Assembly: GCA_030265305.1 (NCBI GenBank)
Contig: JASAOG010000245.1
Coordinates: 105,822-169,821, forward strand
Length of the DNA stretch: 64,000 bases
Origin: Biomphalaria pfeifferi
Lineage: Eukaryota
Direction: 5' to 3'
Part shown: one piece after another, positions 1 through 64,000 of the stretch
How positions within the stretch are numbered: position 1 is the first letter of the stretch
Layout: each line of letters starts with the position of its first letter
The notes under the pieces: generated by a model
Seen by the model: only the letters and a program-made list of their open reading frames with translations
The model's database searches: none
What the model was told of the DNA's origin: nothing
Program-made: the position numbers and the translations under genes

Positions 1-1195
1 GTCGAGGTAAACTGATTTTTTTTGTGTGATTAATTATATCTGAACAAAATAAACTTCACACAACTCCCCCTTTTTAGACACAGTGCCTTATGAAACCGTA
101 GACCATATCCTCTTTGAATGTCCCTCCCTAATCCTCCTTAGGCAGACCCTACTTCCACTACAACCCAACGTAACCAATACCCTGTATGGCAGTACTGAAC
201 AACAGAAGAAAACAGCACACTATCTTTCCTTGGCACAGTCTGCAAAAGAGCTCACAGCTCAGCAGCAAAAAGCTGGCTAGAAGAAGAAGTGTGATTAAAG
301 ATCTCACTTTCTTTGTATATGAAAATGCCTGCGTAGTCCATCATATGCCAGTAAAGCTCATTACATTACTTGTAAAGCCCATTACATCCCTTGTATGGCC
401 CATTGCTTCTTGGGCATGCGTATATTCAAACTGATTGAGTTTGGTTTGTATTAGCTCTGAATTTCTTTGCTTGTTTTTTTTTTTCCTTTTCTGCTTCATG
501 GCTGGAAACTGGAAACAATTCTTTGCTCCATGACATCTACATAAGAGGCCAGAGTTCGTCTGTATGTAGACAACATTTTTAATATTCTTCAGAGTTTTTT
601 TGTTGAGAGGACAAAGAAATAAAAGCTTCATATGCATGGTGGTTATACATCCTTATTAGTTCAAGTAAAAATGAAATTATTACCAATATTAAAATAATTA
701 AATTAAGAGAAATTGTTTCAATTTTAAGATGTTTCGTTCATACTTTTTTGACAGCAAAAATTGATTCTAAACATTCTTTTGATAAAGAAAATGGCACTAG
801 GGAAGAACGAGCACTTGTTTGAATTTGTTCTAGCATATAAAGCTATTCTAGAGTCTGTACATCAGAATGTCCTACATCACTTTTGGCAAGGCCCACCTTT
901 TCTTAATTTTAAAACCTTAATTGATGGAATTCCAAAGAAAATGTAAAGGCCAAAAATATGCTTCTAAATTTTTCAAATATATATATATATCCTAAATATA
1001 TTGCTATTAGATTCTTTGACTCAGTGTTTCGAACAGTGGTTTTTGTTTGTCTGAGCTTTCTGAACCTTATAATTGTAATTAAATAATATTTAATGGCATC
1101 AGACTGTTGTATATTTCTACTGTAAATAGTACTTCAGGATACTGATCGTGTTTATGTCATGTTAGGTCAATTTTTTTTCTATTTTTACTTACTAG

Positions 1196-1405
<210 letters not shown>

Positions 1406-2296
1406 TAGCCATCTTTCTTCTGGCCAGATCATTTAAATATTGTTACATGAAAGTCCAATTGCTTCTTTTGCTGTATTCTGCTTTAAATAAGTGCAATGGC
1501 TACTTTTGATCTTCTGAAAGGGATTTCTTTTGTTTTGAAAATGAAATGTCCGAACTGTTTTTCATAGACATGCACCATAATTAAAACAAAGTAGTTTTTC
1601 TTTCTGGTATGAAAATTATTTATTGTATTGGTTGTCGTTCTTATGTTTACATGTGCCTGTAACTCATCCGTAAGAATGTGTTCACAAAATGTTGAGATGT
1701 GTGTTTTGTAGTCATTCAGTGTATTAAAGCCAGACTAAACTGGCTTGGTTTTCGACTCTGTTGTGTTACTCTGTTCGTAACTCTTACTTAGTACTGTTTT
1801 TTATCGAAACCAGTGTCATCATATTCAAGCATCTATTGTACTATAGATCTATGATGTTATAAAGCTCAATTTAGAACTGTAATGCAAACAAAGCAAAGGT
1901 TTAAATATTTCTATATTGATGTGGTTTTCCTAAGAATGCACTTTTGTAACACAATAAGCATTTTATATTGGCGTACATACAAACCATTTTTTAAGCGACA
2001 TCCTTTATCCACTTTCAATCAGATTCTTATTGTTTGTTTTTTACTGAATTTTTAGTTTTGTTTTTAACTCTAAAAATAGTTAAATATTTCTCCTACAATA
2101 CTTTGTCTTATTTAATAAAATGAAGTTTTTAAATGATTTTTTAAATAGAATTGATTTGGTTTTATAATTTGAAATAATTATTGTTTTTCATCTAATAGTT
2201 TGCAACATTTGGTTTGGTAAAAAAAAATTTATGGTAAAAGATTTTTTTGTTCCATTTAATGTTTTAAGTAATGTTTTCATCTATTGCGACTGACAG

Positions 2297-2371
2297 GCCT
2301 ATCTGACAAGTTCAATAAACCAGAAAGCTATCAACGAGCTTTGTTGCAGTACTCCAGAGCTGCTTCTCAGG
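2297..2371 (+). CDS. SEL1L: SEL1L-like coding exon
   Basis: Acceptor tgacag at 2291-2296 and donor G|GTAAGT at 2372. Encodes (G)LSDKFNKPESYQRALLQYSRAASQ(G); '...RAASQG' is conserved in SEL1L. Phase-consistent with flanking exons. Confidence 0.65.
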
Positions 2372-3748
2372 GTAAGTTGATCGGCTTATAAACATTAAGT
2401 CAAGTCTTGGGTGTGTGTAGCATTCTGAAAGGTTGTTATAAACAGTTACATTGCCACCACTTTTGCTTTTAATTTTTTTTCAATACATACAAACTCAAGA
2501 TCAGTGAGATGTACTCTTTCCTAAAGAATAGCAATCAATATTTTCTTCTATTCGTGTTCATGAATTTATTCCAGTATATTATTCTTTGTGTGACTGTTGG
2601 CCATGGCAGTTTCAGTTTTAGTTGATATGGGGACTTGATACTTTAAAATAAAAGACACAAATAACACAGTATTTCTTCTCCTCAGTGACCTTTTTTTATA
2701 TTAATAAAAAAAATGTGTTTATAGAAAAATAAGCATTGGTCTAAATTTACATCACACATACTGCTATACTTTAGTAATATTCCTTTATTATACAAACTTA
2801 TTTGCTAAATAGACTTCAGAGTGTAACTGCAGCATCCGAAGATCTTGTGAACTTTGTCGTTTTAAAATAATTTAATTTATAAGCGCAGTTAATGAACATA
2901 ATATAGGCTCAAAGCGCTATAATAACATAACAGACAAACACTCAAGGAGAAACTTATCTTAAAAAAAGTCTTGAACAGGGTAGATCTCTATGTTCTCCTT
3001 GACTTTTTAGTCTAGATTTGTGCTTGAAACGTTGATAGCCCTGCGTGCCAAGGTGTCAATGAAATAAATAAAAATTCTAAGTAATGATTATTAATTATTT
3101 TTGTGCAGGACTAGAATAGAATAAAAGAGAAGCCCAACAAAATATCAGAAAAATAAAACTATTTCTATCCACCCCACACACAAAAACAAATTTAATCAAA
3201 GCATAACAATAATGTAGAGAAAAAACAAACAACTCATGCCTACAGCGAGCCCTAAGAACCTCAACGAAAGGGATAGATCAAAACAGCAGTTTAATAATAG
3301 AATAATAGTCGGATCACAAATATGAATTAGAGTAATAACTTCACATGCCAAAATGATTCCATCTAAACTGCAAATAAAGAAAGCAAAAGTTCATTAAAAA
3401 CTAGAATTCCAAAGACAAATAAAAGCAACACTGTTCATCACATAGAAGAAGGTGCATCGAACACATTTAACACACAGGACTCTAAATATATGAAACTTTA
3501 AAAATACATCAATCTTTTTGAAACAAAAGGTAAGAGAGTGTTTGTCTAAGCTGCGAGAGCTCAATAGTCAGTTCTACATTGCCTTGTTTCAAACAAAATC
3601 AAGTTTTCATAAAGATTTGATTAAGGAAACACTTTTTATTTACTTTGAGTTAATTTTGTTAATGATATTATGTCATTAGACTCAGCTGAAGCTACTCATC
3701 ATGTCATAGCGTCCTATTTGATAAACTCTTGGATACATCATTTTATGA

Positions 3749-4036
<288 letters not shown>

Positions 4037-4745
4037 TGAAAATATTCAAGTTTTTGGTACACTGTTGTACAGGGGCCAAGTGGAGTTTTACTGGAAGTGT
4101 AAAAATAATATTTTAAACAATAATTTCAGCTGCATTAACAAACAGAATACAGATAACAGTTTTAAAAAAACTAGATTTAAAATAAATCTAAATAAATTTT
4201 GAATAGATAGTTCTTATTGTTCTTGTCACAGATGAATGTGTGTATACTCTATTTTTACTAATACATGTTAGTTGGAACGAATGCCACAATGACCAGAAGT
4301 GTGTTCGTTTTTAGACAAGGCCAGTGCGTGATATATGCTACGAAGAGTAATAAAGTGCTGTGTTCGTCTTGACCGAGTTATTAAATGTTTTTGTAATGAC
4401 AGCTGAAACCTTGTAGTTTCTATAGAGCTAGACACATTAGAAAACTGTAACAGTTCTTATTGAACGTAGTGAAACAAATTGTTTGTCTGGCCTCAGTGGG
4501 TAGCAAGTTCTAAACTTTTGGTTGTACAGAAAAGGCTATCGCCCATAGTTGGGATATATTGTAGTCAACTAAATACTGCTCTCAAGAGTTGGCAAGAATT
4601 AAAAGTTAATGAATAAAACTTTTGATATTGTTTATAATATACGATTAAATATTGATTACTCCAGACAAAAATGTCTCAGTTGTCAACTGAGCTTTTGTCA
4701 AACAGAAACCAGAAGGAGGTGTTAAAATATATTTCTTTCATTTGA

Positions 4746-5155
<410 letters not shown>

Positions 5156-5164
5156 TAACTCTAG

Positions 5165-5470
5165 GCCACTTTAACTTTACGTCACTCTTGACTTCATTGT
5201 ATGTCATTCTATTGTAGACCATTCTGAACCAAAAATAAGTCACTCTGACTCAACAGTGGATCACTCTAAACCAACTGGCCACTCTAACTTCATTGTAGGT
5301 CACTTTCAAATACTGGTCACTCTGACTCAAAAGTAGGCCACTCATACTCAAATCAATATCACTCTTACTTAGCAAAACTAAACTTAAGTTTAGTCAGACT
5401 CAACTGAAGCTCGCTCTGAACTAACTGTAGACTACTGTGACCTGATAGTAAGTCACAGTGACTTAGCTGC
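5165..5470. repeat. Cryptic degenerate tandem repeat (gtcactctgactcaa-type, about 21-30-bp unit) following the family C copy
   Basis: Repeated cactct.a.t.aa motifs read from the sequence. Confidence 0.5.
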
Positions 5471-5924
5471 AGCCTCAACTCTTTTTTTTTGTCATTGTAC
5501 CCATTAATTAGAGTTGAGTCACTCTAAAGATCTCAAAATTAAAAATCCCAGTCTTCAAACCCTGGACCCCTGGTTTGGAAGCTAAGCTCTTTACCACCCA
5601 CTATCACACCTCTGATTCACCAGAGGCTGTAGTATAGTTCCACAAATGTCAGTTACCTTAACATTTTTTGTGTTTTGTGGGCCTCACAAAATGTACTCCG
5701 CCTACATAGGTCTGTGCCACCAAATGACCTGAGGGATATGTCACCGTGTTTTCCCTACTTTCTGTTTTTATAATTAGTTTCTTGACTTTTCTGACATGTG
5801 TAATCCTACTTTAATTTACTTTTTTGACACTTTGACCAATACTATCAGTCTAATTCGTTTAAATACCTATAACTTCCTAGGTAAAAAAAAACAAGAGATG
5901 CCATTTACCCTTTTAATATAGTTT

Positions 5925-6097
5925 AGTGACTGCGTGGTCGTGCAGTTTGCGTTCTGGTCTGTCGTTTGGATTTATCGACTGTTGAGGGTTCAAACCCTGC
6001 CCTCTCCTATCCCCCATCGTCCTGCGGGAGGTTTGGACTAGGAAGTAAAGTATCTTCAACTCTGAAGGAACATCCGAAACATGTAAAACAAAACAAG
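5925..6097 (+). mobile_element. Interspersed repeat family A (about 170 bp, SINE-like with a tRNA-like T-loop ggttcaaaccc), copy 1
   Basis: Consensus ...gtcgtgcagtttgcg.ctgg.ctgtcgtt.ggatttatc.a.ggt..gggttcaaaccctgccc.ctcc.atcccccgt.g.cctgcgggaggtttggactaggaagtaa..tatcttcaactctgaaggaacatccgaaac.tgtaaaacaaaacaa. Seven copies in the window, all on the + strand. Confidence 0.75.
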
Positions 6098-6220
6098 TGA
6101 ATTCATTTCTCATAGACAGCATTTTTAATAAATTTTTTGACAGAATAGATTTTTGTTGTATTAATTGTGATACTTTTATCTTTTTCATTCTACCATGTTG
6201 TTGTCGTCTTCTTTTTGCAG

Positions 6221-6355
6221 TTTGAAGGCGTATCTGGATTATTAGAGCTATTGGATCCCGTCAATTACTTTGGTCCTGAGTGGGATCTTTATTTAGCATC
6301 TCTCATTGCTGTTCTATTTGGCATTATTTATATTTTACGCAGAAACGTAAGGTAA
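6221..6355 (+). CDS. SEL1L: SEL1L-like exon encoding the C-terminal transmembrane helix; ends either at in-frame TAA (6353-6355) or at a donor AAC|GTAAGG (6346/6347)
   Basis: Acceptor ctttttgcag at 6211-6220. Encodes FEGVSGLLELLDPVNYFGPEWDLYLASLIAVLFGIIYILRRN(VR*). LGPEWDLYL plus a hydrophobic helix matches the SEL1L TM segment. The sequence alone cannot decide between a terminal stop and a further splice. Confidence 0.65.
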   Translation, partial: FEGVSGLLELLDPVNYFGPEWDLYLASLIAVLFGIIYILRRNVR

Positions 6356-7919
6356 CATGGAGCTGACATTATGAAACTTACTTTATTTTCAAATTTCGCT
6401 GATAATAAAAATCCGCTATTTATATTTTTTCTAGGGAGTTACGTGTGATCTTGGAAGGGGTGTAATGTATTAACTTGATTTTGTATCGTCAACTAATTAT
6501 ATTGAAAATAGTCTCCTTCCGGCAACTTTAGTAAGGGAAATAATCATCCATAGAAAACTTGAACATGTCTATTTTTGTCAATCTTACAAAATGTTTAAAG
6601 TCATAAGTTGTTTTTTTTCGTGAAATTAATTTATCCATTTTTTTAAATATCCCATCGTGCAATTAAGATTCTAAACAATTTTGTTGCCTTAAAAAAAATG
6701 ACATCATTGAAACTTGTTCTGTAACAAAAAAATCCTTTTCGATTTTTTAAGCTCCCTATAAGTACTATTCCAATGAAATTGATACTTGTTGAAATCAAAG
6801 ACCAACTGGTCCAGTTCTACAGTGTAGTAGCTCATGGTTTTCACATCAGCCTAAAGTTGCAAGATAGGAGGTCAGAATTGGTTGAAATGACCTTCCTCTA
6901 CCTTACACAGACACACCACTCTGTCACTGCCATAACAAGATACAATCAAATAGTGGGAATAACTATTTAGATCCATTGCTGTCCATTAGACAGAGTTACC
7001 CTTTAAAAAAAAAAAAAATGTCGATGCTCTCCCCTTGATTGTCTTCCCTTTGAACTCTCAGAATTAGGTATTATGTTTTTTATAAAAACAATCTTGTTGA
7101 TTGCATTCTTGTGTTGTAGTTATCCCCCACCATTAGTTATGTAGAGTATATCTGTTCAATGTGTTTGAGAGATTATTACATTGGGCGGCTAGCCACATTA
7201 GATGGTTTGTTGCAAGCATTTAATGAGTATTGTGTGTCAGGTTATCAACATGACAGTTATTAGAAGGACTTCTGCTTCACTGCTATGCCCTGCTACAGGC
7301 GTGGGCAATCTTTGTGTAAATGGACTTTCAATTCGAAGAAGAGTTATGGGTATGTGCTAAATGTCATGTACAGTAGAGACCAACCAAACTATTCAGATGT
7401 TCAAGTTTAAGATGTGTAATGGGTTAATGAACATGTTTTTATTTTGTGTTTGTCTTGATGGGGAAGTTATTCCAGATTCAGTTAAGTGAAAGAATGTTAA
7501 ATAAATTGTGGATACATATAATTGTGTGTTGAGATAAAAGCATGGTTGGTCCATTTATTTGTCTAAATCTTATGTTAACAATAAGTGAATTGTTTCACTG
7601 AGAAAGTGATAGGAATCATTTGGTTATTGAGTCCCAGGTTCCTAGATCTGCTTTACCTGCAGTGTCTATAAACCTGCTAGGATATAAGTTGGTAGGGGTT
7701 TGGTGGAAGAAGTTGTAAGTCTTTAGTCCAATAGAAACCATTTCTTTACATACTGTTTAGTTTAATGGGGACTTGATGGCATTCCAGAGAACAGGAAAAG
7801 TCTGAACCTTTTGATTTCTCTGCCAAATTAGTTAATTGCTTCAAATAACATTGTGCCGAACTTTTTAAAAAAGATTGTACATTTCGAGGTTTAAAATAAT
7901 TTTATTTCAATCCTAGCAA

Positions 7920-8186
7920 ATGTATTTGTTATCCCTATGAGAGCTGTGAAAATGTCAACAGAAGTATTTGTTTTTGTTATCCCTATGAGAGCTGTGAAAA
8001 TGTCAACAGAAGTATTTGTTATCCCTATGAGAGCTGTGAAAATGTCAACAGAAATATTTGTTATCCCTATGAGAGCTGTGAAAATGTCAACAGAAGTATT
8101 TGTTATCCCTATGAGAGCTGTGAAAATGTCAACAGAAGTATTTGTTTTTGTTATCCCTATGAGAGCTGTGAAAATGTCACTGTATT
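7920..8186. repeat. Minisatellite, 42-bp unit (48 bp with a tttttg insertion), about 6 copies
   Basis: Unit ttatccctatgagagctgtgaaaatgtcaacagaagtatttg. The track ORF 7937-8188 is an artefact of the repeat. Confidence 0.9.
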
Positions 8187-9894
8187 GACCAGTCTAAAGC
8201 AATACAACTGGAGAAATACAATAACTAAAGATATTGGGTCACACTGACTTAGTTGTCTTTACTGGTTGGTAACTGAAGAAGGTTACATGGGACCAATTTT
8301 AATCCAGGAGGATTTCTTGTTTATTGTATTTCTTTAAATAGTTCTTTGCAACTTGCAGTGGTAACGTTTATATAATTTACTGTCGCTAGTTCCTATATAT
8401 ATCATTAGGTTTGTTGCTTCTTTTTAATATTACAATACTGTAAGCTTAACTCTTTCTCTCCTAATTGACGATACAAATATCAATTTGACTTCATTAAATT
8501 TATTTTTGGTTTTGTGAACATTAATTTGCATTGTGTAAAAAGAGCATGCAATCCTCTTTAATTCTAGACCAAAAAAAAAAAAAAAAAACATTTTCTGATA
8601 ATAAACAAAAAAAATTGAAGTTTAATCATAACAGGGTAGTGAAATACACATGTGCAAAATTAATAATTCCATTGCAACATAGAAAATAATTACGGAGAGA
8701 AAGAGTTAACAATTACAACATTTTTTTTTTAAATTAAATAATGTAAATTTAAGCAGAATTCACAAGAATACAGGAAAAAAGCCTATGTATTATTTCTTGA
8801 TAAAATTAGATGTCTGTTCACACTACAAACATCAATATTAAATGTATTTTACTGATATACCAGTAACATAAAAGACGAAATGTTATCAGTTATACCATTT
8901 TATCCCATGTGGTGATTACCTGGCATATTGCTGTAAGTCGCACAGTACTTATTAATTTGTTTCAAGTTAGAAAACATATTTCTTTATTAGACCAAAATAA
9001 GAATCAAAAATAAAAAATTTGGCTCGAATAATGGCTTGGCTTGAATAATGTTTTAATTTTTTTTTATTTGTACTTTAATCAGTAAATAAACTTACCTAAT
9101 TGAATGTATGTAGTTTGTTTATTTGAAGCTGGGTTAAACCCTCTACAAATAGCTTTGAATGCTTTCAACATGTAGATTGTGTTCAAATCATTGTGGTTCT
9201 AGTAATATGTGTGTGATGTTTGAATGTGCATTTGGTTGATAGGTGTGTGTTGTGTTTCCAGGTAGACTCGTGTTTGTATCCGAGTTTTGAGAGTTTGAAT
9301 AGGAGTTCATCTGTGATCTAATGTTATGATCAATTTTATTCAATAAATTTTTTTTTAAATTGGAATTTGTTTTTGTTTTTTCACTAATTTTAAAAGCTGT
9401 ATTCTACCATTATGTCTTGTAACTTCAAGCCAAAGTTTCCTATTCTCCTCATATGAAATGACACAATATTACCACATTTTGTTCAGAACATTGTTGCTAA
9501 AAAAATGTACCATACTTTATTGTAGTTTACAGCTCAACAAAATAATGACTCGTACATTTAAATATTTATTTATTTTACAATTATTTCTAGTGCATGATTC
9601 TAGGTTTAAATTATTCCCAATTAACTAGTGATAAAATATCTTGACTATGAGCATTCAACTTGACACATGAAATATCCATCTCTTATTAACCATGTTTATT
9701 AATGCTGCTCAGTAAGCTTACACTAAGATGAGGTGAAATGTTTTTCTTTTACTTACTGAATGGTGCATATGCATTTTGTTTTTATTTCAATTTCTTTCTA
9801 CGGTCAGACCTTTTTTTTTTTACAAACGTCTTTGAGAATATTTGTGTTGGTTCCTATTCAAACTCTCATGCTGGCCACATGAAAGCCTACTCGT

Positions 9895-9975
9895 TAACTG
9901 TGGGGCCAAAGAAACAGATGACCTAAACATCACCTGCCCTTTAGATCGCAAGGTCTGAAAAGGGGAACTTAACTT
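9895..9975 (+). mobile_element. Repeat family B, 3'-end fragment
   Basis: The segment ggccaaagaaacagatgacctaaacatcacctgccctttagatcgcaaggtctgaaaagggg matches the family B tail. Confidence 0.55.
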
Positions 9976-10192
9976 TTACATTGGGATTCAAACTTGAGCC
10001 TCTTTGTCAGGTAGCCAAGAGGTTAATGACTCTCAACTCCTTTCCCCCCCCCCCCCCCTTGAAATTTCAACTTACAACAATGAGCTCAAGATATTAGTTT
10101 CCCAGCTTTAGTAATATTCTGATGGACAGTAACACACAGAAGTCATCTACCAGCATCTAATACTAAGAAAAAATAATGGACTTCATATTTTA

Positions 10193-10701
10193 TCATAACT
10201 TTTTTTTATCCGTCCAATAAACAAAAAATTCTGTATCACTAGGAGACAAAAGTACTTGAAATGACCATGGGGAGAGTTGAGTCGTAGTAAAGTCCTCGGG
10301 CTTACAAAGTGTGTCACCAAAGCCAGAGCTACTCTCACAGCTCAATTCATCAACAGCATGGACAATGTTCTGGTTGTATGTTGCTAAGTCTGTTTTGTTC
10401 AAAAGTCTTCCTGCTGGTAAAATGAATTCTGGCCATTTGGTCTTGCCAGCCGAGGTTAATGCTGAACGGGGCAAGGGAGGTAACTGGATGCATGGTTCAG
10501 TGTTTGATTCAGGCAGTGGATGTGAGCTTTTGTGAGACTTGTCACACGACTGCTCTAAGAAGAGAAGTCTGCTGTCTGGGTCTTCGTCAGATATCTGCAG
10601 ATAGCGCCCACCTGGGGCTAACACACGCACCACTTCAGACATCATCAACTGTGTTTTGAGGTGGCCTCGACTTTTATCTTTTAATAGTGCATCCATAGTG
10701 C
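10193..10701 (-). CDS. Same methyltransferase gene, terminal coding exon (stop TGA at 10193-10195)
   Basis: Acceptor ttttttaaattacag, phase-matched so the junction reads ...IIVDKG|TMDALL.... Encodes MMSEVVRVLAPGGRYLQI (post-motif II/III, cf. EEF1AKMT4 VLSEVSRVLVPGGRFISM) followed by a low-complexity C-terminal tail. Confidence 0.7.
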
Positions 10702-10802
10702 CTGTAATTTAAAAAATATGATCAGCATTTTTATTAATTTTCCTTTGGAGGTTTTATTTTCCATGAAACAAACTAAATATAAGATAAGCCAAATAAGACA
10801 AA

Positions 10803-10975
10803 CTAAAAATAAGTGGTGGCTGAGTGGTAAAGTACTTGGCTTCAAAACTGATAGGTCCTGGGGTTGAACTCTGTTGAAGATTAGGATTTTTAATTTCGAG
10901 ATCTTTAGGGTGCCTCAGAGTCAACCCAGCTCTAACGGGTGCCTGACGTTAGTTAAAAGTAAAAAAGTAAAGTTT
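10803..10975 (+). mobile_element. Repeat family B, 5' part
   Basis: tRNA-like head aagtggtggctgagtggtaaag...ggggttgaactc plus body. Confidence 0.65.
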
Positions 10976-11235
10976 ACCTTTTAGACCTTTCGATCTATGG
11001 GGCAGATGATGTTAAGGTCATCTGTTTCTGTGGCCAATGGTTAACGAGCAGGGTGTCATGTGGCCAGCGCAACGACCAACCGCCTTTACTTTCCCCAACT
11101 AAAGTCAGGTACCCATTAGAGTTGGGTGGACTCAGGAGCGCCCTAAAAATCCTGAAATTCAAAATCCCAGTCTTCACAAACATTCGAACCCAGATTCAGA
11201 AGCCGAGCGCTTAACCACTCAGCCACAGCGCCCCT
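10975..11235 (-). mobile_element. Repeat family B, near-full copy (inverted)
   Basis: Reverse complement of the family B consensus. It ends ...agccgagcgcttaaccactcagccacagcgcccc, the head in reverse. Confidence 0.75.
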
Positions 11236-11395
11236 CTGACATTAGTTGGGGAAAAGTAAAGGCAGTTGGTTATTTTGCCGGCCAAATGACACCCTCATTA
11301 ACAATTGGCCACAGAAACAGATGACCTTTACACCATAAGCCCTAAGGATCGGAAGGTCTGAAAGAGGAACTTGAAAACATACAAGACATTTGGTC
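11236..11395 (+). mobile_element. Repeat family B, 3' part, forming an inverted repeat with 10975-11235
   Basis: The segment tgacattagttggggaaaagtaaaggc...ggccacagaaacagatgacc... is the reverse complement of 11000-11125. Confidence 0.7.
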
Positions 11396-12164
11396 TCCTA
11401 AAAAATGTTACAAAATTTTTATCAATGTACTTGTAACACTTGCTACATCATATTTAAGATACACATTTTTTTTTTTCTTTAGAAAAGAGAGATACACAAT
11501 TGAATGCTACCAAGGTAAACAGACCTCAAACTATGTCAGCCAATAAACAAACACATTTTTTTAATTGTCTTGAAAAATTCTAGTCTTCACAACATTTTAA
11601 TAAGATTTATTTCAAGGAAATATGAAACAAAAAAGTTTTCATAGAGCCCACGGGAAATCCATTTTGAGCTCCATGTGATTTTATTTTTGTACGTTATTTG
11701 TTCTTTAATCAAATATTGCTTTCCTAATCCATTTTATTTATCAATCTATTCTTTATTATTATTCTTTATTCTCTATGGCTAATTCTTCTTCCTCTTCGTT
11801 TTAATTTTTTTTTTTTTTTTATGTCTTTATGTCAGAGGGTTCAATTCAGTAATCCTATATAAGACGAACAGCTGTTTCCAAATCAGGCAGTTCTCCATAC
11901 AGTTTTTCTTCTGTGGGAGGGTTTCGGGGCCAATGTCGTGTTTGGGCCTATCATAGAGTACCATATGCAGCTTTGAAGGACATGATGAGCATTCTCAGAA
12001 AAGTTTTGCTAGTTATGGATAATAAATGGTAATATTTCCAACTAATTAATTAATTTAACTATGTATTTGTTTATTTTATATGTTTCTATACATATTTCAG
12101 AAATGAAGATTATTACATTCAAATCTACAACAGGACAGCAGTGTTCGAATGCAAGATCATAGTG

Positions 12165-12225
12165 ACAATAGTGTAGGATATAATGATCTTCAATTCCGAA
12201 CGAACATCCGAAACTTGTAAAACAA
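12165..12225 (+). mobile_element. Repeat family A, 3' 60-bp fragment
   Basis: The segment ...atcttcaattccgaacgaacatccgaaacttgtaaaacaaaaca matches the family A tail. Confidence 0.5.
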
Positions 12226-12270
12226 AACATTCTATTGCAATAGTAGTCAATAAGTTAAAATTTCCATTAC

Positions 12271-12552
12271 CTTTATCTACAATAATATTAAATGTGTCTG
12301 AAGCAATAGGCAATTTCTGAACATCTGCTACAAGGCCCACACAAGTAGATTCTTTCAGCAATGGCTTGCATTCCAACATTTTATTCAATTGGTAATTCAA
12401 AGCTTCTGGTATGAAATCCAGCAGGACTAGTGATGTAGCATGTGGACAGTTCATAAAAACTTTTGAAGACAATTCTGATGTCCCACAGCCCAGGTCTAGG
12501 TATGACAAGATGTTTCCTTTAACTTGTCTCTCTTTGGGCAGCTGAGTGGAAC
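12271..12552 (-). CDS. Same methyltransferase gene, exon with SAM-binding motif I
   Basis: Acceptor cttttttttttctgttaag and donor AAAG|GTAATG, phase-matched to 14286-14435. Encodes (R)STQLPKERQVKGNILSYLDLGCGTSELSSKVF...LVLLDFIPEAL...VGLVADVQKLPIASDTFNIIVDKG. The DLGCGTS glycine-rich motif I and the acidic residue ending beta-2 are present. Confidence 0.75.
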
Positions 12553-12674
12553 CTTAACAGAAAAAAAAAGTTATAATATTTGTGATTTGAAATTGTTATT
12601 ATATAAATGATGTATCACAGAATTTTTTTCATCTGCTTACTAAAAAGTAAAGTTACCCTTTCAGACCATACAGG

Positions 12675-12897
12675 GCAGATGATGTTAATGATGTTAAGGT
12701 TATCTGTTTCTTTGGCCATGGTTAACCAGCAGGGTATCATGTGGCCAGCACAATGAACCAACCACCTTTACTTTCCTAGGTGGACTCTAATAACGCCCTA
12801 AAAATCCCGAAATTCAAAATCCCAGTCTTTACCGAGATTCAAACCCAGGACCTCAAGTTCAGAAGCAATCACTTAACCACTCAGCCACCAAGCCCCC
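12675..12897 (-). mobile_element. Repeat family B copy
   Basis: Matches the family B consensus in reverse. Confidence 0.75.
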
Positions 12898-13349
12898 TTC
12901 ATTTGCTTAAGTACGGTATTGGGGAAATAAAACATAAAAGGAATAGAAATGAAAATTGTAACTTGAATGACACACTAAGTCTTTTTGTAACAAAGTTTCT
13001 AAAAAAATATATAAATAGAAATATATAGAATTGGAAACAGTAACAAAGAACGGTATGATTTCCTGACATGGACTCAACCTGTCTTCCGTCCATCAGAAAC
13101 ACTACTGACGACAAACTGAAGATAGCAGACAACAAATTGTTTGCAGGGAAATAGTGAAAAACAAATTTTAAGCCTTGCCCTACATGCCAGTCTCCCTGAT
13201 TGATGCCAAAACTATTCCAAACTGTAAAAAAAAAATCGGATGTATCCTTTGTCAAATTACTCAAGACAGCACTAACAAATCTCAACAACAGAAACCAAGA
13301 AACTATTCTGAAAAGAATCATAGCACACATACAAATTCAGGAAAAATGG

Positions 13350-13575
13350 TGGGAAGCGTGGTCGAGAGGCTAAGTGCGCTTGAACTTAGCTTGGCTTGGC
13401 TACCTAGACGGGGGCTCGAGGTTCAGAGGTGTGTTTACTGAGCGCCTAAAGGCAGCACGAAAAACAAACTCCTAGATACCCCCTCCCCCCCACTGGTCCA
13501 CAAATGAGATTGGACCAAAGCGCTTTGAGCATGCTATAAGCATGAAAGTAGCGCTATATAAAAGCTATAATATAA
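13350..13575 (+). mobile_element. Repeat family C copy
   Basis: Matches the family C consensus. Confidence 0.7.
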
Positions 13576-14285
13576 AAAATATTAATAAAACCGCTGACAA
13601 ACTGGTGAAAGATGTGGATTGACAAATGAATAAGAAATATCCCTTCATGAAGAAGAGGTGAAGAAGGCCATTACTTCAAACAAACATCCACACAAAAGTG
13701 ATAATTTTTTCTCCTGTAAGCTATTACACAACCACAATAATTTTTTACCTCTGGACAAAATTAGACAATAATGGGTGCCTTTGTTCAGCAACAAAATGTT
13801 GTATATCAATCTGGCCCAATCTGCATCAAAACCATAGATGCAAATAAACCTCTAAAGAAAATAATTCAAGAACAGCCTGAGTTGGAAATCACTGCATAGT
13901 TTTTGTTTTACAAGTTTGGAAGTTCCTTCAGAATGTAAGATTATTACATTCTAGCCCAAGTTTCTCTTCAGGATGGAGGGGGATGGTGGTGGGCAGTGTT
14001 CCAGCCTGGGTCCATCAAGGCACAGTCCAGATAGAACACCACATGCCCAAGCAGCCATCCATATTTGAGATAAAGACTAATTATATGACACTAACTAAAA
14101 TTAATAATAAAAATCAATGAATAGCAAAGATGGGTGCAGTGTTTCACATGACTATGCATACCCAGTTGTGACCTGCACATTTTACCGGATATCAAGCAGA
14201 CAAAGCCATTGTCCACTAGCAGTCTAATATATTATAATAAATTTACTCTTTTCATTATTTACATCAAGCAAGAAAATTAACTTAC

Positions 14286-14435
14286 GTTGAAATACACTTT
14301 CAATGCTCTCTAGCACAGTTCCTAAAACTCTATGTGAATCAAGGAACCAATCAAAACCAATGGCTTGTGATTTCCTTTCATAAAATGCCTTCCAGTATGA
14401 GAATTTAGATAGTTTCTCATCACCATGAAAGGAAC
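14286..14435 (-). CDS. Class-I SAM-dependent methyltransferase (EEF1AKMT4 / METTL13-N-terminal-like), internal exon
   Basis: Minus-strand acceptor tttctttag and donor CAAC|GTAAGT. Encodes SFHGDEKLSKFSYWKAFYERKSQAIGFDWFLDSHRVLGTVLESIESVFQ, matching the Y.EYWD.RY...YDWF pattern N-terminal to motif I in this MTase family. There is no in-frame ATG, so at least one 5' exon lies upstream and was not found. Confidence 0.6.
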
Positions 14436-14929
14436 CTAAAGAAACAGACACATTTATGAAAACAAAATATTTTTACACAGTTTTTTACTATAGTAATAAC
14501 ACTTATTGTAACAATGTCAGTTAAGTTGAGGCTATTTTCTGTTCCATTTTTTGTAGCTCAGTTGTGGCCTAAATCTTTCAGTTTAAAATGTCTAAAATGG
14601 TTTTATTTTTGAAGTAATTAAATAAGTAATCTTCTTGACAGAAACTGAAAGCATCTTCAGTGGCGGCGGACGACCTAAATTTTAGGTGAGCCAAATATAT
14701 TTTTGTTTCTTCAAAAAAAAAAAAGGTCATTTCTCGACAGTGTGCAGATCAAAGCCTGTAAGTATAGTGAAGTTAGAAGGTCGAGATGACTCCATTGAGG
14801 AAACATTTTTTCTTGGTAGACAGTACTTCTCGAATTTATTAAGAATGCAGTGAAGTGTATGGAAGGACTTGCTAATCTCACATTCATTACATTCATTATC
14901 CGTCCATTGGAAAGTGTTATAGACTTGCA

Positions 14930-15465
14930 CTGCTTCTTGGCCGATCGAGGCAATAATGTCATAGACTGTACTTCTCTGCTTTTTGTATGGCAGAATGGGC
15001 CATACAAACAGTGAAACAGCTTCTAAATAAAGCTAGATCGTCTGGTCAAGACCCATATATGGCCCTCTTGCAATTTTGAAATGCTCCATGCCCTGATGGA
15101 CCTTCACCTGCACGGCTGCTCATGGGCCGCCGTCTGAGGACAAATCTTCTGACAACGGAGGCCTATCTCAGACTTCAAATCCCAGACAAAAAAGAAAATG
15201 CTTGGAAAACAAGAAAAAGTAATCAAGCAAAATATTACAACAAAACAGCGAGACGCACCGAGCGACCACACATTCAGCCTGGGAGCAAAGTGTGGATGCA
15301 AAAGAAGCCTAGCGATTTATGGGAACCAGCAGTGGTCATCTCAGAAGCGGAGACCCCGAGATCCTACTGGGTAAAAACACCGAATGAGATAACATACCGA
15401 AGAAATAGAAGGATGTTAAGAGACACATGTACAAAATCAAGGGTCATGCCTGATATTTTTTAAAT
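14930..15465 (+). mobile_element. LTR-retrotransposon integrase C-terminal fragment (pseudogenised)
   Basis: Translation ...AEWAIQTVKQLLNKARSSGQDPYMALLQF*NAPCPDGPSPARLLMGRRLRTNL...QPGSKVWMQKKPSDLWEPAVVISEAETPRSYWVKTPNEITYRRNRRMLRD. This is the classic gypsy/BEL integrase tail with an in-frame stop. Confidence 0.65.
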
Positions 15466-16035
15466 GGACACCCCAGAGACAGTCATTAATGGTCAAACCA
15501 CACAGCCAGAGAACGTGAGCAATCCAACTGGAACAGACTAACACTACCAATCCGCCGCCAGTAATAACTGGATATGGTAGGCAAGTTCGACTTAGAAGAG
15601 AAACTTCATTACCAAGCTACTAGTGCAGTGTACAATATTTTTGAAGATTGGTTCAAAGCCGCAGAGTGAGACACTGTTACCTACTTCATCTCAACATTTT
15701 TCAATACCTTCCTTGATAGGTTAATTAAGGATGCTCTTGAAGATTATGAAGCTACATTAAGCACTGGCAGAAGAGGAATTACTAGCTCGAGTTTTGAGTA
15801 TGACATATATAAGTTTGGCAGGAAAAGGAGAAGAGTTTTAAGATGAATTGTTGATGTGCACATACAAGACTTCCGCAGCAAATGACATGCAAATCGTCTA
15901 AAAAACACACACATTTTGAACCACAGGGAACAGCGGAACTTTATCAATGATAAAAACTGACAAGTGTCAGAAGTTTTAAATATCTCAGACGTATCATTTT
16001 AGATGAAGGAACCAGACCAAAAGTGCTGGCTAGAA

Positions 16036-16203
16036 GGATGGCTGCCTGGTCATGCAGTTTGCGCGCTGGACTGTGTCCTTCGGATTTATCAATGGTCTCG
16101 GGTTCAAACCCTGCCCACTCCCATCCCCCGTGGCCTTGAGGGAGGTTTGGACTAGGAAGTAAACTATCTTCAACTCTGAAGGAACATCCGAAACGTAAAA
16201 CAG
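16036..16203 (+). mobile_element. Repeat family A copy
   Basis: About 85% identity to 5925-6097. Confidence 0.75.
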
Positions 16204-19200
16204 AATTACTGTCTGCTTTAGCACTTAAGAAGATTAAAACAATTTGGAAAGACAAATGTTTTCAAAGGTGTAGCCCTCAACACAAAAATCAGACTACTCA
16301 GACTAATGTGCTTCTAAGGCTTCTCTGTTTGATTATTATGGGAACATTCTTGTATGCTTGCAAATCTAGGACTCTAACTGCAGAATGAGAGAGGAAGGCC
16401 ATATATTATATACTATTAAAAACTATACTCTATAGTAGACTATAGTCAATAGCTATAGGCTGTGGCATCTAGAATATAAATATTAGCATATCTATGAGGA
16501 TTCTTGGCATCACATAATAAGACGATATCAGAAATGTGGATATTGACATTGGAAACAGGATCTAGACTCTAGAGATCTAATAGGCCTGGTCTATATCTTA
16601 ATATAAATTATATAATTATAATAAATGTTCATTGTTTTAAACTCTAACTTCTTCTTCCAGTTTTTTGTTCTAGTTCACACTACTAGACCTAGTTTAACTA
16701 GTTACTGGAATCTAGATTCTAGTTATTAGGTATACAGACATAGATAGATACCGGTATCTAGATCTAGAGTAGTTTAAATTTAATTGGGACATTACATGAA
16801 TTTGAACACTCACTGTTTTTGTGGTCATTAAATCTTTATTTTGATATTTAATATGAAACTAGCACGCTGTATAATGTGCGTGTCCATTTTCCAATGATTC
16901 TGACCCAATTTCCTTTCATTTAGCTGTCTTTTTATGTAAGAAAAAAGAATTTCAAATGTCTAAGTCAGGTTGTTGTTTTTTCCTATGTTACCAGGATGAC
17001 TTTACCTCTTCCTAAGGTTAAGACTATAGATATTTTATGGGTTGGCTAAGTCTATGCTAATGAGCCAGGCAATATTTATTCTGTTTTTGGAGCTGATTTA
17101 TTTGATTCATAAGCCAAGTTGTTTGATTCCATACAAACAAAATTTAATACGGTGTTTGTATTAAATTACGATTTTCTTTCCAACATTTATTTCAAACAGC
17201 CAGTTTTGGACATCAGTGTTAATGATATTATATTATATTTGTTTGTTTGTTGTTGTTTTTTATAGAGAATAAATGGGTAAATGTTTGGAGTGAGCTTGAT
17301 ACATTGAATGAAGTTAAATGCCTAAATCTAGACCTACTAGATAGATCTAGATTTATATAGAGAGAATATAGAGGATTCAGTCTATTTAGGCAAGAATGGT
17401 CATCCTAGCCTGTACTATACTAAAAAAGACCATCTGTATTAAAAATTTATTGAATAATATAAACAAAAAACACAAACATTCAACACACACCTAAAAATGC
17501 AAACATAAAATAGGTCTAAAAGTCAGTGTAGAAGTCATTATCCCAGTGACCTAATTTTGGTAAAATAAGTCATAAGTGTGTTCATATTTTTATTTTTTGT
17601 GTTCGTATTTATGCATGATTTGAAAACATCTTAATGATTTCATGTGAGGGGCTATGCCTGGGGATCTTAAAATTTAGTTAATTAGATCTAATATTAATAT
17701 AGAATTAAAATCTTAGTTTATTGATGCCAAAATATAGAGACTGTCCAAAATAAATTCTAGTTATAGTGTCCGGAATCAAATATTGTGTGTCAAATTTGTC
17801 TGAAATAGATCTAGTCTGAATTAAATGAAAACACATGACCTCTTTGACCGTAATTGCGTAAATATAATACCGTAAAAAATATAATATAGGTTAGGGCTTA
17901 GGCCCACTTAGTAGGGATACAAATAATATAAGTAATCATCCTTATTCATTGACCTTAAACTAAAGAATATTTTGATACTTCATTTTGAATGATTTTCTTT
18001 TCAATTATTTCAAACCATATCATTGGCCTTGGGCATGATTGGGGCATTTGTTGGGGATGATAATCATTGACTATGCCGTAATTTATGGCGTTAAATAAAG
18101 TCAAACTTTGAAATTTTGGCCTAAAGTAGGCTAAAGGTGTCCGAGTAGCATAAACTACTCTAGTTGTTCAACTTGCTGTGATTATTTTTTTTTGAGTTTT
18201 TTTATTTGGTCTGATTACTTGCGTGTCTAAAAAGCATTCTCAAACAATGTTTGTTCGTTTTCACCATTTTAGAGTTTGAGTAGTGTCCCCTTCTATTAGA
18301 TCTAGAAAGATATATATAGATCTTGTCTAGAGCACATCACAAACCTAGATAAATGCCTCGATCTCTAGGCAAGATATACTACTCTCATCTGAAGAAGTCT
18401 GAATGTTTCGCTTCTCACCTAAGAATAATATGAGATTCAAATATCTAGACGTACTCCCAAGATCTAGTATTAAGTAATAAAGGTCTTTTTACAACGATAT
18501 ATTTTAAAAACACTATTTACATTTATTAATTGTATTTATAATTATTTTTGTTAATTTTCTGCGAATCATTAAATTTTGACGCTCACATTCATGATTCATC
18601 ATCACAGTCATCATGTTGATCATGCTTATCATGCTATTCATGTCATGATTGCCTTAATTAAACTTGCCTTAAGTTTTAAGTCTAAGAGTTAGTTACTAAG
18701 ACTCTTAACTTTAAGTCCTTAACTGAGGCATAAATACATTTATAAATATTTTAAATAATTATTAAAAAATAAAATGAAAAATGATTTTGAGATTGTGAAG
18801 ATAATCTAGATTGGATAAAATCATAACTCATTAGGGATGATTAGCTATAGATTCTAAGTAATAATAAATAAAATGGATCAAAATGAAGTAACAAGTCTGA
18901 AATCAATCCAATCTGAATGACATAAATGTCAACACTATCACTGCCACTGGCTCAACTGTTGGTACCAAGTTGACAGTATAATTTAAAATAATAAATTATT
19001 TGCAAGTTTTCAAAAATTTTAATAGCTTTGAAACTGATTCTGAGCTAAATTTAATTGAAGAAAAAAGTATATATATTTTCATTAAATGTGGAAAATTGTC
19101 TGCTTTGCACTTTGGTATCATCCTAGATGGATGTCTTCCTCTGCACCCCCTAGCTGGTCCTAGTGAATGCAGTACATATGATTTGATTCAGCTATCCCAT

Positions 19201-19633
19201 ATGGACATGGAATGGCTTCAGTTGTTTTGCTAATTTTTTATTCCAGCAGACTACTAGGACTGTACGAGATTAATATTTTTAAAATAAAGCCAGTTGAAAA
19301 ATTTTGAATTCAAATATATTTATAGGCTAATTACTAATCCCTCAGAGTTCAGTATGAGTATTAATGTAAACATATATAATTCTAATGCCAAAACATCTAT
19401 GACTTTGTAATTAAACATACAATCTTCTATAGATTGTTTATTTACAAAGCTTTTAAATGAGAGAATTATATATATATGGTTAAACAGTCTTATAAAAGTC
19501 TTAATATTCTGTTAATAAATTCATTTTGTTTTCTTTCTAGGTGATTCATCAAAAGAGGTTCTACCACTTCCTTGTCAACTATCTTTTTGATAGTTGAAAT
19601 TTTTTATAACTCTTCTTGTATATAACAGACAAA

Positions 19634-20740
19634 ATGTCATCCCCTTCCAATTGGTTTACATCAGAAATTCAACAAATGATGTATGGCCTTGGAGATGCTA
19701 AGAAACCGCTTTTAGAGACGGCTGTTCTTGTGGAAGAAATAGTGCACCAACAAATGATGGCCACGATTTATCAAGCCAGTGAAATCTCAATTAGTCGAGG
19801 AGAAAAACAAATTTCTATTGAAGACATTCTCTTTCTCTTAAGGAAAGATAAAGCGAAATTAAAACGGATTTTAAAATATTATGAAGTGCGTGACATGAAA
19901 AATATCATCAAAAACACGATATCTGCTGCCGATGAGAGTAAAGTCGATCCAAGCACTATTCAGTTCCAAGAGAAAGTTTTGTTTGATAAGAAAATGTTGA
20001 GTAAAAACAGACAAATATGTTATGACTTTTTGAGTGCTATCGATCAAACAGGAGAGCTGATTGACCTATTTACTAACAATGAAATAGATCATGTCAAACA
20101 TGAGCGAATGCTGCGAGCTGAACTGCAAGCTCAAGGGATGGACACACAACAATACTTAGAGTTCTGTCAGGCTCGTCAAATCAACTTCTCCCGGAATCAA
20201 AATAAGTCTCCACGTTTCCGTGAGTGGCTGCAGGTGAACCTAAGTCCTGACATTGTCATCAGTCCCAATGTGCTAGAAATATTCAGCTATCTGGCATACG
20301 AGACTGTTGCACAGATAGTAGACTTGGCTCTTATTGTGAAACAGGACATGAGATCAGAACCTGGGGACTCTATAGCCAAAACTAGGCCTCCTTTGTGTAT
20401 AAATTATGGAGAAATATATGCCAACAGCATTTACAACAAACCAGATTCTGCTACTGGTGAACTAAACTCTGTCAATGATGTGAATAACTTAGCCCAAATC
20501 AAATCAGCCACAATTGGAAATCCTCAACTTGCTGCTGCTGCTGCACAGAGTAAGCTGAATAAAAAGAAAAGAAAGAAGTCAGATCCACCCACAAGTGTAG
20601 AATTGTCATGGGACAGTACCATATCACCAGCAAATGTGAGAGAAGTGATGCGGCGATACTACACAGACATAACTCCATTCACGTCGCAGACGAAGATAAA
20701 CTCCTTTTGCACCCCCTGGAGCAAAACACTTTGTGGATAA
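19634..20740 (+). CDS. SUPT3H: SUPT3H / SPT3 homologue (SAGA/STAGA subunit), complete intronless CDS of 368 codons
   Basis: ATG at 19634 (the track ORF starts earlier at a TTG). The protein contains ...EIQQMMYGLGDAKKPLLETAVLVEEIVHQQ...EDILFLLRKDKAKLKRILKY...QTGELIDLFTNNEIDHVKHERMLRAE...YLAYETVAQIVDLALIVKQDM, collinear with human SUPT3H. A possible acceptor ttttctttctag at 19527-19538 suggests a 5'-UTR intron. Confidence 0.85.
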   Translation: MSSPSNWFTSEIQQMMYGLGDAKKPLLETAVLVEEIVHQQMMATIYQASEISISRGEKQISIEDILFLLRKDKAKLKRILKYYEVRDMKNIIKNTISAADESKVDPSTIQFQEKVLFDKKMLSKNRQICYDFLSAIDQTGELIDLFTNNEIDHVKHERMLRAELQAQGMDTQQYLEFCQARQINFSRNQNKSPRFREWLQVNLSPDIVISPNVLEIFSYLAYETVAQIVDLALIVKQDMRSEPGDSIAKTRPPLCINYGEIYANSIYNKPDSATGELNSVNDVNNLAQIKSATIGNPQLAAAAAQSKLNKKKRKKSDPPTSVELSWDSTISPANVREVMRRYYTDITPFTSQTKINSFCTPWSKTLCG

Positions 20741-20974
20741 TAAGTATCTCATCCCAGGATGCCATGCAATCTTCTGAAAAACTCTCTTGATGTTTTTATT
20801 TATTTATTTAAAGTCGCTCTGATGTCCACTGTACACTGGCGTAGAAAAAAGATCAGGGTCTAGGTATATAAGATGCTCAAACTAAATATCTATCTTGCCA
20901 TGCTCAATTATTTATATCGTTAAAAAAATATTATGTTTTGTATTTTTATATCTTTCATTTTTACCTCCATCAAG

Positions 20975-21146
20975 GAGATGGGGTTACAGTGAAGTCGCAA
21001 CCTGACTGTTCATTGGTATGCCAGCTCTGGACTGAGTCCAAACCCTGCCTGCCACTACCCCTTCCTTCCCCTTGCGGGAGCTTTTGGCTAGGATGCAATA
21101 ATCTTCAGTTCTGAAGGAGCATCCAAAATAAGTAAAACAAAACAAA
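20975..21146 (+). mobile_element. Repeat family A copy (3' flank of SUPT3H)
   Basis: Matches the family A consensus. Confidence 0.7.
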
Positions 21147-22020
21147 TGAGTGTATTGGAGACACACTGGTGAACTCCATTGTATTGTAGAACAAACTTAA
21201 ATTTTCCCGCTGTCTGTCTGGTGAGAATAGTAAGGATACAATTTATTTATTTTTTTTACAATCATGGAAAACAAAATGTTGACTGTTATTTTCTAATTTT
21301 TAATGTTTTTAGTTTTAGAATTTCCACGTTTGTTTATTAAACTTGTGTTCATTTATTGACATAAAAGTAGTATGTTTAGTTAATAGTAATACTTTTTACT
21401 GCACAATGTAATAGAATGTTGGAAGCTTATTGGTGAAATAATTGTAAAATCTGAAAGTATTAAATCAGTGCTGTTAGTGACTGCAATATTTGCCTAGAGC
21501 TACCTCATGTACCACCAAGTTTCAAATGGAATCATAAGCTAGATGTTACTTTAAGACTCTACCATCTGGGTCCTTAAAACTATTTACGGAAAGTAATTGC
21601 CAGAGGTTTATTAATTTGTCCTTAATAAAGTGGCTGCGTGATTTGAATGATATATAGTTCATGCGCCCACTTACTTCCTAGCAATGTTAAGTATCGTACT
21701 TAAAAAATATAAATATAAGAAGTAAAAATGAAGAAAACTGTGTTTTTTTATAATTATAAATATGTTATTCTAAGTTTAGAATGTTTTTAAAAAAAGGTTA
21801 TAAATTTGATTTCTTTCACTTTATCAATTATGTTTTGTTGTGGTCATAATTTTGTTTATGTATTCCAATTATAATAGACATTACTTTGAATTTCTGTGTT
21901 TTAGATTTAATAAGTTTTTGTTTCCTCTGATGCATTTAGATGTTAGCCTTTATTTTTTATTGCCTTGCAGATAAACTATGTGTATCACTTGCCTGTAGAT
22001 GTACATGTTTGAGTGTATTC

Positions 22021-22160
22021 CTGGGCTAGCCAGGAAAACCAGTGACTTGGCAGAATTTAAGTCATTGGTTATTATGCATGACTAAATACATGACGCGTAG
22101 GACGTAATCATCTTTTTTTGAAGAAAGGTCTGTATTATATAGGATAAGAAGATAAGACTA
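22021..22160 (+). mobile_element. LINE family 1, short 3'-end fragment
   Basis: Shares ...ccaggaaaaccagtgacttggcagaatttaagtcattggtta.tatgcatgactaaat.catgacgcgtaggacgtaatcatc...tctgtattatata.gataag with other copies. Confidence 0.7.
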
Positions 22161-23194
22161 TACACGCCCTTGAAAGATACAGTTACATTTAGAATTGTAC
22201 TAAACATTTTAGTTATAGACAGTTCTCAGAAGTTGTTAGTACTATTTTTGACTATCTTGAGGTTTATAAGCTCATTAGTTTATCTGTTTTTTGTTGCTTA
22301 TCACATTTAGTTGTTATGTAGCCAATACAATGACCAGCCACTCAATAAAAATCAGTGGTATTTCAGGTCTTAAGACACGATCTCTTCCCTTTTGTTACTT
22401 GTCTGTTTTAAAAGGCAAATGTCTTATTACACATCCCTAGGTTTACAATAATCACCAGGTTTCAGTCATTTTCTTACTTGTGGTGTATCTGAGTTCCTTG
22501 ACCCTTCCTTTATGCTTAACTTCCATGTGGATCTATCCTTCTTTTCCCTAACTGTTGGTGTTCATCTAGAATAGGGGAGAGACAAAAATAAAACAAACCC
22601 AACTTACTTTTTAACAATATTAATTAAATCCCAAGTCTAGTAATTCCGAGTAGAGGATTTTTATTTTCCACCAAGCAAGAGATTCTGTTCTATTCTCGCC
22701 AATTTCTGTTTGACACTGAAATTGATTAGATCAGGGCGTTACACTGTCCTATATACATTTGGTTGCAACCTTTAAAGACTTGGCCAGAAAAACAACTTGG
22801 AACTAGATATGCAACCTAAATTAAAACCTTCCAAGGAAGATATATTTTATTTTTTATAAAAAAAATATTCTTTGAAACAGGTAATAATTTTTATCATCAT
22901 GTTTCCTTAGATGGATTAGAGGAAAATGGTATGGGAAAAACTTAATCATAACTATGCATTGATAATATATTACATGCAATTTTTTATTTTACTTGATTCT
23001 ACAATTATAAGAATGAAACCTTTTTCCTGCAATTTTACAAAAGTGCTTTTTGTTTTTTACTTTGGCCCAAGCGCAATGAACCCCTTCACACCATTGTTGC
23101 TTTGCACACTGGCTGTGGGCCCGGGTTCATTGAACCCCTTCACGCCATGGATGCCATGCCACGGCATTTATCACAAATTTAAACAAAGCATTAG

Positions 23195-23530
23195 GCTTTA
23201 TTAAAAGAAATTTCTGCAAGTCATTGGTTTTCCTGGCTGATTCAGGCAACCCATTCCATGCTCTAATTGCACTAAGGAGCTATCTGATAAGATATGTGCT
23301 TTCATCGTTGTGAATATATTATTAGAATATGTTTTTGCATTTGTAAGTTATGGTTAATTGTTTTATTTATTATAGCTACTTTACTTTTTAAGCTTCTGTC
23401 CTGAAGTGTCTCTAAATTTACTAATGGTGCTACACTAGTCAGAAGTGAATTTTCATTTGTTATAAATCTCACAGCTCAATTTTTGCATCTGTTGCATCAG
23501 TTATATTTGACCTAACTAATATAACTTATT
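23195..23530 (-). mobile_element. LINE family 1, diverged internal/3' fragment
   Basis: The segment ...ggttttcctggctgattcaggcaacccattccatgctctaattgcactaaggag... aligns with 34040-34330 at roughly 80% identity. Confidence 0.55.
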
Positions 23531-24146
23531 GTATGAAATATTTATAATAAAAAAATACATTAAAAAAAAAGAAAAACTTGAGAATTTAATTGTATAATTT
23601 AAATTGAAAAAAAAATAATTAATGCTCTTACATATCAACTTTAGCAACTTTTAAAAAACTGAAGTTTATTTCTCCATATAAATTTGTTTAATTGTAAACA
23701 TTTATATTTTAACACATTTCTTCAGATCATAGTCATAAATGTATATGCATAACATTTTATTATGTCATTTAGGAAACCAGCTAACAATTAGCATTTAATG
23801 AAAGTGTCAAAAATTTTTATATTACAAATAAAATAAAAGTGAAATTTTTATAAAAACATATTAAAAATCAATTTAGCAGGACTTAAAAAATATCACTTTT
23901 GAAGACTAGGTACATGTATCAAGTGAGCCAAGGTGGCAATACAATCAGTGCACCATATGCCAGTTGCGCTTTTCGGAAGGCCAAATTGTTATAACAGCTG
24001 TCAAAAATTTCACTCTCGATAGGCATGTGACTTGACCAGCGACCATATATAATGAAATTGTTTTGGCATTTTTGTAGACACACGAATGCAGTGTCATTAA
24101 ACAATAACATAAAAATTTGTATCAACAGGATATTAGGTTCGGCTGT

Positions 24147-25875
<1,729 letters not shown>

Positions 25876-25992
25876 AAGAGGAAACTATAGTTATTTTTAT
25901 ATATCCATACAAAAAAAGTCATTTTTAGATAGAAGAACTAGTTTTTTATTGATTCTCATACAAAAAAAAAACGTGTTATTTTTTTTAGAAAT

Positions 25993-26090
25993 TCTTATCT
26001 TATCTTCAATAATACAGACGTTACTTCAAAAAACGAAGATGATTACGTCCAAAGCGTCATGCATTTAGTCATGCATATTAACCAATATGT
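25993..26090 (-). mobile_element. LINE family 1, 3'-end fragment
   Basis: Reverse complement of the shared 3' tail (ttatcttatcttcaataatacagacgttacttcaaaaaacgaagatgattacgtcc...). Confidence 0.7.
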
Positions 26091-26244
26091 CGCTCATTCA
26101 TTAGAATAAATAAGAACTTTCTTATATTTATTAGAAAAAAACACGAACATTTGGATAGAATCGTGACAATTTGGATGTTATAATAGTTTTCTAGAATTCT
26201 GTTTGAAAGGTGTAATGCTAGAAGTTTTATCAATGGCAACTATT

Positions 26245-26270
26245 GTCTCTCTCTCTCTCTCTCTCTCTCC
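26245..26270. repeat. (TC)13 microsatellite
   Basis: Read directly. Confidence 0.9.
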
Positions 26271-26574
26271 ATTTGTTTGTTTTTTTTTTCTCCCCTGTCA
26301 AAATACGTACAGGAGTGACATTGCCAGATGTTGAGAAAAATTTTCTAGCCATAATTTGATCAATGTTCAGAAGGAAACCTAAATTTCTTATGAAGTAACT
26401 TAATAAGCTTCAGATTTCAGGTCCCTCGTGTTCCATGTTATGACCAAGTTCTATGTCCACCATGTTTTATAAAATTGTTTTTAATGAAAGCTTCATGTCT
26501 TTATTGCTTTACTGCCATTTTTGTTTGTTAATGTAAAAAAATCATAAATTTTTTTTTTTTTAAATTGGCTTTTA

Positions 26575-26765
26575 TATAGCGATACTTTCATGCTTATAGC
26601 AAGCTCAGAGCGCTATGGTCCAATCTCATTTGTAGGGGGTAGGGTGTATCTGGGAGAAGGTTTTCCGTGCTGCCTTTAGGCGCTCAGTAAACACAACTCT
26701 GCTGAGTCGGGTGTCGCACTTGGCCTCTCGACCACGCTTCCCACCGAGATTCGTTAAGGGAAACA
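26575..26765 (-). mobile_element. Repeat family C copy
   Basis: Matches the family C consensus in reverse. Confidence 0.7.
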
Positions 26766-27220
26766 ATGTTTATAATAGTCGTTTTTCAACAGTGTTCACT
26801 GAGGAATTCTCAAAAAGTATTTTTAAAAAGTCTACAACAGTATCAAGCCTAATAAGAAGCCCAAATGCATGTCGTTTTAAAAAAAATATTGTCAACAGCT
26901 GATTCAACTTTAGAGAATAATGTACAAAGTAAAGTTTCTTTTTTTTTTTTTTTTTTTTCAAATAAAAGTTCAGAAGAAAGGCTTTCAAGAAGCTGACACC
27001 ACAGACATGTATGACTCATGGGACGGAAACTTTAGGCCTAGCACTATGGAAGATCTATAATATCTATTGAATCTTTTGATTTCTGACACGTGGCTGATTC
27101 ACCCGATCATAATGTTTGACACAGGAAACTACCACTAGTTCGGTAGTTTGGGGTTCGCAAGATGATTTGTAACCAACAGGCCTAGTTGTGCCTTAGAACG
27201 TGGTCTTTTAAAAGTTTACC

Positions 27221-27450
27221 GTCTCTATCTCTTTTTTTTTGTCTCTCTATTTCTAGCTCTCCTCTCCCTCGTTGTCCTTCTTTCTCTCTCTTCTGTCTCT
27301 TTTTCTGTCTTTTCTCCACTTTCTTTTCTTTCTTTATCTGTCATCTCTCTCCTTTCTCTGTCTCTCTTATCTCGCTCTCTTCTCTCTGTTTCTCCTCTCT
27401 CTATTTCTTTCCCCTCTCTCTCTGTCTCTCTCTCTCTCTCTCTGTCACTT
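27221..27450. repeat. CT-rich low-complexity tract (TCTC/TTTC)n
   Basis: Read directly. The track ORFs 27186-27455 and 27225-27509 are artefacts of this tract. Confidence 0.9.
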
Positions 27451-28239
27451 ATTAAAAAAATAATATTAACATAGATATAACATCTCTTTAAAACCCTAGA
27501 AATTGACAACCCAGTAGTTCAAAAGTAGGCCTATACACACACTGTGAAACACAACAATACAATAGAGTTGCAAATAAAATATTTATATTGAAAAGTTATT
27601 TATAGAAAAAAAAGTGTCCCCTAACCCTTCCCTGTACACCTCAACGAGTATAAGTTACCGATAGTTGGATAATGTAAGATATATACCTCCACATGACTAC
27701 CATTTTTTTTACGTTCTTTTTTAGTATATTGCACAGTATATAACATTCTTAGGAGGGTTTACTAGATAGTTGAAAAAGTCTCCAAGAATTATTTGACCAT
27801 GTGTGGAGTGACCCGACGTGGGGAACAGGAAAGTGGCATCATGAACAACCAGCCCCCCTCCCCCCTGTCCCAACCACGTCACATCTCCGCACGTGTTACT
27901 AACATCGGCCTGGTATTTACATTCAACACCTGCATCCCTCCCCACCAAACAGACACCTCTTTTTTTTTTTGTTCTGTGTGAACAGGGGGGAGGGGTCAAG
28001 ATACACAGACCAGGGGGCCAAGGCTGCCGGGCCAACAGCGACTCAAAACAAACCTACCATCCACTTTACTGAACAGAGGTGTGTGCGACTCATGGACCAA
28101 CTATGAATAATAATCTATTTACTATACACGCATTACCAGGACACACAATGACAAGGCTGGGAATACAAAGGCGGAAATTTCGCACCCAACTTTTGTGAAT
28201 ACGATCTAAATACGACCATATTTGAGGCATATGGGCAGT

Positions 28240-28470
28240 GGCGTAGCTAGGAATTCGCCATCATTTTGGGGCCGGGGGGGGGGGGGCTTGACCCCTTTAG
28301 GGGCCCCAGTATTTTGACATTCGACATCATGACATGAGATAATGGCGTAATGTTTAATGTCAAAAAAAAATTCGAACACTCATTTGGGGGATCCCTTCAA
28401 GCGGGGGCCCGGGGGGGGGGGAGGTTTCAAATTCTCCCCCATCCCCCACAATAGCTACGCCACTGCATTT
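28240..28470. mobile_element. MITE-like element (about 220 bp) with 15-bp terminal inverted repeats cagtggcgtagctag / ctagctacgccactg
   Basis: Terminal inverted repeats read directly from the sequence. Internal G-runs sit around the conserved core ...ttgacattcgacatcatgacatgagataatggcgtaat.tttaatgt.aaaa.... Three copies in the window. Confidence 0.7.
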
Positions 28471-28718
28471 GGGTGTATTTATGTATGCGACATCGTTCAA
28501 ATCATAGGTAATGCCCAGGCATTCATCTCAATACTATAAGATGATTCCTAATTGATTTGCGGCTGGTAGAGGATCCTCTACATCACACCCTTCCAGACAC
28601 AGAGCAGTGCGGCCGCGTTACACCGATACCAATCGTTATAGAAGGCCCCAACACTAACCTACCACGTCGGCACCTGTGGGTAGTTAAGACAAAAAGCTTG
28701 TTGCCAAGTCATAAGTTG

Positions 28719-28740
28719 TGACGTCAGACCTGTGACGTGA
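28719..28740. promoter_or_regulatory. Paired cAMP-response-element-like sites TGACGTCA (28719-28726) and TGACGTGA (28733-28740) in a locally GC-rich segment
   Basis: Motifs read from the sequence. The surroundings at 27700-29350 are GC-rich relative to the window. No associated transcript could be identified. Confidence 0.25.
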
Positions 28741-28904
28741 CAAAGAGCCATTCGTCTTGGTTACACCCCCAAACCCGAAAAATACTTCAAACCAGTCGCT
28801 GTGCTCCACGAATATAACAAATCTACAAGAATTCAAGCAGCAACCTGGAAAAAAAAAACCTAAAGCAAAACTACAGTTATCAAAATCCACGAGCGTAGAA
28901 ATAT

Positions 28905-29110
28905 ATACATATATGGAGGCGCGGTGACTGAGGTCCCGGGTTCGAATCCTGGTGAAGAGTGGGAGTTCCGATTTCAGGATCTTTGGGCTCCTCTGAGTCC
29001 ACCCAGCTCTAATGGGTACATGACATTAGTTGGGGGAAAGTAAAGGCGGTTGGTCGTTGTGTTGGCCACATGACACCCTCGTTAAAACAGAAACATCTGC
29101 CCTATAGATA
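28905..29110 (+). mobile_element. Repeat family B copy
   Basis: Head ggaggcgcggtgactgaggtcccgggttcgaatcctgg... plus body. Confidence 0.7.
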
Positions 29111-31489
29111 TATATATATATAAAGAGAGAGAGAGAGATTGATGTAGGCCTAGACGCTTCTTAGTTACGTCTAGATTTTAGAAAGATATAGGCAATCCTC
29201 AAAAGTGTACCCTCATGCGTTCAGTGTCACGTGACAAGATCCATTGAGAACGTGTCAAAAATGTTTGACATGTTTCGGAGGTTCCTTCAAATTACTTTAT
29301 ATCCCAAAAATTCTCGCGAGACGACGGGGGGGGGGGGGGGGGGCAGGGTTCGAACCCGGAACCTTCATTGTTAAAACTATAGCATACAGCAAAAATACTG
29401 CTGAAAACGATGCCAACCTTATTACAAGTCTTTATTCAATGGAGGCAACTCTAGCCTTTTCAGTAATATATATACCATAGACTTAAATAAATATAGACAG
29501 GCCGAAGGAAGTAACTTCATGTAACTTGAAAACATGTATATCTATTGTATTCGGATTTCCGAATTATAATAAAATTGCATGATCTTGATTCTTAGAGATT
29601 AAAAAAAAAACACCTCTGAAAATAGTGTAATACTTATATAGGTTATGGCTGAAATAGATATGAATACTTAACGTTTATACTGCTCATTAATACTGTATAA
29701 TAAAGTACATAAAATTGCAAGTCACAAATTTTCGTCTCATAAAACTCTTTAATCGGCCAGTCTATATTTATTTATGTCTATGATATATACACAATGGAAA
29801 AATAATAATTAATAAACAATAAATGTATAATTAAAATTAATGTAGGCCTACTGTACTGGATAACATTATGTTTACTTCTAGATAATTCCTATTACTATAT
29901 TTAACATTATAATAGTCGTTCACCCATTAAGATACATGAATTAATAATATGAATAAATAGTTAATTTGAACAATCTTTACAAATACAGCACAAAGATACA
30001 AAATAGTCTATAAATAAACCACACACATGATTAGATTATGAATATAAAAAAATTCATGTTTTCTTTGAAATAAACCTCTATTTTAAAAAAAAGGCATGAT
30101 GAAAAAGCTAAAAATGAATAGCACAAATGCTGAGGTTTCCTTAAAAGAGAGAAAGAAAAAAAAAAGACATGATTAGAAATGAGGTTCGAACTCTAGCCTT
30201 CCAAGACAAGTAACCAAACGGCTAATACCACTCTTCCATCAATTATACAAGTAATGCCACCCTAACGCGCCAGCTACATTTGAAACTAGAGGCATATGTA
30301 ATTAGAACAAAGTCGTTTAGCGAAGCGTATGAATGGTCACTGGAGCGTGACGAAACCTTACGGCACCTGGGGCCAAACTTATTGAGCCAAGAGAACTTAT
30401 GGAAGTTCAGAGAGAAATTCATGCATCGACTCGCAGGGGTGGAAATGGGAGCCTCTCCCCGACAACCATAGATATTTTCAATATTGACTAATGCACTTAA
30501 AAGCTCAGCTATGACATTCACAGAGAGGGTATTTTGATGGAAAGTTTGAATGCAACCAAGTGCTTTTATTAGAGTAACCGAATACATTGTACTTTTAGTT
30601 ACTTTGGGTTATTTCCTTTTAAATCTTGTTTCTAAAAGGTACAAGTACATTGCAAACAGCCATACAGTAAACATATATTAGATTTGAAGACGAAGTCCAC
30701 AATGTATAATACGCTCCATCTCCAAACATACAACTTCTTTTTATTCATTTTTGGTGGGAGCAATTATTTAACAAAAATCTAGACGTTATATGTGTGTGAT
30801 GGGAAAATTTCTATCATTTGAAATGTCAGTTCAATAATAATTTCACACCAACAAAATCATTAACTTTTGTTAGATAGCTAGTTTAGTTAGTTGGGTGGCG
30901 CACTTTAATGTACTGACAGTGAACGGATATTTTAGAATGAAGACATAAACTTTGGGGTTAGAGGTTAAGATTGACTTATAGAAGGGAATAACATCGTTTT
31001 ATAGCAACAGACTAGACTGTGGCCCATTCTGTAATAAACGTTTGTTTGAAGTTCACCTTGAGTCAACTTGGTCATTGAGTCTGTGATACCTGTTATTGTT
31101 GTGGCGGATGTTATGTACCGAACTTGCAACCACAATACACTCAACTAGGTACGCATGCATCTAGGATAAATAATCATCTGTAGAAATACTTCAGCTACAT
31201 ATGACTTACACATGCAACCGTTACACTATGAATAATTTGGGATCTGCGCTCTTTGTAATGAACATGAAAAATTGATATTGCTTTGACCACTCGCTAATGC
31301 TCCTATATCTGCGACTATGACTTTATAATTGATGAACTCCAGCGGGTAAATTACAATGAACCGTTTATTTGATCATGAAATATATACTTTTCAATAACTT
31401 TGACGGCTAAACGGTTTTATCACCTATTTGTCTTGTGTGTTAGTGTAAATGAAAGCATAATCTGAATAAACCATTTTTAAAAAATTGTA

Positions 31490-31760
31490 CACGTGTCTAC
31501 ACCAGAGAACAATAGACAACCTAATGATCGTAAAGTCTGAACAATGTTAAACTTAATTGTTGTGAAAACACGGAACTTACGGTTTTGTCTTGTATGTTTT
31601 TAGCAATGTAATCTTCTACTGAATTAAATAAGATAATTTTTACCGATCCAATCAAATGGAAATTCAGTTTGACCACAATTGACAACCTCAGCGTAACTAC
31701 TGCACAATAACAATATAGATGCAAATACGAACAACATTCACACATACACACTCACAACCA
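31490..31760. repeat. Local repeat family U (about 150-270 bp), copy 1. A divergent copy lies at 32085-32235 and a partial copy at 38140-38215
   Basis: 31495-31640 and 32088-32232 are roughly 80% identical. 31640-31720 (caatcaaatggaaattcagtttgaccacaattgacaacctcagcgtaactactg) is about 90% identical to 38147-38205. The copies sit at both edges of the satellite island. Confidence 0.6.
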
Positions 31761-32084
31761 GCGCTTTATAAATTAGACTTCTATGAACTTCTCGATGACG
31801 ACAGATTATCTTGAAACACTCTGACCGAAAGTGGGATGAAGGAGTGTTTTAACTCTTTCTGTTTAAGCTCTAATGGAAAGGAGACGACGTTCAGATCTTA
31901 TGTAACAGTGGTTTAATGATGATGGTGCACTTTAAGACCAGCCCTCGCACTTAGCCAAGAAATGTGATTTTCTTGTAAGAAAAATAAATACCTTGATAAA
32001 TATTGATTTCACTAAAAGAACCAGTATGTAAAAAAAAAATCCCAATTTCAAGGACTGCGTTCGTTTGGCATCTAAGCGCATGTA

Positions 32085-32235
32085 TGATACGGGTGTCTAC
32101 AACAGAGAACAATAGACAAACTAATGATCATGAAGATTGAACAATTTCTGAACAATGTTAAATTTAATTGTTGTGAAAACATGAAACTTGTCTTAAGTGT
32201 TTTTGTCAATGTAAACTTCAACTGATTGAAAAACA
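32085..32235. repeat. Repeat family U divergent copy, immediately 5' of the 35-bp satellite
   Basis: As for 31490-31760. Confidence 0.6.
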
Positions 32236-32263
32236 AAAAAAAACAACTTCTGGCATGCAGGAG

Positions 32264-33386
32264 ATAGTTTGTCAATCTACTGGACCCGTAAGATAAACAG
32301 TGTTTGTCAATCTACTGGACTCGTGTGATAAACAGTGTTTGTCAATCTACTGGACTCGTGTGATAAACAGTGTTTGTCAATCTACTGGACTCGTGTGATA
32401 AACAGTGTTTGTCAATCTACTGGACCCGTAAGATAAACAATGTTTGTCAATCTACTGGACCCGTAAGATAAACAATGTTTGTCAATCTACTGGACCCGTA
32501 AGATAAACAGTGTTTGTCAATCTACTGGACCCGTAAGATAAACAGTGTTTGTCAATCTACTGGACCCGTAAGATAAACAGTGTTTGTCAATCTACTGGAC
32601 CCGTAAGATAAACAGTGTTTGTCAATCTACTGGACCCGTAAGATAAACAGTGTTTGTCAATCTACTGGACCCGTAAGATAAACAGTGTTTGTCAATCTAC
32701 TGGACCCGTAAGATAAACAGTGTTTGTCAATCTACTGGACCCGTAAGATAAACAGTGTTTGTCAATCTACTGGACCCGTAAGATAAACAGTGTTTGTCAA
32801 TCTACTGGACCCGTAAGATAAACAGTGTTTGTCAATCTACTGGACCCGTAAGATAAACAGTGTTTGTCAATCTACTGGACCCGTAAGATAAACAGTGTTT
32901 GTCAATCTACTGGACCCGTAAGATAAACAGTGTTTGTCAATCTACTGGACCCGTAAGATAAACAGTGTTTGTCAATCTACTGGACCCGTAAGATAAACAG
33001 TGTTTGTCAATCTACTGGACCCGTAAGATAAACAGTGTTTGTCAATCTACTGGACCCGTAAGATAAACAGTGTTTGTCAATCTACTGGACCCGTAAGATA
33101 AACAGTGTTTGTCAATCTACTGGACCCGTAAGATAAACAGTGTTTGTCAATCTACTGGACCCGTAAGATAAACAGTGTTTGTCAATCTACTGGACTCGTG
33201 TGATAAACAGTGTTTGTCAATCTACTGGACTCGTGTGATAAACAGTATTTGTCAATCTACTGGACTCGTGTGATAAACAGTGTTTGTCAATCTACTGGAC
33301 TCGTGTGATAAACAGTGTTTGTCAATCTACTGGACTCGTGTGATAAACAGTGTTTGTCAATCTACTGGACCCGTAAGATAAACAGT
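32264..33386. repeat. Satellite array, 35-bp unit, about 32 copies, with higher-order organisation
   Basis: Unit tgtttgtcaatctactggacccgtaagataaacag (variant A). Variant B (...ggactcgtgtgataaacag) occupies copies 2-4 and a 5-copy block near the 3' end. A third sub-variant (aacaatg) appears twice at 32440-32500. Confidence 0.95.
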
Positions 33387-33810
33387 CTTCTATACGGTAG
33401 TACAAGTCACACGAGAAGCTGCAAATGGAAAAGATCATCTCACGAGATGAAAAAATACCACAGAAACAGAATTTCACTGTAGACCACTAGTAGTGTTTCT
33501 ACCAGGGTCGGTCCTACGAATTGCGGGACCCAATTTAATGGATGCTATAAGTATGAATTCGATCATTATATTAGCATTTATTATACAACATGCATAGGAA
33601 ACAACCCACTCGCAACAGGCGTCAATGGGTTAATTAAAGCTACGTCAATAGTACGATACACAAAATATATTAACCCATTAAGCCCTAAAACCTAAAAACC
33701 TGTCACAAGAGCCATGACTGATAGTGACATGCTTCATGCCAATTGAGTGGCCCCTGCCAGGAGCGGGTCCCAATGGACCTCATTCACCAACCGTAAACAA
33801 ACAACATTTA

Positions 33811-33920
33811 GCCACGTGATAATTTTGATAAAACAACGAAAAGAAGACTGTCACGTGATAGCCATCGTGTATTAAAAATTAGATCGTAATTTGTATAGAA
33901 GAGATAGAGAATCACGTGGA
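33811..33920. promoter_or_regulatory. Cluster of three CACGTG E-boxes (33813, 33852, 33913) within 110 bp
   Basis: The motifs gccACGTGat, gtCACGTGat and atCACGTGga were read directly. Function is unknown. The cluster lies just outside the 3' end of the LINE copy that starts at 33928. Confidence 0.25.
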
Positions 33921-33927
33921 TAAATGT

Positions 33928-34745
33928 TATCTTCTTATCTTATATAATACAGACGTTACTTCAAAAAAGAAGATGATTACGTCCTACGCGTCATGCATTT
34001 AGTCATGCATATTAACCAATGACTTAAATTCTGCCAAGTCACTGGTTTTTCTGGCTAGCTCAGGCAACCCATTCCATGCTCTAATAGCACTAGGGAAGAA
34101 GGAGTATTTGTACAAATTTGTCCTAGCATATGGGACGAGGAATGTGCCTTTATTTTTGTGTCTTTCAGAGTATTTTATTAAATTTTGTTTTTGTATTTGA
34201 AGATTATGGTTCAGTGTTTTATGTATAATTGCTACTTTACTTTTGAGTCTTCTGTCCTGAAGGCTTTCTAAATTTAGTGATTTTACTAATGGTGTTACCC
34301 TAGTCAAATGTGAATATTCGTTTGTTATGAATCTCACTGCTCTATTTTGTGTTTGTTCCAGTTTCTTAATATTTTCTTGAGTTGAGGGGTCCCACACGGT
34401 GGATGCATATTCTATTATTGGCCTAACCAAGGTTAAATAACATTTTAGTTTTATGTTCTTATTTGATTTATAGAAATTTCTTTTAATAAACCCTAATGCT
34501 TTGTTGGATTTTTTTATAGTTTCATCAATATGTGGATTCCATGACAGTTTTTCATTTATTATAACACCTAGGTATTTTGAGTTTTTAGTCTGTGTTACTG
34601 CTTTGCCATGAATAAGATAAGTGGAATTAATTTGTTTTAGTTTTTTTGTTACTCTTAACAACTGACATTTTTCTGGGTGGAAAGACATGCTCCAATTTGA
34701 TTCCCATTTCTGTAATTCATCTAATTCTCTTTGTAAAATATCTGT
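33928..34745 (-). mobile_element. Non-LTR retrotransposon (LINE family 1, CR1/L2/RTE-like), 5'-truncated copy carrying the RT C-terminus and a 3' tail ending in (GATAA)n
   Basis: The 229-aa ORF 33999-34688 reads ...SFHPEKCQLLRV...IKRNF...LVRPIIEYASTVWDP...LESLQDRRL...YSFFPSAIRAWNGLP.... The 3' tail ...gtaacgtctgtattatataagataag recurs at eight or more sites. Confidence 0.8.
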
Positions 34746-34839
34746 GTCTTGTTTTGTTTTGTTTTGTTGTTTGTTTACAATTGGTGAATGAGGTCCATTT
34801 GGAAAGATCGATCAAATCGGCCTAAGGTTAATTTTGTTT

Positions 34840-34990
34840 TATTTTTGTTGATTCGTGTCTTGTCAGGTACAATGAATAATTGTGCGAAGTTTGCCCCCAT
34901 AATGGAAAATGAGACAAAACCTATGTTCAAACTATTCGCCAGACAGACAGAGTGAGTTTGATGTAAACTTGTGTTTATAGCTACTTAGAA
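34840..34990 (+). mobile_element. Repeat family D copy
   Basis: The segment gattcgtgtcttgtcaggtacaatgaataattgtgcgaagttt...aaactattcgccagacagacagagtgagtttgatgtaaac matches the family D consensus. Confidence 0.6.
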
Positions 34991-35084
34991 TCGAGTTCCG
35001 TGAAATGTTCGTATATCAGTCGCCTTGCTGATCCAAACAAAAGACCTAGACGACTTCATCCAATTTAGCTTCATTACTCCTGGG

Positions 35085-35575
35085 CAAACAGCTCAGAACC
35101 TCAATGTTCATATATTATGGCAGTGAATTTTGATGTTCCTGTATTAGGGCCCTGAATCTTGATGTTCATGTATTAGGGGGCCTGAATCTTGACTCATGGA
35201 CATACAGCTCAGAATCTCAACGTTCATATATTATGGCCGTGAAGATGTTCATATATTAGGGGCCCAGAAAATTGATGTTCATGTATTAGGGCATTGAATC
35301 TTGATATTCATATATTAGGACCCTGAATGTTGATGCTCATGTATTATGGCACCGAATGTTGATGTTCATGAATTAGGGCACTGAATTTTAATGTTTACGT
35401 ATTAGAGCACTGAATCTTAATGCTCACATATTAGGGCACTGAATCTTAATGTTCACATATTAAGTCACATATTACGGTACTGAATCTCGGTGTTTTTATA
35501 TAAATAATTGATGTTCATGTATTAGGGCACTAAATCATGATGTTCACATATTACGGTACCGAATCTCGGTGTTTT
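35085..35575. repeat. Degenerate minisatellite, about 29-30-bp unit, about 15 copies
   Basis: Unit gatgttcatgtattagggcactgaatctt with many point variants. Confidence 0.85.
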
Positions 35576-36487
35576 TATATTAATATTTAAGGCACTCATC
35601 AAATCGAGAGCCAAATATAAAAGTCATTCACTGTGAAAACCTCTAACCGTCACGGTCGGTTGACTACGAGCATTTCACCTCCCCCTTTTTTTGTGATCGC
35701 CGGTTTTCGCATTCACGGAGCTAATGAATGGTTCAATCTATCTAGAGGGGTTTCAGGGTGAATAGCACTAATGAATGGTTCCTTATATCCAAAGAGTTTT
35801 GCGTTCACAGTAGTAATGAATGGTTTAAGTTTAATATGGCTGTGGAAAATGTCCATGCACCAAAGAATAGATCAACAATTACAGAGTTTGCAAACCTACA
35901 AACCTCTACCGATAGTTAGAGGAATGCTACTGGCTTTGTTAATTCTGAATTTCTGAGCCACATGTAGCTGTAACTTCGTGTTTCGTGTGCATATTGGACA
36001 TTCCTTTCAGGAGTCATTAGAGCATGATTGCATTGGTACAAATGTAAAAACATAAACTATTAATAGTATTCAGAAAGTCACCAAGATAAATGAACATTTC
36101 TTAATCATAATAATATGGCTAGTCTTCGAGTCCGAAGATTAGTAAAGAATGCAGTATTTTTCCATGACTGCGCAGTCCCAGCTGTGACCTACATATTTAA
36201 TCATATGTTAGGACTAATTCATACAAGTACTCTTTTTATCTTAGTAAAGTTAAAGCATGGAACGGGTTGCTTGAATCAGGCAGGAAAACCAACGATTTAG
36301 CAGATTTTTATATTCTCTAATTAACATGTACAACATAGAAATGTTGGTACGCTAGGGCAGCAACCTTTTTTGTTGTTCTTTTTTCGAAGAAATATCGGGA
36401 TATTATTAGACAAGAATCAGCTTGGAATGCCAAAGCCTTAATAAAGTTAAGATCTCTAATTCATATTAACGATTTCATCATCTGTTT

Positions 36488-37652
36488 GAAGAAACATCTT
36501 AGTGTATCAGATATAAGTGTGCTACAGTCTTGCTGGAAGAAACATCTTAGTGTATCAGATATAAGTGTGCTATAGTCTTGCTGGAAGAAACATCTTAGTG
36601 TATCAGATATAAGTGTGCTATAGTCTTGCTGGAAGAAACATCTTAGTGTATCAGATATAAGTGTGCTATAGTCTTGCTGGAAGAAACATCTTAGTGTATC
36701 AGATATAAGTGTGCTATAGTCTTGCTGGAAGAAACATCTTAGTGTATCAGATATAAGTGTGCTATAGTCTTGCTGGAAGAAACATCTTAGTGTATCAGAT
36801 ATAAGTGTGCTATAGTCTTGCTGGAAGAAACATCTTAGTGTATCAGATATAAGTGTGCTATAGTCTTGCTGGAAGAAACATCTTAGTGTATCAGATATAA
36901 GTGTGCTATAGTCTTGCTGGAAGAAACATCTTAGTGTATCAGATATAAGTGTGCTATAGTCTTGCTGGAAGAAACATCTTAGTGTATCAGATATAAGTGT
37001 GCTATAGTCTTGCTGGAAGAAACATCTTAGTGTATCAGATATAAGTGTGCTATAGTCTTGCTGGAAGAAACATCTTAGTGTATCAGATATAAGTGTGCTA
37101 TAGTCTTGCTGGAAGAAACATCTTAGTGTATCAGATATAAGTGTGCTATAGTCTTGCTGGAAGAAACATCTTAGTGTATCAGATATAAGTGTGCTATAGT
37201 CTTGCTGGAAGAAACATCTTAGTGTATCAGATATAAGTGTGCTATAGTCTTGCTGGAAGAAACATCTTAGTGTATCAGATATAAGTGTGCTATAGTCTTG
37301 CTGGAAGAAACATCTTAGTGTATCAGATATAAGTGTGCTATAGTCTTGCTGGAAGAAACATCTTAGTGTATCAGATATAAGTGTGCTATAGTCTTGCTGG
37401 AAGAAACATCTTAGTGTATCAGATATAAGTGTGCTATAGTCTTGCTGGAAGAAACATCTTAGTGTATCAGATATAAGTGTGCTATAGTCTTGCTGGAAGA
37501 AACATCTTAGTGTATCAGATATAAGTGTGCTATAGTCTTGCTGGAAGAAACATCTTAGTGTATCAGATATAAGTGTGCTATAGTCTTGCTGGAAGAAACA
37601 TCTTAGTGTATCAGATATAAGTGTGCTATAGTCTTGCTGGAAGAAACATCTG
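36488..37652. repeat. Satellite array, 48-bp unit, about 24 near-identical copies
   Basis: Unit gaagaaacatcttagtgtatcagatataagtgtgctatagtcttgctg. Only the first copy differs (ctacagtc). Confidence 0.95.
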
Positions 37653-37839
37653 TAATATATCAGTCAGAATTATGGGTGAAGAGACGATGGTGGAATTAAA
37701 TAAACAAAAAAAAACGTAATGTAAGGTCCGCACCCCGAACCACACTAACGACGCCACTGCTTAAGACTATCACCCACATCATCATTTACAATCGATAATA
37801 TTTATAGATCGATAGAAATGGATACATAGATGATAGGTA

Positions 37840-37906
37840 GGTAGATAGATAGATAGATCTATATCATATTATATATATATATATAGAGAGAGAGAGACAA
37901 ACAGAC

Positions 37907-37939
<33 letters not shown>

Positions 37940-37944
37940 TAGAC

Positions 37945-38039
<95 letters not shown>

Positions 38040-38040
38040 C
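37840..38040. repeat. Compound microsatellite (TA)n(GA)n(CAGA)n(GATA)n
   Basis: Read directly from the sequence. Confidence 0.95.
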
Positions 38041-38139
38041 TGAATTAAGACATTTTTTTAGATTGAAATGTAATAAAACTGAAGAAAAAGAAAGCTATAA
38101 ATACATGTGTAGGCTACAGGCCTATATGATTTATAAATA

Positions 38140-38215
38140 ATTTTTATTGATGCAATCAAATGGAAATTCAGTTTGACTACAATTGACCACCTCAGTGTAA
38201 CTACTGTAACATGTT
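38140..38215. repeat. Repeat family U partial copy
   Basis: As for 31490-31760. Confidence 0.55.
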
Positions 38216-38354
38216 GCACTTCCACTAGTCCTAAAAACAGTCGGCCTAGGCCTACCAAGAGAAACATAAAACTCAAGTGACCAGGCTAAAATGAGTAGGG
38301 AGCAAGCAAATACAAATTTAGAAGACCCGTAATTAAGTTACTAAATAGTGATAC

Positions 38355-39495
38355 AAATAGATGCTGGCTTACTAGATTTTTCTAAGGCATTAGACAAAGT
38401 TCACCACCATAGTTTGCTTAAAAAATTAAAATATGTCGGCATTAATGGTCCATTGCATCAGTGGATTAAAGATTTTTCTGATAGGGAGAGAACAAACTGT
38501 AATAATAAATGGCTCTAAATCAACACCGTAAACTCAGGTATACCTCAAGGAACAGTCTTGGGTCCACTACTATTTTTTATTTACATAAAGGATTTACCAA
38601 ATTGCATTACTTCAGTAACAAAAGTCATTTTATTTGCAGACGATTGCATAATATATAGAACAATAAAAACAACACAAGACACAGATATTTTACAAAGAGA
38701 ATTAGATGAATTACAGAAATGGGAATCAAATTGGAGCATGTCTTTCCACCCAGAAAAATGTCAGTAGTTAAGAGTAACAAAAAAACTAAAACAAATTAAT
38801 TCCACTTATCTTATTCATGGCAAACCAGTAACACAGACTAAAAACGCAGAATATCTAGGTGTTATAATAAATGAAAAACTGTCATGGAATCCACATATTG
38901 ATGAAACTATTAAAAAATCAAACAAAGCATTAGGATTTATTAAAAGAAATTTCTATAAATCAAATAAGAACATAAAACTAAAATGTTATTTAACCTTGGT
39001 TAGGCCAATAATAGAATATGCATCCTTCGTTTGGAACCCCTCAACTCAAGAAAACATTAAGAAACTGGAACAGACACAAAATAGAGCAGTGAGATTCATA
39101 AAAAACGAATATTCACATTCGACTAGAGTAACACCTTTAGTAAAATCACTAAGTTTAGAAAGCCTCCAGGACAGAAGACTCGAAAGTAAAGTAGCAATTA
39201 TACATAAAACACTGAACCATAATCTTCAAATACAAAAACAAAATTTAATTAAATACTCTGAAAGACACAAAGATAAAAGGCACATTCCTCGTCCCACATG
39301 CTAGGACAAATTTGTACAAATACTCCTTCTTCCCTAGTGCTATTAGAGCATGGAATGGGGTTGCCTGAGCTAGCCAGGAAAACCAGTGACTTGGCAGAAT
39401 TTAAGTCATTGGTTAATATGCATGACTAAATGCATGACGCGTAGGACGTAATCATCTTCTGTTTTGAAGTAACGTCTGTATTATATAAGATAAAG
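38355..39495 (+). mobile_element. LINE family 1 copy, 5'-truncated, RT domain with inactivating mutations
   Basis: Translation contains LDFSKAFDKVHHHSLLKKL...SGIPQGTVLGPLLFFIYIKDLP...ILFADDCIIY (the FADD RT active site)...SFHPEKCQ*LRV (a nonsense codon where the 33928 copy has QLL). The same 3' tail ends at about 39495. Confidence 0.8.
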
Positions 39496-41392
39496 CCAGT
39501 ACGTTTCTAATAGTTACTCAAACTTGAAGTACAATGTCACACATCCACTCCACACCCCCCCCCCGTGTTTTGTTTTTTACGTTGCAATACTTGTACAAAC
39601 TTTAACCCTTGCCCTCTTAAACAATCTCTAGAATCTTAGTGAAACTAAAGCATTGAAATCTATATATTTTGTTGTTGTTTTGTAAATTCTAAATGCTACA
39701 AAATTAAAAGGAAAAAAAAAGAACTTAGATCTAAATAAAAGCTGTTGTTGTAGGCTGTAACATATTGGTATTTGTGTACTGCGAATATTCTACATAGGCA
39801 GTCTAGACCATACGGAAATATTTCTGGCTCGAACCCTAGGCAAACTATTTAAAAGTAGCCAACTTTCAATGGAGAGAGCACACATAGATCTACTTGACAA
39901 TTTGACATACATACACAGATTGCTGAAATACAAATAGATGCGTGGAAAAAAGTTACATCTAGTTTTCTAAAAAAAAAAAAAAAAAAAAAAAAACTTACTA
40001 GTCTTAAGAGTTTGTCCTAAAATCAAAGAAGGTGCATGAATAGAGCCGATCAAGTCGTAGGCGAAGTGTCGGGGGATAGACTTGTCTTCCACACTTGGAC
40101 TCAAGACTCTTAGTGCTGGCTAGACGTGTCTGTGTGTGTGTTTGGATATGAATGGTGTGTGAAAGTTTGGAACGCTCCGCCAAACCTTTCCCATTTTTTT
40201 TTCTTTCCTTATTACCTCCCCTCTTATAAAAAAAAAACAAAATACCCCCCCTCCCCTTGGCTCAGTTTTTTTTTTCTCTACTCTCTACACACGTTTTGTC
40301 CAGCGTACCGCTTTGACCTCTGTTGACTCGCAGTGGGTCAGCTCGGACACGCCTCCTGCGCAGCTTTCGGTGATCTTTAGAGAGAGAAGAGTTTCTACAC
40401 GTAGCACGCAGAGAAATATATTTTAAAAAAGGGGGTGTGGAACAAACACTGCATGTATATATATATATTTTTTTTTTGTTTTGTTTTTAGAAGAGACTGA
40501 TAGTTATAGCCCCTGCTTGTTAAATATTGCAAAGAGAGAGAAAAAAAAAGTACTAATTATTTTAAGTAAGGACAGTCCGACCATAAATATTCCAGACACA
40601 GACCTATACATATAAAGGCCTATATTGTTGTTGTGAAATTATTCAAATGGTAGTCAGAAAGTTATATGCAACAATATCTTTTTTATATTTTAATTACTAA
40701 AGGAAAAACAAGTTTCGTACGCTAGAGCTACTGTCTATTGACAGTGTATTTTTTTGTTTTAGCGGTGGGCGCACAGTGGAGGCCAATTGTTTCAGACGTG
40801 AAGACACAGGGTATTGTTTAGAGGTGTATGCATGGTGTATTGACGAATAAAATACTCAGAAAGACACAAAGATAAAGGCATATTCCTTATTTCATTTGTT
40901 TATCTCCTAGTGCCATTAGAGCCAGGTGCACTAATGAAATAGAAGAGCTTAGGGTTCTGTAATTTAAAAGATAAGAAAGAATTGTTTGAGGGTAAGGGCA
41001 CTTAGTGTTAAAAAACGACAACAGCTCCTGTACATTTGTATTGCAGAAGTCGATACATCAATACCGCTGCACTATGTGGAGCATGTTCAGTTGCTAGCTA
41101 AATACTCTCTCTCTCACACAAACACACAAACAAACACACTTATCTATCAGGGGCGAACTGGCTATATGGGCATTTGGGCAAATGCTCGGTAGACCGGTAC
41201 CCGAAAGGACCGCATGGATGCCACCATATATTAAATTGTTAAAGGTTTTATAATATTCTATTATAAAGAGGGCCTTCTGACGTCGTGTTTAAAAGAAATC
41301 TCTACAGTGTAACAATAATTTAATACCAAATTTTCCAAAATATTGTAATAGCCTACATCCGTAGACAGTGCTAGCCTACTAGTAGAAGTCAT

Positions 41393-41925
41393 CCTTATCT
41401 TATCTTATATAATACAGACGTTACTTCAAAACAGAAGATGATTACATATGCATGATATGCATATTAACCAATGACTTAAATTCTGCCAAGTCACTGGTTT
41501 TTCTGGCTAGCTCAGGCAACCCATTCCATGCTCTAATAGCACTAGGGAAGAAGGAGTATTTGTACAAATTTGTCCTAGCATAGGGGACAAGGAATGTGCC
41601 TTTATTTTTGTGTCTTTCAGAGTATTTTATTAAGTTTTGTTTTTGTATTTGAAGATTATGGTTCAGTGTTTTATGTATAATTGCTACTTTACTTTTGAGT
41701 CTTCTTTCCTGAAGGCTTTCTAAATTTAGTGATTTTACTAATGGTGTTACTCTAGTCAAATGTGAATATTCGTTTGTTATGAATCTCACTGCTCTATTTT
41801 GTGTTTGTTCCAGTTTCTTAATGTTTTCTTGAGTTGAGGGGGTCTCAAATGGTGGATGCATATTCTATTATTGGCCTAACCAAGGTTAAATAACATTTTA
41901 GTTTTATGTTCTTATTTGATCCTTT
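41393..41925 (-). mobile_element. LINE family 1 copy, 3' 530 bp
   Basis: ORF 41442-41861 is more than 90% identical to the C-terminus of the 33928 copy. The 3' tail at 41393-41460 is shared. Confidence 0.8.
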
Positions 41926-42169
41926 TAGAGGCTACACGTTGAGTGATTAAAAAAAAAAAACAAGGCCTTTGTTTGTTATAAAAATAAAGAGCTCAGTGTA
42001 TGCATGTGTACAGTTATCGATACTCAAACATAATGATTTTGAGGACAGGTATACTTATAACTGGATGCCTATTATATGATATGCAATTTATGGGCCTAAT
42101 TGTAGGCCTATAGAAATGCCTGGGCCGATTTCGACACCCTGCTCTCTATCTGTCTATATATATATATAT

Positions 42170-42440
42170 ATTTCTACTAAAGAGATATTAAGGACATCCA
42201 AAAGATATTAAGAACATCGAAAAGAAATTTAGGATATAAAAAAAAAGTTGTGGGGCCTGAAAAAGATATGTAGGATATCAAAAAAGTAGGACCTGAAAAA
42301 AAGAGACGCATGGCTTGAAAAAGAGATGTGGGACTTCAAAAAGACATTTAGGGCATCAAAAATGTATTTAAGGCTGAAAAAGAGATTTTGTGCCTTAGAA
42401 AGATATATTAGACATTACAAACAGATTAATTTCATCAGAA
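42170..42440. repeat. Degenerate tandem repeat, about 24-27-bp unit (aaaagatattaaggacatc-like)
   Basis: Recurring aaaagaNatNtaggRcatcNaaaa motifs, roughly 10 copies. Confidence 0.6.
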
Positions 42441-42744
42441 AAAAAAATGGTTGATTACATACCAAATCGCAGAGCTCTACTTAGCAACTAATCATCTGAA
42501 GCTTTGTATCCCCTACACGTCTTCTGTAGAAGGGAAAGTATAAAGTAGAAAACACAAGCAGACGACACGGAAATTAAAGCGTTTCTTATTTTTAAATTGC
42601 AGACTAAACGAAACAATACAAGTGTGTTTTGTGAGTCACATAGAATGCTAGTATCGTTGAGAGAGGCGTGAATTATTTGCTCAAAGTAAGAAATGACGGA
42701 GGAAATGCCTCTTTTAGGACCTATTGTACGGTTGATGTAAAGGT

Positions 42745-42850
42745 TACCTATTTCTGTATCCGACGGCTAACGAGACTGTGATGTGGCCAACACAACGCCC
42801 AATCACCTTGACCTTCCCTCACTCAAGCCAGGCACCCATTAAAGCTTCCA
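42745..42850 (-). mobile_element. Repeat family B fragment
   Basis: Partial match to the family B body in reverse. Confidence 0.45.
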
Positions 42851-44011
42851 CGTAGCACTAAGCAGCTGTTAGATCAAATTTATTTTTAGTTTTCTGCAAG
42901 CGTCTACAATGTCATTGTTCATTGTCGACGGATTTTTTTTTTGGAACAAGCGTGCTTTCTTGCAACAGAAGCGGACAAGTTCATTCTATAAAATGAGCGA
43001 GGTTGCTTAACTCTTTCTCTCCGTAATTATTTACCACATTCTGATGGAATCAATGTTTGTATCGTGAGTTAGGAGAGAAAGAGTTAATGCAGTGTTGAAA
43101 AGAACGGGGAAAGTCAGTAGTAGTGATGAGCCTGAACGAAGAGAGTTAAACTTGTTTAATTGTATTGTACAGTGTGTATATTTTAGTCAAGTGATTCCTA
43201 GTTCCAGAATTAAAGTTTTGTATTTATTGTTGTAGTAGTTTCGTTGTTTGAATTAACAGTTTACATTAGAATCTCCTGCATAACGAAATAGTTTGAGTGT
43301 TCAGTAATTGTTTAAATATAGATATCTACACTAAATTATAACATCAGAAACGCATTGTCTGTTCAACACAAATCTCATCGTAGCATCAAGACATCCTCAC
43401 TGTGTACCAAACAAAGCAATGTTAGGATACAATCCATTTTTCAAATCTTAAAATTACACAAAAATCCTTCAATGGCCTCAGTAGGCCCCTATTGGTTATA
43501 AGTCTGGGCACATTAACCCCTTTAGCACCATGGCTGCTACGTCATTGCCTCCGCTTTTCATTTTTTTTTTTACTATGGAGCCCTCTATAACGGACAAATC
43601 GACATTTTCATAGTATTAGTGTTATTATATTATAAAACTTTTCTATGCCTCGTCCAAGTTAGAAAGAAAATGGGCGCATTTGAAATTTTCCCATCCCCTA
43701 ATTCCCCCCCCCCCCCCTCCCTCTCTACACATTATAATACGAATGTATTTGCGACGGCGAGCTTTTAGTAATAGATCTCTACACGCCTATCAGTTGATCG
43801 ACATATAGGAGTGAGGGATTAGGCTGCTCTAAGACATATTTTTCTCGCCCAGACCAAATTGACCACCACATCGAACAATGGGATGACCAATTGTTGTCAC
43901 TCTCCACCGGGGGGGGGGGGGGGGGGCAGTGCCTTGTCCATTGATCCCTGCGACACGCTTGACCGGGTGTGGTATGTCGGTGACTTAAAAATGTCAGACA
44001 ACGAAGAGATA

Positions 44012-44042
<31 letters not shown>

Positions 44043-44469
44043 CGGGGTGGGGGCGGGGGACCGATAATGGTGGTTGGTTTAAGGTCATCGTGTCACAATG
44101 GAATGAGGTTATTGAAATGTCATTATAATCCCCAGGTTCCACCGTCAATATTGAGGATCAGTCGAATGAATACCACGAACTTAAAGCTGCACTGTAGCCA
44201 ATATAATAGTCAAAATCCGTCAATGATATCTCCCTCCCCCCACCTCCCTTTTTAATGAAAAAAATAACAATGGACGCTTAAAATGTGTTGTCCAAACGTA
44301 GGTCGAAAGGAAAATCTTTCTGATATTAACCAAGAAAAATATAAAAATACCTTTTAAAAAAAAAAAGATATATCATATTAGGAGAAAAACTCCACATTTA
44401 CATCTATATTTCTCAATAATGTAGCAATCATTTTCCCTTTTCAATTGCAAACAAAATAATTAGTTACCA

Positions 44470-44700
44470 ATAATTTTTTATTTTGCTAGGTACAATATAT
44501 AATTGCTTGAAGCTTTCCCTTCATTCCAGAATGGGTGTGGGAGAAATAACATGTTCAAACTTTTCCACTAGACTGACTGATTTTGTGAGAGGATATAAGC
44601 TTAGGGAAAAAAAATGTTTTGCGTGCTTAAAACTGTAAACTTCTTTAGGCTTTAATGGGAACACTTATCGACTCACTCTGACTGTCTGTCTGTCAGGTAA
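44470..44700 (+). mobile_element. Repeat family D copy (diverged)
   Basis: The segment gctaggtacaatatataattgcttgaagc...gaatgggtgtgggagaaataacatgttcaaacttttccactagactgactg matches the family D consensus loosely. Confidence 0.5.
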
Positions 44701-45079
44701 AAAGTTTGAACATGATTTTTCTCCCATTTCCCATTCTAGAATCAAGTTAAAACTTTGCACCATTATTCATTTAACCTGACAGTCATGAATCAATAAAAAA
44801 AAATACATATTAGTTAATTAATCATTGATGTACTTATTTTGTTTGATATGGAAATAAGGGGAATAAATGCTACTTAATGAAAGATGTCGATGTATAGATG
44901 TATTTAATGATGATGATTACGTTTGTGTGCAAACGTATTATTTTTATTTAAAGAACGCCAGTTATTTTGGTCTATTATAAGAATTATATCTGAGTTTTAA
45001 GTCTATTGTGTACTTATTGTTATATTACTAAAATTATAATGCGTGAATTTTAATAATAATAATTATAATGTTGATGTTA

Positions 45080-45650
45080 ATGTCGGTTTGGATGGCGTAG
45101 GGCATGAGATTCGCCAATTGGGAAGAAAAAATACTCCACGGAAAATCCCAGCCTTTATTAGATGGCTAAAACATCGACAAGGCTGCTTCCTTGGCATTGC
45201 TCAAAGCAGGTCATCTCTACACTGAAACAGAAGGCTTTGTTACAGCAATACAGGACAGAGTAATTAGGACAAAATTTGTCGACAAGTGCCGAAAATGTGG
45301 AAATGTGGGTGAGTCGATTGAACACATTATGGCAGGATGTCCAGCCTTATCAGAATCAGCCTACCCAGTTCGCCATAACCAAATTGCAAAGCTAATACAC
45401 CAACACTTGTCTTTGACACCCAATTTGATCGGTAAGGATACTCCTTCATATTATAAATACTCACCACAAGAGGTTCTCGAGTCTACTGAAAATCTGCTGT
45501 ACTGGGATAGGCCTATTCTGACCGACAAAACGGTAGATTTCAATCGCCTTGATCTGCTGTTCATCGATAAAAAAAAAAGAAAAAACCGCTACCATTATCG
45601 ATATCGCCTGTGATGTGCTTGTTCAGGCTGTCTTGAGGTCAACTATAGAT
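45080..45650 (+). mobile_element. LINE family 3, 3' fragment of ORF2 (CCHC knuckle plus a 'NRLDLLFIDKKK' tail)
   Basis: ORF 45191-45613 reads ...TEGFVTAIQDRVIRTKFVDKCRKCGNVGESIEHIMAGCPALSESAYPVRHNQIAKLIHQHL...LYWDRPILTDKTVDFNRLDLLFIDKKK.... This motif set is typical of CR1/Jockey-like LINE ORF2 C-termini. A frameshift separates it from the upstream ORF 45043-45225. Confidence 0.6.
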
Positions 45651-46559
45651 GACTGTTGAATTTCAACCAATTACTCTGCAAGCGTTTGAGTTTTATTGTT
45701 CGGGTGTATTCAGTGGAGTTGATCAACAATACAGACTAAACAAGACGATGGATGTAACGAGTCAAGAGATGTGGTCAACACTGAGGAACAGTTCATACTA
45801 GATTTGTTCCAATAAAAGGCCGCAGTAAAAGTCTCTGTCAAAATAAACACGTCTTTACCCTAGAGAATTCTATCGCCAACTGATTTTCCGGTCTCTAACC
45901 CAACATATCCCAAACGTCACTAGTCCCGTTCAATACACGTCATCTACGGTGCGTCGCTAAAAAACTAATACTATAAATAAAGTGTCTAACAGATTTCTCC
46001 CCCCCCCCCCCCCCTTGAAAAAAAAATATGTCAATATTTTTCTACTACTGTCACGTCTTACAAGGGCATTTGCAATTTATGGGGAAGACAACAAACATAA
46101 AATCTTGACATCTTCATCTTGGCTAGACAGTTCATGATGTTCCTGCCAATGTTCATATCATTACACTTTGTATACTTCCAAAGTTCCAAAATCATCTTCA
46201 TTCAATAAAAAGTTCATCATGTGGCATCTCATGGGCACGTCATATCGTATTACCTCTCACAAATGTTCTCCACTGGCAGTAATCTGACAAAATATAATAT
46301 TTCAAAAACAATTATAAACTTTATTTCCACATTCAATAAGCTTTTCCTTACCACCCTTTTATACGCTTTTCGTCCATTTTTCTTTTATACTCACCCTTTT
46401 CCATCGACCTAACTTTTGTCAATGATTTATGAAATGATTCACAAAAATATATCCATACTTACTTTCAAATGCTTAACATCAAATCTACTTATCTCCCTTT
46501 TCCATTAACACATAAATTGTGTCAATATATTAATATATGTATTACATAATAAATATAAT

Positions 46560-48660
46560 CATAGTTTATTTACAAAATTATCTCATTTCATTTCAATGTC
46601 ATACTAGATAACAAATCAGCTACAATATTCACAGATCCACTAATAGCTTTCACTTCAAATTTATATTCCCGTAGTGCTAAGAACCATCTATATAAACGAC
46701 TGTTTTTCATACTCTTTTGTTGTATATACTGAATAGGTTTATGATCAGTTAATAATATGAATTTCCTCCCTATTTAGTAACTCTAGCTTAGTAATTACCC
46801 ATATTAAAGCTAATGCTTCCCGTTCAATGACACTATATTTTTTTTATGCCTCTGATAATTTTCTACTTACATATAATATAGGATGTAAGTTATCATAGTT
46901 CTGCATTAGACAACCACCAATAGCACTACCAGATGCATCAGTTGTGACATAAAATATTTTGTCTTTATCTGGTAGTCTCAATATTAATTCATGACTAAAA
47001 ATATCTTTAATTCTGTCAATAGCTTTCACACATTCCTCATTACAGACTACTTTTTGAGGTTTTCTTTTTTTAAGTAAATCATTTAATGGATTCACTATTT
47101 CTGCTAAGTTCTTTATGAACTTTCTCTAATAATTTACTATTCCTAATATGTTTTTAATTTGTCTTTTTGTTGTAGGTATTTCAATATTAAGTACATTCTT
47201 TATGTCATCTTCAATAGGGCTAATCATGTTGTTATTTACTTTATGTCCTAAGAAAATTATTTCCTCCAATCCTATTTCCACTTTTTCTGCCTGAATTGTA
47301 AGTCCACTTTCTTTTATTATTTTGAACACTTCTTTTACATCTACCAAATGTTCTTCCCAACTATTATTAAAAATACATATGTCATCCAAATAACAAATAA
47401 CATTTTCTTTATTTCCAATTATCATGTTCATCATTCTATTAAATGTGGCTGGTGCATTTACTAACCCAAAACTCATATAATTCCATTGAAAAATACCACA
47501 TGGTGTTACAAATGCTGTGTAAAGTTTTGCATTTTCTGTTAATGGTATTTGCCAATAACCTTTAGTTAAATCCAATTTAGTAAAAAATTTTGCTCCATTT
47601 AATTTATGTAAAATATCCTCTATATTTGGCATTGGATATGGGTCAAATTCTGTGATGTTGTTAAGTTTCCTATAGCCAATACATAACCGTATATCTCCAT
47701 TTTTCTTTTTGGCTATCACAATTGGTGAAGCATAAGGTGATGTTGATGGTTCAATTATACCTGATTCTAGTAAATTGTCTATTTCTTTTTTTACTTTGTC
47801 TTGTAAATGTAAAGGTATTCTATATGGCTTAAGCTTGATAGGTTTTGGATCAGCTACTTTAATGTCATGTTTAATAATATTTGTTTTTCCTGGTATTTTG
47901 GAAAAAATTTCCTTGTATTCCTGTATTATTTTAGTAATATCTTTTGACTTTTCCTTAGTTAAATTATTAAGATTAATCTTTTGCCAAGTTTGATTCTCGT
48001 TTGTTTCTATTACAAGTATTTCCTTAATGTCATTTTCATTGTGATTTTCATTTGTTATTATCATCAAGCACTCTTCTCTCTCTGAAAACCTATTTTCTAT
48101 TTCCTCCTGAATGTTTTGTATCAACTCATCTTCTCTATCATGATACAGTTTCAAATTATTTATGTGATATGTTTTAATTTTCCCATTTATTTCAATATGA
48201 TAATTCACATCACTAATTTGTTTTATCACCTTAAATGGACCTTTCCATTGTTTACCAATCTTATTTTTGAGATCATTTATTAATATTAATACACTGTTTC
48301 CTACTTCTAGTGTTTTTAATTGTCTTTTCTTATTTATATTCTCATGAGCACTTTGTTTGTACTTCTTATTGTTATTATATGCTTGAGTTTATATTTCTTT
48401 CAATTCTGTTGTGATTGTTGTTTCATTGTCCTTATTTAATCTATTCTCATTGTCTATTAGATTTTCTTTGAAAACATCTAATTCATCTCTGGGTTTTCTT
48501 CCATGTATTATTTCATATGGTGAAAATTGTGTTGCTTCATGGATGTTGTTTCTATGAGCAAATAGTACATAGTTAATGTAATGATCCCATTTATTCTGAA
48601 TTATTATTGTCAGTGATCTTTTCAGTGAACCACCATGACGTTCACATAAACCGTTACTCT
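46560..48660 (-). mobile_element. Degenerate internal region of a Ty3/gypsy-type LTR retrotransposon with IN-RT-RNaseH order (Gmr1-like arrangement)
   Basis: Order read 5'->3' on the minus strand. (1) 48660-48230 integrase core/C-terminus: HPESNGLCERHGGSLKR...FSPYEIIHGRKPR...VGNSVLILINDLKNKIGKQWKGPFKVIKQISDVNYHIEING. (2) 48229-47126 RT: ...KLDLTKGYWQIPL...YLDDICIF.... (3) 47095-46600 RNase H: ...TTDASGSAIGGCLMQ...RKLSEA*KKYSVIEREALALIW...DHKPIQYI...RLYRWFLALREYKFEVKAISGSVNIVADLLS. Internal stops are present. The 5' side is truncated at a LINE fragment (48668). Confidence 0.75.
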
Positions 48661-48667
48661 CTGGATT

Positions 48668-48912
48668 CAGTCATGCATATTAACCAATAAATTCTGCTAA
48701 GTCACTGTCTTTCCTGGCTAGCTCAGGCAACCCATTCCATGCTTTTATAGCGCTAGGGAAGAAGGAGCGTTTGTGCAAATTAGTCCTAGCATATGGAACG
48801 AGGAATGTGCCTTTATCTTTGTGTCTTTCTGAGTATTTTATTAGATTTTGTTTTTGTATTTGAAGGTTATGGTTTAGTGTTTTAAATATAATTGCTACTT
48901 TACTTTAGAGCA
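48668..48912 (-). mobile_element. LINE family 1, 3'-region fragment abutting the LTR-element fragment
   Basis: The segment gtcatgcatattaaccaat...ctggctagctcaggcaacccattccatgc... matches 34010-34260. It lacks the terminal (GATAA)n. Confidence 0.7.
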
Positions 48913-49919
48913 GTGGTCTTCAACCTTTTTGGCCTACCGCCGCCTTTTCGAATTTTTTCTTTAAAAAAATCCTCCAGCGCCCCCCTCTAAGAAAAACAGA
49001 TACAAAGAAGCGTGAGAAAGTAAATTTGAAAAAATATCACCTATCTATTAATTTTTATGCTGTCAATAACACTTATCCCGCTTGGAAGACGACCACATGC
49101 CAAAGGCGATTGTTGTGAACTCCTTGGCCTATGACTGACGAGCTTTTAGGAGGACTGAGTTACAGAGGTGCCCCCCCTCCCCCGTGAGCGCTATTAAGAT
49201 TTATTCAGGCGCCATTTCGCTCTCACTGGCATAGCAGAAAGTACCTGGCAGCATTATCTGGCAGCAGTTAGCCTCTGAGAGAAACAGTTCGAGAGCTCTT
49301 ACAAAAACTGCGGAACAAACATTTGATACTCAAAGAAAAGCCAGCCTACAACGGTTATGTCTGCATAAACTTCGGGAAAATATGTAGGTCGCAGTTGGGT
49401 TTGCTTAGTTCTGTGAAACACTGGACTCAGAGGTATCTTCGGAATTAAAGGCAAAAACAGCCAATACTATCATTCTGCAAAAATTATGTCAAATAATTTG
49501 CAGTGATTACACACAAAAATTAATTGTAAAGACTTTCTTTCAAATCCTAAGAATAGTCTCCGTTTAAATTTTTGAATATTAGGGCCTACTGTTTTTAGGT
49601 TTAATTGTAAATTTAGTTTTATTTTTTAATATACACATTATTATTGCTGAATTCAGTACAAAAAGAAATCAAGCTAATGGGAACCTTGTGCTTCCTGCAG
49701 TCTGACAATATTAGAAATTTCAAACTTTAAATTAGCCAAAGCAAAGCGAAGGTCTCCTCTAGTGCCTACATCCAGTCTTTTTCTTTGCTTATTCATTAAC
49801 TTTGTTAAGCACTAAATCTAGGTTATGTTTACTGAAAAGCTAAAACATAATTCCAATGTCGACCAAAGTTTTGGAATTCTACTTAAACATTTAAATACAG
49901 CCACATCTCTGTTGTGCCT

Positions 49920-50103
49920 CCAGGGGCGTAGCTAGGAATTTCCATCGTTTGGGGGCCAAGGGGCTTGACATCTTTGGGGGCCGCTGCATTTTGCGTAACA
50001 TTTAATTCCATTAATTAAAAAAGCACTAATTTGGGCCCCCTTCCCTTAAATGGGGATTTTCAAATTCCCCCCCCTCCCCCCACCTTAGCTACGCCACTGT
50101 GGG
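49920..50103. mobile_element. MITE-like element copy (shorter; terminal inverted repeats gcgtagctagg / ttagctacgccactg)
   Basis: Both termini and the internal ggggcttgac...tttgggggcc motifs are shared with the other copies. Confidence 0.6.
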
Positions 50104-50249
50104 CCTCCTATGTTTACATTCTTTTTACTGAAGACATAGTTTTGTAAATCTATTTTTTCATGCAACTCAATTTGAACTTCAGTAACAGATGTTTAATAGT
50201 TGTCATTGATACATTTTTTTTTAAATTTTAGAAGTGAATCTTAATTTCT

Positions 50250-50425
50250 TGGATGGCTGCCTGGTCGTGCGGTTTGCGCGCTGGATTGTCGTTCAGATTT
50301 ATCGGTGGTCCAGGGTTCAAACCCTGCCCGCTCCCATCCCCCGTCGTCCTGCGGGAGGTTTGGACTAGGAAGTAATTATCTTCAACTCTGAAGGAACATC
50401 CGAAACATTTAAAACAAACAAAACA
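50250..50425 (+). mobile_element. Repeat family A copy
   Basis: Matches the family A consensus. Confidence 0.75.
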
Positions 50426-52291
50426 AACATTTCTTCATAGAGCATTGTTATGTGAATTGCATAGATATCGGTGTCCTTGGGCAGTAATTCATTTGTCAAC
50501 AAACAAGTTATGTTAGATTGTAAAACTCTTTAAAATAGATTTAATATCTCGATAAAAGAAAGAATGATACAATCAATGAAAGTACATTTCTTTCCTAGCA
50601 GTCGGAGGTTCGTTGCATTCATTTGTGTTAGATGCCTACTATGTAAAACAATTTTTTTAGCCTGCTTTAAGTCATCGCCAACCGTTGAATCTTCCAGTGT
50701 CTCAAAAAAAAATTATCTAAGAGCTTAAAAAAAAGAGCCATAACAATTAACAATCCCATTTCGAAATCCAGCGAACTTCAGTTTACAACAAGAGTCTAAC
50801 ATCTTTTTTCATCATTTGTTTCACAATACTGTTGAAAGATGCGCTTATTTTTGGCATGGGTTTGTATTTTATTTACAATGTTATAATTAGATTCAAATAG
50901 AAATGAAATTGCGGGCTAAACTTTTCTTGTGTATCATAACTCACAATGTGAATGGTGAATAGATTTGTTCTTTATTTTATATTACCTATGAAGTATTGTA
51001 GCGTCCAACCACAGATGGTTTCCTATATGTCCTCATAAGCTACATAACTAGACAATTTTGAAATAATATTTCATCTCTAACAGAAAAAAAAAAATTTTTG
51101 TGTTACATATGTTTTAAAATAAATTTAGCTTTAATCAATTTTTCAACCATATCATAACAATTTTTAAAAAGCTATGCATTTTTCTAAGAAGCCATTAAAA
51201 GATATCCTGCTTTGCCGTTTTTTGTTTTTGATATTGTTTTAATTGTAGATTTTTATTATTGCTCATGAATATTCTTAAATTATTTATGATATCGCTATAT
51301 GTTTGTGAAGCCGACTTGGTTTCATAACCTCATCTGGAAATGCCATCAAAGTAGAACTTACTTTTTTTCTAGTGGCAATTCACTAAATCTCAAGGAAATA
51401 TTACATGACATAACAGTGAGTTTTCGTAACAACATTTTATCAATGTTTTTTGTTTTTAAAAAGTTAAATTCTTCTATTAAATGTTACCTGTAATGTTTTT
51501 TTCAATTAACATTGACATATCAATATATTAACATTTGTAGATAAAATAAACTATAATCTAAAAGGTGTATTACCTACTTTGTTTCTCTAATCTTAAACGT
51601 TTATACGCGCGAGATCCAAGGACAATTGATACTCCCTAATCACAGCAAAAGAGTAAGAATTTAAAAATAGAAAATGGGATTTCCCGAACTCCATTTCTAA
51701 CGCTGTTTCTGTTCTTAAATTAGAAGTGAACTATAATTTGTGTATATTTAGTTTCAAAGTTCAAAGACTCAAAAAAAACAAAGATTTACTGTTGCAGGGG
51801 TAAACGACTGTATAGAAAATACGAAAAACATGCATACATGTAACCTTGGTCCTTGTTTTACTTGGTCCGGCAGGGTTACATATATGCATGTCTTTCGTAT
51901 TAGTTTTAAAGTTGTAAGTGAACGGATGCTGCGAGGGTGGGGAGGGGCTAGCTGGGGCTTGTGACCTTTGACCACTGGGGTGGTAATTTGCATACGGACG
52001 AAATGACTGGATCGGAAGAATGTTTTTTTGGACATTCCGATGGTCTAGAGAGGTTAGTTTCGCTTGGTGCGTTATCGCTAGGCGGTGGTGTCGAATCCGG
52101 AGTCACAGATTCGAGCCTCGATCGGCGCATGCCCTTTTTTTCGTAGAATGTTAATTCGCTACTTTCTCTCTTAAAAACTTGGTCCCTGGTGCTGTTATTC
52201 ATTTATGTTTAATATATGTATGTATTATAAGGGAAATAGCTGCGCTTTTAGTTTTATTTTGTATTTACATTGCAGTTCTCCCCCTTGTTTT

Positions 52292-52331
<40 letters not shown>

Positions 52332-52829
52332 ATAGGGACCAGACCAATGATTTCCCCAGGAGTCTATGAAGACTTGCAAGTGGTTTACGAAAGTGAAAAA
52401 AATAAATTGGGGGTCTATGAGATGTCACCGGGGGTCTACAATCGTAGATTTCATATAGGAAGGTCGTGACATCCCATTAATGCAATGATTTCCTAAACAA
52501 ATCTAAGTCTAAAATGTGATTTTTACCTTAGATAATCTTTTAAATATATATCTTCCTATGGACATTTAAGATTGTTGCATTTAATTTCAATACTTATTTC
52601 AATAAATTAATTTTGTCTACGTGTAACTTATGTTTAACAAAAAGAAAGTAGACCGTACAGGGCTGATTATTTAGAATTGGGATTCATTCTTTCCTTGTCA
52701 AACAAGAGGTTGCCTAAGTGCCTTTTTATGACGATATGAAACCAATTACGCTGGAGGATCATTTAAGACAATGCCTGATAAAATAGATAAAGGTTTGAAA
52801 CACTTTTGAACACTCAAAGATAAAGACCA

Positions 52830-53545
52830 GAATAGTCTCCCTTGGACATCATAGAGAAGGGTTAAGGTTGACGATGGTTTTGTGACTGTCTAAAAATTTC
52901 TGGAACAGACGACGTATCTCCACAAAGCTAGGGGTCTAACAAGCTGTCATCCTCACTGCATTGCTCTATGCCTCAGAAACATTGGCAGTATACTGAAAAC
53001 ATGCAAAAATAAAACTGAACCACTTCCACGTGACATGTATAAAAAAAATATTGAATGTCAAATGTCAAGACAAAATACCAGAAGAGCGGGTCTGCAAAGC
53101 ATCCACACAATCCTGATGCAGTCCCAGCTGCGATGGGCAGGACACGTCTGCAGAATGAAAGACAGCCGTATCCCTAAACAACTCATGCATGGCCAATTAA
53201 AGAAAATAAAGCGTTCACAAGGCAGACAAAGAAAACGATTTAGGGACACCCTTAAAGCTTCTCTCAAAGCGTTCAGCATAAACCCAGCCACCTGGGAGAT
53301 AAAAGCACATGACAGAGCATCATGGCGTCGCGCTGTGAAAACTGGCGCACAGGTTGCTGAGGAAAAGAAAACAACGCTGGCAGAAGAAAAACGCCAGAGA
53401 AGAAAAGCAAGGCCAATGATACTAGCTCCAGCTGGAATAACCTGCCCAGTGTGTAGCCGAACATTCCGGGCTCACATAGGTCTCACCAGCCACACGAGGA
53501 GGCACAAAACCCCAGTGCAAAGCCCTCAGCCTCCTCGATGACAAA
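52830..53545 (+). mobile_element. LINE family 2 (L2/CR1-like), 3' portion of ORF2 with a C-terminal zinc finger, followed by a (TA)n(GATA)n tail
   Basis: ORF 53035-53541 reads ...LRWAGHVCRMKDSRIPKQLMHGQLKKIKRSQGRQRKRFRDTLKASLKAFSINPATWEIKAHDRASWRRAV...CPVCSRTFRAHIGLTSHTRRH. The LRWAGHV.RM...R.PK motif is characteristic of CR1/L2-clade ORF2 C-termini. The upstream ...LLYGSETWT-like stretch is degenerate. Confidence 0.75.
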
Positions 53546-53577
53546 AGTGGTCATCATCGAACCTCGATGGACGAACT

Positions 53578-53593
53578 ATATATATATATATAT

Positions 53594-53640
<47 letters not shown>

Positions 53641-53656
53641 TAGATATATATATACA
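53578..53656. repeat. (TA)n(GATA)n microsatellite forming the 3' tail of LINE family 2
   Basis: Read directly. It sits immediately after the ORF2 stop of the 52830-53545 copy. Confidence 0.9.
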
Positions 53657-53849
53657 CAATATCTCTTTACTTATAGCAAAATACGGAAAACACTCTAGGT
53701 AAAACATTCATTTTATCAGCCGTTGTAGTTGTAAAACCTGTTCTACACAAACCTACATCTGATAGTATTAAAAGAATTTCTTTAAGCAACAATACAGTTC
53801 AAAGGAACATCGGTGGTATTGTCCTTCAAACTATTCACTTTACCAAGAG

Positions 53850-53945
53850 GCCATTGGTTAATATGCATGACTGAATGCATCACGCGTACGACGTAATCAT
53901 CTTCTTTTTTGAAGTAACGTCTGTATAATATAAGATAAGATAAGA
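53850..53945 (+). mobile_element. LINE family 1, 3'-end fragment
   Basis: Shared tail ...ccattggttaatatgcatgactgaatgcatcacgcgtacgacgtaatcatc...ctgtataatataagataagataag. Confidence 0.7.
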
Positions 53946-54129
53946 CTCTTGAATGCAGCAATTTTATAACAGCTAACTGATTATAAACTTTTAAGCTATT
54001 ATTAACTCATCTTAGACGAGATGATTCGTATCTGGGGTTATTTTCTACTTTTTTGTTTGTGTCATTTGAAGAGAACAAAAATTGTCTGAAATCAAGCTCT
54101 CAAATATATTTGAGAATAGATGACGAATC

Positions 54130-54240
54130 AGACAAAACTTCTGACATCTGCTAGGGCAGGGGTTCTCAACCTGTGGGTCGAGACCCCCCTTGGGGGGTCG
54201 ATTGACGATTTGCCAGGGGTCGCCTAAGACCATCGAAAAA
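54130..54240. repeat. Interspersed repeat fragment (family E; core ggttctcaacct...gggtcg.gacccc...ggggtcg)
   Basis: Partially matched by 48913-48965 (gcagtggtcttcaacctttttggcctaccgccgcc). Contains an internal palindrome gggtcgagacccc. Confidence 0.35.
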
Positions 54241-54337
54241 ATGGATTGTTATTGTCTTTTCTTCTGTTGCTGTATGTATGTTCGGGGGTGGGGGTGGGGG
54301 TCGCGGCAGAGTGGGGGATTGTAAAAAGGTCTTGTGG

Positions 54338-54481
54338 TCACACAACAGTATCATCTACCATCGACTCTTTCATTAGGTAAGTGATGTAGTTGAACAGGTC
54401 AATCCAGGCTTGCTCCACTTCCGATGTCCAATGGTCCTTTAAAACTGGCCGGATAGCGATTATGAAATGTGGTCCTACCAA
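54338..54481 (-). CDS. Globin-like gene copy A, terminal exon (G/H helices), stop TGA at 54338-54340
   Basis: Acceptor gcgttcactcacag|TTG. Encodes LVGPHFIIAIRPVLKDHWTSEVEQAWIDLFNYITYLMKESMVDDTVV*. The pattern LG..(W/F)TPEV..AW..L(F/Y) matches neuroglobin/cytoglobin ...[25 protein letters not shown]. The intron sits at the conserved phase-0 G7 position. The paralogous copy at 62759-62890 is conserved at the protein level. Confidence 0.5.
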   Translation of the reverse strand: MVGPHFIIAIRPVLKDHWTSEVEQAWIDLFNYITYLMKESMVDDTVV

Positions 54482-54582
54482 CTGTGAGTGAACGCAGAGG
54501 AAAAATACATTATCATTATAAAGAGACATAATATAATAAAGCAAAATAATCTCATCTAACATCATGACATCATAAAACATCA

Positions 54583-54752
54583 GGAGGGATGTCTGGTCGT
54601 GCGGTATTCGCACTGGACTGTCGTTCGGTCGTCCGGATGGTTCCGGGTTCATACCCAGCCACCTGAGCCTGCTGCCATCCCGCGTCGTTCTGCAGGAGGT
54701 TTGAATTAGGAAGTAACTTATCTTCAACTCTGAAGTAGCACCCGAAACATGT
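54583..54752 (+). mobile_element. Repeat family A copy, inside the last intron of globin-like copy A
   Basis: Matches the family A consensus. Confidence 0.7.
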
Positions 54753-55689
54753 CTTGTAGAACATAATACCATAAAATCATTTAGTATCATAATGCGGCAG
54801 TAACCTCAGCAACTAGCTCTGCCTTTTTCTAAAAGGGTCTATAACGGAAGTGCTATGACGTCATTTGGGAGCGCGGTTTGTCGGGAAATTGGTTTTAGTG
54901 GGGCTAGGGTCATTTGTAGACAGGATTTCGTAGAGGAAGGTTGTAGACTAAAAGTTGGTAGACGGTACTTAGATAGACAAGTCACATAATTTTGAGTTGT
55001 ATATTTAATAAACTTGTTAGAATCTATTTTATAACGAGCTCAGGAGAAGATATTCAACTTGTACTGTTTCATTTTGTGCACTATTTATATTGATTCCTAG
55101 TTCCTGAATTAAAGTTTTTGTATTTTGAATTAAAGTATCTTCATTTTTTGAATTTCTAAAGATATTTAAAGTATATATATATATATATATATATGAATCC
55201 CCGGCATCACATGTTCTTTGAGTGTTTAATAAAGATCAGAGATAAGTCTTCAATAAACCAAGTACTAAACACTATAGTAGCCTCAAGTCACGGAACAGTG
55301 GCGGTTACAGTATAGGAATATGAGGTAAACTCCCCATGGTCAGCGCTGCTCTCGGCCACTTGTAGCGAGTGGACCCAGAACCGGGGGCTGCGCGCTGTGT
55401 ACGTGGTAAGACCCCCCCCCCCCTCATGCCCAGTTATTATGGGCGTCACTGCAGGGAGCCCTCAGACTGGAAAGGGCCTGGTTGTTGGATAAAAGCCTTT
55501 CTAACAATCAACGGGATAATGGCGCCCTCGTAGGCGCCGATTCCCTACTGGACTTCATTGAAGGTATCTGCAGCGTCTCAAGTTCTGCCAGGGTGTAACA
55601 CTAATTGCTGCGATCTGCCTAGGGTTTATCGGCTCACGATGTTTCCTTAAGGTTGGTTCCCGAAGCCTTTCCAAGTTGCATTGCGTTTA

Positions 55690-55890
55690 TGGCAATGGTT
55701 TGAAATAAAAGAACAATTAGCAAATGACCCCCTTATTTTCAGTTTGTGCACCTTTTTACAAAGCTTATATCAACTCACTCAGACAGTCTGTCTGTCTGGT
55801 AAAAAACTTTGTACGCGTTATTTGTCTGACACTCAATCTGGGATCAAGCTGAAAATTCGCTCCAATATTTCTTTTATCTGACAACAGAAG
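55690..55890 (-). mobile_element. Repeat family D copy, head-to-head with the 56100 copy
   Basis: Reverse complement of the family D consensus (ctgtctgtctggtaaaaaa...). Confidence 0.6.
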
Positions 55891-56099
55891 AATTGAAGAG
55901 TATGCAAGCTCATAGTTAATAGCCATGAACTAATATTAACAAGCAAAATATAGAAAAAAATTTTTAAAAAAAAAAAAAAAAAAAAGCTTATCTAAAGGGG
56001 AAATACTCCGTCTTTAAAAGTATATCTACCAATAATGTAATAGCTATTTCCCCTATTCAATATCAAATAAAATAATGAATTACAAATAAATAATTGACT

Positions 56100-56860
56100 A
56101 ATTGATTATTTTAGTTTATTGATTCATGTTTTGTTAGGTACAATAAAAAATTGTTTAAATTATCAACTTGATCGGAGAATGCGTGAGGGAGAAATAGCGT
56201 TAACAATTATTTAATGGGACTAAGCCCAACAAATTTAGCCAGATCTGTGAATACTGAAGTTTCCCTTGTTGCTATTAAACAAAATAATGCACTACCAGTA
56301 TTTAATTGTCTAACTGGCTACTTTTGTTTGTATTGATTCATGTCTTGTCTATGTCAATGAATAATTGTGCAAAGTGATTCATGTCTTGTCTATGTCAATG
56401 AATAATTGTGCCAAGTGATTCATGTCTTGTCTATGTCAATGAATAATTGTGCGAAGTGATTCATGTCTTGTCTATGTCAATGAATAATTGTGCGAAGTGA
56501 TTCATGTCTTGTCTATGTCAATGAATAATTGTGCGAAGTGACTCATGTCTTGTCTATGTCAATGAATAATTGTGCGAAGTGATTCATGTCTTGTCTATGT
56601 CAATGAATAATTGTGCCAAGTGATTCATGTCTTGTCTATGTCAATGAATAGTTGTGCCAAGTGATTCATGTCTTGTCTATGTCAATGAATAATTGTGCCA
56701 AGTGATTCATGTCTTGTCTATGTCAATGAATAATTGTGCGAAGTGATTCATGTCTTGTCTATGTCAATGAATAATTTGCGAAGACTCAGCTTGATCTGAG
56801 AACGGGTGTGAGAGAAATAACATGTACACACTTTTTACCAGACAGACAGACAGGTTTTTT
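56100..56860 (+). mobile_element. Repeat family D element whose 5' 41 bp has been tandemly amplified 11 times
   Basis: The family D consensus is ...ttgattcatgt.ttgt..aggtacaat.aataattgtgcgaagt..cagcttgatc.gagaa.gggtgtgagagaaataacatgt.caaactttttaccagacagacagac.g.gtgagttgatacaagctttgtaaaaa. In this copy the 5' unit gattcatgtcttgtctatgtcaatgaataattgtgcgaagt is repeated 11 times (56334-56787) before the element continues (cagcttgatctgagaacgggtgtgagagaaataacatgtacacactttttaccagacagacagacag). Confidence 0.65.
56334..56787. repeat. Tandem array, 41-bp unit, 11 copies, derived from the 5' end of a family D element
   Basis: Unit gattcatgtcttgtctatgtcaatgaataattgtgcgaagt, with c/g variation at the gcgaagt/gccaagt position. 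Confidence 0.9.
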
Positions 56861-57825
56861 TTCAAACTTAGAGCTCGAAGAGCCTTCGGCTCAGCTCTTG
56901 GACAATCAAAAGTATCTCACTTTCCTCTAATTTGTACTTTTCTAATTATTTTAATTAACTGTGACCTTCTAGAAACTGACGTCTGCTATTTTTTCCCCTT
57001 AACCTCTTTCTCTGATTGGATGACTATAATTAGCTTGTTTACTCTGGTCATCTCTGACTTGGCCTGGGCTTCTAGATACTGGTCGAATTACGTCACAGTA
57101 TCGACTCGTAACAATCTGTGGCATTTTACGTCTCGAGAGACGATCTTTTCCCTTTGCAACTTCTTGTGTGACGAAAGAGGCCATTCCTTGATAAGCAGCT
57201 GCGATCGCAGGTTGGGCATATGTGATCACCAGGCGCCCGTTGCATTATCACCCTTCTTTCTGCTGCTGTTGTGTATGACATCTGGAATCCGAGACCCTTC
57301 CTTTATGTTCTCTCTCTCCATGTGGATTTATCCAGTGCTACTCGTGCCAATATCAAAGTGAGAAACAAAGAGTAATCTTGAGATGTGAAACCTTCTCTAG
57401 GCGCCACTATCCCGTTGCCAGGTCAGAAGGATTTGATCCAGTGGTCATGCGCGGAGATCTTCACCCTAAGTCCTGTCTGAAGGTTCCATAATGGCAGCGT
57501 CCATAAATTGGCTAAAGATTATACCAGCAGACGTGAGCATGTTGTCAAGTGATACAAATGGCACTTCCTAACGATGTCAAATAAGAACAAATTCATTGCG
57601 CCAATAGATACAACTTTTTTTTGGAACTGAACTTGTTTTTCTTTGTGTATGAAAATGCAGACATTTTGATGTCTGTTAGACGCTGAAGTCTGAGAAAATG
57701 TTAGCGGCTATGATAGCAGATATGAGATCTTAGTCTGTTTATAGTCTGATTTTTTTTTGTCTGTTTTTTTAATATCAGCTTTTAAAAAAACAACAACATT
57801 GAATTACATGTACCGAAACATTAGA

Positions 57826-58052
57826 ACAGTGTCGTAGCTAGGGCTTTGGGGGCTCGGGGCGCTTGACCTCTTTATGGGCCCGTGCATTTTGACATTCGAC
57901 ATCATGACATGAGATAATGGCGTAATATTTAATGTAAAAACAAATTTCGGACGATCATTTAAGGGCCCCTTTCAAGTTGGGGCCTGGAGGATTTCAAATT
58001 TTGACTCCTCCCTCCCTCATCCTAGCCATTCCTAGCTACGCCTTTGACATAA
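57826..58052. mobile_element. MITE-like element copy
   Basis: Termini cagtgtcgtagctagg / cctagctacgcc. The internal segment ttgacattcgacatcatgacatgagataatggcgtaatatttaatgt is identical to the 28240 copy. Confidence 0.7.
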
Positions 58053-58629
58053 TAGCAATTTTAAAAAACACTATCTGGATCTAAATCTTTATTCCGTCAA
58101 GAGGCAACCCTCGGGAGGCATCTTGCCGGTCCCAAGCCCGGGTAAAGGAGGAGGGTTGGGCGGGAAGCTAGCAATTCCACCTTATTAAAAAAAAAGCACA
58201 AAGCTATTTGAGTCAAAAGGATACGGTCAAGTAAGTCAAATCTATACCTGATGTTAATTCTCAGTACATTAGTTTGAAAAAATTGCACGCAGACCCAGGC
58301 CAAAAGTAATCATCGGGTTCATGTCACATGAATTCCATTAATCCATTGGCTCCAACAAGCGGTAACTAGAGGAAACACACGGAATTTCGCTCTCCAAAAG
58401 TGTTGGTACTTCAAGAGTTAATTTGCGTTATCTGTACCACTGCAGACGTCAGCGCTGCTGCGCTTAATAACTGTCTACATCTGAAATGTTTGCAAACTAT
58501 AAAATATATGGATCAGTGGTAATTACATAGAAAAACTTGCCTCGATCTGATGTAAAGCTGAAAGAGAGCTAATTGTGTATGTTATCTTATTCATTACTAA
58601 AGTAGCTTACACGTACCTATGTGCCAAGC

Positions 58630-58762
58630 TATGTCGTTCAGGTTTATCAATGGTCCCGGGTTCAAACCCTGCCCGCTCTTATCCCCCGTCGTCCTGCGGG
58701 AGGTTTCGACTAGGAAGTAATTATCTTCAACTCTGAAGGAACATCCGAAACATGTATAACAT
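58630..58762 (+). mobile_element. Repeat family A copy, 5'-truncated
   Basis: Matches the family A consensus. Confidence 0.7.
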
Positions 58763-59489
58763 TTTATAAACAAATTATTTTATAAACAAGCTAACTAGAT
58801 GTATTAAACATTGAATATATTTATATATGGTTTTGTCATAGTTTAAGACATGACTCAGTATCAAAAGTGAGCCTTCAAGGTACAGAGGAGCGAGCAGGAC
58901 GAAAGGGTCGTCTAAACAAAAACCTGGTTGGATATCATCAAGCAAAGCAAAATACAAAGAAATAACTTTAAAAAAAATATTAAAAAGCTTACCGTAAGTG
59001 TATTAATTACTTTGGATCAGTCGTGTAGATTAAATATGTAATAGATCTAGACTATCAATAATAAATCTTTACGATTAGAAATATTTTACCCATTGCTTTA
59101 TTTTTTTAGCGCAATTTCATGCTTTTAGCTTTCTCACTACCCTATGTTCCTATCACTTGTCTGAACCAGTAGGAAATGGGTAGGGGGAGAAAGAACGGGG
59201 TATCTGAGTGATCGCTTTTTAAATGTATTTTTAAAAAAGGGAATGACCTAAATTGGTCAACGCGGTAACCACTCTACTAGCGAAGAGTCCATGAACTTTG
59301 AAGATGGTATCTATTGTTTCTATTTCTTATTTATGTTCACTAAGCCTCCGACCACAATCTATAAAGGGGACTAATTCAGCTTATACCACCACTTCAGCGA
59401 AGTATAAATTCTTTCCCTTGTTTGAGATACCAAACAAAATAATTTATTATCAATAGTAAAATAACTGTTTAATTTTTTAAATGGATTCT

Positions 59490-59600
59490 TGTGTTGCAAG
59501 GTAAAAGAAATAATTGTGCACAGTTTCGGCTTCATCCGAGATTTGGTTGTCTGAGAAATATTTGCCAGACAGACAGAATGAGTTGATACAAGCTTTGTAA
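59490..59600 (+). mobile_element. Repeat family D fragment
   Basis: The segment ...aataattgtgcacagtttcggcttcatccgagat...tttgccagacagacagaatgagttgatacaagctttgtaaaaatgg matches the family D consensus. Confidence 0.5.
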
Positions 59601-61189
59601 AAATGGACCGGTCTTTCTCTTGATATCCTACTAAGAAAGCTGCTGACCATGGAAAGTTGAGGGAATCGGTTACCCGTGACTATGACAGCAACAGTTGTGG
59701 ACAAGGGATATATTATGATTTTGGTGTCGATATTTATGATATACATTAGTCACTTGTAGGAGATGTTATTGTATTGTTGTATCAATTAGTCTTTCTCATT
59801 ACGCTATAGTCCTATCACTTATCTGGATCCATTGGGTAAATCGAGGGAGGGGGGGGGAGAGAGAGAAAAAAAAGGTTGAAAAATTTATCTTTACCTACGT
59901 TAGGGCCCTCAATTTCTCTTTAGTTCATTAGTTTTACGTTGATTAAATGGGACTCTGAATGTAGAATCTACCCAAAAAAAAAAATAAAAATGAACGGATC
60001 TTTTTTATTTTGTGGAACATGACAACAAGCCAATAAATTTGATTTGTAAAGAAAGTGTGACGTTTAAAAAAATTTTTTTTAAATGTAAACAGCATTTTAA
60101 AACAAATATGGCGTCATTCTTGATTTAAGGCGCGAATACAATAAATACTTCTACGGATTGGAAGATCGATGGGAATATTTACTAAAAAAGGGAAATTGAG
60201 TCGTTGTAGCTACAAAGCTGCTTAGATTTTAAGTACAGAAATTAGGCAATTTTCTGTCGCGTGGAAAAGAAAAAAGATAAGCTTCAGATATCCAATTCAT
60301 TAATGTAAGTACTAGATCCAAGGGTTTCTAATCAAATAGTTTCAAATTCAAGTCAATTTCGATTCGTTATTCGTTCATGTGGCCCGCGACAGGAGTGTCA
60401 GAAATTAAAATGGCCCGCGGGTCGAATTAGGTTGCGCATCACTGATTTAAATCCATGTCTACACTAAAACACTCAAGCACCCATTTCTGATGTAGCAGTT
60501 AAACAGTTTGAACATTTAAAATGTAAACGTAATGCAACATACACTGGGAAATTCTATGCATTGAAATTTATAGTTTTGAATCACATGAATTTAAAATGTA
60601 TAAATCTAGCAGCAGTGTCACAAGGGTCGAAGTCACCCGGTGCAGTCCGCACTCCTAGTGACGCCACTGCTCCTCTGTACAGTATACAACACAAAAGTTT
60701 ATATTAAATGAAATTTCAAACTCGGCTACAAATGTGTAGAACTATTTATTGGGTGTATTTGCAATAGAATAAAATCATAAATACAAATAGAAAATACTTC
60801 ACATTAATAAAAAAAAATAAAACAACTTTTAACTAATTCTTTTGAAAAAATCTGGTCACAATTACAAAAAAGATATTTTCTACTTTGTCCGTAATTAAAT
60901 ATTATTTTGTTTTTAAACTCAAAAACGACAAATCAAGGCCATTATCAATAGTACACATTATATACACTTTATATTAAATAGGGTATAGGCCATACACATT
61001 CTGTTTAAATGAACATTGTTATTTTCGTTTTCCGTACGGAGAACTATTAACGTTTCTAACAGTTATATAAATTCAAAAATTGGATGTGCCTATTTGGCTG
61101 GCAAAATCAATTTCGTATCTCTCTTTGTAAAAAAATAATTTTGGAATTTATTTCTATCTTAATCAATTTCAGCTTACTCAGTAATCAGG

Positions 61190-61425
61190 GGGCGCTGTGG
61201 CCGAGTGGTTAAGCGCTTGACTACCAAACCTGAAGTCCAGGGTTCGAATCTCAGTGAAAAAAAAAAATGGGATTTTGAATTTCGGGATTTTTTGGGCGCC
61301 CCCGAGTCCAACCAACTGCTGGCCATACGACATCCTGCATGTTAACCGTTGGCCAAAGAAACAGATGACCTTAACATCATCTGTCTTATAGCTCGCAAGA
61401 TCCGAAAGGAGAATTAATCAGTTAA
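61190..61425 (+). mobile_element. Interspersed repeat family B (about 240-270 bp, tRNA-derived SINE), reference copy
   Basis: Head ggggcgctgtggccgagtggttaagcgc...tccagggttcgaatctcag carries tRNA-like D- and T-arm boxes but is not a cloverleaf. An A-run is followed by a body ...gagtccaaccaactgctggccatacgacatcctgc.gttaaccgttggccaaagaaacagatgaccttaacatcatctg...atccgaaaggagaa. Confidence 0.75.
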
Positions 61426-62199
61426 CATAAATTTAAAAAAAAAAAATTAATTTGTTTTGAAGTCATTGCTAGATATAAAGAGTTGCTTAACTGGGAACTG
61501 CGGGCTACATTCTGCCATCTCCCTTCTTCTGTATTTAAGTAAACGTTTTTCAGGTTTTGTATCTTTAGCGATAAACTAAAACTCTTGCCTCGTTTCGAGA
61601 AAACTATTACCTAGCACAAAGGTCTACCATTAATGGCGCGCATGCTGAATCATAGTTTTTAAAGGGAGAGCACTCCCATTCCATTTACACTGTAACCATG
61701 GCAACTGTCCAATTTTTTTCTGTCAAAAATAGCAACACAATTCCGGATAACCAATTACTTTAAACAAAACTTGTTTAAGCAGTAACTCAAAGTACACAAA
61801 AGTTGTACGAAATTGGCTTGTGCTCTACGCATGAGCATCGTGGCTCTCACAAATGGCGGTGTCACCTGTTTTCAAAAATGCCTGTTTCGTCTCCCGTCTG
61901 TAGGCTATGTCCATAAAAACGTGTTTTAAAGATATTACCAGAAGCTAACTTTATACTTTAAAAAAAAATGTGAATGGATGCACAGCATAGACATGAATCA
62001 GAGGAAGGTACTATATAATTATCGTATTAGATTTGGCTGGTTTCATAACAGCCAATAGATCATTGAGCTGCTATTATTAACTGCTCCATTAGATTAGACA
62101 ATTCTTATATTTTACTGCTGTTATTATCTGCTTTCTTTTTTTTTTTTCTTGGAGGAAAAAAAAAGTGCCTGCGTTGAAGCCATCGGAAATACTCCAGCA

Positions 62200-62510
62200 T
62201 AGGTGACGAATCAGCCAATCATCTGCTGTCTTTTGCTAAAGCGTTGTCTGCTTATTGGCCAATTACCTTGCACGGGTCTTTAGCCTCTGACGTAAATGTA
62301 TACATTTGATTTGTGTTTGCGGGTGTGTTAGAAAGGAGAAGGGGTTAACTGTGCAGGTGTGTGTATGTGTGTGAGTGCGTTTTGTTCGCCACAAAACCAA
62401 TTTGCAAAGTGGTCAAGTCAAGGCACCTGATGCAAATAAAATAAGCCAGCCATAATGTTAATTGTTATATAAACAGGCGGGGCATACGTCCGAACAGAGC
62501 CAATGTAAGA
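62200..62510. promoter_or_regulatory. Promoter-like block: four CCAAT boxes (one as inverted ATTGGCCAAT), a CRE half-site TGACGTAA (62288-62295) and TATATAAAC (62466-62474)
   Basis: Motifs read directly from the sequence. The region is GC-richer than its flanks and lies between the two globin-like terminal exons. Orientation is unresolved: the CCAAT-upstream-of-TATA arrangement fits + strand transcription. Confidence 0.3.
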
Positions 62511-62758
62511 TAAATAAACCCTCCCTGATCACTGCGCAAGCGCACACGAGTTAAAGGCGATTGAAATAAAACATGAAATATCGGTAGATCAGAAAATACA
62601 AAAATGAATACTCCCTTGAACTCGATATTGCTAGAGAGTTAAGGTCAATGTCATTCAAGTTCATCTTTGGTGAAGTGCTACAAGTGATCGAGCACTTGTT
62701 CCAGCATTGGGAAGAAGGTTCGCCTGGTGCAAGTGTCCGGCTTTGGGAAAACACGTGA

Positions 62759-62890
62759 TCACATGACCATTGTCTCTTTCATCAGGTGAGTGATGTATCT
62801 GAACAGGTCGGCCCAGGCTTGCTCCACTTCCGGTGTCCACCTGTCCCCTAAGGCAGGCTGAATGGCGGTGTTGAACTGTGGTCCTACCAG
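62759..62890 (-). CDS. Globin-like gene copy B, terminal exon, stop TGA at 62759-62761
   Basis: Acceptor gctttcgttcacag|CTG. Encodes LVGPQFNTAIQPALGDRWTPEVEQAWADLFRYITHLMKETMVM*. About 65% amino-acid identity to copy A with mostly conservative substitutions. The flanking intron shares acatcat-rich motifs with copy A's intron. Confidence 0.5.
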   Translation of the reverse strand: MVGPQFNTAIQPALGDRWTPEVEQAWADLFRYITHLMKETMVM

Positions 62891-63595
62891 CTGTGAACGA
62901 AAGCAAAAGAGAAATAAATTAGCACCACGACGCACCCTAAAAACATAAGATCATGTTACATCATTACATCATGTTACACGATAACATGCTACAGCATGAT
63001 ATATCTTACCCATTACACCATGTTACATTATTGTCACGTGGTGTATGCATCAAGGTTGTCACAGAAATATAAACAGGAAGTTGGTTGTTTTTTTTAAACA
63101 CTTTGGCTTCTAGTAGTTTCGAGTTCTTTAGCAGAAGAGTAAATAATGTAGAGAGAGATAATTTGTTTCCGGTACATTCGATTTTTTAATTTGTGAACAG
63201 CCTATAAATAGAAGTGACGCACTTATGTCTGGGTCCATTCAGTTCATGTTTTTTTTTAGCTTTATGTAGGATTACTTTTGTGAATTTATTATAGAACTAG
63301 CATTACCCATTGGCTTCGCCCGTTAATTTGTTCCCAGTCAATATTTTGTGTATTTTAGCATCGCTGGAAATGATACAAAGATTGATAAAAATGATACAAA
63401 GATTGCTGGAAATAATTCAAACATCGCTTGAAAATGATACAAAGATGGCTGGGAATGTCAGATATAGCAAGAGCTATTTCGGCAGTAGCTAGCTTTTGGT
63501 GGCGACAGAGAGTTGCTTGCGACAGGTAGAGATTATCTGAGACAGACTATCTAAATTTTATCTTGTATTACATCTAGGTTAATTTGTCGAAAAAT

Positions 63596-63657
<62 letters not shown>

Positions 63658-63775
63658 GGATGGATAGACAGACAGAGGAGACAGGCAGGCAAATAGATAG
63701 ATAGAGAGAGAGAGAGAGATATAGGAGAGAGTGAGAGAGAGAGAGAAAGAAAGAGAGGAAGAAAGACAGAGACAT
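63596..63775. repeat. (GATA)n / (GA)n compound microsatellite
   Basis: Read directly. The minus-strand ORF 63551-63826 is an artefact. Confidence 0.95.
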
Positions 63776-64000
63776 AGATTGTGTTTGACTGAGTGAGTGA
63801 TAGAGCGAGTGATTGAGTTGGTTCAATTACACGCCTCTACAACTATTGGGTATCCAATTTCCGTGTGTATCAATTGGTTTATTCTGATCAATAATTCATC
63901 TTACAACTGACACTATGAGTTACCACTATGAGTTGGTTTGGCTTTCAGAAATATAGGGCAGGGGCGGAGCGATACAATCGAAACAGTTCTAGTTTATTTA

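What the first reader, a model, noticed from the sequence alone, without database searches (positions are those of the whole stretch)
46560..48660. Gypsy-type LTR retroelement fragment with integrase upstream of RT (Gmr1-like domain order)
On the minus strand the integrase core/C-terminus (HPESNGLCERH..., FSPYEIIHGRKPR, GPFKVIKQISDVNYHIEING) runs directly and in frame into the RT (KLDLTKGYWQIPL, YLDD) and RNase H (TDASGSAIGG, DHKPIQYI..., ADLLS). After RNase H the coding sequence simply ends. Canonical Ty3/gypsy elements have PR-RT-RH-IN. IN-RT-RH with a gypsy-type RT is the hallmark of the rare Gmr1-like lineage reported from fish and marine invertebrates. The copy is decayed (stops present) and truncated by a LINE fragment at 48668, so its LTRs cannot be defined.
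Basis: partly seen in the sequence, partly recalled or inferred. Interest (0 to 1): 0.5.

Follow-up and report, generated by a model that had tools for sequence, protein, structure and literature searches.

The report
Dead Gmr1-like snail retrotransposon fragment
This is the broken 3' half of an ordinary jumping gene (a Ty3/gypsy-type LTR retrotransposon of the Gmr1-like kind, whose integrase lies before its reverse transcriptase) in what is almost certainly a Biomphalaria snail genome; the unusual gene order is real, but it is a known and widespread arrangement.

Summary
On the minus strand one reading frame runs from the integrase (IN) C-terminus (48664) through reverse transcriptase (RT) to RNase H (RH; stop codon 46588-46590). 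It carries three in-frame stops and one 2-bp frameshift.

A full-length copy in Biomphalaria glabrata (L001:7266-15525, 8260 bp, 364-bp LTRs 99.7% identical, 4-bp target-site duplication) is collinear with the window at about 92% identity. There is no identity break at the IN/RT boundary, so the two halves belong to one element. That copy reads gag-PR-IN-RT-RH.

The window remnant is larger than reported: 45609-48664. It includes a polypurine tract and a complete 383-bp 3' LTR (45609-45991), so one LTR can be defined.

The 5' 5.2 kb is absent from the window. The break at 48664/48665 abuts a dispersed repeat that has itself lost its 3' tail, which suggests a deletion or rearrangement rather than a clean LINE insertion.

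More than 100 homologues from molluscs, echinoderms, shrimp and sturgeon align end to end in the same IN-RT-RH order. The RT is Ty3-like. The family's gag is homologous to SCAN-bearing gags of related IN-first elements.

Verdict: an ordinary, dead member of the known Gmr1-like lineage. Low interest.

The parts
48140..48664 (-). Integrase C-terminal part. It runs from the last catalytic motif (PESNGLCER, carrying the E of the DD35E triad) to the SH3-like C-terminal domain (48140-48268). It contains an in-frame TAA at 48389-48391 and a 9-bp deletion near 48592 relative to L001.
   Evidence: Integrase_p58_C E 1.5e-7; SH3_Tf2-1; 93% identity to B. glabrata P0003 aa 820-1132.
47711..48139 (-). Acidic, Asn-rich linker between IN and RT. 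It is in the same reading frame and has no stop codon.
   Evidence: (ORF 47126-48229). Collinear with L001 at 94-95% identity.
47237..47710 (-). Reverse transcriptase core (RVT_1), including the YLDD motif.
   Evidence: E 1.6e-34; best solved relative is Ty3 RT/RNase H 4OL8, E 3.5e-80.
46591..47236 (-). RT thumb/connection and RNase H (RT_RNaseH_2 and RT_RNaseH, about 46663-47041). It carries in-frame stops at 47126-47128 and 46844-46846 and a 2-bp frameshift deletion near 46784. The pol stop codon follows at 46588-46590.
45992..46590 (-). pol stop codon (46588-46590) and 3' untranslated region, ending in the polypurine tract (about 45995-46016, AAG(16)AGAAA) just upstream of the LTR.
   Evidence: Aligns with L001:14545-15161, where the tract AAGGGGGGGAGGAA sits in the same place.
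45609..45991 (-). Complete 3' LTR, 383 bp, with TG...CA ends. It is about 80% identical to both LTRs of the full-length B. glabrata copy and carries a 24-bp insertion near 45667.
   Evidence: matches both L001:7262-7598 and L001:15158-15494.
48665..48910 (-). Flanking dispersed repeat ('repeat B'), not part of the element. It has at least 6 copies in the window. This copy has lost about the last 57 nt plus the (GATAA)n tail at the junction.
45191..45608 (+). Flanking LINE-like ORF fragment, not part of the element. It is cut off exactly at the outer end of the 3' LTR and is the likely original insertion target.
   Evidence: That it is a LINE C-terminus is my inference from the CxxC...HxxxxC and ...IIDIA motifs.

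Best explanation
Window 45609-48664 (minus strand) is the dead 3' half of a Gmr1-like Ty3/gypsy LTR retrotransposon family of Biomphalaria. Intact members encode one gag-PR-IN-RT-RH polyprotein between 364-bp LTRs. By analogy with all LTR retrotransposons, they copy themselves as follows: transcription from the 5' LTR, tRNA-primed reverse transcription inside a gag particle, plus-strand priming at the polypurine tract, and integration by IN with a 4-bp target duplication.

This copy inserted into a LINE-like sequence. It later lost its 5' LTR, leader, gag, PR and most of IN through a deletion or rearrangement that joined it to an unrelated repeat. It also accumulated three stop codons and a frameshift. 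It therefore cannot transpose or make a functional protein.

Shown here: domain order, membership of both halves in one element, the 3' LTR and polypurine tract, the truncation and the disabling mutations. Inferred: the replication mechanism, the insertion target and the deletion origin of the junction.
For: - Domain order IN(C-term)-RT-RH in one frame.
- Full-length reference copy L001:7266-15525 with 364-bp LTRs 99.7% identical, TG..CA ends, AAAC target duplication, a candidate primer-binding site (TGGCGACCCCGAACC) 1 nt after the 5' LTR, a polypurine tract, and gag (CCHC)-PR (DSG)-IN (H2C2, rve, SH3)-RT-RH.
- The window is collinear with L001:12458-15525 at 92% overall identity, with no identity break at the IN/RT junction.
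- No other piece of the element is in the window.
- More than 100 homologues cover 99% of the query. All ten scanned with Pfam have IN or IN C-terminal domains upstream of RT, or no IN domain at all; none has IN downstream of RT.
- RT-RH is closest to Ty3 among solved structures.
- In a neighbour-joining tree the IN-first sequences, including the window, separate from Ty3 plus a canonical-order annelid Gypsy in 174 of 200 bootstraps.
- The family's gag is homologous to a SCAN-bearing gag (BLASTP 93.6 bits; hhalign probability 99.2%). Relatives of that protein are roughly 1500-aa SCAN-IN-RT-RH polyproteins from coral, gastropods, Saccoglossus and Ciona.
Against: - The type sequences (Gmr1 of Gadus morhua, rGmr1, Osvaldo, Mag and others) were not available, so placement in the Gmr1 clade rests on proxies: shared domain order, end-to-end homology to deuterostome IN-first elements, and the gag/SCAN link.
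- Pfam SCAN and solved SCAN structures do not hit the snail gag directly.
- The first neighbour-joining tree, which included partial outgroup sequences, gave only 47% support for the split.
- Gag, PR and the 5' LTR are known only from the related copy, not from this window.
Confidence: 0.9

Rival explanations
1. Chance juxtaposition. The IN piece (48230-48664) belongs to a different, canonical gypsy element that happens to abut an RT-RH fragment through nested insertion or deletion.
For: The window is full of nested and truncated repeats, and the copy is broken at 48664.
Against: The same IN-linker-RT junction is present in an independent full-length B. glabrata copy flanked by near-identical LTRs. 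Identity is 93-95% on both sides of the junction with no break. The junction lies inside an uninterrupted 367-codon ORF. More than 100 proteins from other phyla align across it.
Confidence: 0.01
2. A Ty1/copia-type element, in which IN-RT-RH is the normal order, rather than a gypsy-type element.
For: The domain order is the copia order.
Against: RT matches Pfam RVT_1 (not RVT_2) and RNase H matches RT_RNaseH/RT_RNaseH_2. The best solved relative is Ty3 RT/RNase H at E 3.5e-80. IN in the full copy has the gypsy-type Integrase_H2C2 and SH3_Tf2-1/Integrase_p58_C domains.
Confidence: 0.01
3. An independent, convergent IN translocation in a mollusc gypsy lineage unrelated to the Gmr1 clade proper, so Gmr1-like in layout but not by descent.
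For: No Gmr1 type sequence could be included in a tree. A survey of 989 mollusc Gypsy elements assigned none to the Gmr1 clade (PMC6238403; remark in PMC8556966). The snail gag gives no direct Pfam SCAN hit.
Against: Alignments at 34-46% identity across IN, linker, RT and RH reach IN-first proteins of sturgeon, sea urchins, starfish, sea cucumber and shrimp; shrimp and prawns are a group with published Gmr1-like elements (PMC3587641). All 114 IN-first sequences form one group in the neighbour-joining tree. Gag is homologous to SCAN-bearing gags whose relatives include Ciona and Saccoglossus proteins.
Confidence: 0.07
4. A domesticated host gene derived from a retrotransposon pol.
For: RefSeq annotates the related B. 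glabrata copy as a protein-coding locus (LOC129925669).
Against: The window copy has three stops and a frameshift, retains an LTR and polypurine tract, and lacks a start codon and promoter. The annotated locus is itself an LTR-flanked, intronless element with a frameshift.
Confidence: 0.01

Closest known systems
Gmr1-like Ty3/gypsy retrotransposons (Gmr1 of Gadus morhua, rGmr1 of Danio rerio; Goodwin & Poulter 2002, as cited in PMC6238403 and PMC3587641)
   Same: Gypsy-type RT/RNase H and IN, with IN placed upstream of RT (PR-IN-RT-RH). LTR-bounded. The gag is related to SCAN-like capsid C-terminal domains through an intermediate homologue.
   Different: The host is a freshwater pulmonate snail. 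Gag is too diverged for a direct Pfam SCAN hit. The full-length copy has an unusually long leader of about 2.4 kb between the 5' LTR and gag. Direct sequence comparison with Gmr1 itself was not possible.
IN-first, SCAN-gag polyproteins in other invertebrates (e.g. Littorina saxatilis V1264_006302, Pomacea canaliculata LOC112577326, Babylonia areolata LOC143274949, Ciona intestinalis zf(cchc)-26, Oculina patagonica)
   Same: A single polyprotein of roughly 1400-1500 aa reading gag(SCAN, CCHC)-PR-IN-RT-RH. P0031 of this group is 37% identical to the window over 99% of the pol query.
   Different: These belong to a different subfamily. The window's nearest non-Biomphalaria relatives are unnamed environmental sequences (P0001 46%, P0002 42%).
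Ty3 of Saccharomyces cerevisiae (PDB 4OL8, 7Q5B)
   Same: Closest solved RT/RNase H (E 3.5e-80, alignment over 424 residues).
   Different: Ty3 has the canonical PR-RT-RH-IN order.
Ty1/copia elements
   Same: IN-RT-RH order.
   Different: Unrelated RT (RVT_2), RNase H and IN C-terminal families. Copia-specific domains were not found here.

Membership tests
Ty3/gypsy (Metaviridae) LTR retrotransposons | RT and RNase H of the Ty3/gypsy type | tested here: met
   RVT_1, RT_RNaseH and RT_RNaseH_2. The best PDB hit is Ty3 RT/RNase H 4OL8, E 3.5e-80, ahead of caulimovirus, foamy virus, MLV and HIV.
Ty3/gypsy (Metaviridae) LTR retrotransposons | Long terminal repeats with TG...CA ends, primer-binding site, polypurine tract and short target-site duplication | tested here: met
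   In the window: 3' LTR at 45609-45991 with TG..CA ends, plus the polypurine tract. In the full copy L001: two 364-bp LTRs 99.7% identical, AAAC duplication, and a primer-binding-site-like TGGCGACCCCGAACC. The 5' LTR, primer-binding site and target duplication of the window copy are lost.
Gmr1-like clade | Integrase domain upstream of RT within pol (PR-IN-RT-RH) | tested here: met
   In the window the IN C-terminus, RT and RH follow one another in one frame. L001/P0003 reads CCHC - DSG protease motif - Integrase_H2C2 649-706 - rve 722-820 - SH3 955-994 - RT.
Gmr1-like clade | RT/RH (and IN) phylogeny groups with Gmr1/rGmr1 within Ty3/gypsy | tested here: inconclusive
   Gmr1, rGmr1 and Osvaldo sequences were not obtainable. 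As a proxy, 114 IN-first sequences including the window separate from Ty3 plus a canonical-order annelid Gypsy in 174 of 200 neighbour-joining bootstraps. Support was only 47% when partial outgroups were included. IN-first homologues come from sturgeon, echinoderms and Penaeus.
Gmr1-like clade | Gag capsid C-terminal domain homologous to the SCAN domain (SCAN-PR-IN-RT/RH; bioRxiv 10.1101/2025.03.03.638093) | tested here: inconclusive
   There is no direct Pfam SCAN hit on the B. glabrata gag even at E<=10, and no SCAN structure was hit by a gag profile. However, the gag is homologous to the gag of P0031 over its Pfam SCAN region aa 223-311 (at 93.6 bits, 47 at 99.2% hhalign probability). Gag is absent from the window copy itself.
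Ty1/copia | RVT_2-type RT and copia-type IN | tested here: not met
   Only RVT_1 and gypsy-type IN domains were found.

The most novel reading that the evidence does not exclude
This Biomphalaria family, with near-identical LTRs in the L001 copy and related gag families at 62-68% identity in B. glabrata, may represent a recently active freshwater-gastropod branch of the Gmr1-like lineage that mollusc transposon surveys have not recognised as Gmr1-like. PMC6238403 assigned none of 989 mollusc Gypsy elements to the Gmr1 clade. If so, IN-first gypsy elements are under-counted in molluscs, perhaps because annotation pipelines expect the canonical order.
Probability: 0.4. Interest if true: 0.2.

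Novelty: new member of a known kind. Interest (0 to 1): 0.12.

Why it matters
It matters little beyond repeat annotation. The copy is a dead fragment of a retrotransposon lineage known since 2002.

The modest value lies in three points:
- IN-first (Gmr1-like) gypsy elements are abundant in gastropods, including the schistosome vector Biomphalaria.
- At least one near-intact, very young copy exists in B. glabrata (L001).
- Domain-order-based classifiers could misfile such elements as copia or as chimeras.

Tried and rejected
- Looked for the missing 5' half (LTR, gag, PR, IN N-terminus) elsewhere in the window by tblastn and blastn. Nothing was found.
- Looked for LTRs by self-comparison of 38-58 kb. 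None were found, because only one LTR is left.
- Tried to obtain Gmr1, Osvaldo and other reference sequences from paper supplements. Only unnamed canonical-order annelid Gypsy sequences were usable. The mollusc paper supplies names and a figure, not sequences.
- Searched for distant homologues of the snail gag. Only B. glabrata proteins came back.
- Tried a direct SCAN link by lenient Pfam search and by a gag profile against PDB. Both were negative.
- Searched with P0031 hoping for named Gadus or Danio proteins. It returned coral, gastropod, hemichordate, tunicate and isopod proteins instead, so P0031 is probably cnidarian, not vertebrate.
- ARAGORN found no tRNA gene in the window that could identify the primer tRNA.
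- The first neighbour-joining tree, with partial outgroups, gave weak support of 47%. It was repeated with full-length outgroups only.

Full report
**Observation**

Translating the minus strand of 46300-49400 in three frames shows one frame running from about 48670 to 46770. It carries, in order:
- the end of an integrase (IN) core (NPESNGLCERHGG, then FSPYEIIHGRKPR);
- an SH3-like integrase C-terminus (GPFKVIKQISDVNYHIEING);
- a roughly 140-residue acidic, Asn-rich linker;
- a reverse transcriptase (RT; KLDLTKGYWQIPL, YLDD);
- an RNase H (RH; TDASGSAIGG).

After a frame shift the RNase H continues (LTDHKPIQYI ... ADLLSSMTLK) to a stop codon at 46588-46590.

A 367-codon uninterrupted ORF (47126-48229) spans the integrase SH3 domain, the linker and the RT core.

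Pfam on the reconstructed 695-residue product gives:
- Integrase_p58_C / SH3_Tf2-1 at residues 135-177;
- RVT_1 at 321-478 (E 1.6e-34);
- RT_RNaseH_2 / RT_RNaseH at 544-671 (E 1e-25 to 1e-28).

Disabling changes are TAA at 48389-48391, TAG at 47126-47128, TAA at 46844-46846 and a 2-bp deletion near 46784.

The only inaccuracy among the quoted motifs is 'HPESNG'. The sequence reads NPESNG, because the codon before P is made of bases from the neighbouring repeat.

**One element or two**

A search of the large protein collection returned more than 100 proteins that cover 99% of the query, that is, from the integrase C-terminus through RNase H.

One hit is 93% identical: B. glabrata LOC129925669 (P0003). 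I fetched its locus, L001 (OX365776.1:24660439-24683852). It holds a full-length element at L001:7266-15525 (8260 bp):
- Two 364-bp LTRs are 99.7% identical, with TG...CA ends and an AAAC target duplication on both sides.
- A primer-binding-site-like TGGCGACCCCGAACC lies one base after the 5' LTR.
- A polypurine tract AAGGGGGGGAGGAA lies just before the 3' LTR.
- Its coding region is one ORF split by a single 1-bp deletion (10001-13414 and 13411-14544).

The ORF reads:
- gag with a CCHC knuckle;
- a DSG protease motif;
- Integrase_H2C2 (aa 649-706), rve (722-820) and SH3 (955-994);
- then RT and RNase H.

The window aligns collinearly with L001:12458-15525. In 200-column slices, identity is 92.7, 94.5, 95.0, 94.0, 93.5 and 97.5% across the integrase, linker and RT. 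There is no identity break at about 48230.

**True extent**

The same alignment shows that the remnant does not end at the RNase H. After the pol stop codon come about 570 bp of untranslated sequence, a G-rich polypurine tract (about 45995-46016) and a complete 3' LTR (minus strand 45991 to 45609, 383 bp, TGTTAGAC...ACATCACA). The LTR matches both LTRs of L001 at about 80% identity.

The statement that 'the coding sequence simply ends' after RNase H is correct, and it is what an IN-first element should do. The statement that the LTRs cannot be defined is wrong for the 3' LTR.

The outer LTR end (45609) abuts a plus-strand ORF (45191-45613). That ORF looks like the C-terminus of a LINE ORF2 and, in a shifted frame, ends '...KTATIIDIA' exactly at 45608. 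This is probably the original insertion target, though the LINE assignment is my inference from the motifs.

**The 5' break**

Homology to L001 starts at 48664. The 5.2 kb that should precede it (5' LTR, leader, gag, PR, integrase zinc finger and the two catalytic aspartates) is found nowhere in the window, either by tblastn or by blastn.

From 48665 upward lies a dispersed repeat with at least six other copies in the window, including 33994-34247, 39179-39434 and 41457-41699. Aligning the copies shows that the one at the junction stops at '...CATGACTGAAT'. It lacks the last roughly 57 nt and the (GATAA)n tail that the other copies carry.

Both partners are therefore truncated at the junction. 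That fits a deletion or illegitimate recombination better than the clean insertion of a 5'-truncated LINE.

**What kind of element**

- RT-RH is closest to Ty3 RT/RNase H among solved structures (4OL8, E 3.5e-80). Caulimovirus, foamy virus, MLV and HIV follow.
- Pfam assigns RVT_1, not the copia RVT_2. The RT is gypsy-type.
- Of ten homologues scanned with Pfam, seven have Integrase_H2C2 and/or rve followed by RVT_1 and RNase H. One has Integrase_H2C2 and the integrase C-terminal domain before RT. Two show no integrase domain. None has integrase downstream of RT. The named ones come from Pinctada, Patiria, Acipenser, Holothuria and Penaeus.
- A neighbour-joining tree of the RT-RH region (437 columns) puts Ty3 and all canonical-order annelid Gypsy sequences (taken from the supplement of PMC8556966) outside a single group of 114 IN-first sequences. 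The window nests deep inside that group, next to L001.
- Bootstrap support for that split was 47% with partial outgroup sequences. It rose to 174/200 with only the two full-length outgroups.

**Independent evidence from gag**

Vertebrate Gmr1-like elements are described as SCAN(capsid C-terminal domain)-PR-IN-RT/RH (bioRxiv 10.1101/2025.03.03.638093).

- One of the window's homologues, P0031 (37% identity over 99% of the query), has a Pfam SCAN domain at residues 223-311 and a CCHC knuckle.
- The gag of the Biomphalaria family aligns with the P0031 gag across that region (BLASTP 93.6 bits; hhalign probability 99.2% over 211 columns).
- Relatives of P0031 are roughly 1400-1550-residue proteins, most of which carry SCAN, rve, RVT_1 and RNase H. 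They come from a coral (Oculina), gastropods (Littorina, Pomacea, Babylonia), Saccoglossus, Ciona and an isopod.

The link is indirect. Neither a lenient Pfam search nor a gag profile against PDB hits SCAN directly, and a search with the snail gag found only B. glabrata proteins.

**Comparison with the literature**

- Gmr1 is defined as the unusual Gypsy clade with integrase upstream of RT (PMC6238403; PMC8220671).
- It was first described in deuterostomes.
- The first protostome members were reported from crustaceans in 2013 (PMC3587641).
- It has since been reported from an annelid (PMC8220671) and, as a combined Gmr1/Osvaldo cluster, from a flatworm (PMC12801592).
- It is listed among the few Gypsy clades present in several phyla (PMC8556966).
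- The mollusc survey PMC6238403 assigned none of its elements to the Gmr1 clade.

The Biomphalaria family may therefore not have been labelled Gmr1-like in print. I could not check Repbase or Dfam.

**Mechanism**

By analogy with all LTR retrotransposons (established knowledge, not tested here), intact members replicate in four steps:
1. transcription from the 5' LTR;
2. tRNA-primed minus-strand synthesis inside a gag particle;
3. plus-strand priming at the polypurine tract;
4. integration by IN.

The 4-bp duplication flanking L001 is the footprint of that last step.

The window copy lacks a promoter LTR, primer-binding site, gag, PR and the catalytic aspartates of IN. It also has three stops and a frameshift. 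It is an immobile relic, about 8% diverged from the young L001 copy in aligned positions.

**Verdict**

The thing is ordinary: a dead, 5'-deleted copy of a Gmr1-like Ty3/gypsy retrotransposon in a Biomphalaria-like genome. The lineage is neither rare nor confined to marine animals.

The residual uncertainty is whether a formal tree with the Gmr1 type sequences would place this family inside the Gmr1 clade proper, as I expect (about 0.9), or show an independent translocation of IN.

Noticed in passing
L001:7266-15525 (B. glabrata OX365776.1): A full-length copy of the same family has LTRs 99.7% identical and only one 1-bp frameshift in a roughly 1510-codon gag-PR-IN-RT-RH frame, which suggests very recent activity. 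It also has an unusually long leader of about 2.4 kb (7630-10000) between the 5' LTR and the gag start, containing short tandem repeats (8495-8676).
   Followed up: partly
window 38959-39493 and 41394-41920: Two copies of about 530 bp of the same dispersed repeat that abuts the element ('repeat B', ending in a (GATAA)n tail) lie in inverted, tail-to-tail orientation 1.9 kb apart. They are 94-100% complementary to each other, much more alike than either is to the other copies (about 89%). This looks like an inverted duplication or a composite element.
   Followed up: no
window 33994-34247, 39179-39434, 41457-41699, 48665-48910, 23199-23387, 22020-22090, 36202-36308, 53853-53944: Repeat B is a high-copy interspersed repeat. 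Its conceptual translation (…RTNLHKRSFFPSAIKAWNGLPELA…) resembles the extreme C-terminus of a LINE ORF2 followed by a short 3' UTR and a (GATAA)n tail. It may be a LINE 3' end or a SINE derived from one. The family was not identified.
   Followed up: partly
window 45191-45613 (+): A 140-codon ORF has a CxxC...HxxxxC motif and a '...NRLDLLFIDKKK...IIDIA' ending, typical in my experience of invertebrate LINE ORF2 C-termini. It is cut exactly at the outer end of the 3' LTR (45608/45609). No other copy is in the window.
   Followed up: partly
window 56242-56858: A minisatellite of 41-bp units, about 15 copies, with the central copies 95-97% identical.
   Followed up: no
window 50251-50328 and 54583-54660: Two 78-bp segments are 76% identical and have a tRNA-like look (…GGTTCAAACCC…). 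They may be heads of a tRNA-derived SINE. ARAGORN calls no tRNA anywhere in the window.
   Followed up: no
window 38000-38047 and 53571-53658: (TAGA)n microsatellites. The window as a whole is AT-rich (GC 29-42%) and made largely of interspersed repeats, several of which are shared with the B. glabrata locus L001 at 70-89% identity. This fits a Biomphalaria origin for the window.
   Followed up: partly
P0121-P0124 (B. glabrata UniRef entries): Gag proteins 61-68% identical to this family's gag (P0121, P0122 and P0124; P0123 is about 90%, i.e. the same family) exist in B. glabrata, so the snail carries several related IN-first families rather than one.
   Followed up: no

Follow-up and report, generated by a model that had tools for sequence, protein, structure and literature searches.

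Use of tandemly duplicated exons as alternative or mutually exclusive exons is a general phenomenon, and so are alternative last exons. Among globins, N-acylated GbX-like forms were reportedly described by Blank and Burmester in 2012, and we know of no gene of this GbX-like (GbXL) type for which a duplicated terminal exon has been reported. N-acylated GbXL globins occur in protostomes and deuterostomes, and their three-exon genes lack the E10.2 intron characteristic of true GbX (Prothmann et al. 2020, PMC7457136). The Biomphalaria gene considered here is like them in having three exons separated by introns at B12.2 and G7.0, and in lacking the E10.2 intron. Our window, i.e. the whole stretch of 64,000 nucleotides analysed, comes from B. 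pfeifferi, a medically important host snail and Schistosoma vector, and carries two versions, A and B, of the terminal exon of this gene:

54338..54481, minus strand: exon A, an unannotated second copy of the last globin exon; its ORF is intact, 12 residues are replaced, and 12 nt have been inserted in frame ahead of the stop codon that it shares with B
62759..62890, minus strand: exon B, the terminal (third) coding exon of a globin gene that resembles the GbX-like class and is labelled 'neuroglobin-like'; it runs from G7 to the C-terminus and stop

Both frames are open, and the two copies resemble tandemly duplicated alternative exons in phase, near-equal length, strand, intact acceptors and divergence at the surface. 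They differ from them in lying 8.4 kb apart with repeats between; each also carries its own stop, so that choosing one or the other is predicted to go together with choosing a poly(A) site.

Two globin G-H exons

The sequence-only reading of this DNA had placed two minus-strand exons with clean acceptors and stops at these positions, and translation and acceptor sequence bore this out. Exon A translates as LVGPHFIIAIRPVLKDHWTSEVEQAWIDLFNYITYLMKESMVDDTVV and exon B as LVGPQFNTAIQPALGDRWTPEVEQAWADLFRYITHLMKETMVM; each is preceded by a pyrimidine tract and the same acceptor (...tcacag|, i.e. CAG, phase 0). The peptides share 30 of 42 amino acids (71%, tblastn E=1.5e-17), so that the proposed likeness stands and the figure of about 65% originally given was slightly low. 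At the DNA level, identity is 79% over 159 nt, with a spacing of 8409 nt between copies, and tblastn revealed no third copy within the window.

A family HMM (194 positions, run with filters off) matched only exons A and B among the 3518 six-frame fragments of the window, with E about 2e-19 for each: 67.9 bits for B (E=1.6e-19, profile positions 147-189 of 194) and 67.4 bits for A. With an independent family HMM the scores were 68.2 bits for A and 64 bits for B. The family comprises 200 relatives at E<=1e-3, and the full-length ones belong to Pfam Globin. On the profile of the latter (PF00042, cut-off 22), the full B protein scores 63.1 bits and the hypothetical full A isoform 58.8 bits. The check initially suggested, that of the bare peptides against PF00042, came out negative, since they are too short for significance (for the 43-aa B peptide 13.7 bits, E=0.093, profile positions 87-115 of 117; for the A peptide, no match); it is the full proteins and the family HMM that gave the positive answer. 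Similarly, neither peptide gave a match in a word-indexed protein search, though close relatives exist; such a search is uninformative for queries of 43-47 aa. An HMM of ten globins, used as a lead only, ranked exon B first among the 3518 fragments and found no further exon. The G7 position assigned to the intron was also right: A and B both begin at the residue aligned to human beta-globin Leu105, which is where the first codon of exon 3 falls. A and B are true globin coding exons, as had been proposed, though not two genes.

The gene of exon B

Exon B is the already known part of the pair, belonging to an annotated globin gene, and exon A is the unannotated one. In B. glabrata, a separate genome diverged by ~10% from the window in non-coding DNA, the last 43 residues of XP_055878640.1 and XP_055878641.1 (UniRef A0A2C9JQU3; locus OX365775.1:53189224-53206986) are identical to exon B, and B. 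glabrata exons 1-2 (P0158) followed by the exon B peptide give RefSeq XP_055878640.1 ('neuroglobin-like') exactly. There is one synonymous difference in 126 nt between exon B and B. glabrata exon 3 (dN=0, compared to 0.03 with Aplysia), the acceptor and the G7.0 intron are alike, and the flanking DNA is 88-97% identical to the window. Exon A lies outside every annotated product of B. glabrata.

Window positions 60534-64000 match B. glabrata locus L007 at 88-90%, and this locus has a unique GT-AG solution with three exons, in which intron 1 (phase 2, B12.2) aligns to beta-globin codon 30 and intron 2 (phase 0, G7.0) to codons 104/105. Exon 2, whose donor reads ...CCCGAGTTCTTGGAC|gt, sits 13.6 kb upstream of exon 3, in agreement with the expectation that the upstream exons of B lie beyond the end of the window. 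It is also exon 2, beyond the window, that encodes the distal His E7 and the proximal His F8, which in the B. glabrata protein ending in exon B align to beta-globin His63 and His92. From B12 to G6, exon 2 is uninterrupted in B. glabrata, Candidula and Aplysia, i.e. the E10.2 intron is absent. The Biomphalaria protein begins with MGLSCS, and seven further heterobranch homologues begin with MG[LIQT]SCS (close gastropod homologues share 68-83% identity); by inspection, MGLSCS fits the myristoylation consensus G-{EDRKHPFYW}-x(2)-[STAGCN]-{P}, with a Cys nearby. Because of its three-exon structure, the positions of its introns (B12.2, G7.0) and its MGLSCS N-acylation motif, the gene appears to resemble the GbX-like class, of the putative membrane-anchor type (MG..C).

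The best sequence matches in the PDB are 7z1u, a plant nsHb1 (E=4e-12), cytoglobin (2e-11) and neuroglobin (about 1e-7). Thus, class 1 non-symbiotic haemoglobins of plants and the cytoglobin and neuroglobin of vertebrates, all of them globins of the hexacoordinate type, are distant relatives. An orthologue of vertebrate neuroglobin was considered and rejected, the neuroglobin match being weaker than those to plant nsHb1 and cytoglobin; moreover, neuroglobin lacks the N-terminal extension of ~50 residues with the acylation motif found in the Biomphalaria protein. The RefSeq name 'neuroglobin-like' is an annotation label and does not establish orthology.

Extent, age and constraint of the duplication

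Homology between the copies is confined to two collinear blocks and ends ~90 nt upstream of the exon. The features concerned are the following:

54482..54573, minus strand: intron tail that leads into exon A, with CAG acceptor; the corresponding tail of B is homologous
62891..62972, minus strand: last part of intron 2, directly before exon B, with pyrimidine tract and CAG acceptor, homologous to A's intron tail
62041..62238, minus strand: downstream duplicated block, B copy, otherwise single-copy in the window
53962..54153, minus strand: downstream duplicated block, A copy, counterpart of 62041..62238
54152..54329, minus strand: dispersed repeat just after the exon A stop codon, with matches of 85-88% at unrelated positions of the B. 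glabrata loci L005 and L007
62232..62758, minus strand: conserved flank on the 3' side of exon B and probably its 3' UTR; it holds a CCAAT/CRE/TATA cluster and is without counterpart after exon A

The first block, which includes the exons, pairs 62766-62972 with 54357-54573 (72% over 217 nt, E=2.5e-35), and the two downstream copies are 67% identical over ~200 nt (E=2.8e-20). By alignment, the duplicated unit is only ~0.6-0.9 kb long and comprises, besides the exon, ~90 nt of intron and part of the 3' flank; the sequence between copies is mostly repeats.

The divergence of the copies is much deeper than that of the species. The A-B dS is 0.50, compared to 0.037 between B and B. glabrata (values against Candidula and Aplysia are saturated), non-coding identity is 67% between copies versus 88-90% between species, and A and B have in common a derived Leu36, which is Val in Aplysia, Lymnaea, Arion and Candidula. 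On this evidence we place the duplication in the planorbid lineage, before the split of this species from B. glabrata. In B. glabrata, Candidula and Aplysia alike, the 10 kb that follow exon 3 contained no A-like exon. Since synteny with B. glabrata is lost at window position 60534, ~2.2 kb past B's stop, a B. glabrata A copy could lie farther out.

Exon A carries its replacements where the family tolerates them. They fall at positions that vary within the family, located in the G helix, at the GH corner and, for H9/H13/H17, along a single face of the H helix, the replaced sites having an entropy in the family of 2.67 versus 1.62 bits (p=0.0017); all 12 introduce residues that occur in the family, and the 12 positions conserved at 80% or more are all intact. 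Residues E7, F8, G8, G12, H15 and H19 are unchanged in the would-be A isoform as compared to the B isoform. The 12-nt indel is in frame, with gain of a 4-residue acidic C-terminal extension, and acceptor and phase are kept. While exon A scores 68.2 bits, neutral mutants with 10-13 replacements reach 35-41 +/- 7 bits, and none of about 13,000 simulated sequences (0/9000, 0/1881 and 0/2041) attained its score; 49-80% of them gained stop codons and 20-50% stayed stop-free. Since the 12 replacements avoid conserved positions and the simulations never reach its score, exon A, as far as its sequence can tell, is not decaying at random and its evolution is non-neutral. Gene conversion was considered as the cause of the conserved codons and rejected, because differences of 2 and 3 nt at codons 27 and 31 break the identical stretch and the selection signal holds in codons 1-17 alone. 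The pace of change is another matter: the A branch has a dN/dS of roughly 0.7, 19 of its 27 changes go from GC to AT and GC content fell from 56% to 44% in A, which looks like relaxed constraint. Exon A is apparently a coding exon missed by gene predictors, and shows an exon-only duplication kept under protein-level constraint.

Possible use of exon A

We lean towards regarding exon A as a lineage-specific duplicated terminal exon which is, or was until recently, an alternative last exon. Without exons 1-2 of its own, it would draw on those of the gene, >12 kb upstream of B and outside the window; the exon 2 donor would be joined to B in one case and to A in the other, the latter by passing over B together with its poly(A) site. 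Two isoforms of the globin would result, alike in heme pocket and different in outer G/H surface and tail. We hold more tentatively, as a possibility somewhat short of probable, that A is a working alternative last exon today, one gene thus providing two membrane-anchored GbX-like globins with identical heme pocket and swapped G/H surface and tail, whose partner binding or oligomerisation would be tuned by the choice of exon, because the changed surface matches contact positions of the alpha1-beta1 type in haemoglobins. If A is spliced, it provides a natural experiment on the role of the G/H surface in membrane-bound GbX-like globins; to our knowledge, it would be the first time that duplicated exons are seen to swap the G-H module of an animal globin.

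Several observations go against an alternative last exon. Besides the relaxed look of A's branch and the lack of an A-like exon in the 10 kb searched in the three other snails, RefSeq lists two B. glabrata transcripts, both with the same B-type protein, and A's stop is followed directly by a repeat and lacks an AATAAA. This canonical poly(A) signal was not found within about 1.6-1.7 kb after A's stop, nor within 1.6 kb after B's. An A-type isoform is absent from a collection of 15 billion proteins, and exact look-ups gave no match for seven A-containing ORF versions or for three A-type chimeras, two of them full-length A-isoforms built on the two B. glabrata strain variants and the third exon 2 + A; there was no match either for an exon 2 + B partial. 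The window's SMAD and SPT3 ORFs, looked up in the same exact manner, had no match.

One could then suppose that exon A is a non-functional relic of a partial duplication, never or no longer spliced, in which a disabling mutation has not yet been acquired. The lack of annotation and of any A-type protein on record would fit, as would A's absence within 10 kb downstream in B. glabrata, its branch dN/dS with AT-biased drift, the insertion of a transposable element right after its stop with loss of the 3' flank conserved in B, and the fraction of neutral sequences that likewise stay stop-free. However, replacements so strongly non-random, which spare every conserved position and use family residues throughout, a score equal to that of B on the independent HMM and out of reach of neutral simulation, and the preserved acceptor, phase and in-frame indel make a relic rather unlikely in our opinion, though it is the most serious of the alternatives. 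Should A not be spliced, it would be a well-dated case of slow decay in a constrained-looking exon relic.

Another possibility is that exon A belongs to a different transcript, either that of a chimeric gene whose upstream exons are not globin, or an RNA, non-coding or antisense, starting from the cluster at 62.2-62.5 kb. The region 54.5-62.7 kb is indeed unannotated in the related genome and contains conserved patches at 61.4-61.9 kb and 60.6-60.9 kb. However, A is conserved in the manner of a globin G-H hairpin, whose folding depends on helices A-F, neither Rfam families nor tRNAs were found in 52-64 kb, and the intervening sequence is mostly repeats, so that we judge such a transcript very improbable.

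The least probable model, two complete tandem paralogous genes with A's exons 1-2 at 54.5-62.7 kb and a promoter at 62.2-62.5 kb, has in its favour the common strand of A and B and the motif cluster downstream of B, and is largely refuted by the detection of only A and B in any frame, the end of A/B homology ~90 nt upstream of the exon, the location of the motifs in B's conserved gap-free 3' flank and the orientation of the CCAAT sites, mostly on the plus strand, which would put them downstream of a minus-strand TATA. The sequence-only reading had expected A's upstream exons in 54.5-62 kb; homologues of exons 1 and 2, although the family is well conserved, are absent there and from the whole 64 kb in six frames (tblastn with seven full-length relatives, and the family HMM; next best match E=1.2), and comparison of 54.5-62.8 kb with the 1.1 kb preceding B, by tblastx and blastn, revealed no common upstream exon.

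As to the motif block, it exists, with five CCAAT/ATTGG sites (62215, 62254, 62259, 62397 and 62500) instead of the four first counted, TGACGTAA at 62288 and TATATAA at 62466. The CCAAT cluster is the densest of the window (5 versus 0.69 expected per 311 nt), which after correction for ~200 windows corresponds to about 0.17 and is not significant alone; a scan for promoters and terminators of bacterial type, irrelevant for this DNA, gave background levels. Far from sitting exactly between the copies, the cluster (62215-62504) follows B's stop at a distance of 250-545 nt and precedes A by ~7.7 kb. Nor does its setting suit the promoter initially proposed: it falls within the stretch after B's stop, 62232-62758, which is 94-97% identical to B. 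glabrata, the adjacent intron reaching 83-91%. Because this identity extends without a gap across 527 nt, the flank is probably the 3' UTR of exon B.

Two related terminal exons on the minus strand

Tblastn searches and translation of the minus strand revealed two related coding segments:

62759-62890 (-), exon B, encoding LVGPQFNTAIQPALGDRWTPEVEQAWADLFRYITHLMKETMVM and a stop
54338-54481 (-), exon A, encoding LVGPHFIIAIRPVLKDHWTSEVEQAWIDLFNYITYLMKESMVDDTVV and a stop

Both are preceded by a pyrimidine-rich tract and then ...tcacag at the exon border. The peptides are identical at 30 of 42 positions (E=1.5e-17 by tblastn of either against the window), and there is no third copy in the window, where each peptide matches only the other copy (next E>0.3). 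At the DNA level, the repeat finder pairs 54357-54515 with 62766-62924 (79% identity, spacing 8409 nt); the longer tail of exon A comes from a 12-nt in-frame insertion ahead of the shared TGA. This similarity is far above chance. The sequence-only reading had proposed two paralogous minus-strand coding segments, and translation, acceptors and tblastn confirm both.

The same reading had suggested checking the globin assignment with Pfam. Peptide A gave no match and peptide B only a non-significant one (E=0.093), whose position at the end of the Globin profile is the right one; since neither bare peptide is significant, this check would have wrongly rejected a finding that other profiles confirm. 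An exhaustive HMMER search with a two-peptide profile returned 200 proteins at E<=1e-3 (46 at E<=1e-10), many of them 190-240 aa long and matched at their C-terminus. These relatives are globins: PF00042 is recorded for them, and direct scans of relatives with Pfam Globin give 63-71 bits for a cut-off of 22. A family HMM of 194 positions, built from 25 full-length members, matches exon B (67.9 bits, E=1.6e-19) and exon A (67.4 bits, E=2.2e-19) at profile positions 147-190, the next-best of 3518 six-frame window fragments being at E=1.2. A word-indexed homologue search reported 'no candidate' for peptides of 43-47 aa despite 18-residue exact sharers in the 15-billion-protein collection, and its negatives with short queries are not trustworthy. 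The gastropod homologues, with an N-terminus of the myristoylation/palmitoylation type (MG[LIQ]SCS), include:

Candidula, 197 aa, with a 202-aa paralogue
Arion, Aplysia ('neuroglobin'), Lymnaea and Elysia, 197 aa each
Bradybaena, 198 aa

The globin gene of exon B

Exon B is part of a known, annotated globin gene. A Biomphalaria glabrata 'neuroglobin, partial' (P0158, 155 aa) stops at precisely the expected start of exon 3, and its sequence followed by peptide B gives 198 aa present verbatim in the collection as XP_055878640.1 / XP_055878641.1, 'neuroglobin-like [Biomphalaria glabrata]'. Window 60534-64000 and the B. glabrata locus of this gene (L007; GCA_947242115.1 OX365775.1) are 88-90% identical overall, with one synonymous base different in exon 3. 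These values, and dispersed repeats common to B. glabrata loci, would assign the window to a relative within Biomphalaria and not to that assembly. Only one GT-AG combination in L007 yields the protein:

10001-10242, exon 1, followed by a phase 2 intron
13804-14026, exon 2, followed by a phase 0 intron
27632-27763, exon 3

As register we used the human beta-globin sequence and intron positions, which are well established. In the HMM alignment with it, the split codon falls on Arg30 (B12.2) and the first residue of exon 3 on Leu105 (G7.0), so that the G7 intron position proposed earlier is borne out; in the B. glabrata protein, E7 and F8 are both His. The three-exon structure recurs in Candidula and Aplysia, where introns measure 10-26 kb. 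Three exons with introns at B12.2 and G7.0, lack of the E10.2 intron, and acylation motifs characterize GbX-like globins, as distinct from GbX proper (PMC7457136). By its intron/exon and acylation features, the gene would thus be GbX-like. Because the best solved-structure matches are, in order, plant class 1 non-symbiotic haemoglobin, cytoglobin and neuroglobin, 'neuroglobin-like' is a label and does not denote orthology.

The long intron 2 (~13.6 kb) apparently causes predictors to miss exon 3. In GenBank, three annotations of this globin, two from B. glabrata (KAI8787758.1, KAK6997653.1) and one from B. pfeifferi (KAK0042285.1), are 'partial' and end exactly at the end of exon 2, with 155 or 74 aa.

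Extent and age of the duplication

Two tandem genes, with the upstream exons of copy A inside the window, had been envisaged. This is rejected: tblastn with seven full-length relatives, and the family HMM with filters off, match A and B only in the window, and homologues of exons 1 and 2, being highly conserved in the family (e.g. GVVMFMGL and LRSHVLRVMGAVEKVVARL), would be detectable if present. By analogy with B. glabrata, exon 2 of B's gene should lie ~12.5 kb past the end of the window. The copies share homology in only two collinear blocks, the second otherwise single-copy in the window, and a dispersed repeat is present at copy A:

54357-54573 vs 62766-62972, block 1, exon and ~90 nt of intron, 72%, E=2.5e-35
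53962-54153 vs 62041-62238, block 2, 67%, E=2.8e-20
54152-54329, dispersed repeat directly after the stop of exon A

This layout implies a duplicated segment of ~0.6-0.9 kb, with the terminal exon only. Between the exons lies a 41-nt tandem array (56242-56858, ~15 copies, ~95% identity), and (GATA)n microsatellites at 53572-53660 and 63582-63690 flank the duplicated region, out of register with the exon duplication.

The promoter postulated between the copies did not hold up either. Five CCAAT/ATTGG sites occur at 62215-62504, together with one TGACGTAA and a TATATAA palindrome; nowhere else in the window are CCAAT sites as densely clustered (about 0.17 after multiple-testing correction). There are, however, no exons for this block to drive, which leaves the promoter idea unsupported, and the tandem-genes-plus-promoter reading is rejected. 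The block lies 250-545 nt past the B stop, within 527 nt that align to B. glabrata without gaps at 94-97% identity; exon B is as conserved, and the adjacent intron is at 83-91%. Conservation drops at ~62230, directly after AATAAG, and no canonical AATAAA occurs downstream of B before 61152. The simplest reading would place the block in the 3′ UTR of B. Stretches at 62232-62758, 61741-61840, 61448-61645 and 60675-60872, non-coding and 94-97% identical to B. glabrata vs 73-92% in their surroundings, could be a long 3′ UTR or regulatory elements.

Divergence of the terminal exons
A vs B: dS 0.50, dN 0.196
B vs B. glabrata: dS 0.037, dN 0
B vs Candidula: dS saturated, dN 0.058
B vs Aplysia: dS 2.6 (effectively saturated), dN 0.031

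Non-coding identity is ~67% between the copies, compared to 88-90% between the two Biomphalaria genomes, and residue 36 is Leu in both A and B (Leu36) but Val in Aplysia, Lymnaea, Arion and Candidula. Together with the dS values, this makes the duplication lineage-specific: it is much younger than the heterobranch radiation, yet its age is several times that of the divergence from B. glabrata. The exon 3 peptides of Arion, Aplysia and Lymnaea are identical, so that constraint on B is extreme and almost all of the 12 replacements fall on the A branch, for which we estimate dN/dS at roughly 0.7. Changes in A are AT-biased (19 strong-to-weak vs 5 weak-to-strong), and GC content is 44% in exon A vs 56% in exon B.

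Constraint on exon A and its possible use

An independent HMM, devoid of any heterobranch sequence, gives 68.2 bits to A and 64.0 to B. Random mutation of B never reached the score of A:

With 15, 20 or 27 uniform changes: none of 9000 simulated sequences, of which about 3,900 were stop-free
With AT-biased changes: none of 1881 stop-free sequences, maximum 59.8 bits
Codons 1-17 only mutated: 0 of 2041 stop-free, maximum 61.5 bits

Under uniform mutation, sequences with 10-13 replacements averaged 35-41 bits (sd about 7), and 49%-80% of simulated sequences gained stop codons. Among 114 non-heterobranch members, entropy is 2.67 bits at the 12 replaced positions vs 1.62 at the 30 unchanged ones (Mann-Whitney p=0.0017), and every A-specific residue is found in other family members; all 12 positions conserved at >=80% (G3, F6, A9, P12, L14, W18, E23, A25, W26, L29, F30, M37) are intact in A. 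This evidence says that exon A is not decaying neutrally. It duplicates the terminal exon alone, is not annotated, and bears clear marks of protein-level constraint in the past.

In codons 18-34, the 14 codons unchanged between A and B have no synonymous differences, and simple neutral divergence does not account for this mosaic. Nor does gene conversion, which we reject because three- and two-base differences at codons 27 and 31 break the otherwise identical stretch.

Protein-level selection means that A must have been translated. A lacks private upstream exons, and a phase-0 acceptor marks the start of its frame. A simple route would be available only through splicing in which the donor of globin exon 2 skips B and joins A, which would make A an alternative last exon. 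We consider this the most likely reading, with moderate confidence. Its main rival, that A is a relic not yet disabled, is a minority possibility to which two absences lend weight: exact look-ups found no A-type protein or ORF in the collection, and no A-like exon occurs within 10 kb after exon 3 in B. glabrata, Candidula or Aplysia. Alignable B. glabrata synteny ends at window 60534, ~2.2 kb past the B stop, so that a counterpart of A may lie farther off in that genome.

If A does serve as an alternative last exon, the replaced positions give a hint of its effect. In the beta-globin register they are G11, G13, G14, G17, G19, two in the GH corner, H2, H9, H13, H17 and H22, with H9, H13 and H17 on one helical face, and G8, G12, H15 and H19 unchanged. 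As this set overlaps the G/H surface that takes part in the haemoglobin alpha1-beta1 contact, we may hypothesize that the A isoform would have an altered interaction surface and tail (acidic VDDTVV), with heme chemistry unaltered.

The window contains other coding features:

24150-25442 (-), uninterrupted 431-aa ORF, complete SMAD (MH1 E=1.8e-41, MH2 E=1.1e-66)
19637-20737 (+), uninterrupted, intronless 367-aa ORF with a TFIID-18kDa / SPT3-like domain (E=1.4e-26)
47129-48229 (-), reverse-transcriptase ORF (RVT_1 E=6.8e-35)

An intronless SMAD in a genome with globin introns of >10 kb suggests a retrogene. Look-ups found neither the exact 431-aa SMAD nor the exact 367-aa SPT3-like protein on record. 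The reverse-transcriptase ORF and several short dispersed repeat copies (33933-34235, 39191-39493, 41394-41687, 48670-48898 and 54152-54329) are common to B. glabrata loci at 85-95%, and window 47780-48661 matches L007 1-891 at 94.5%.
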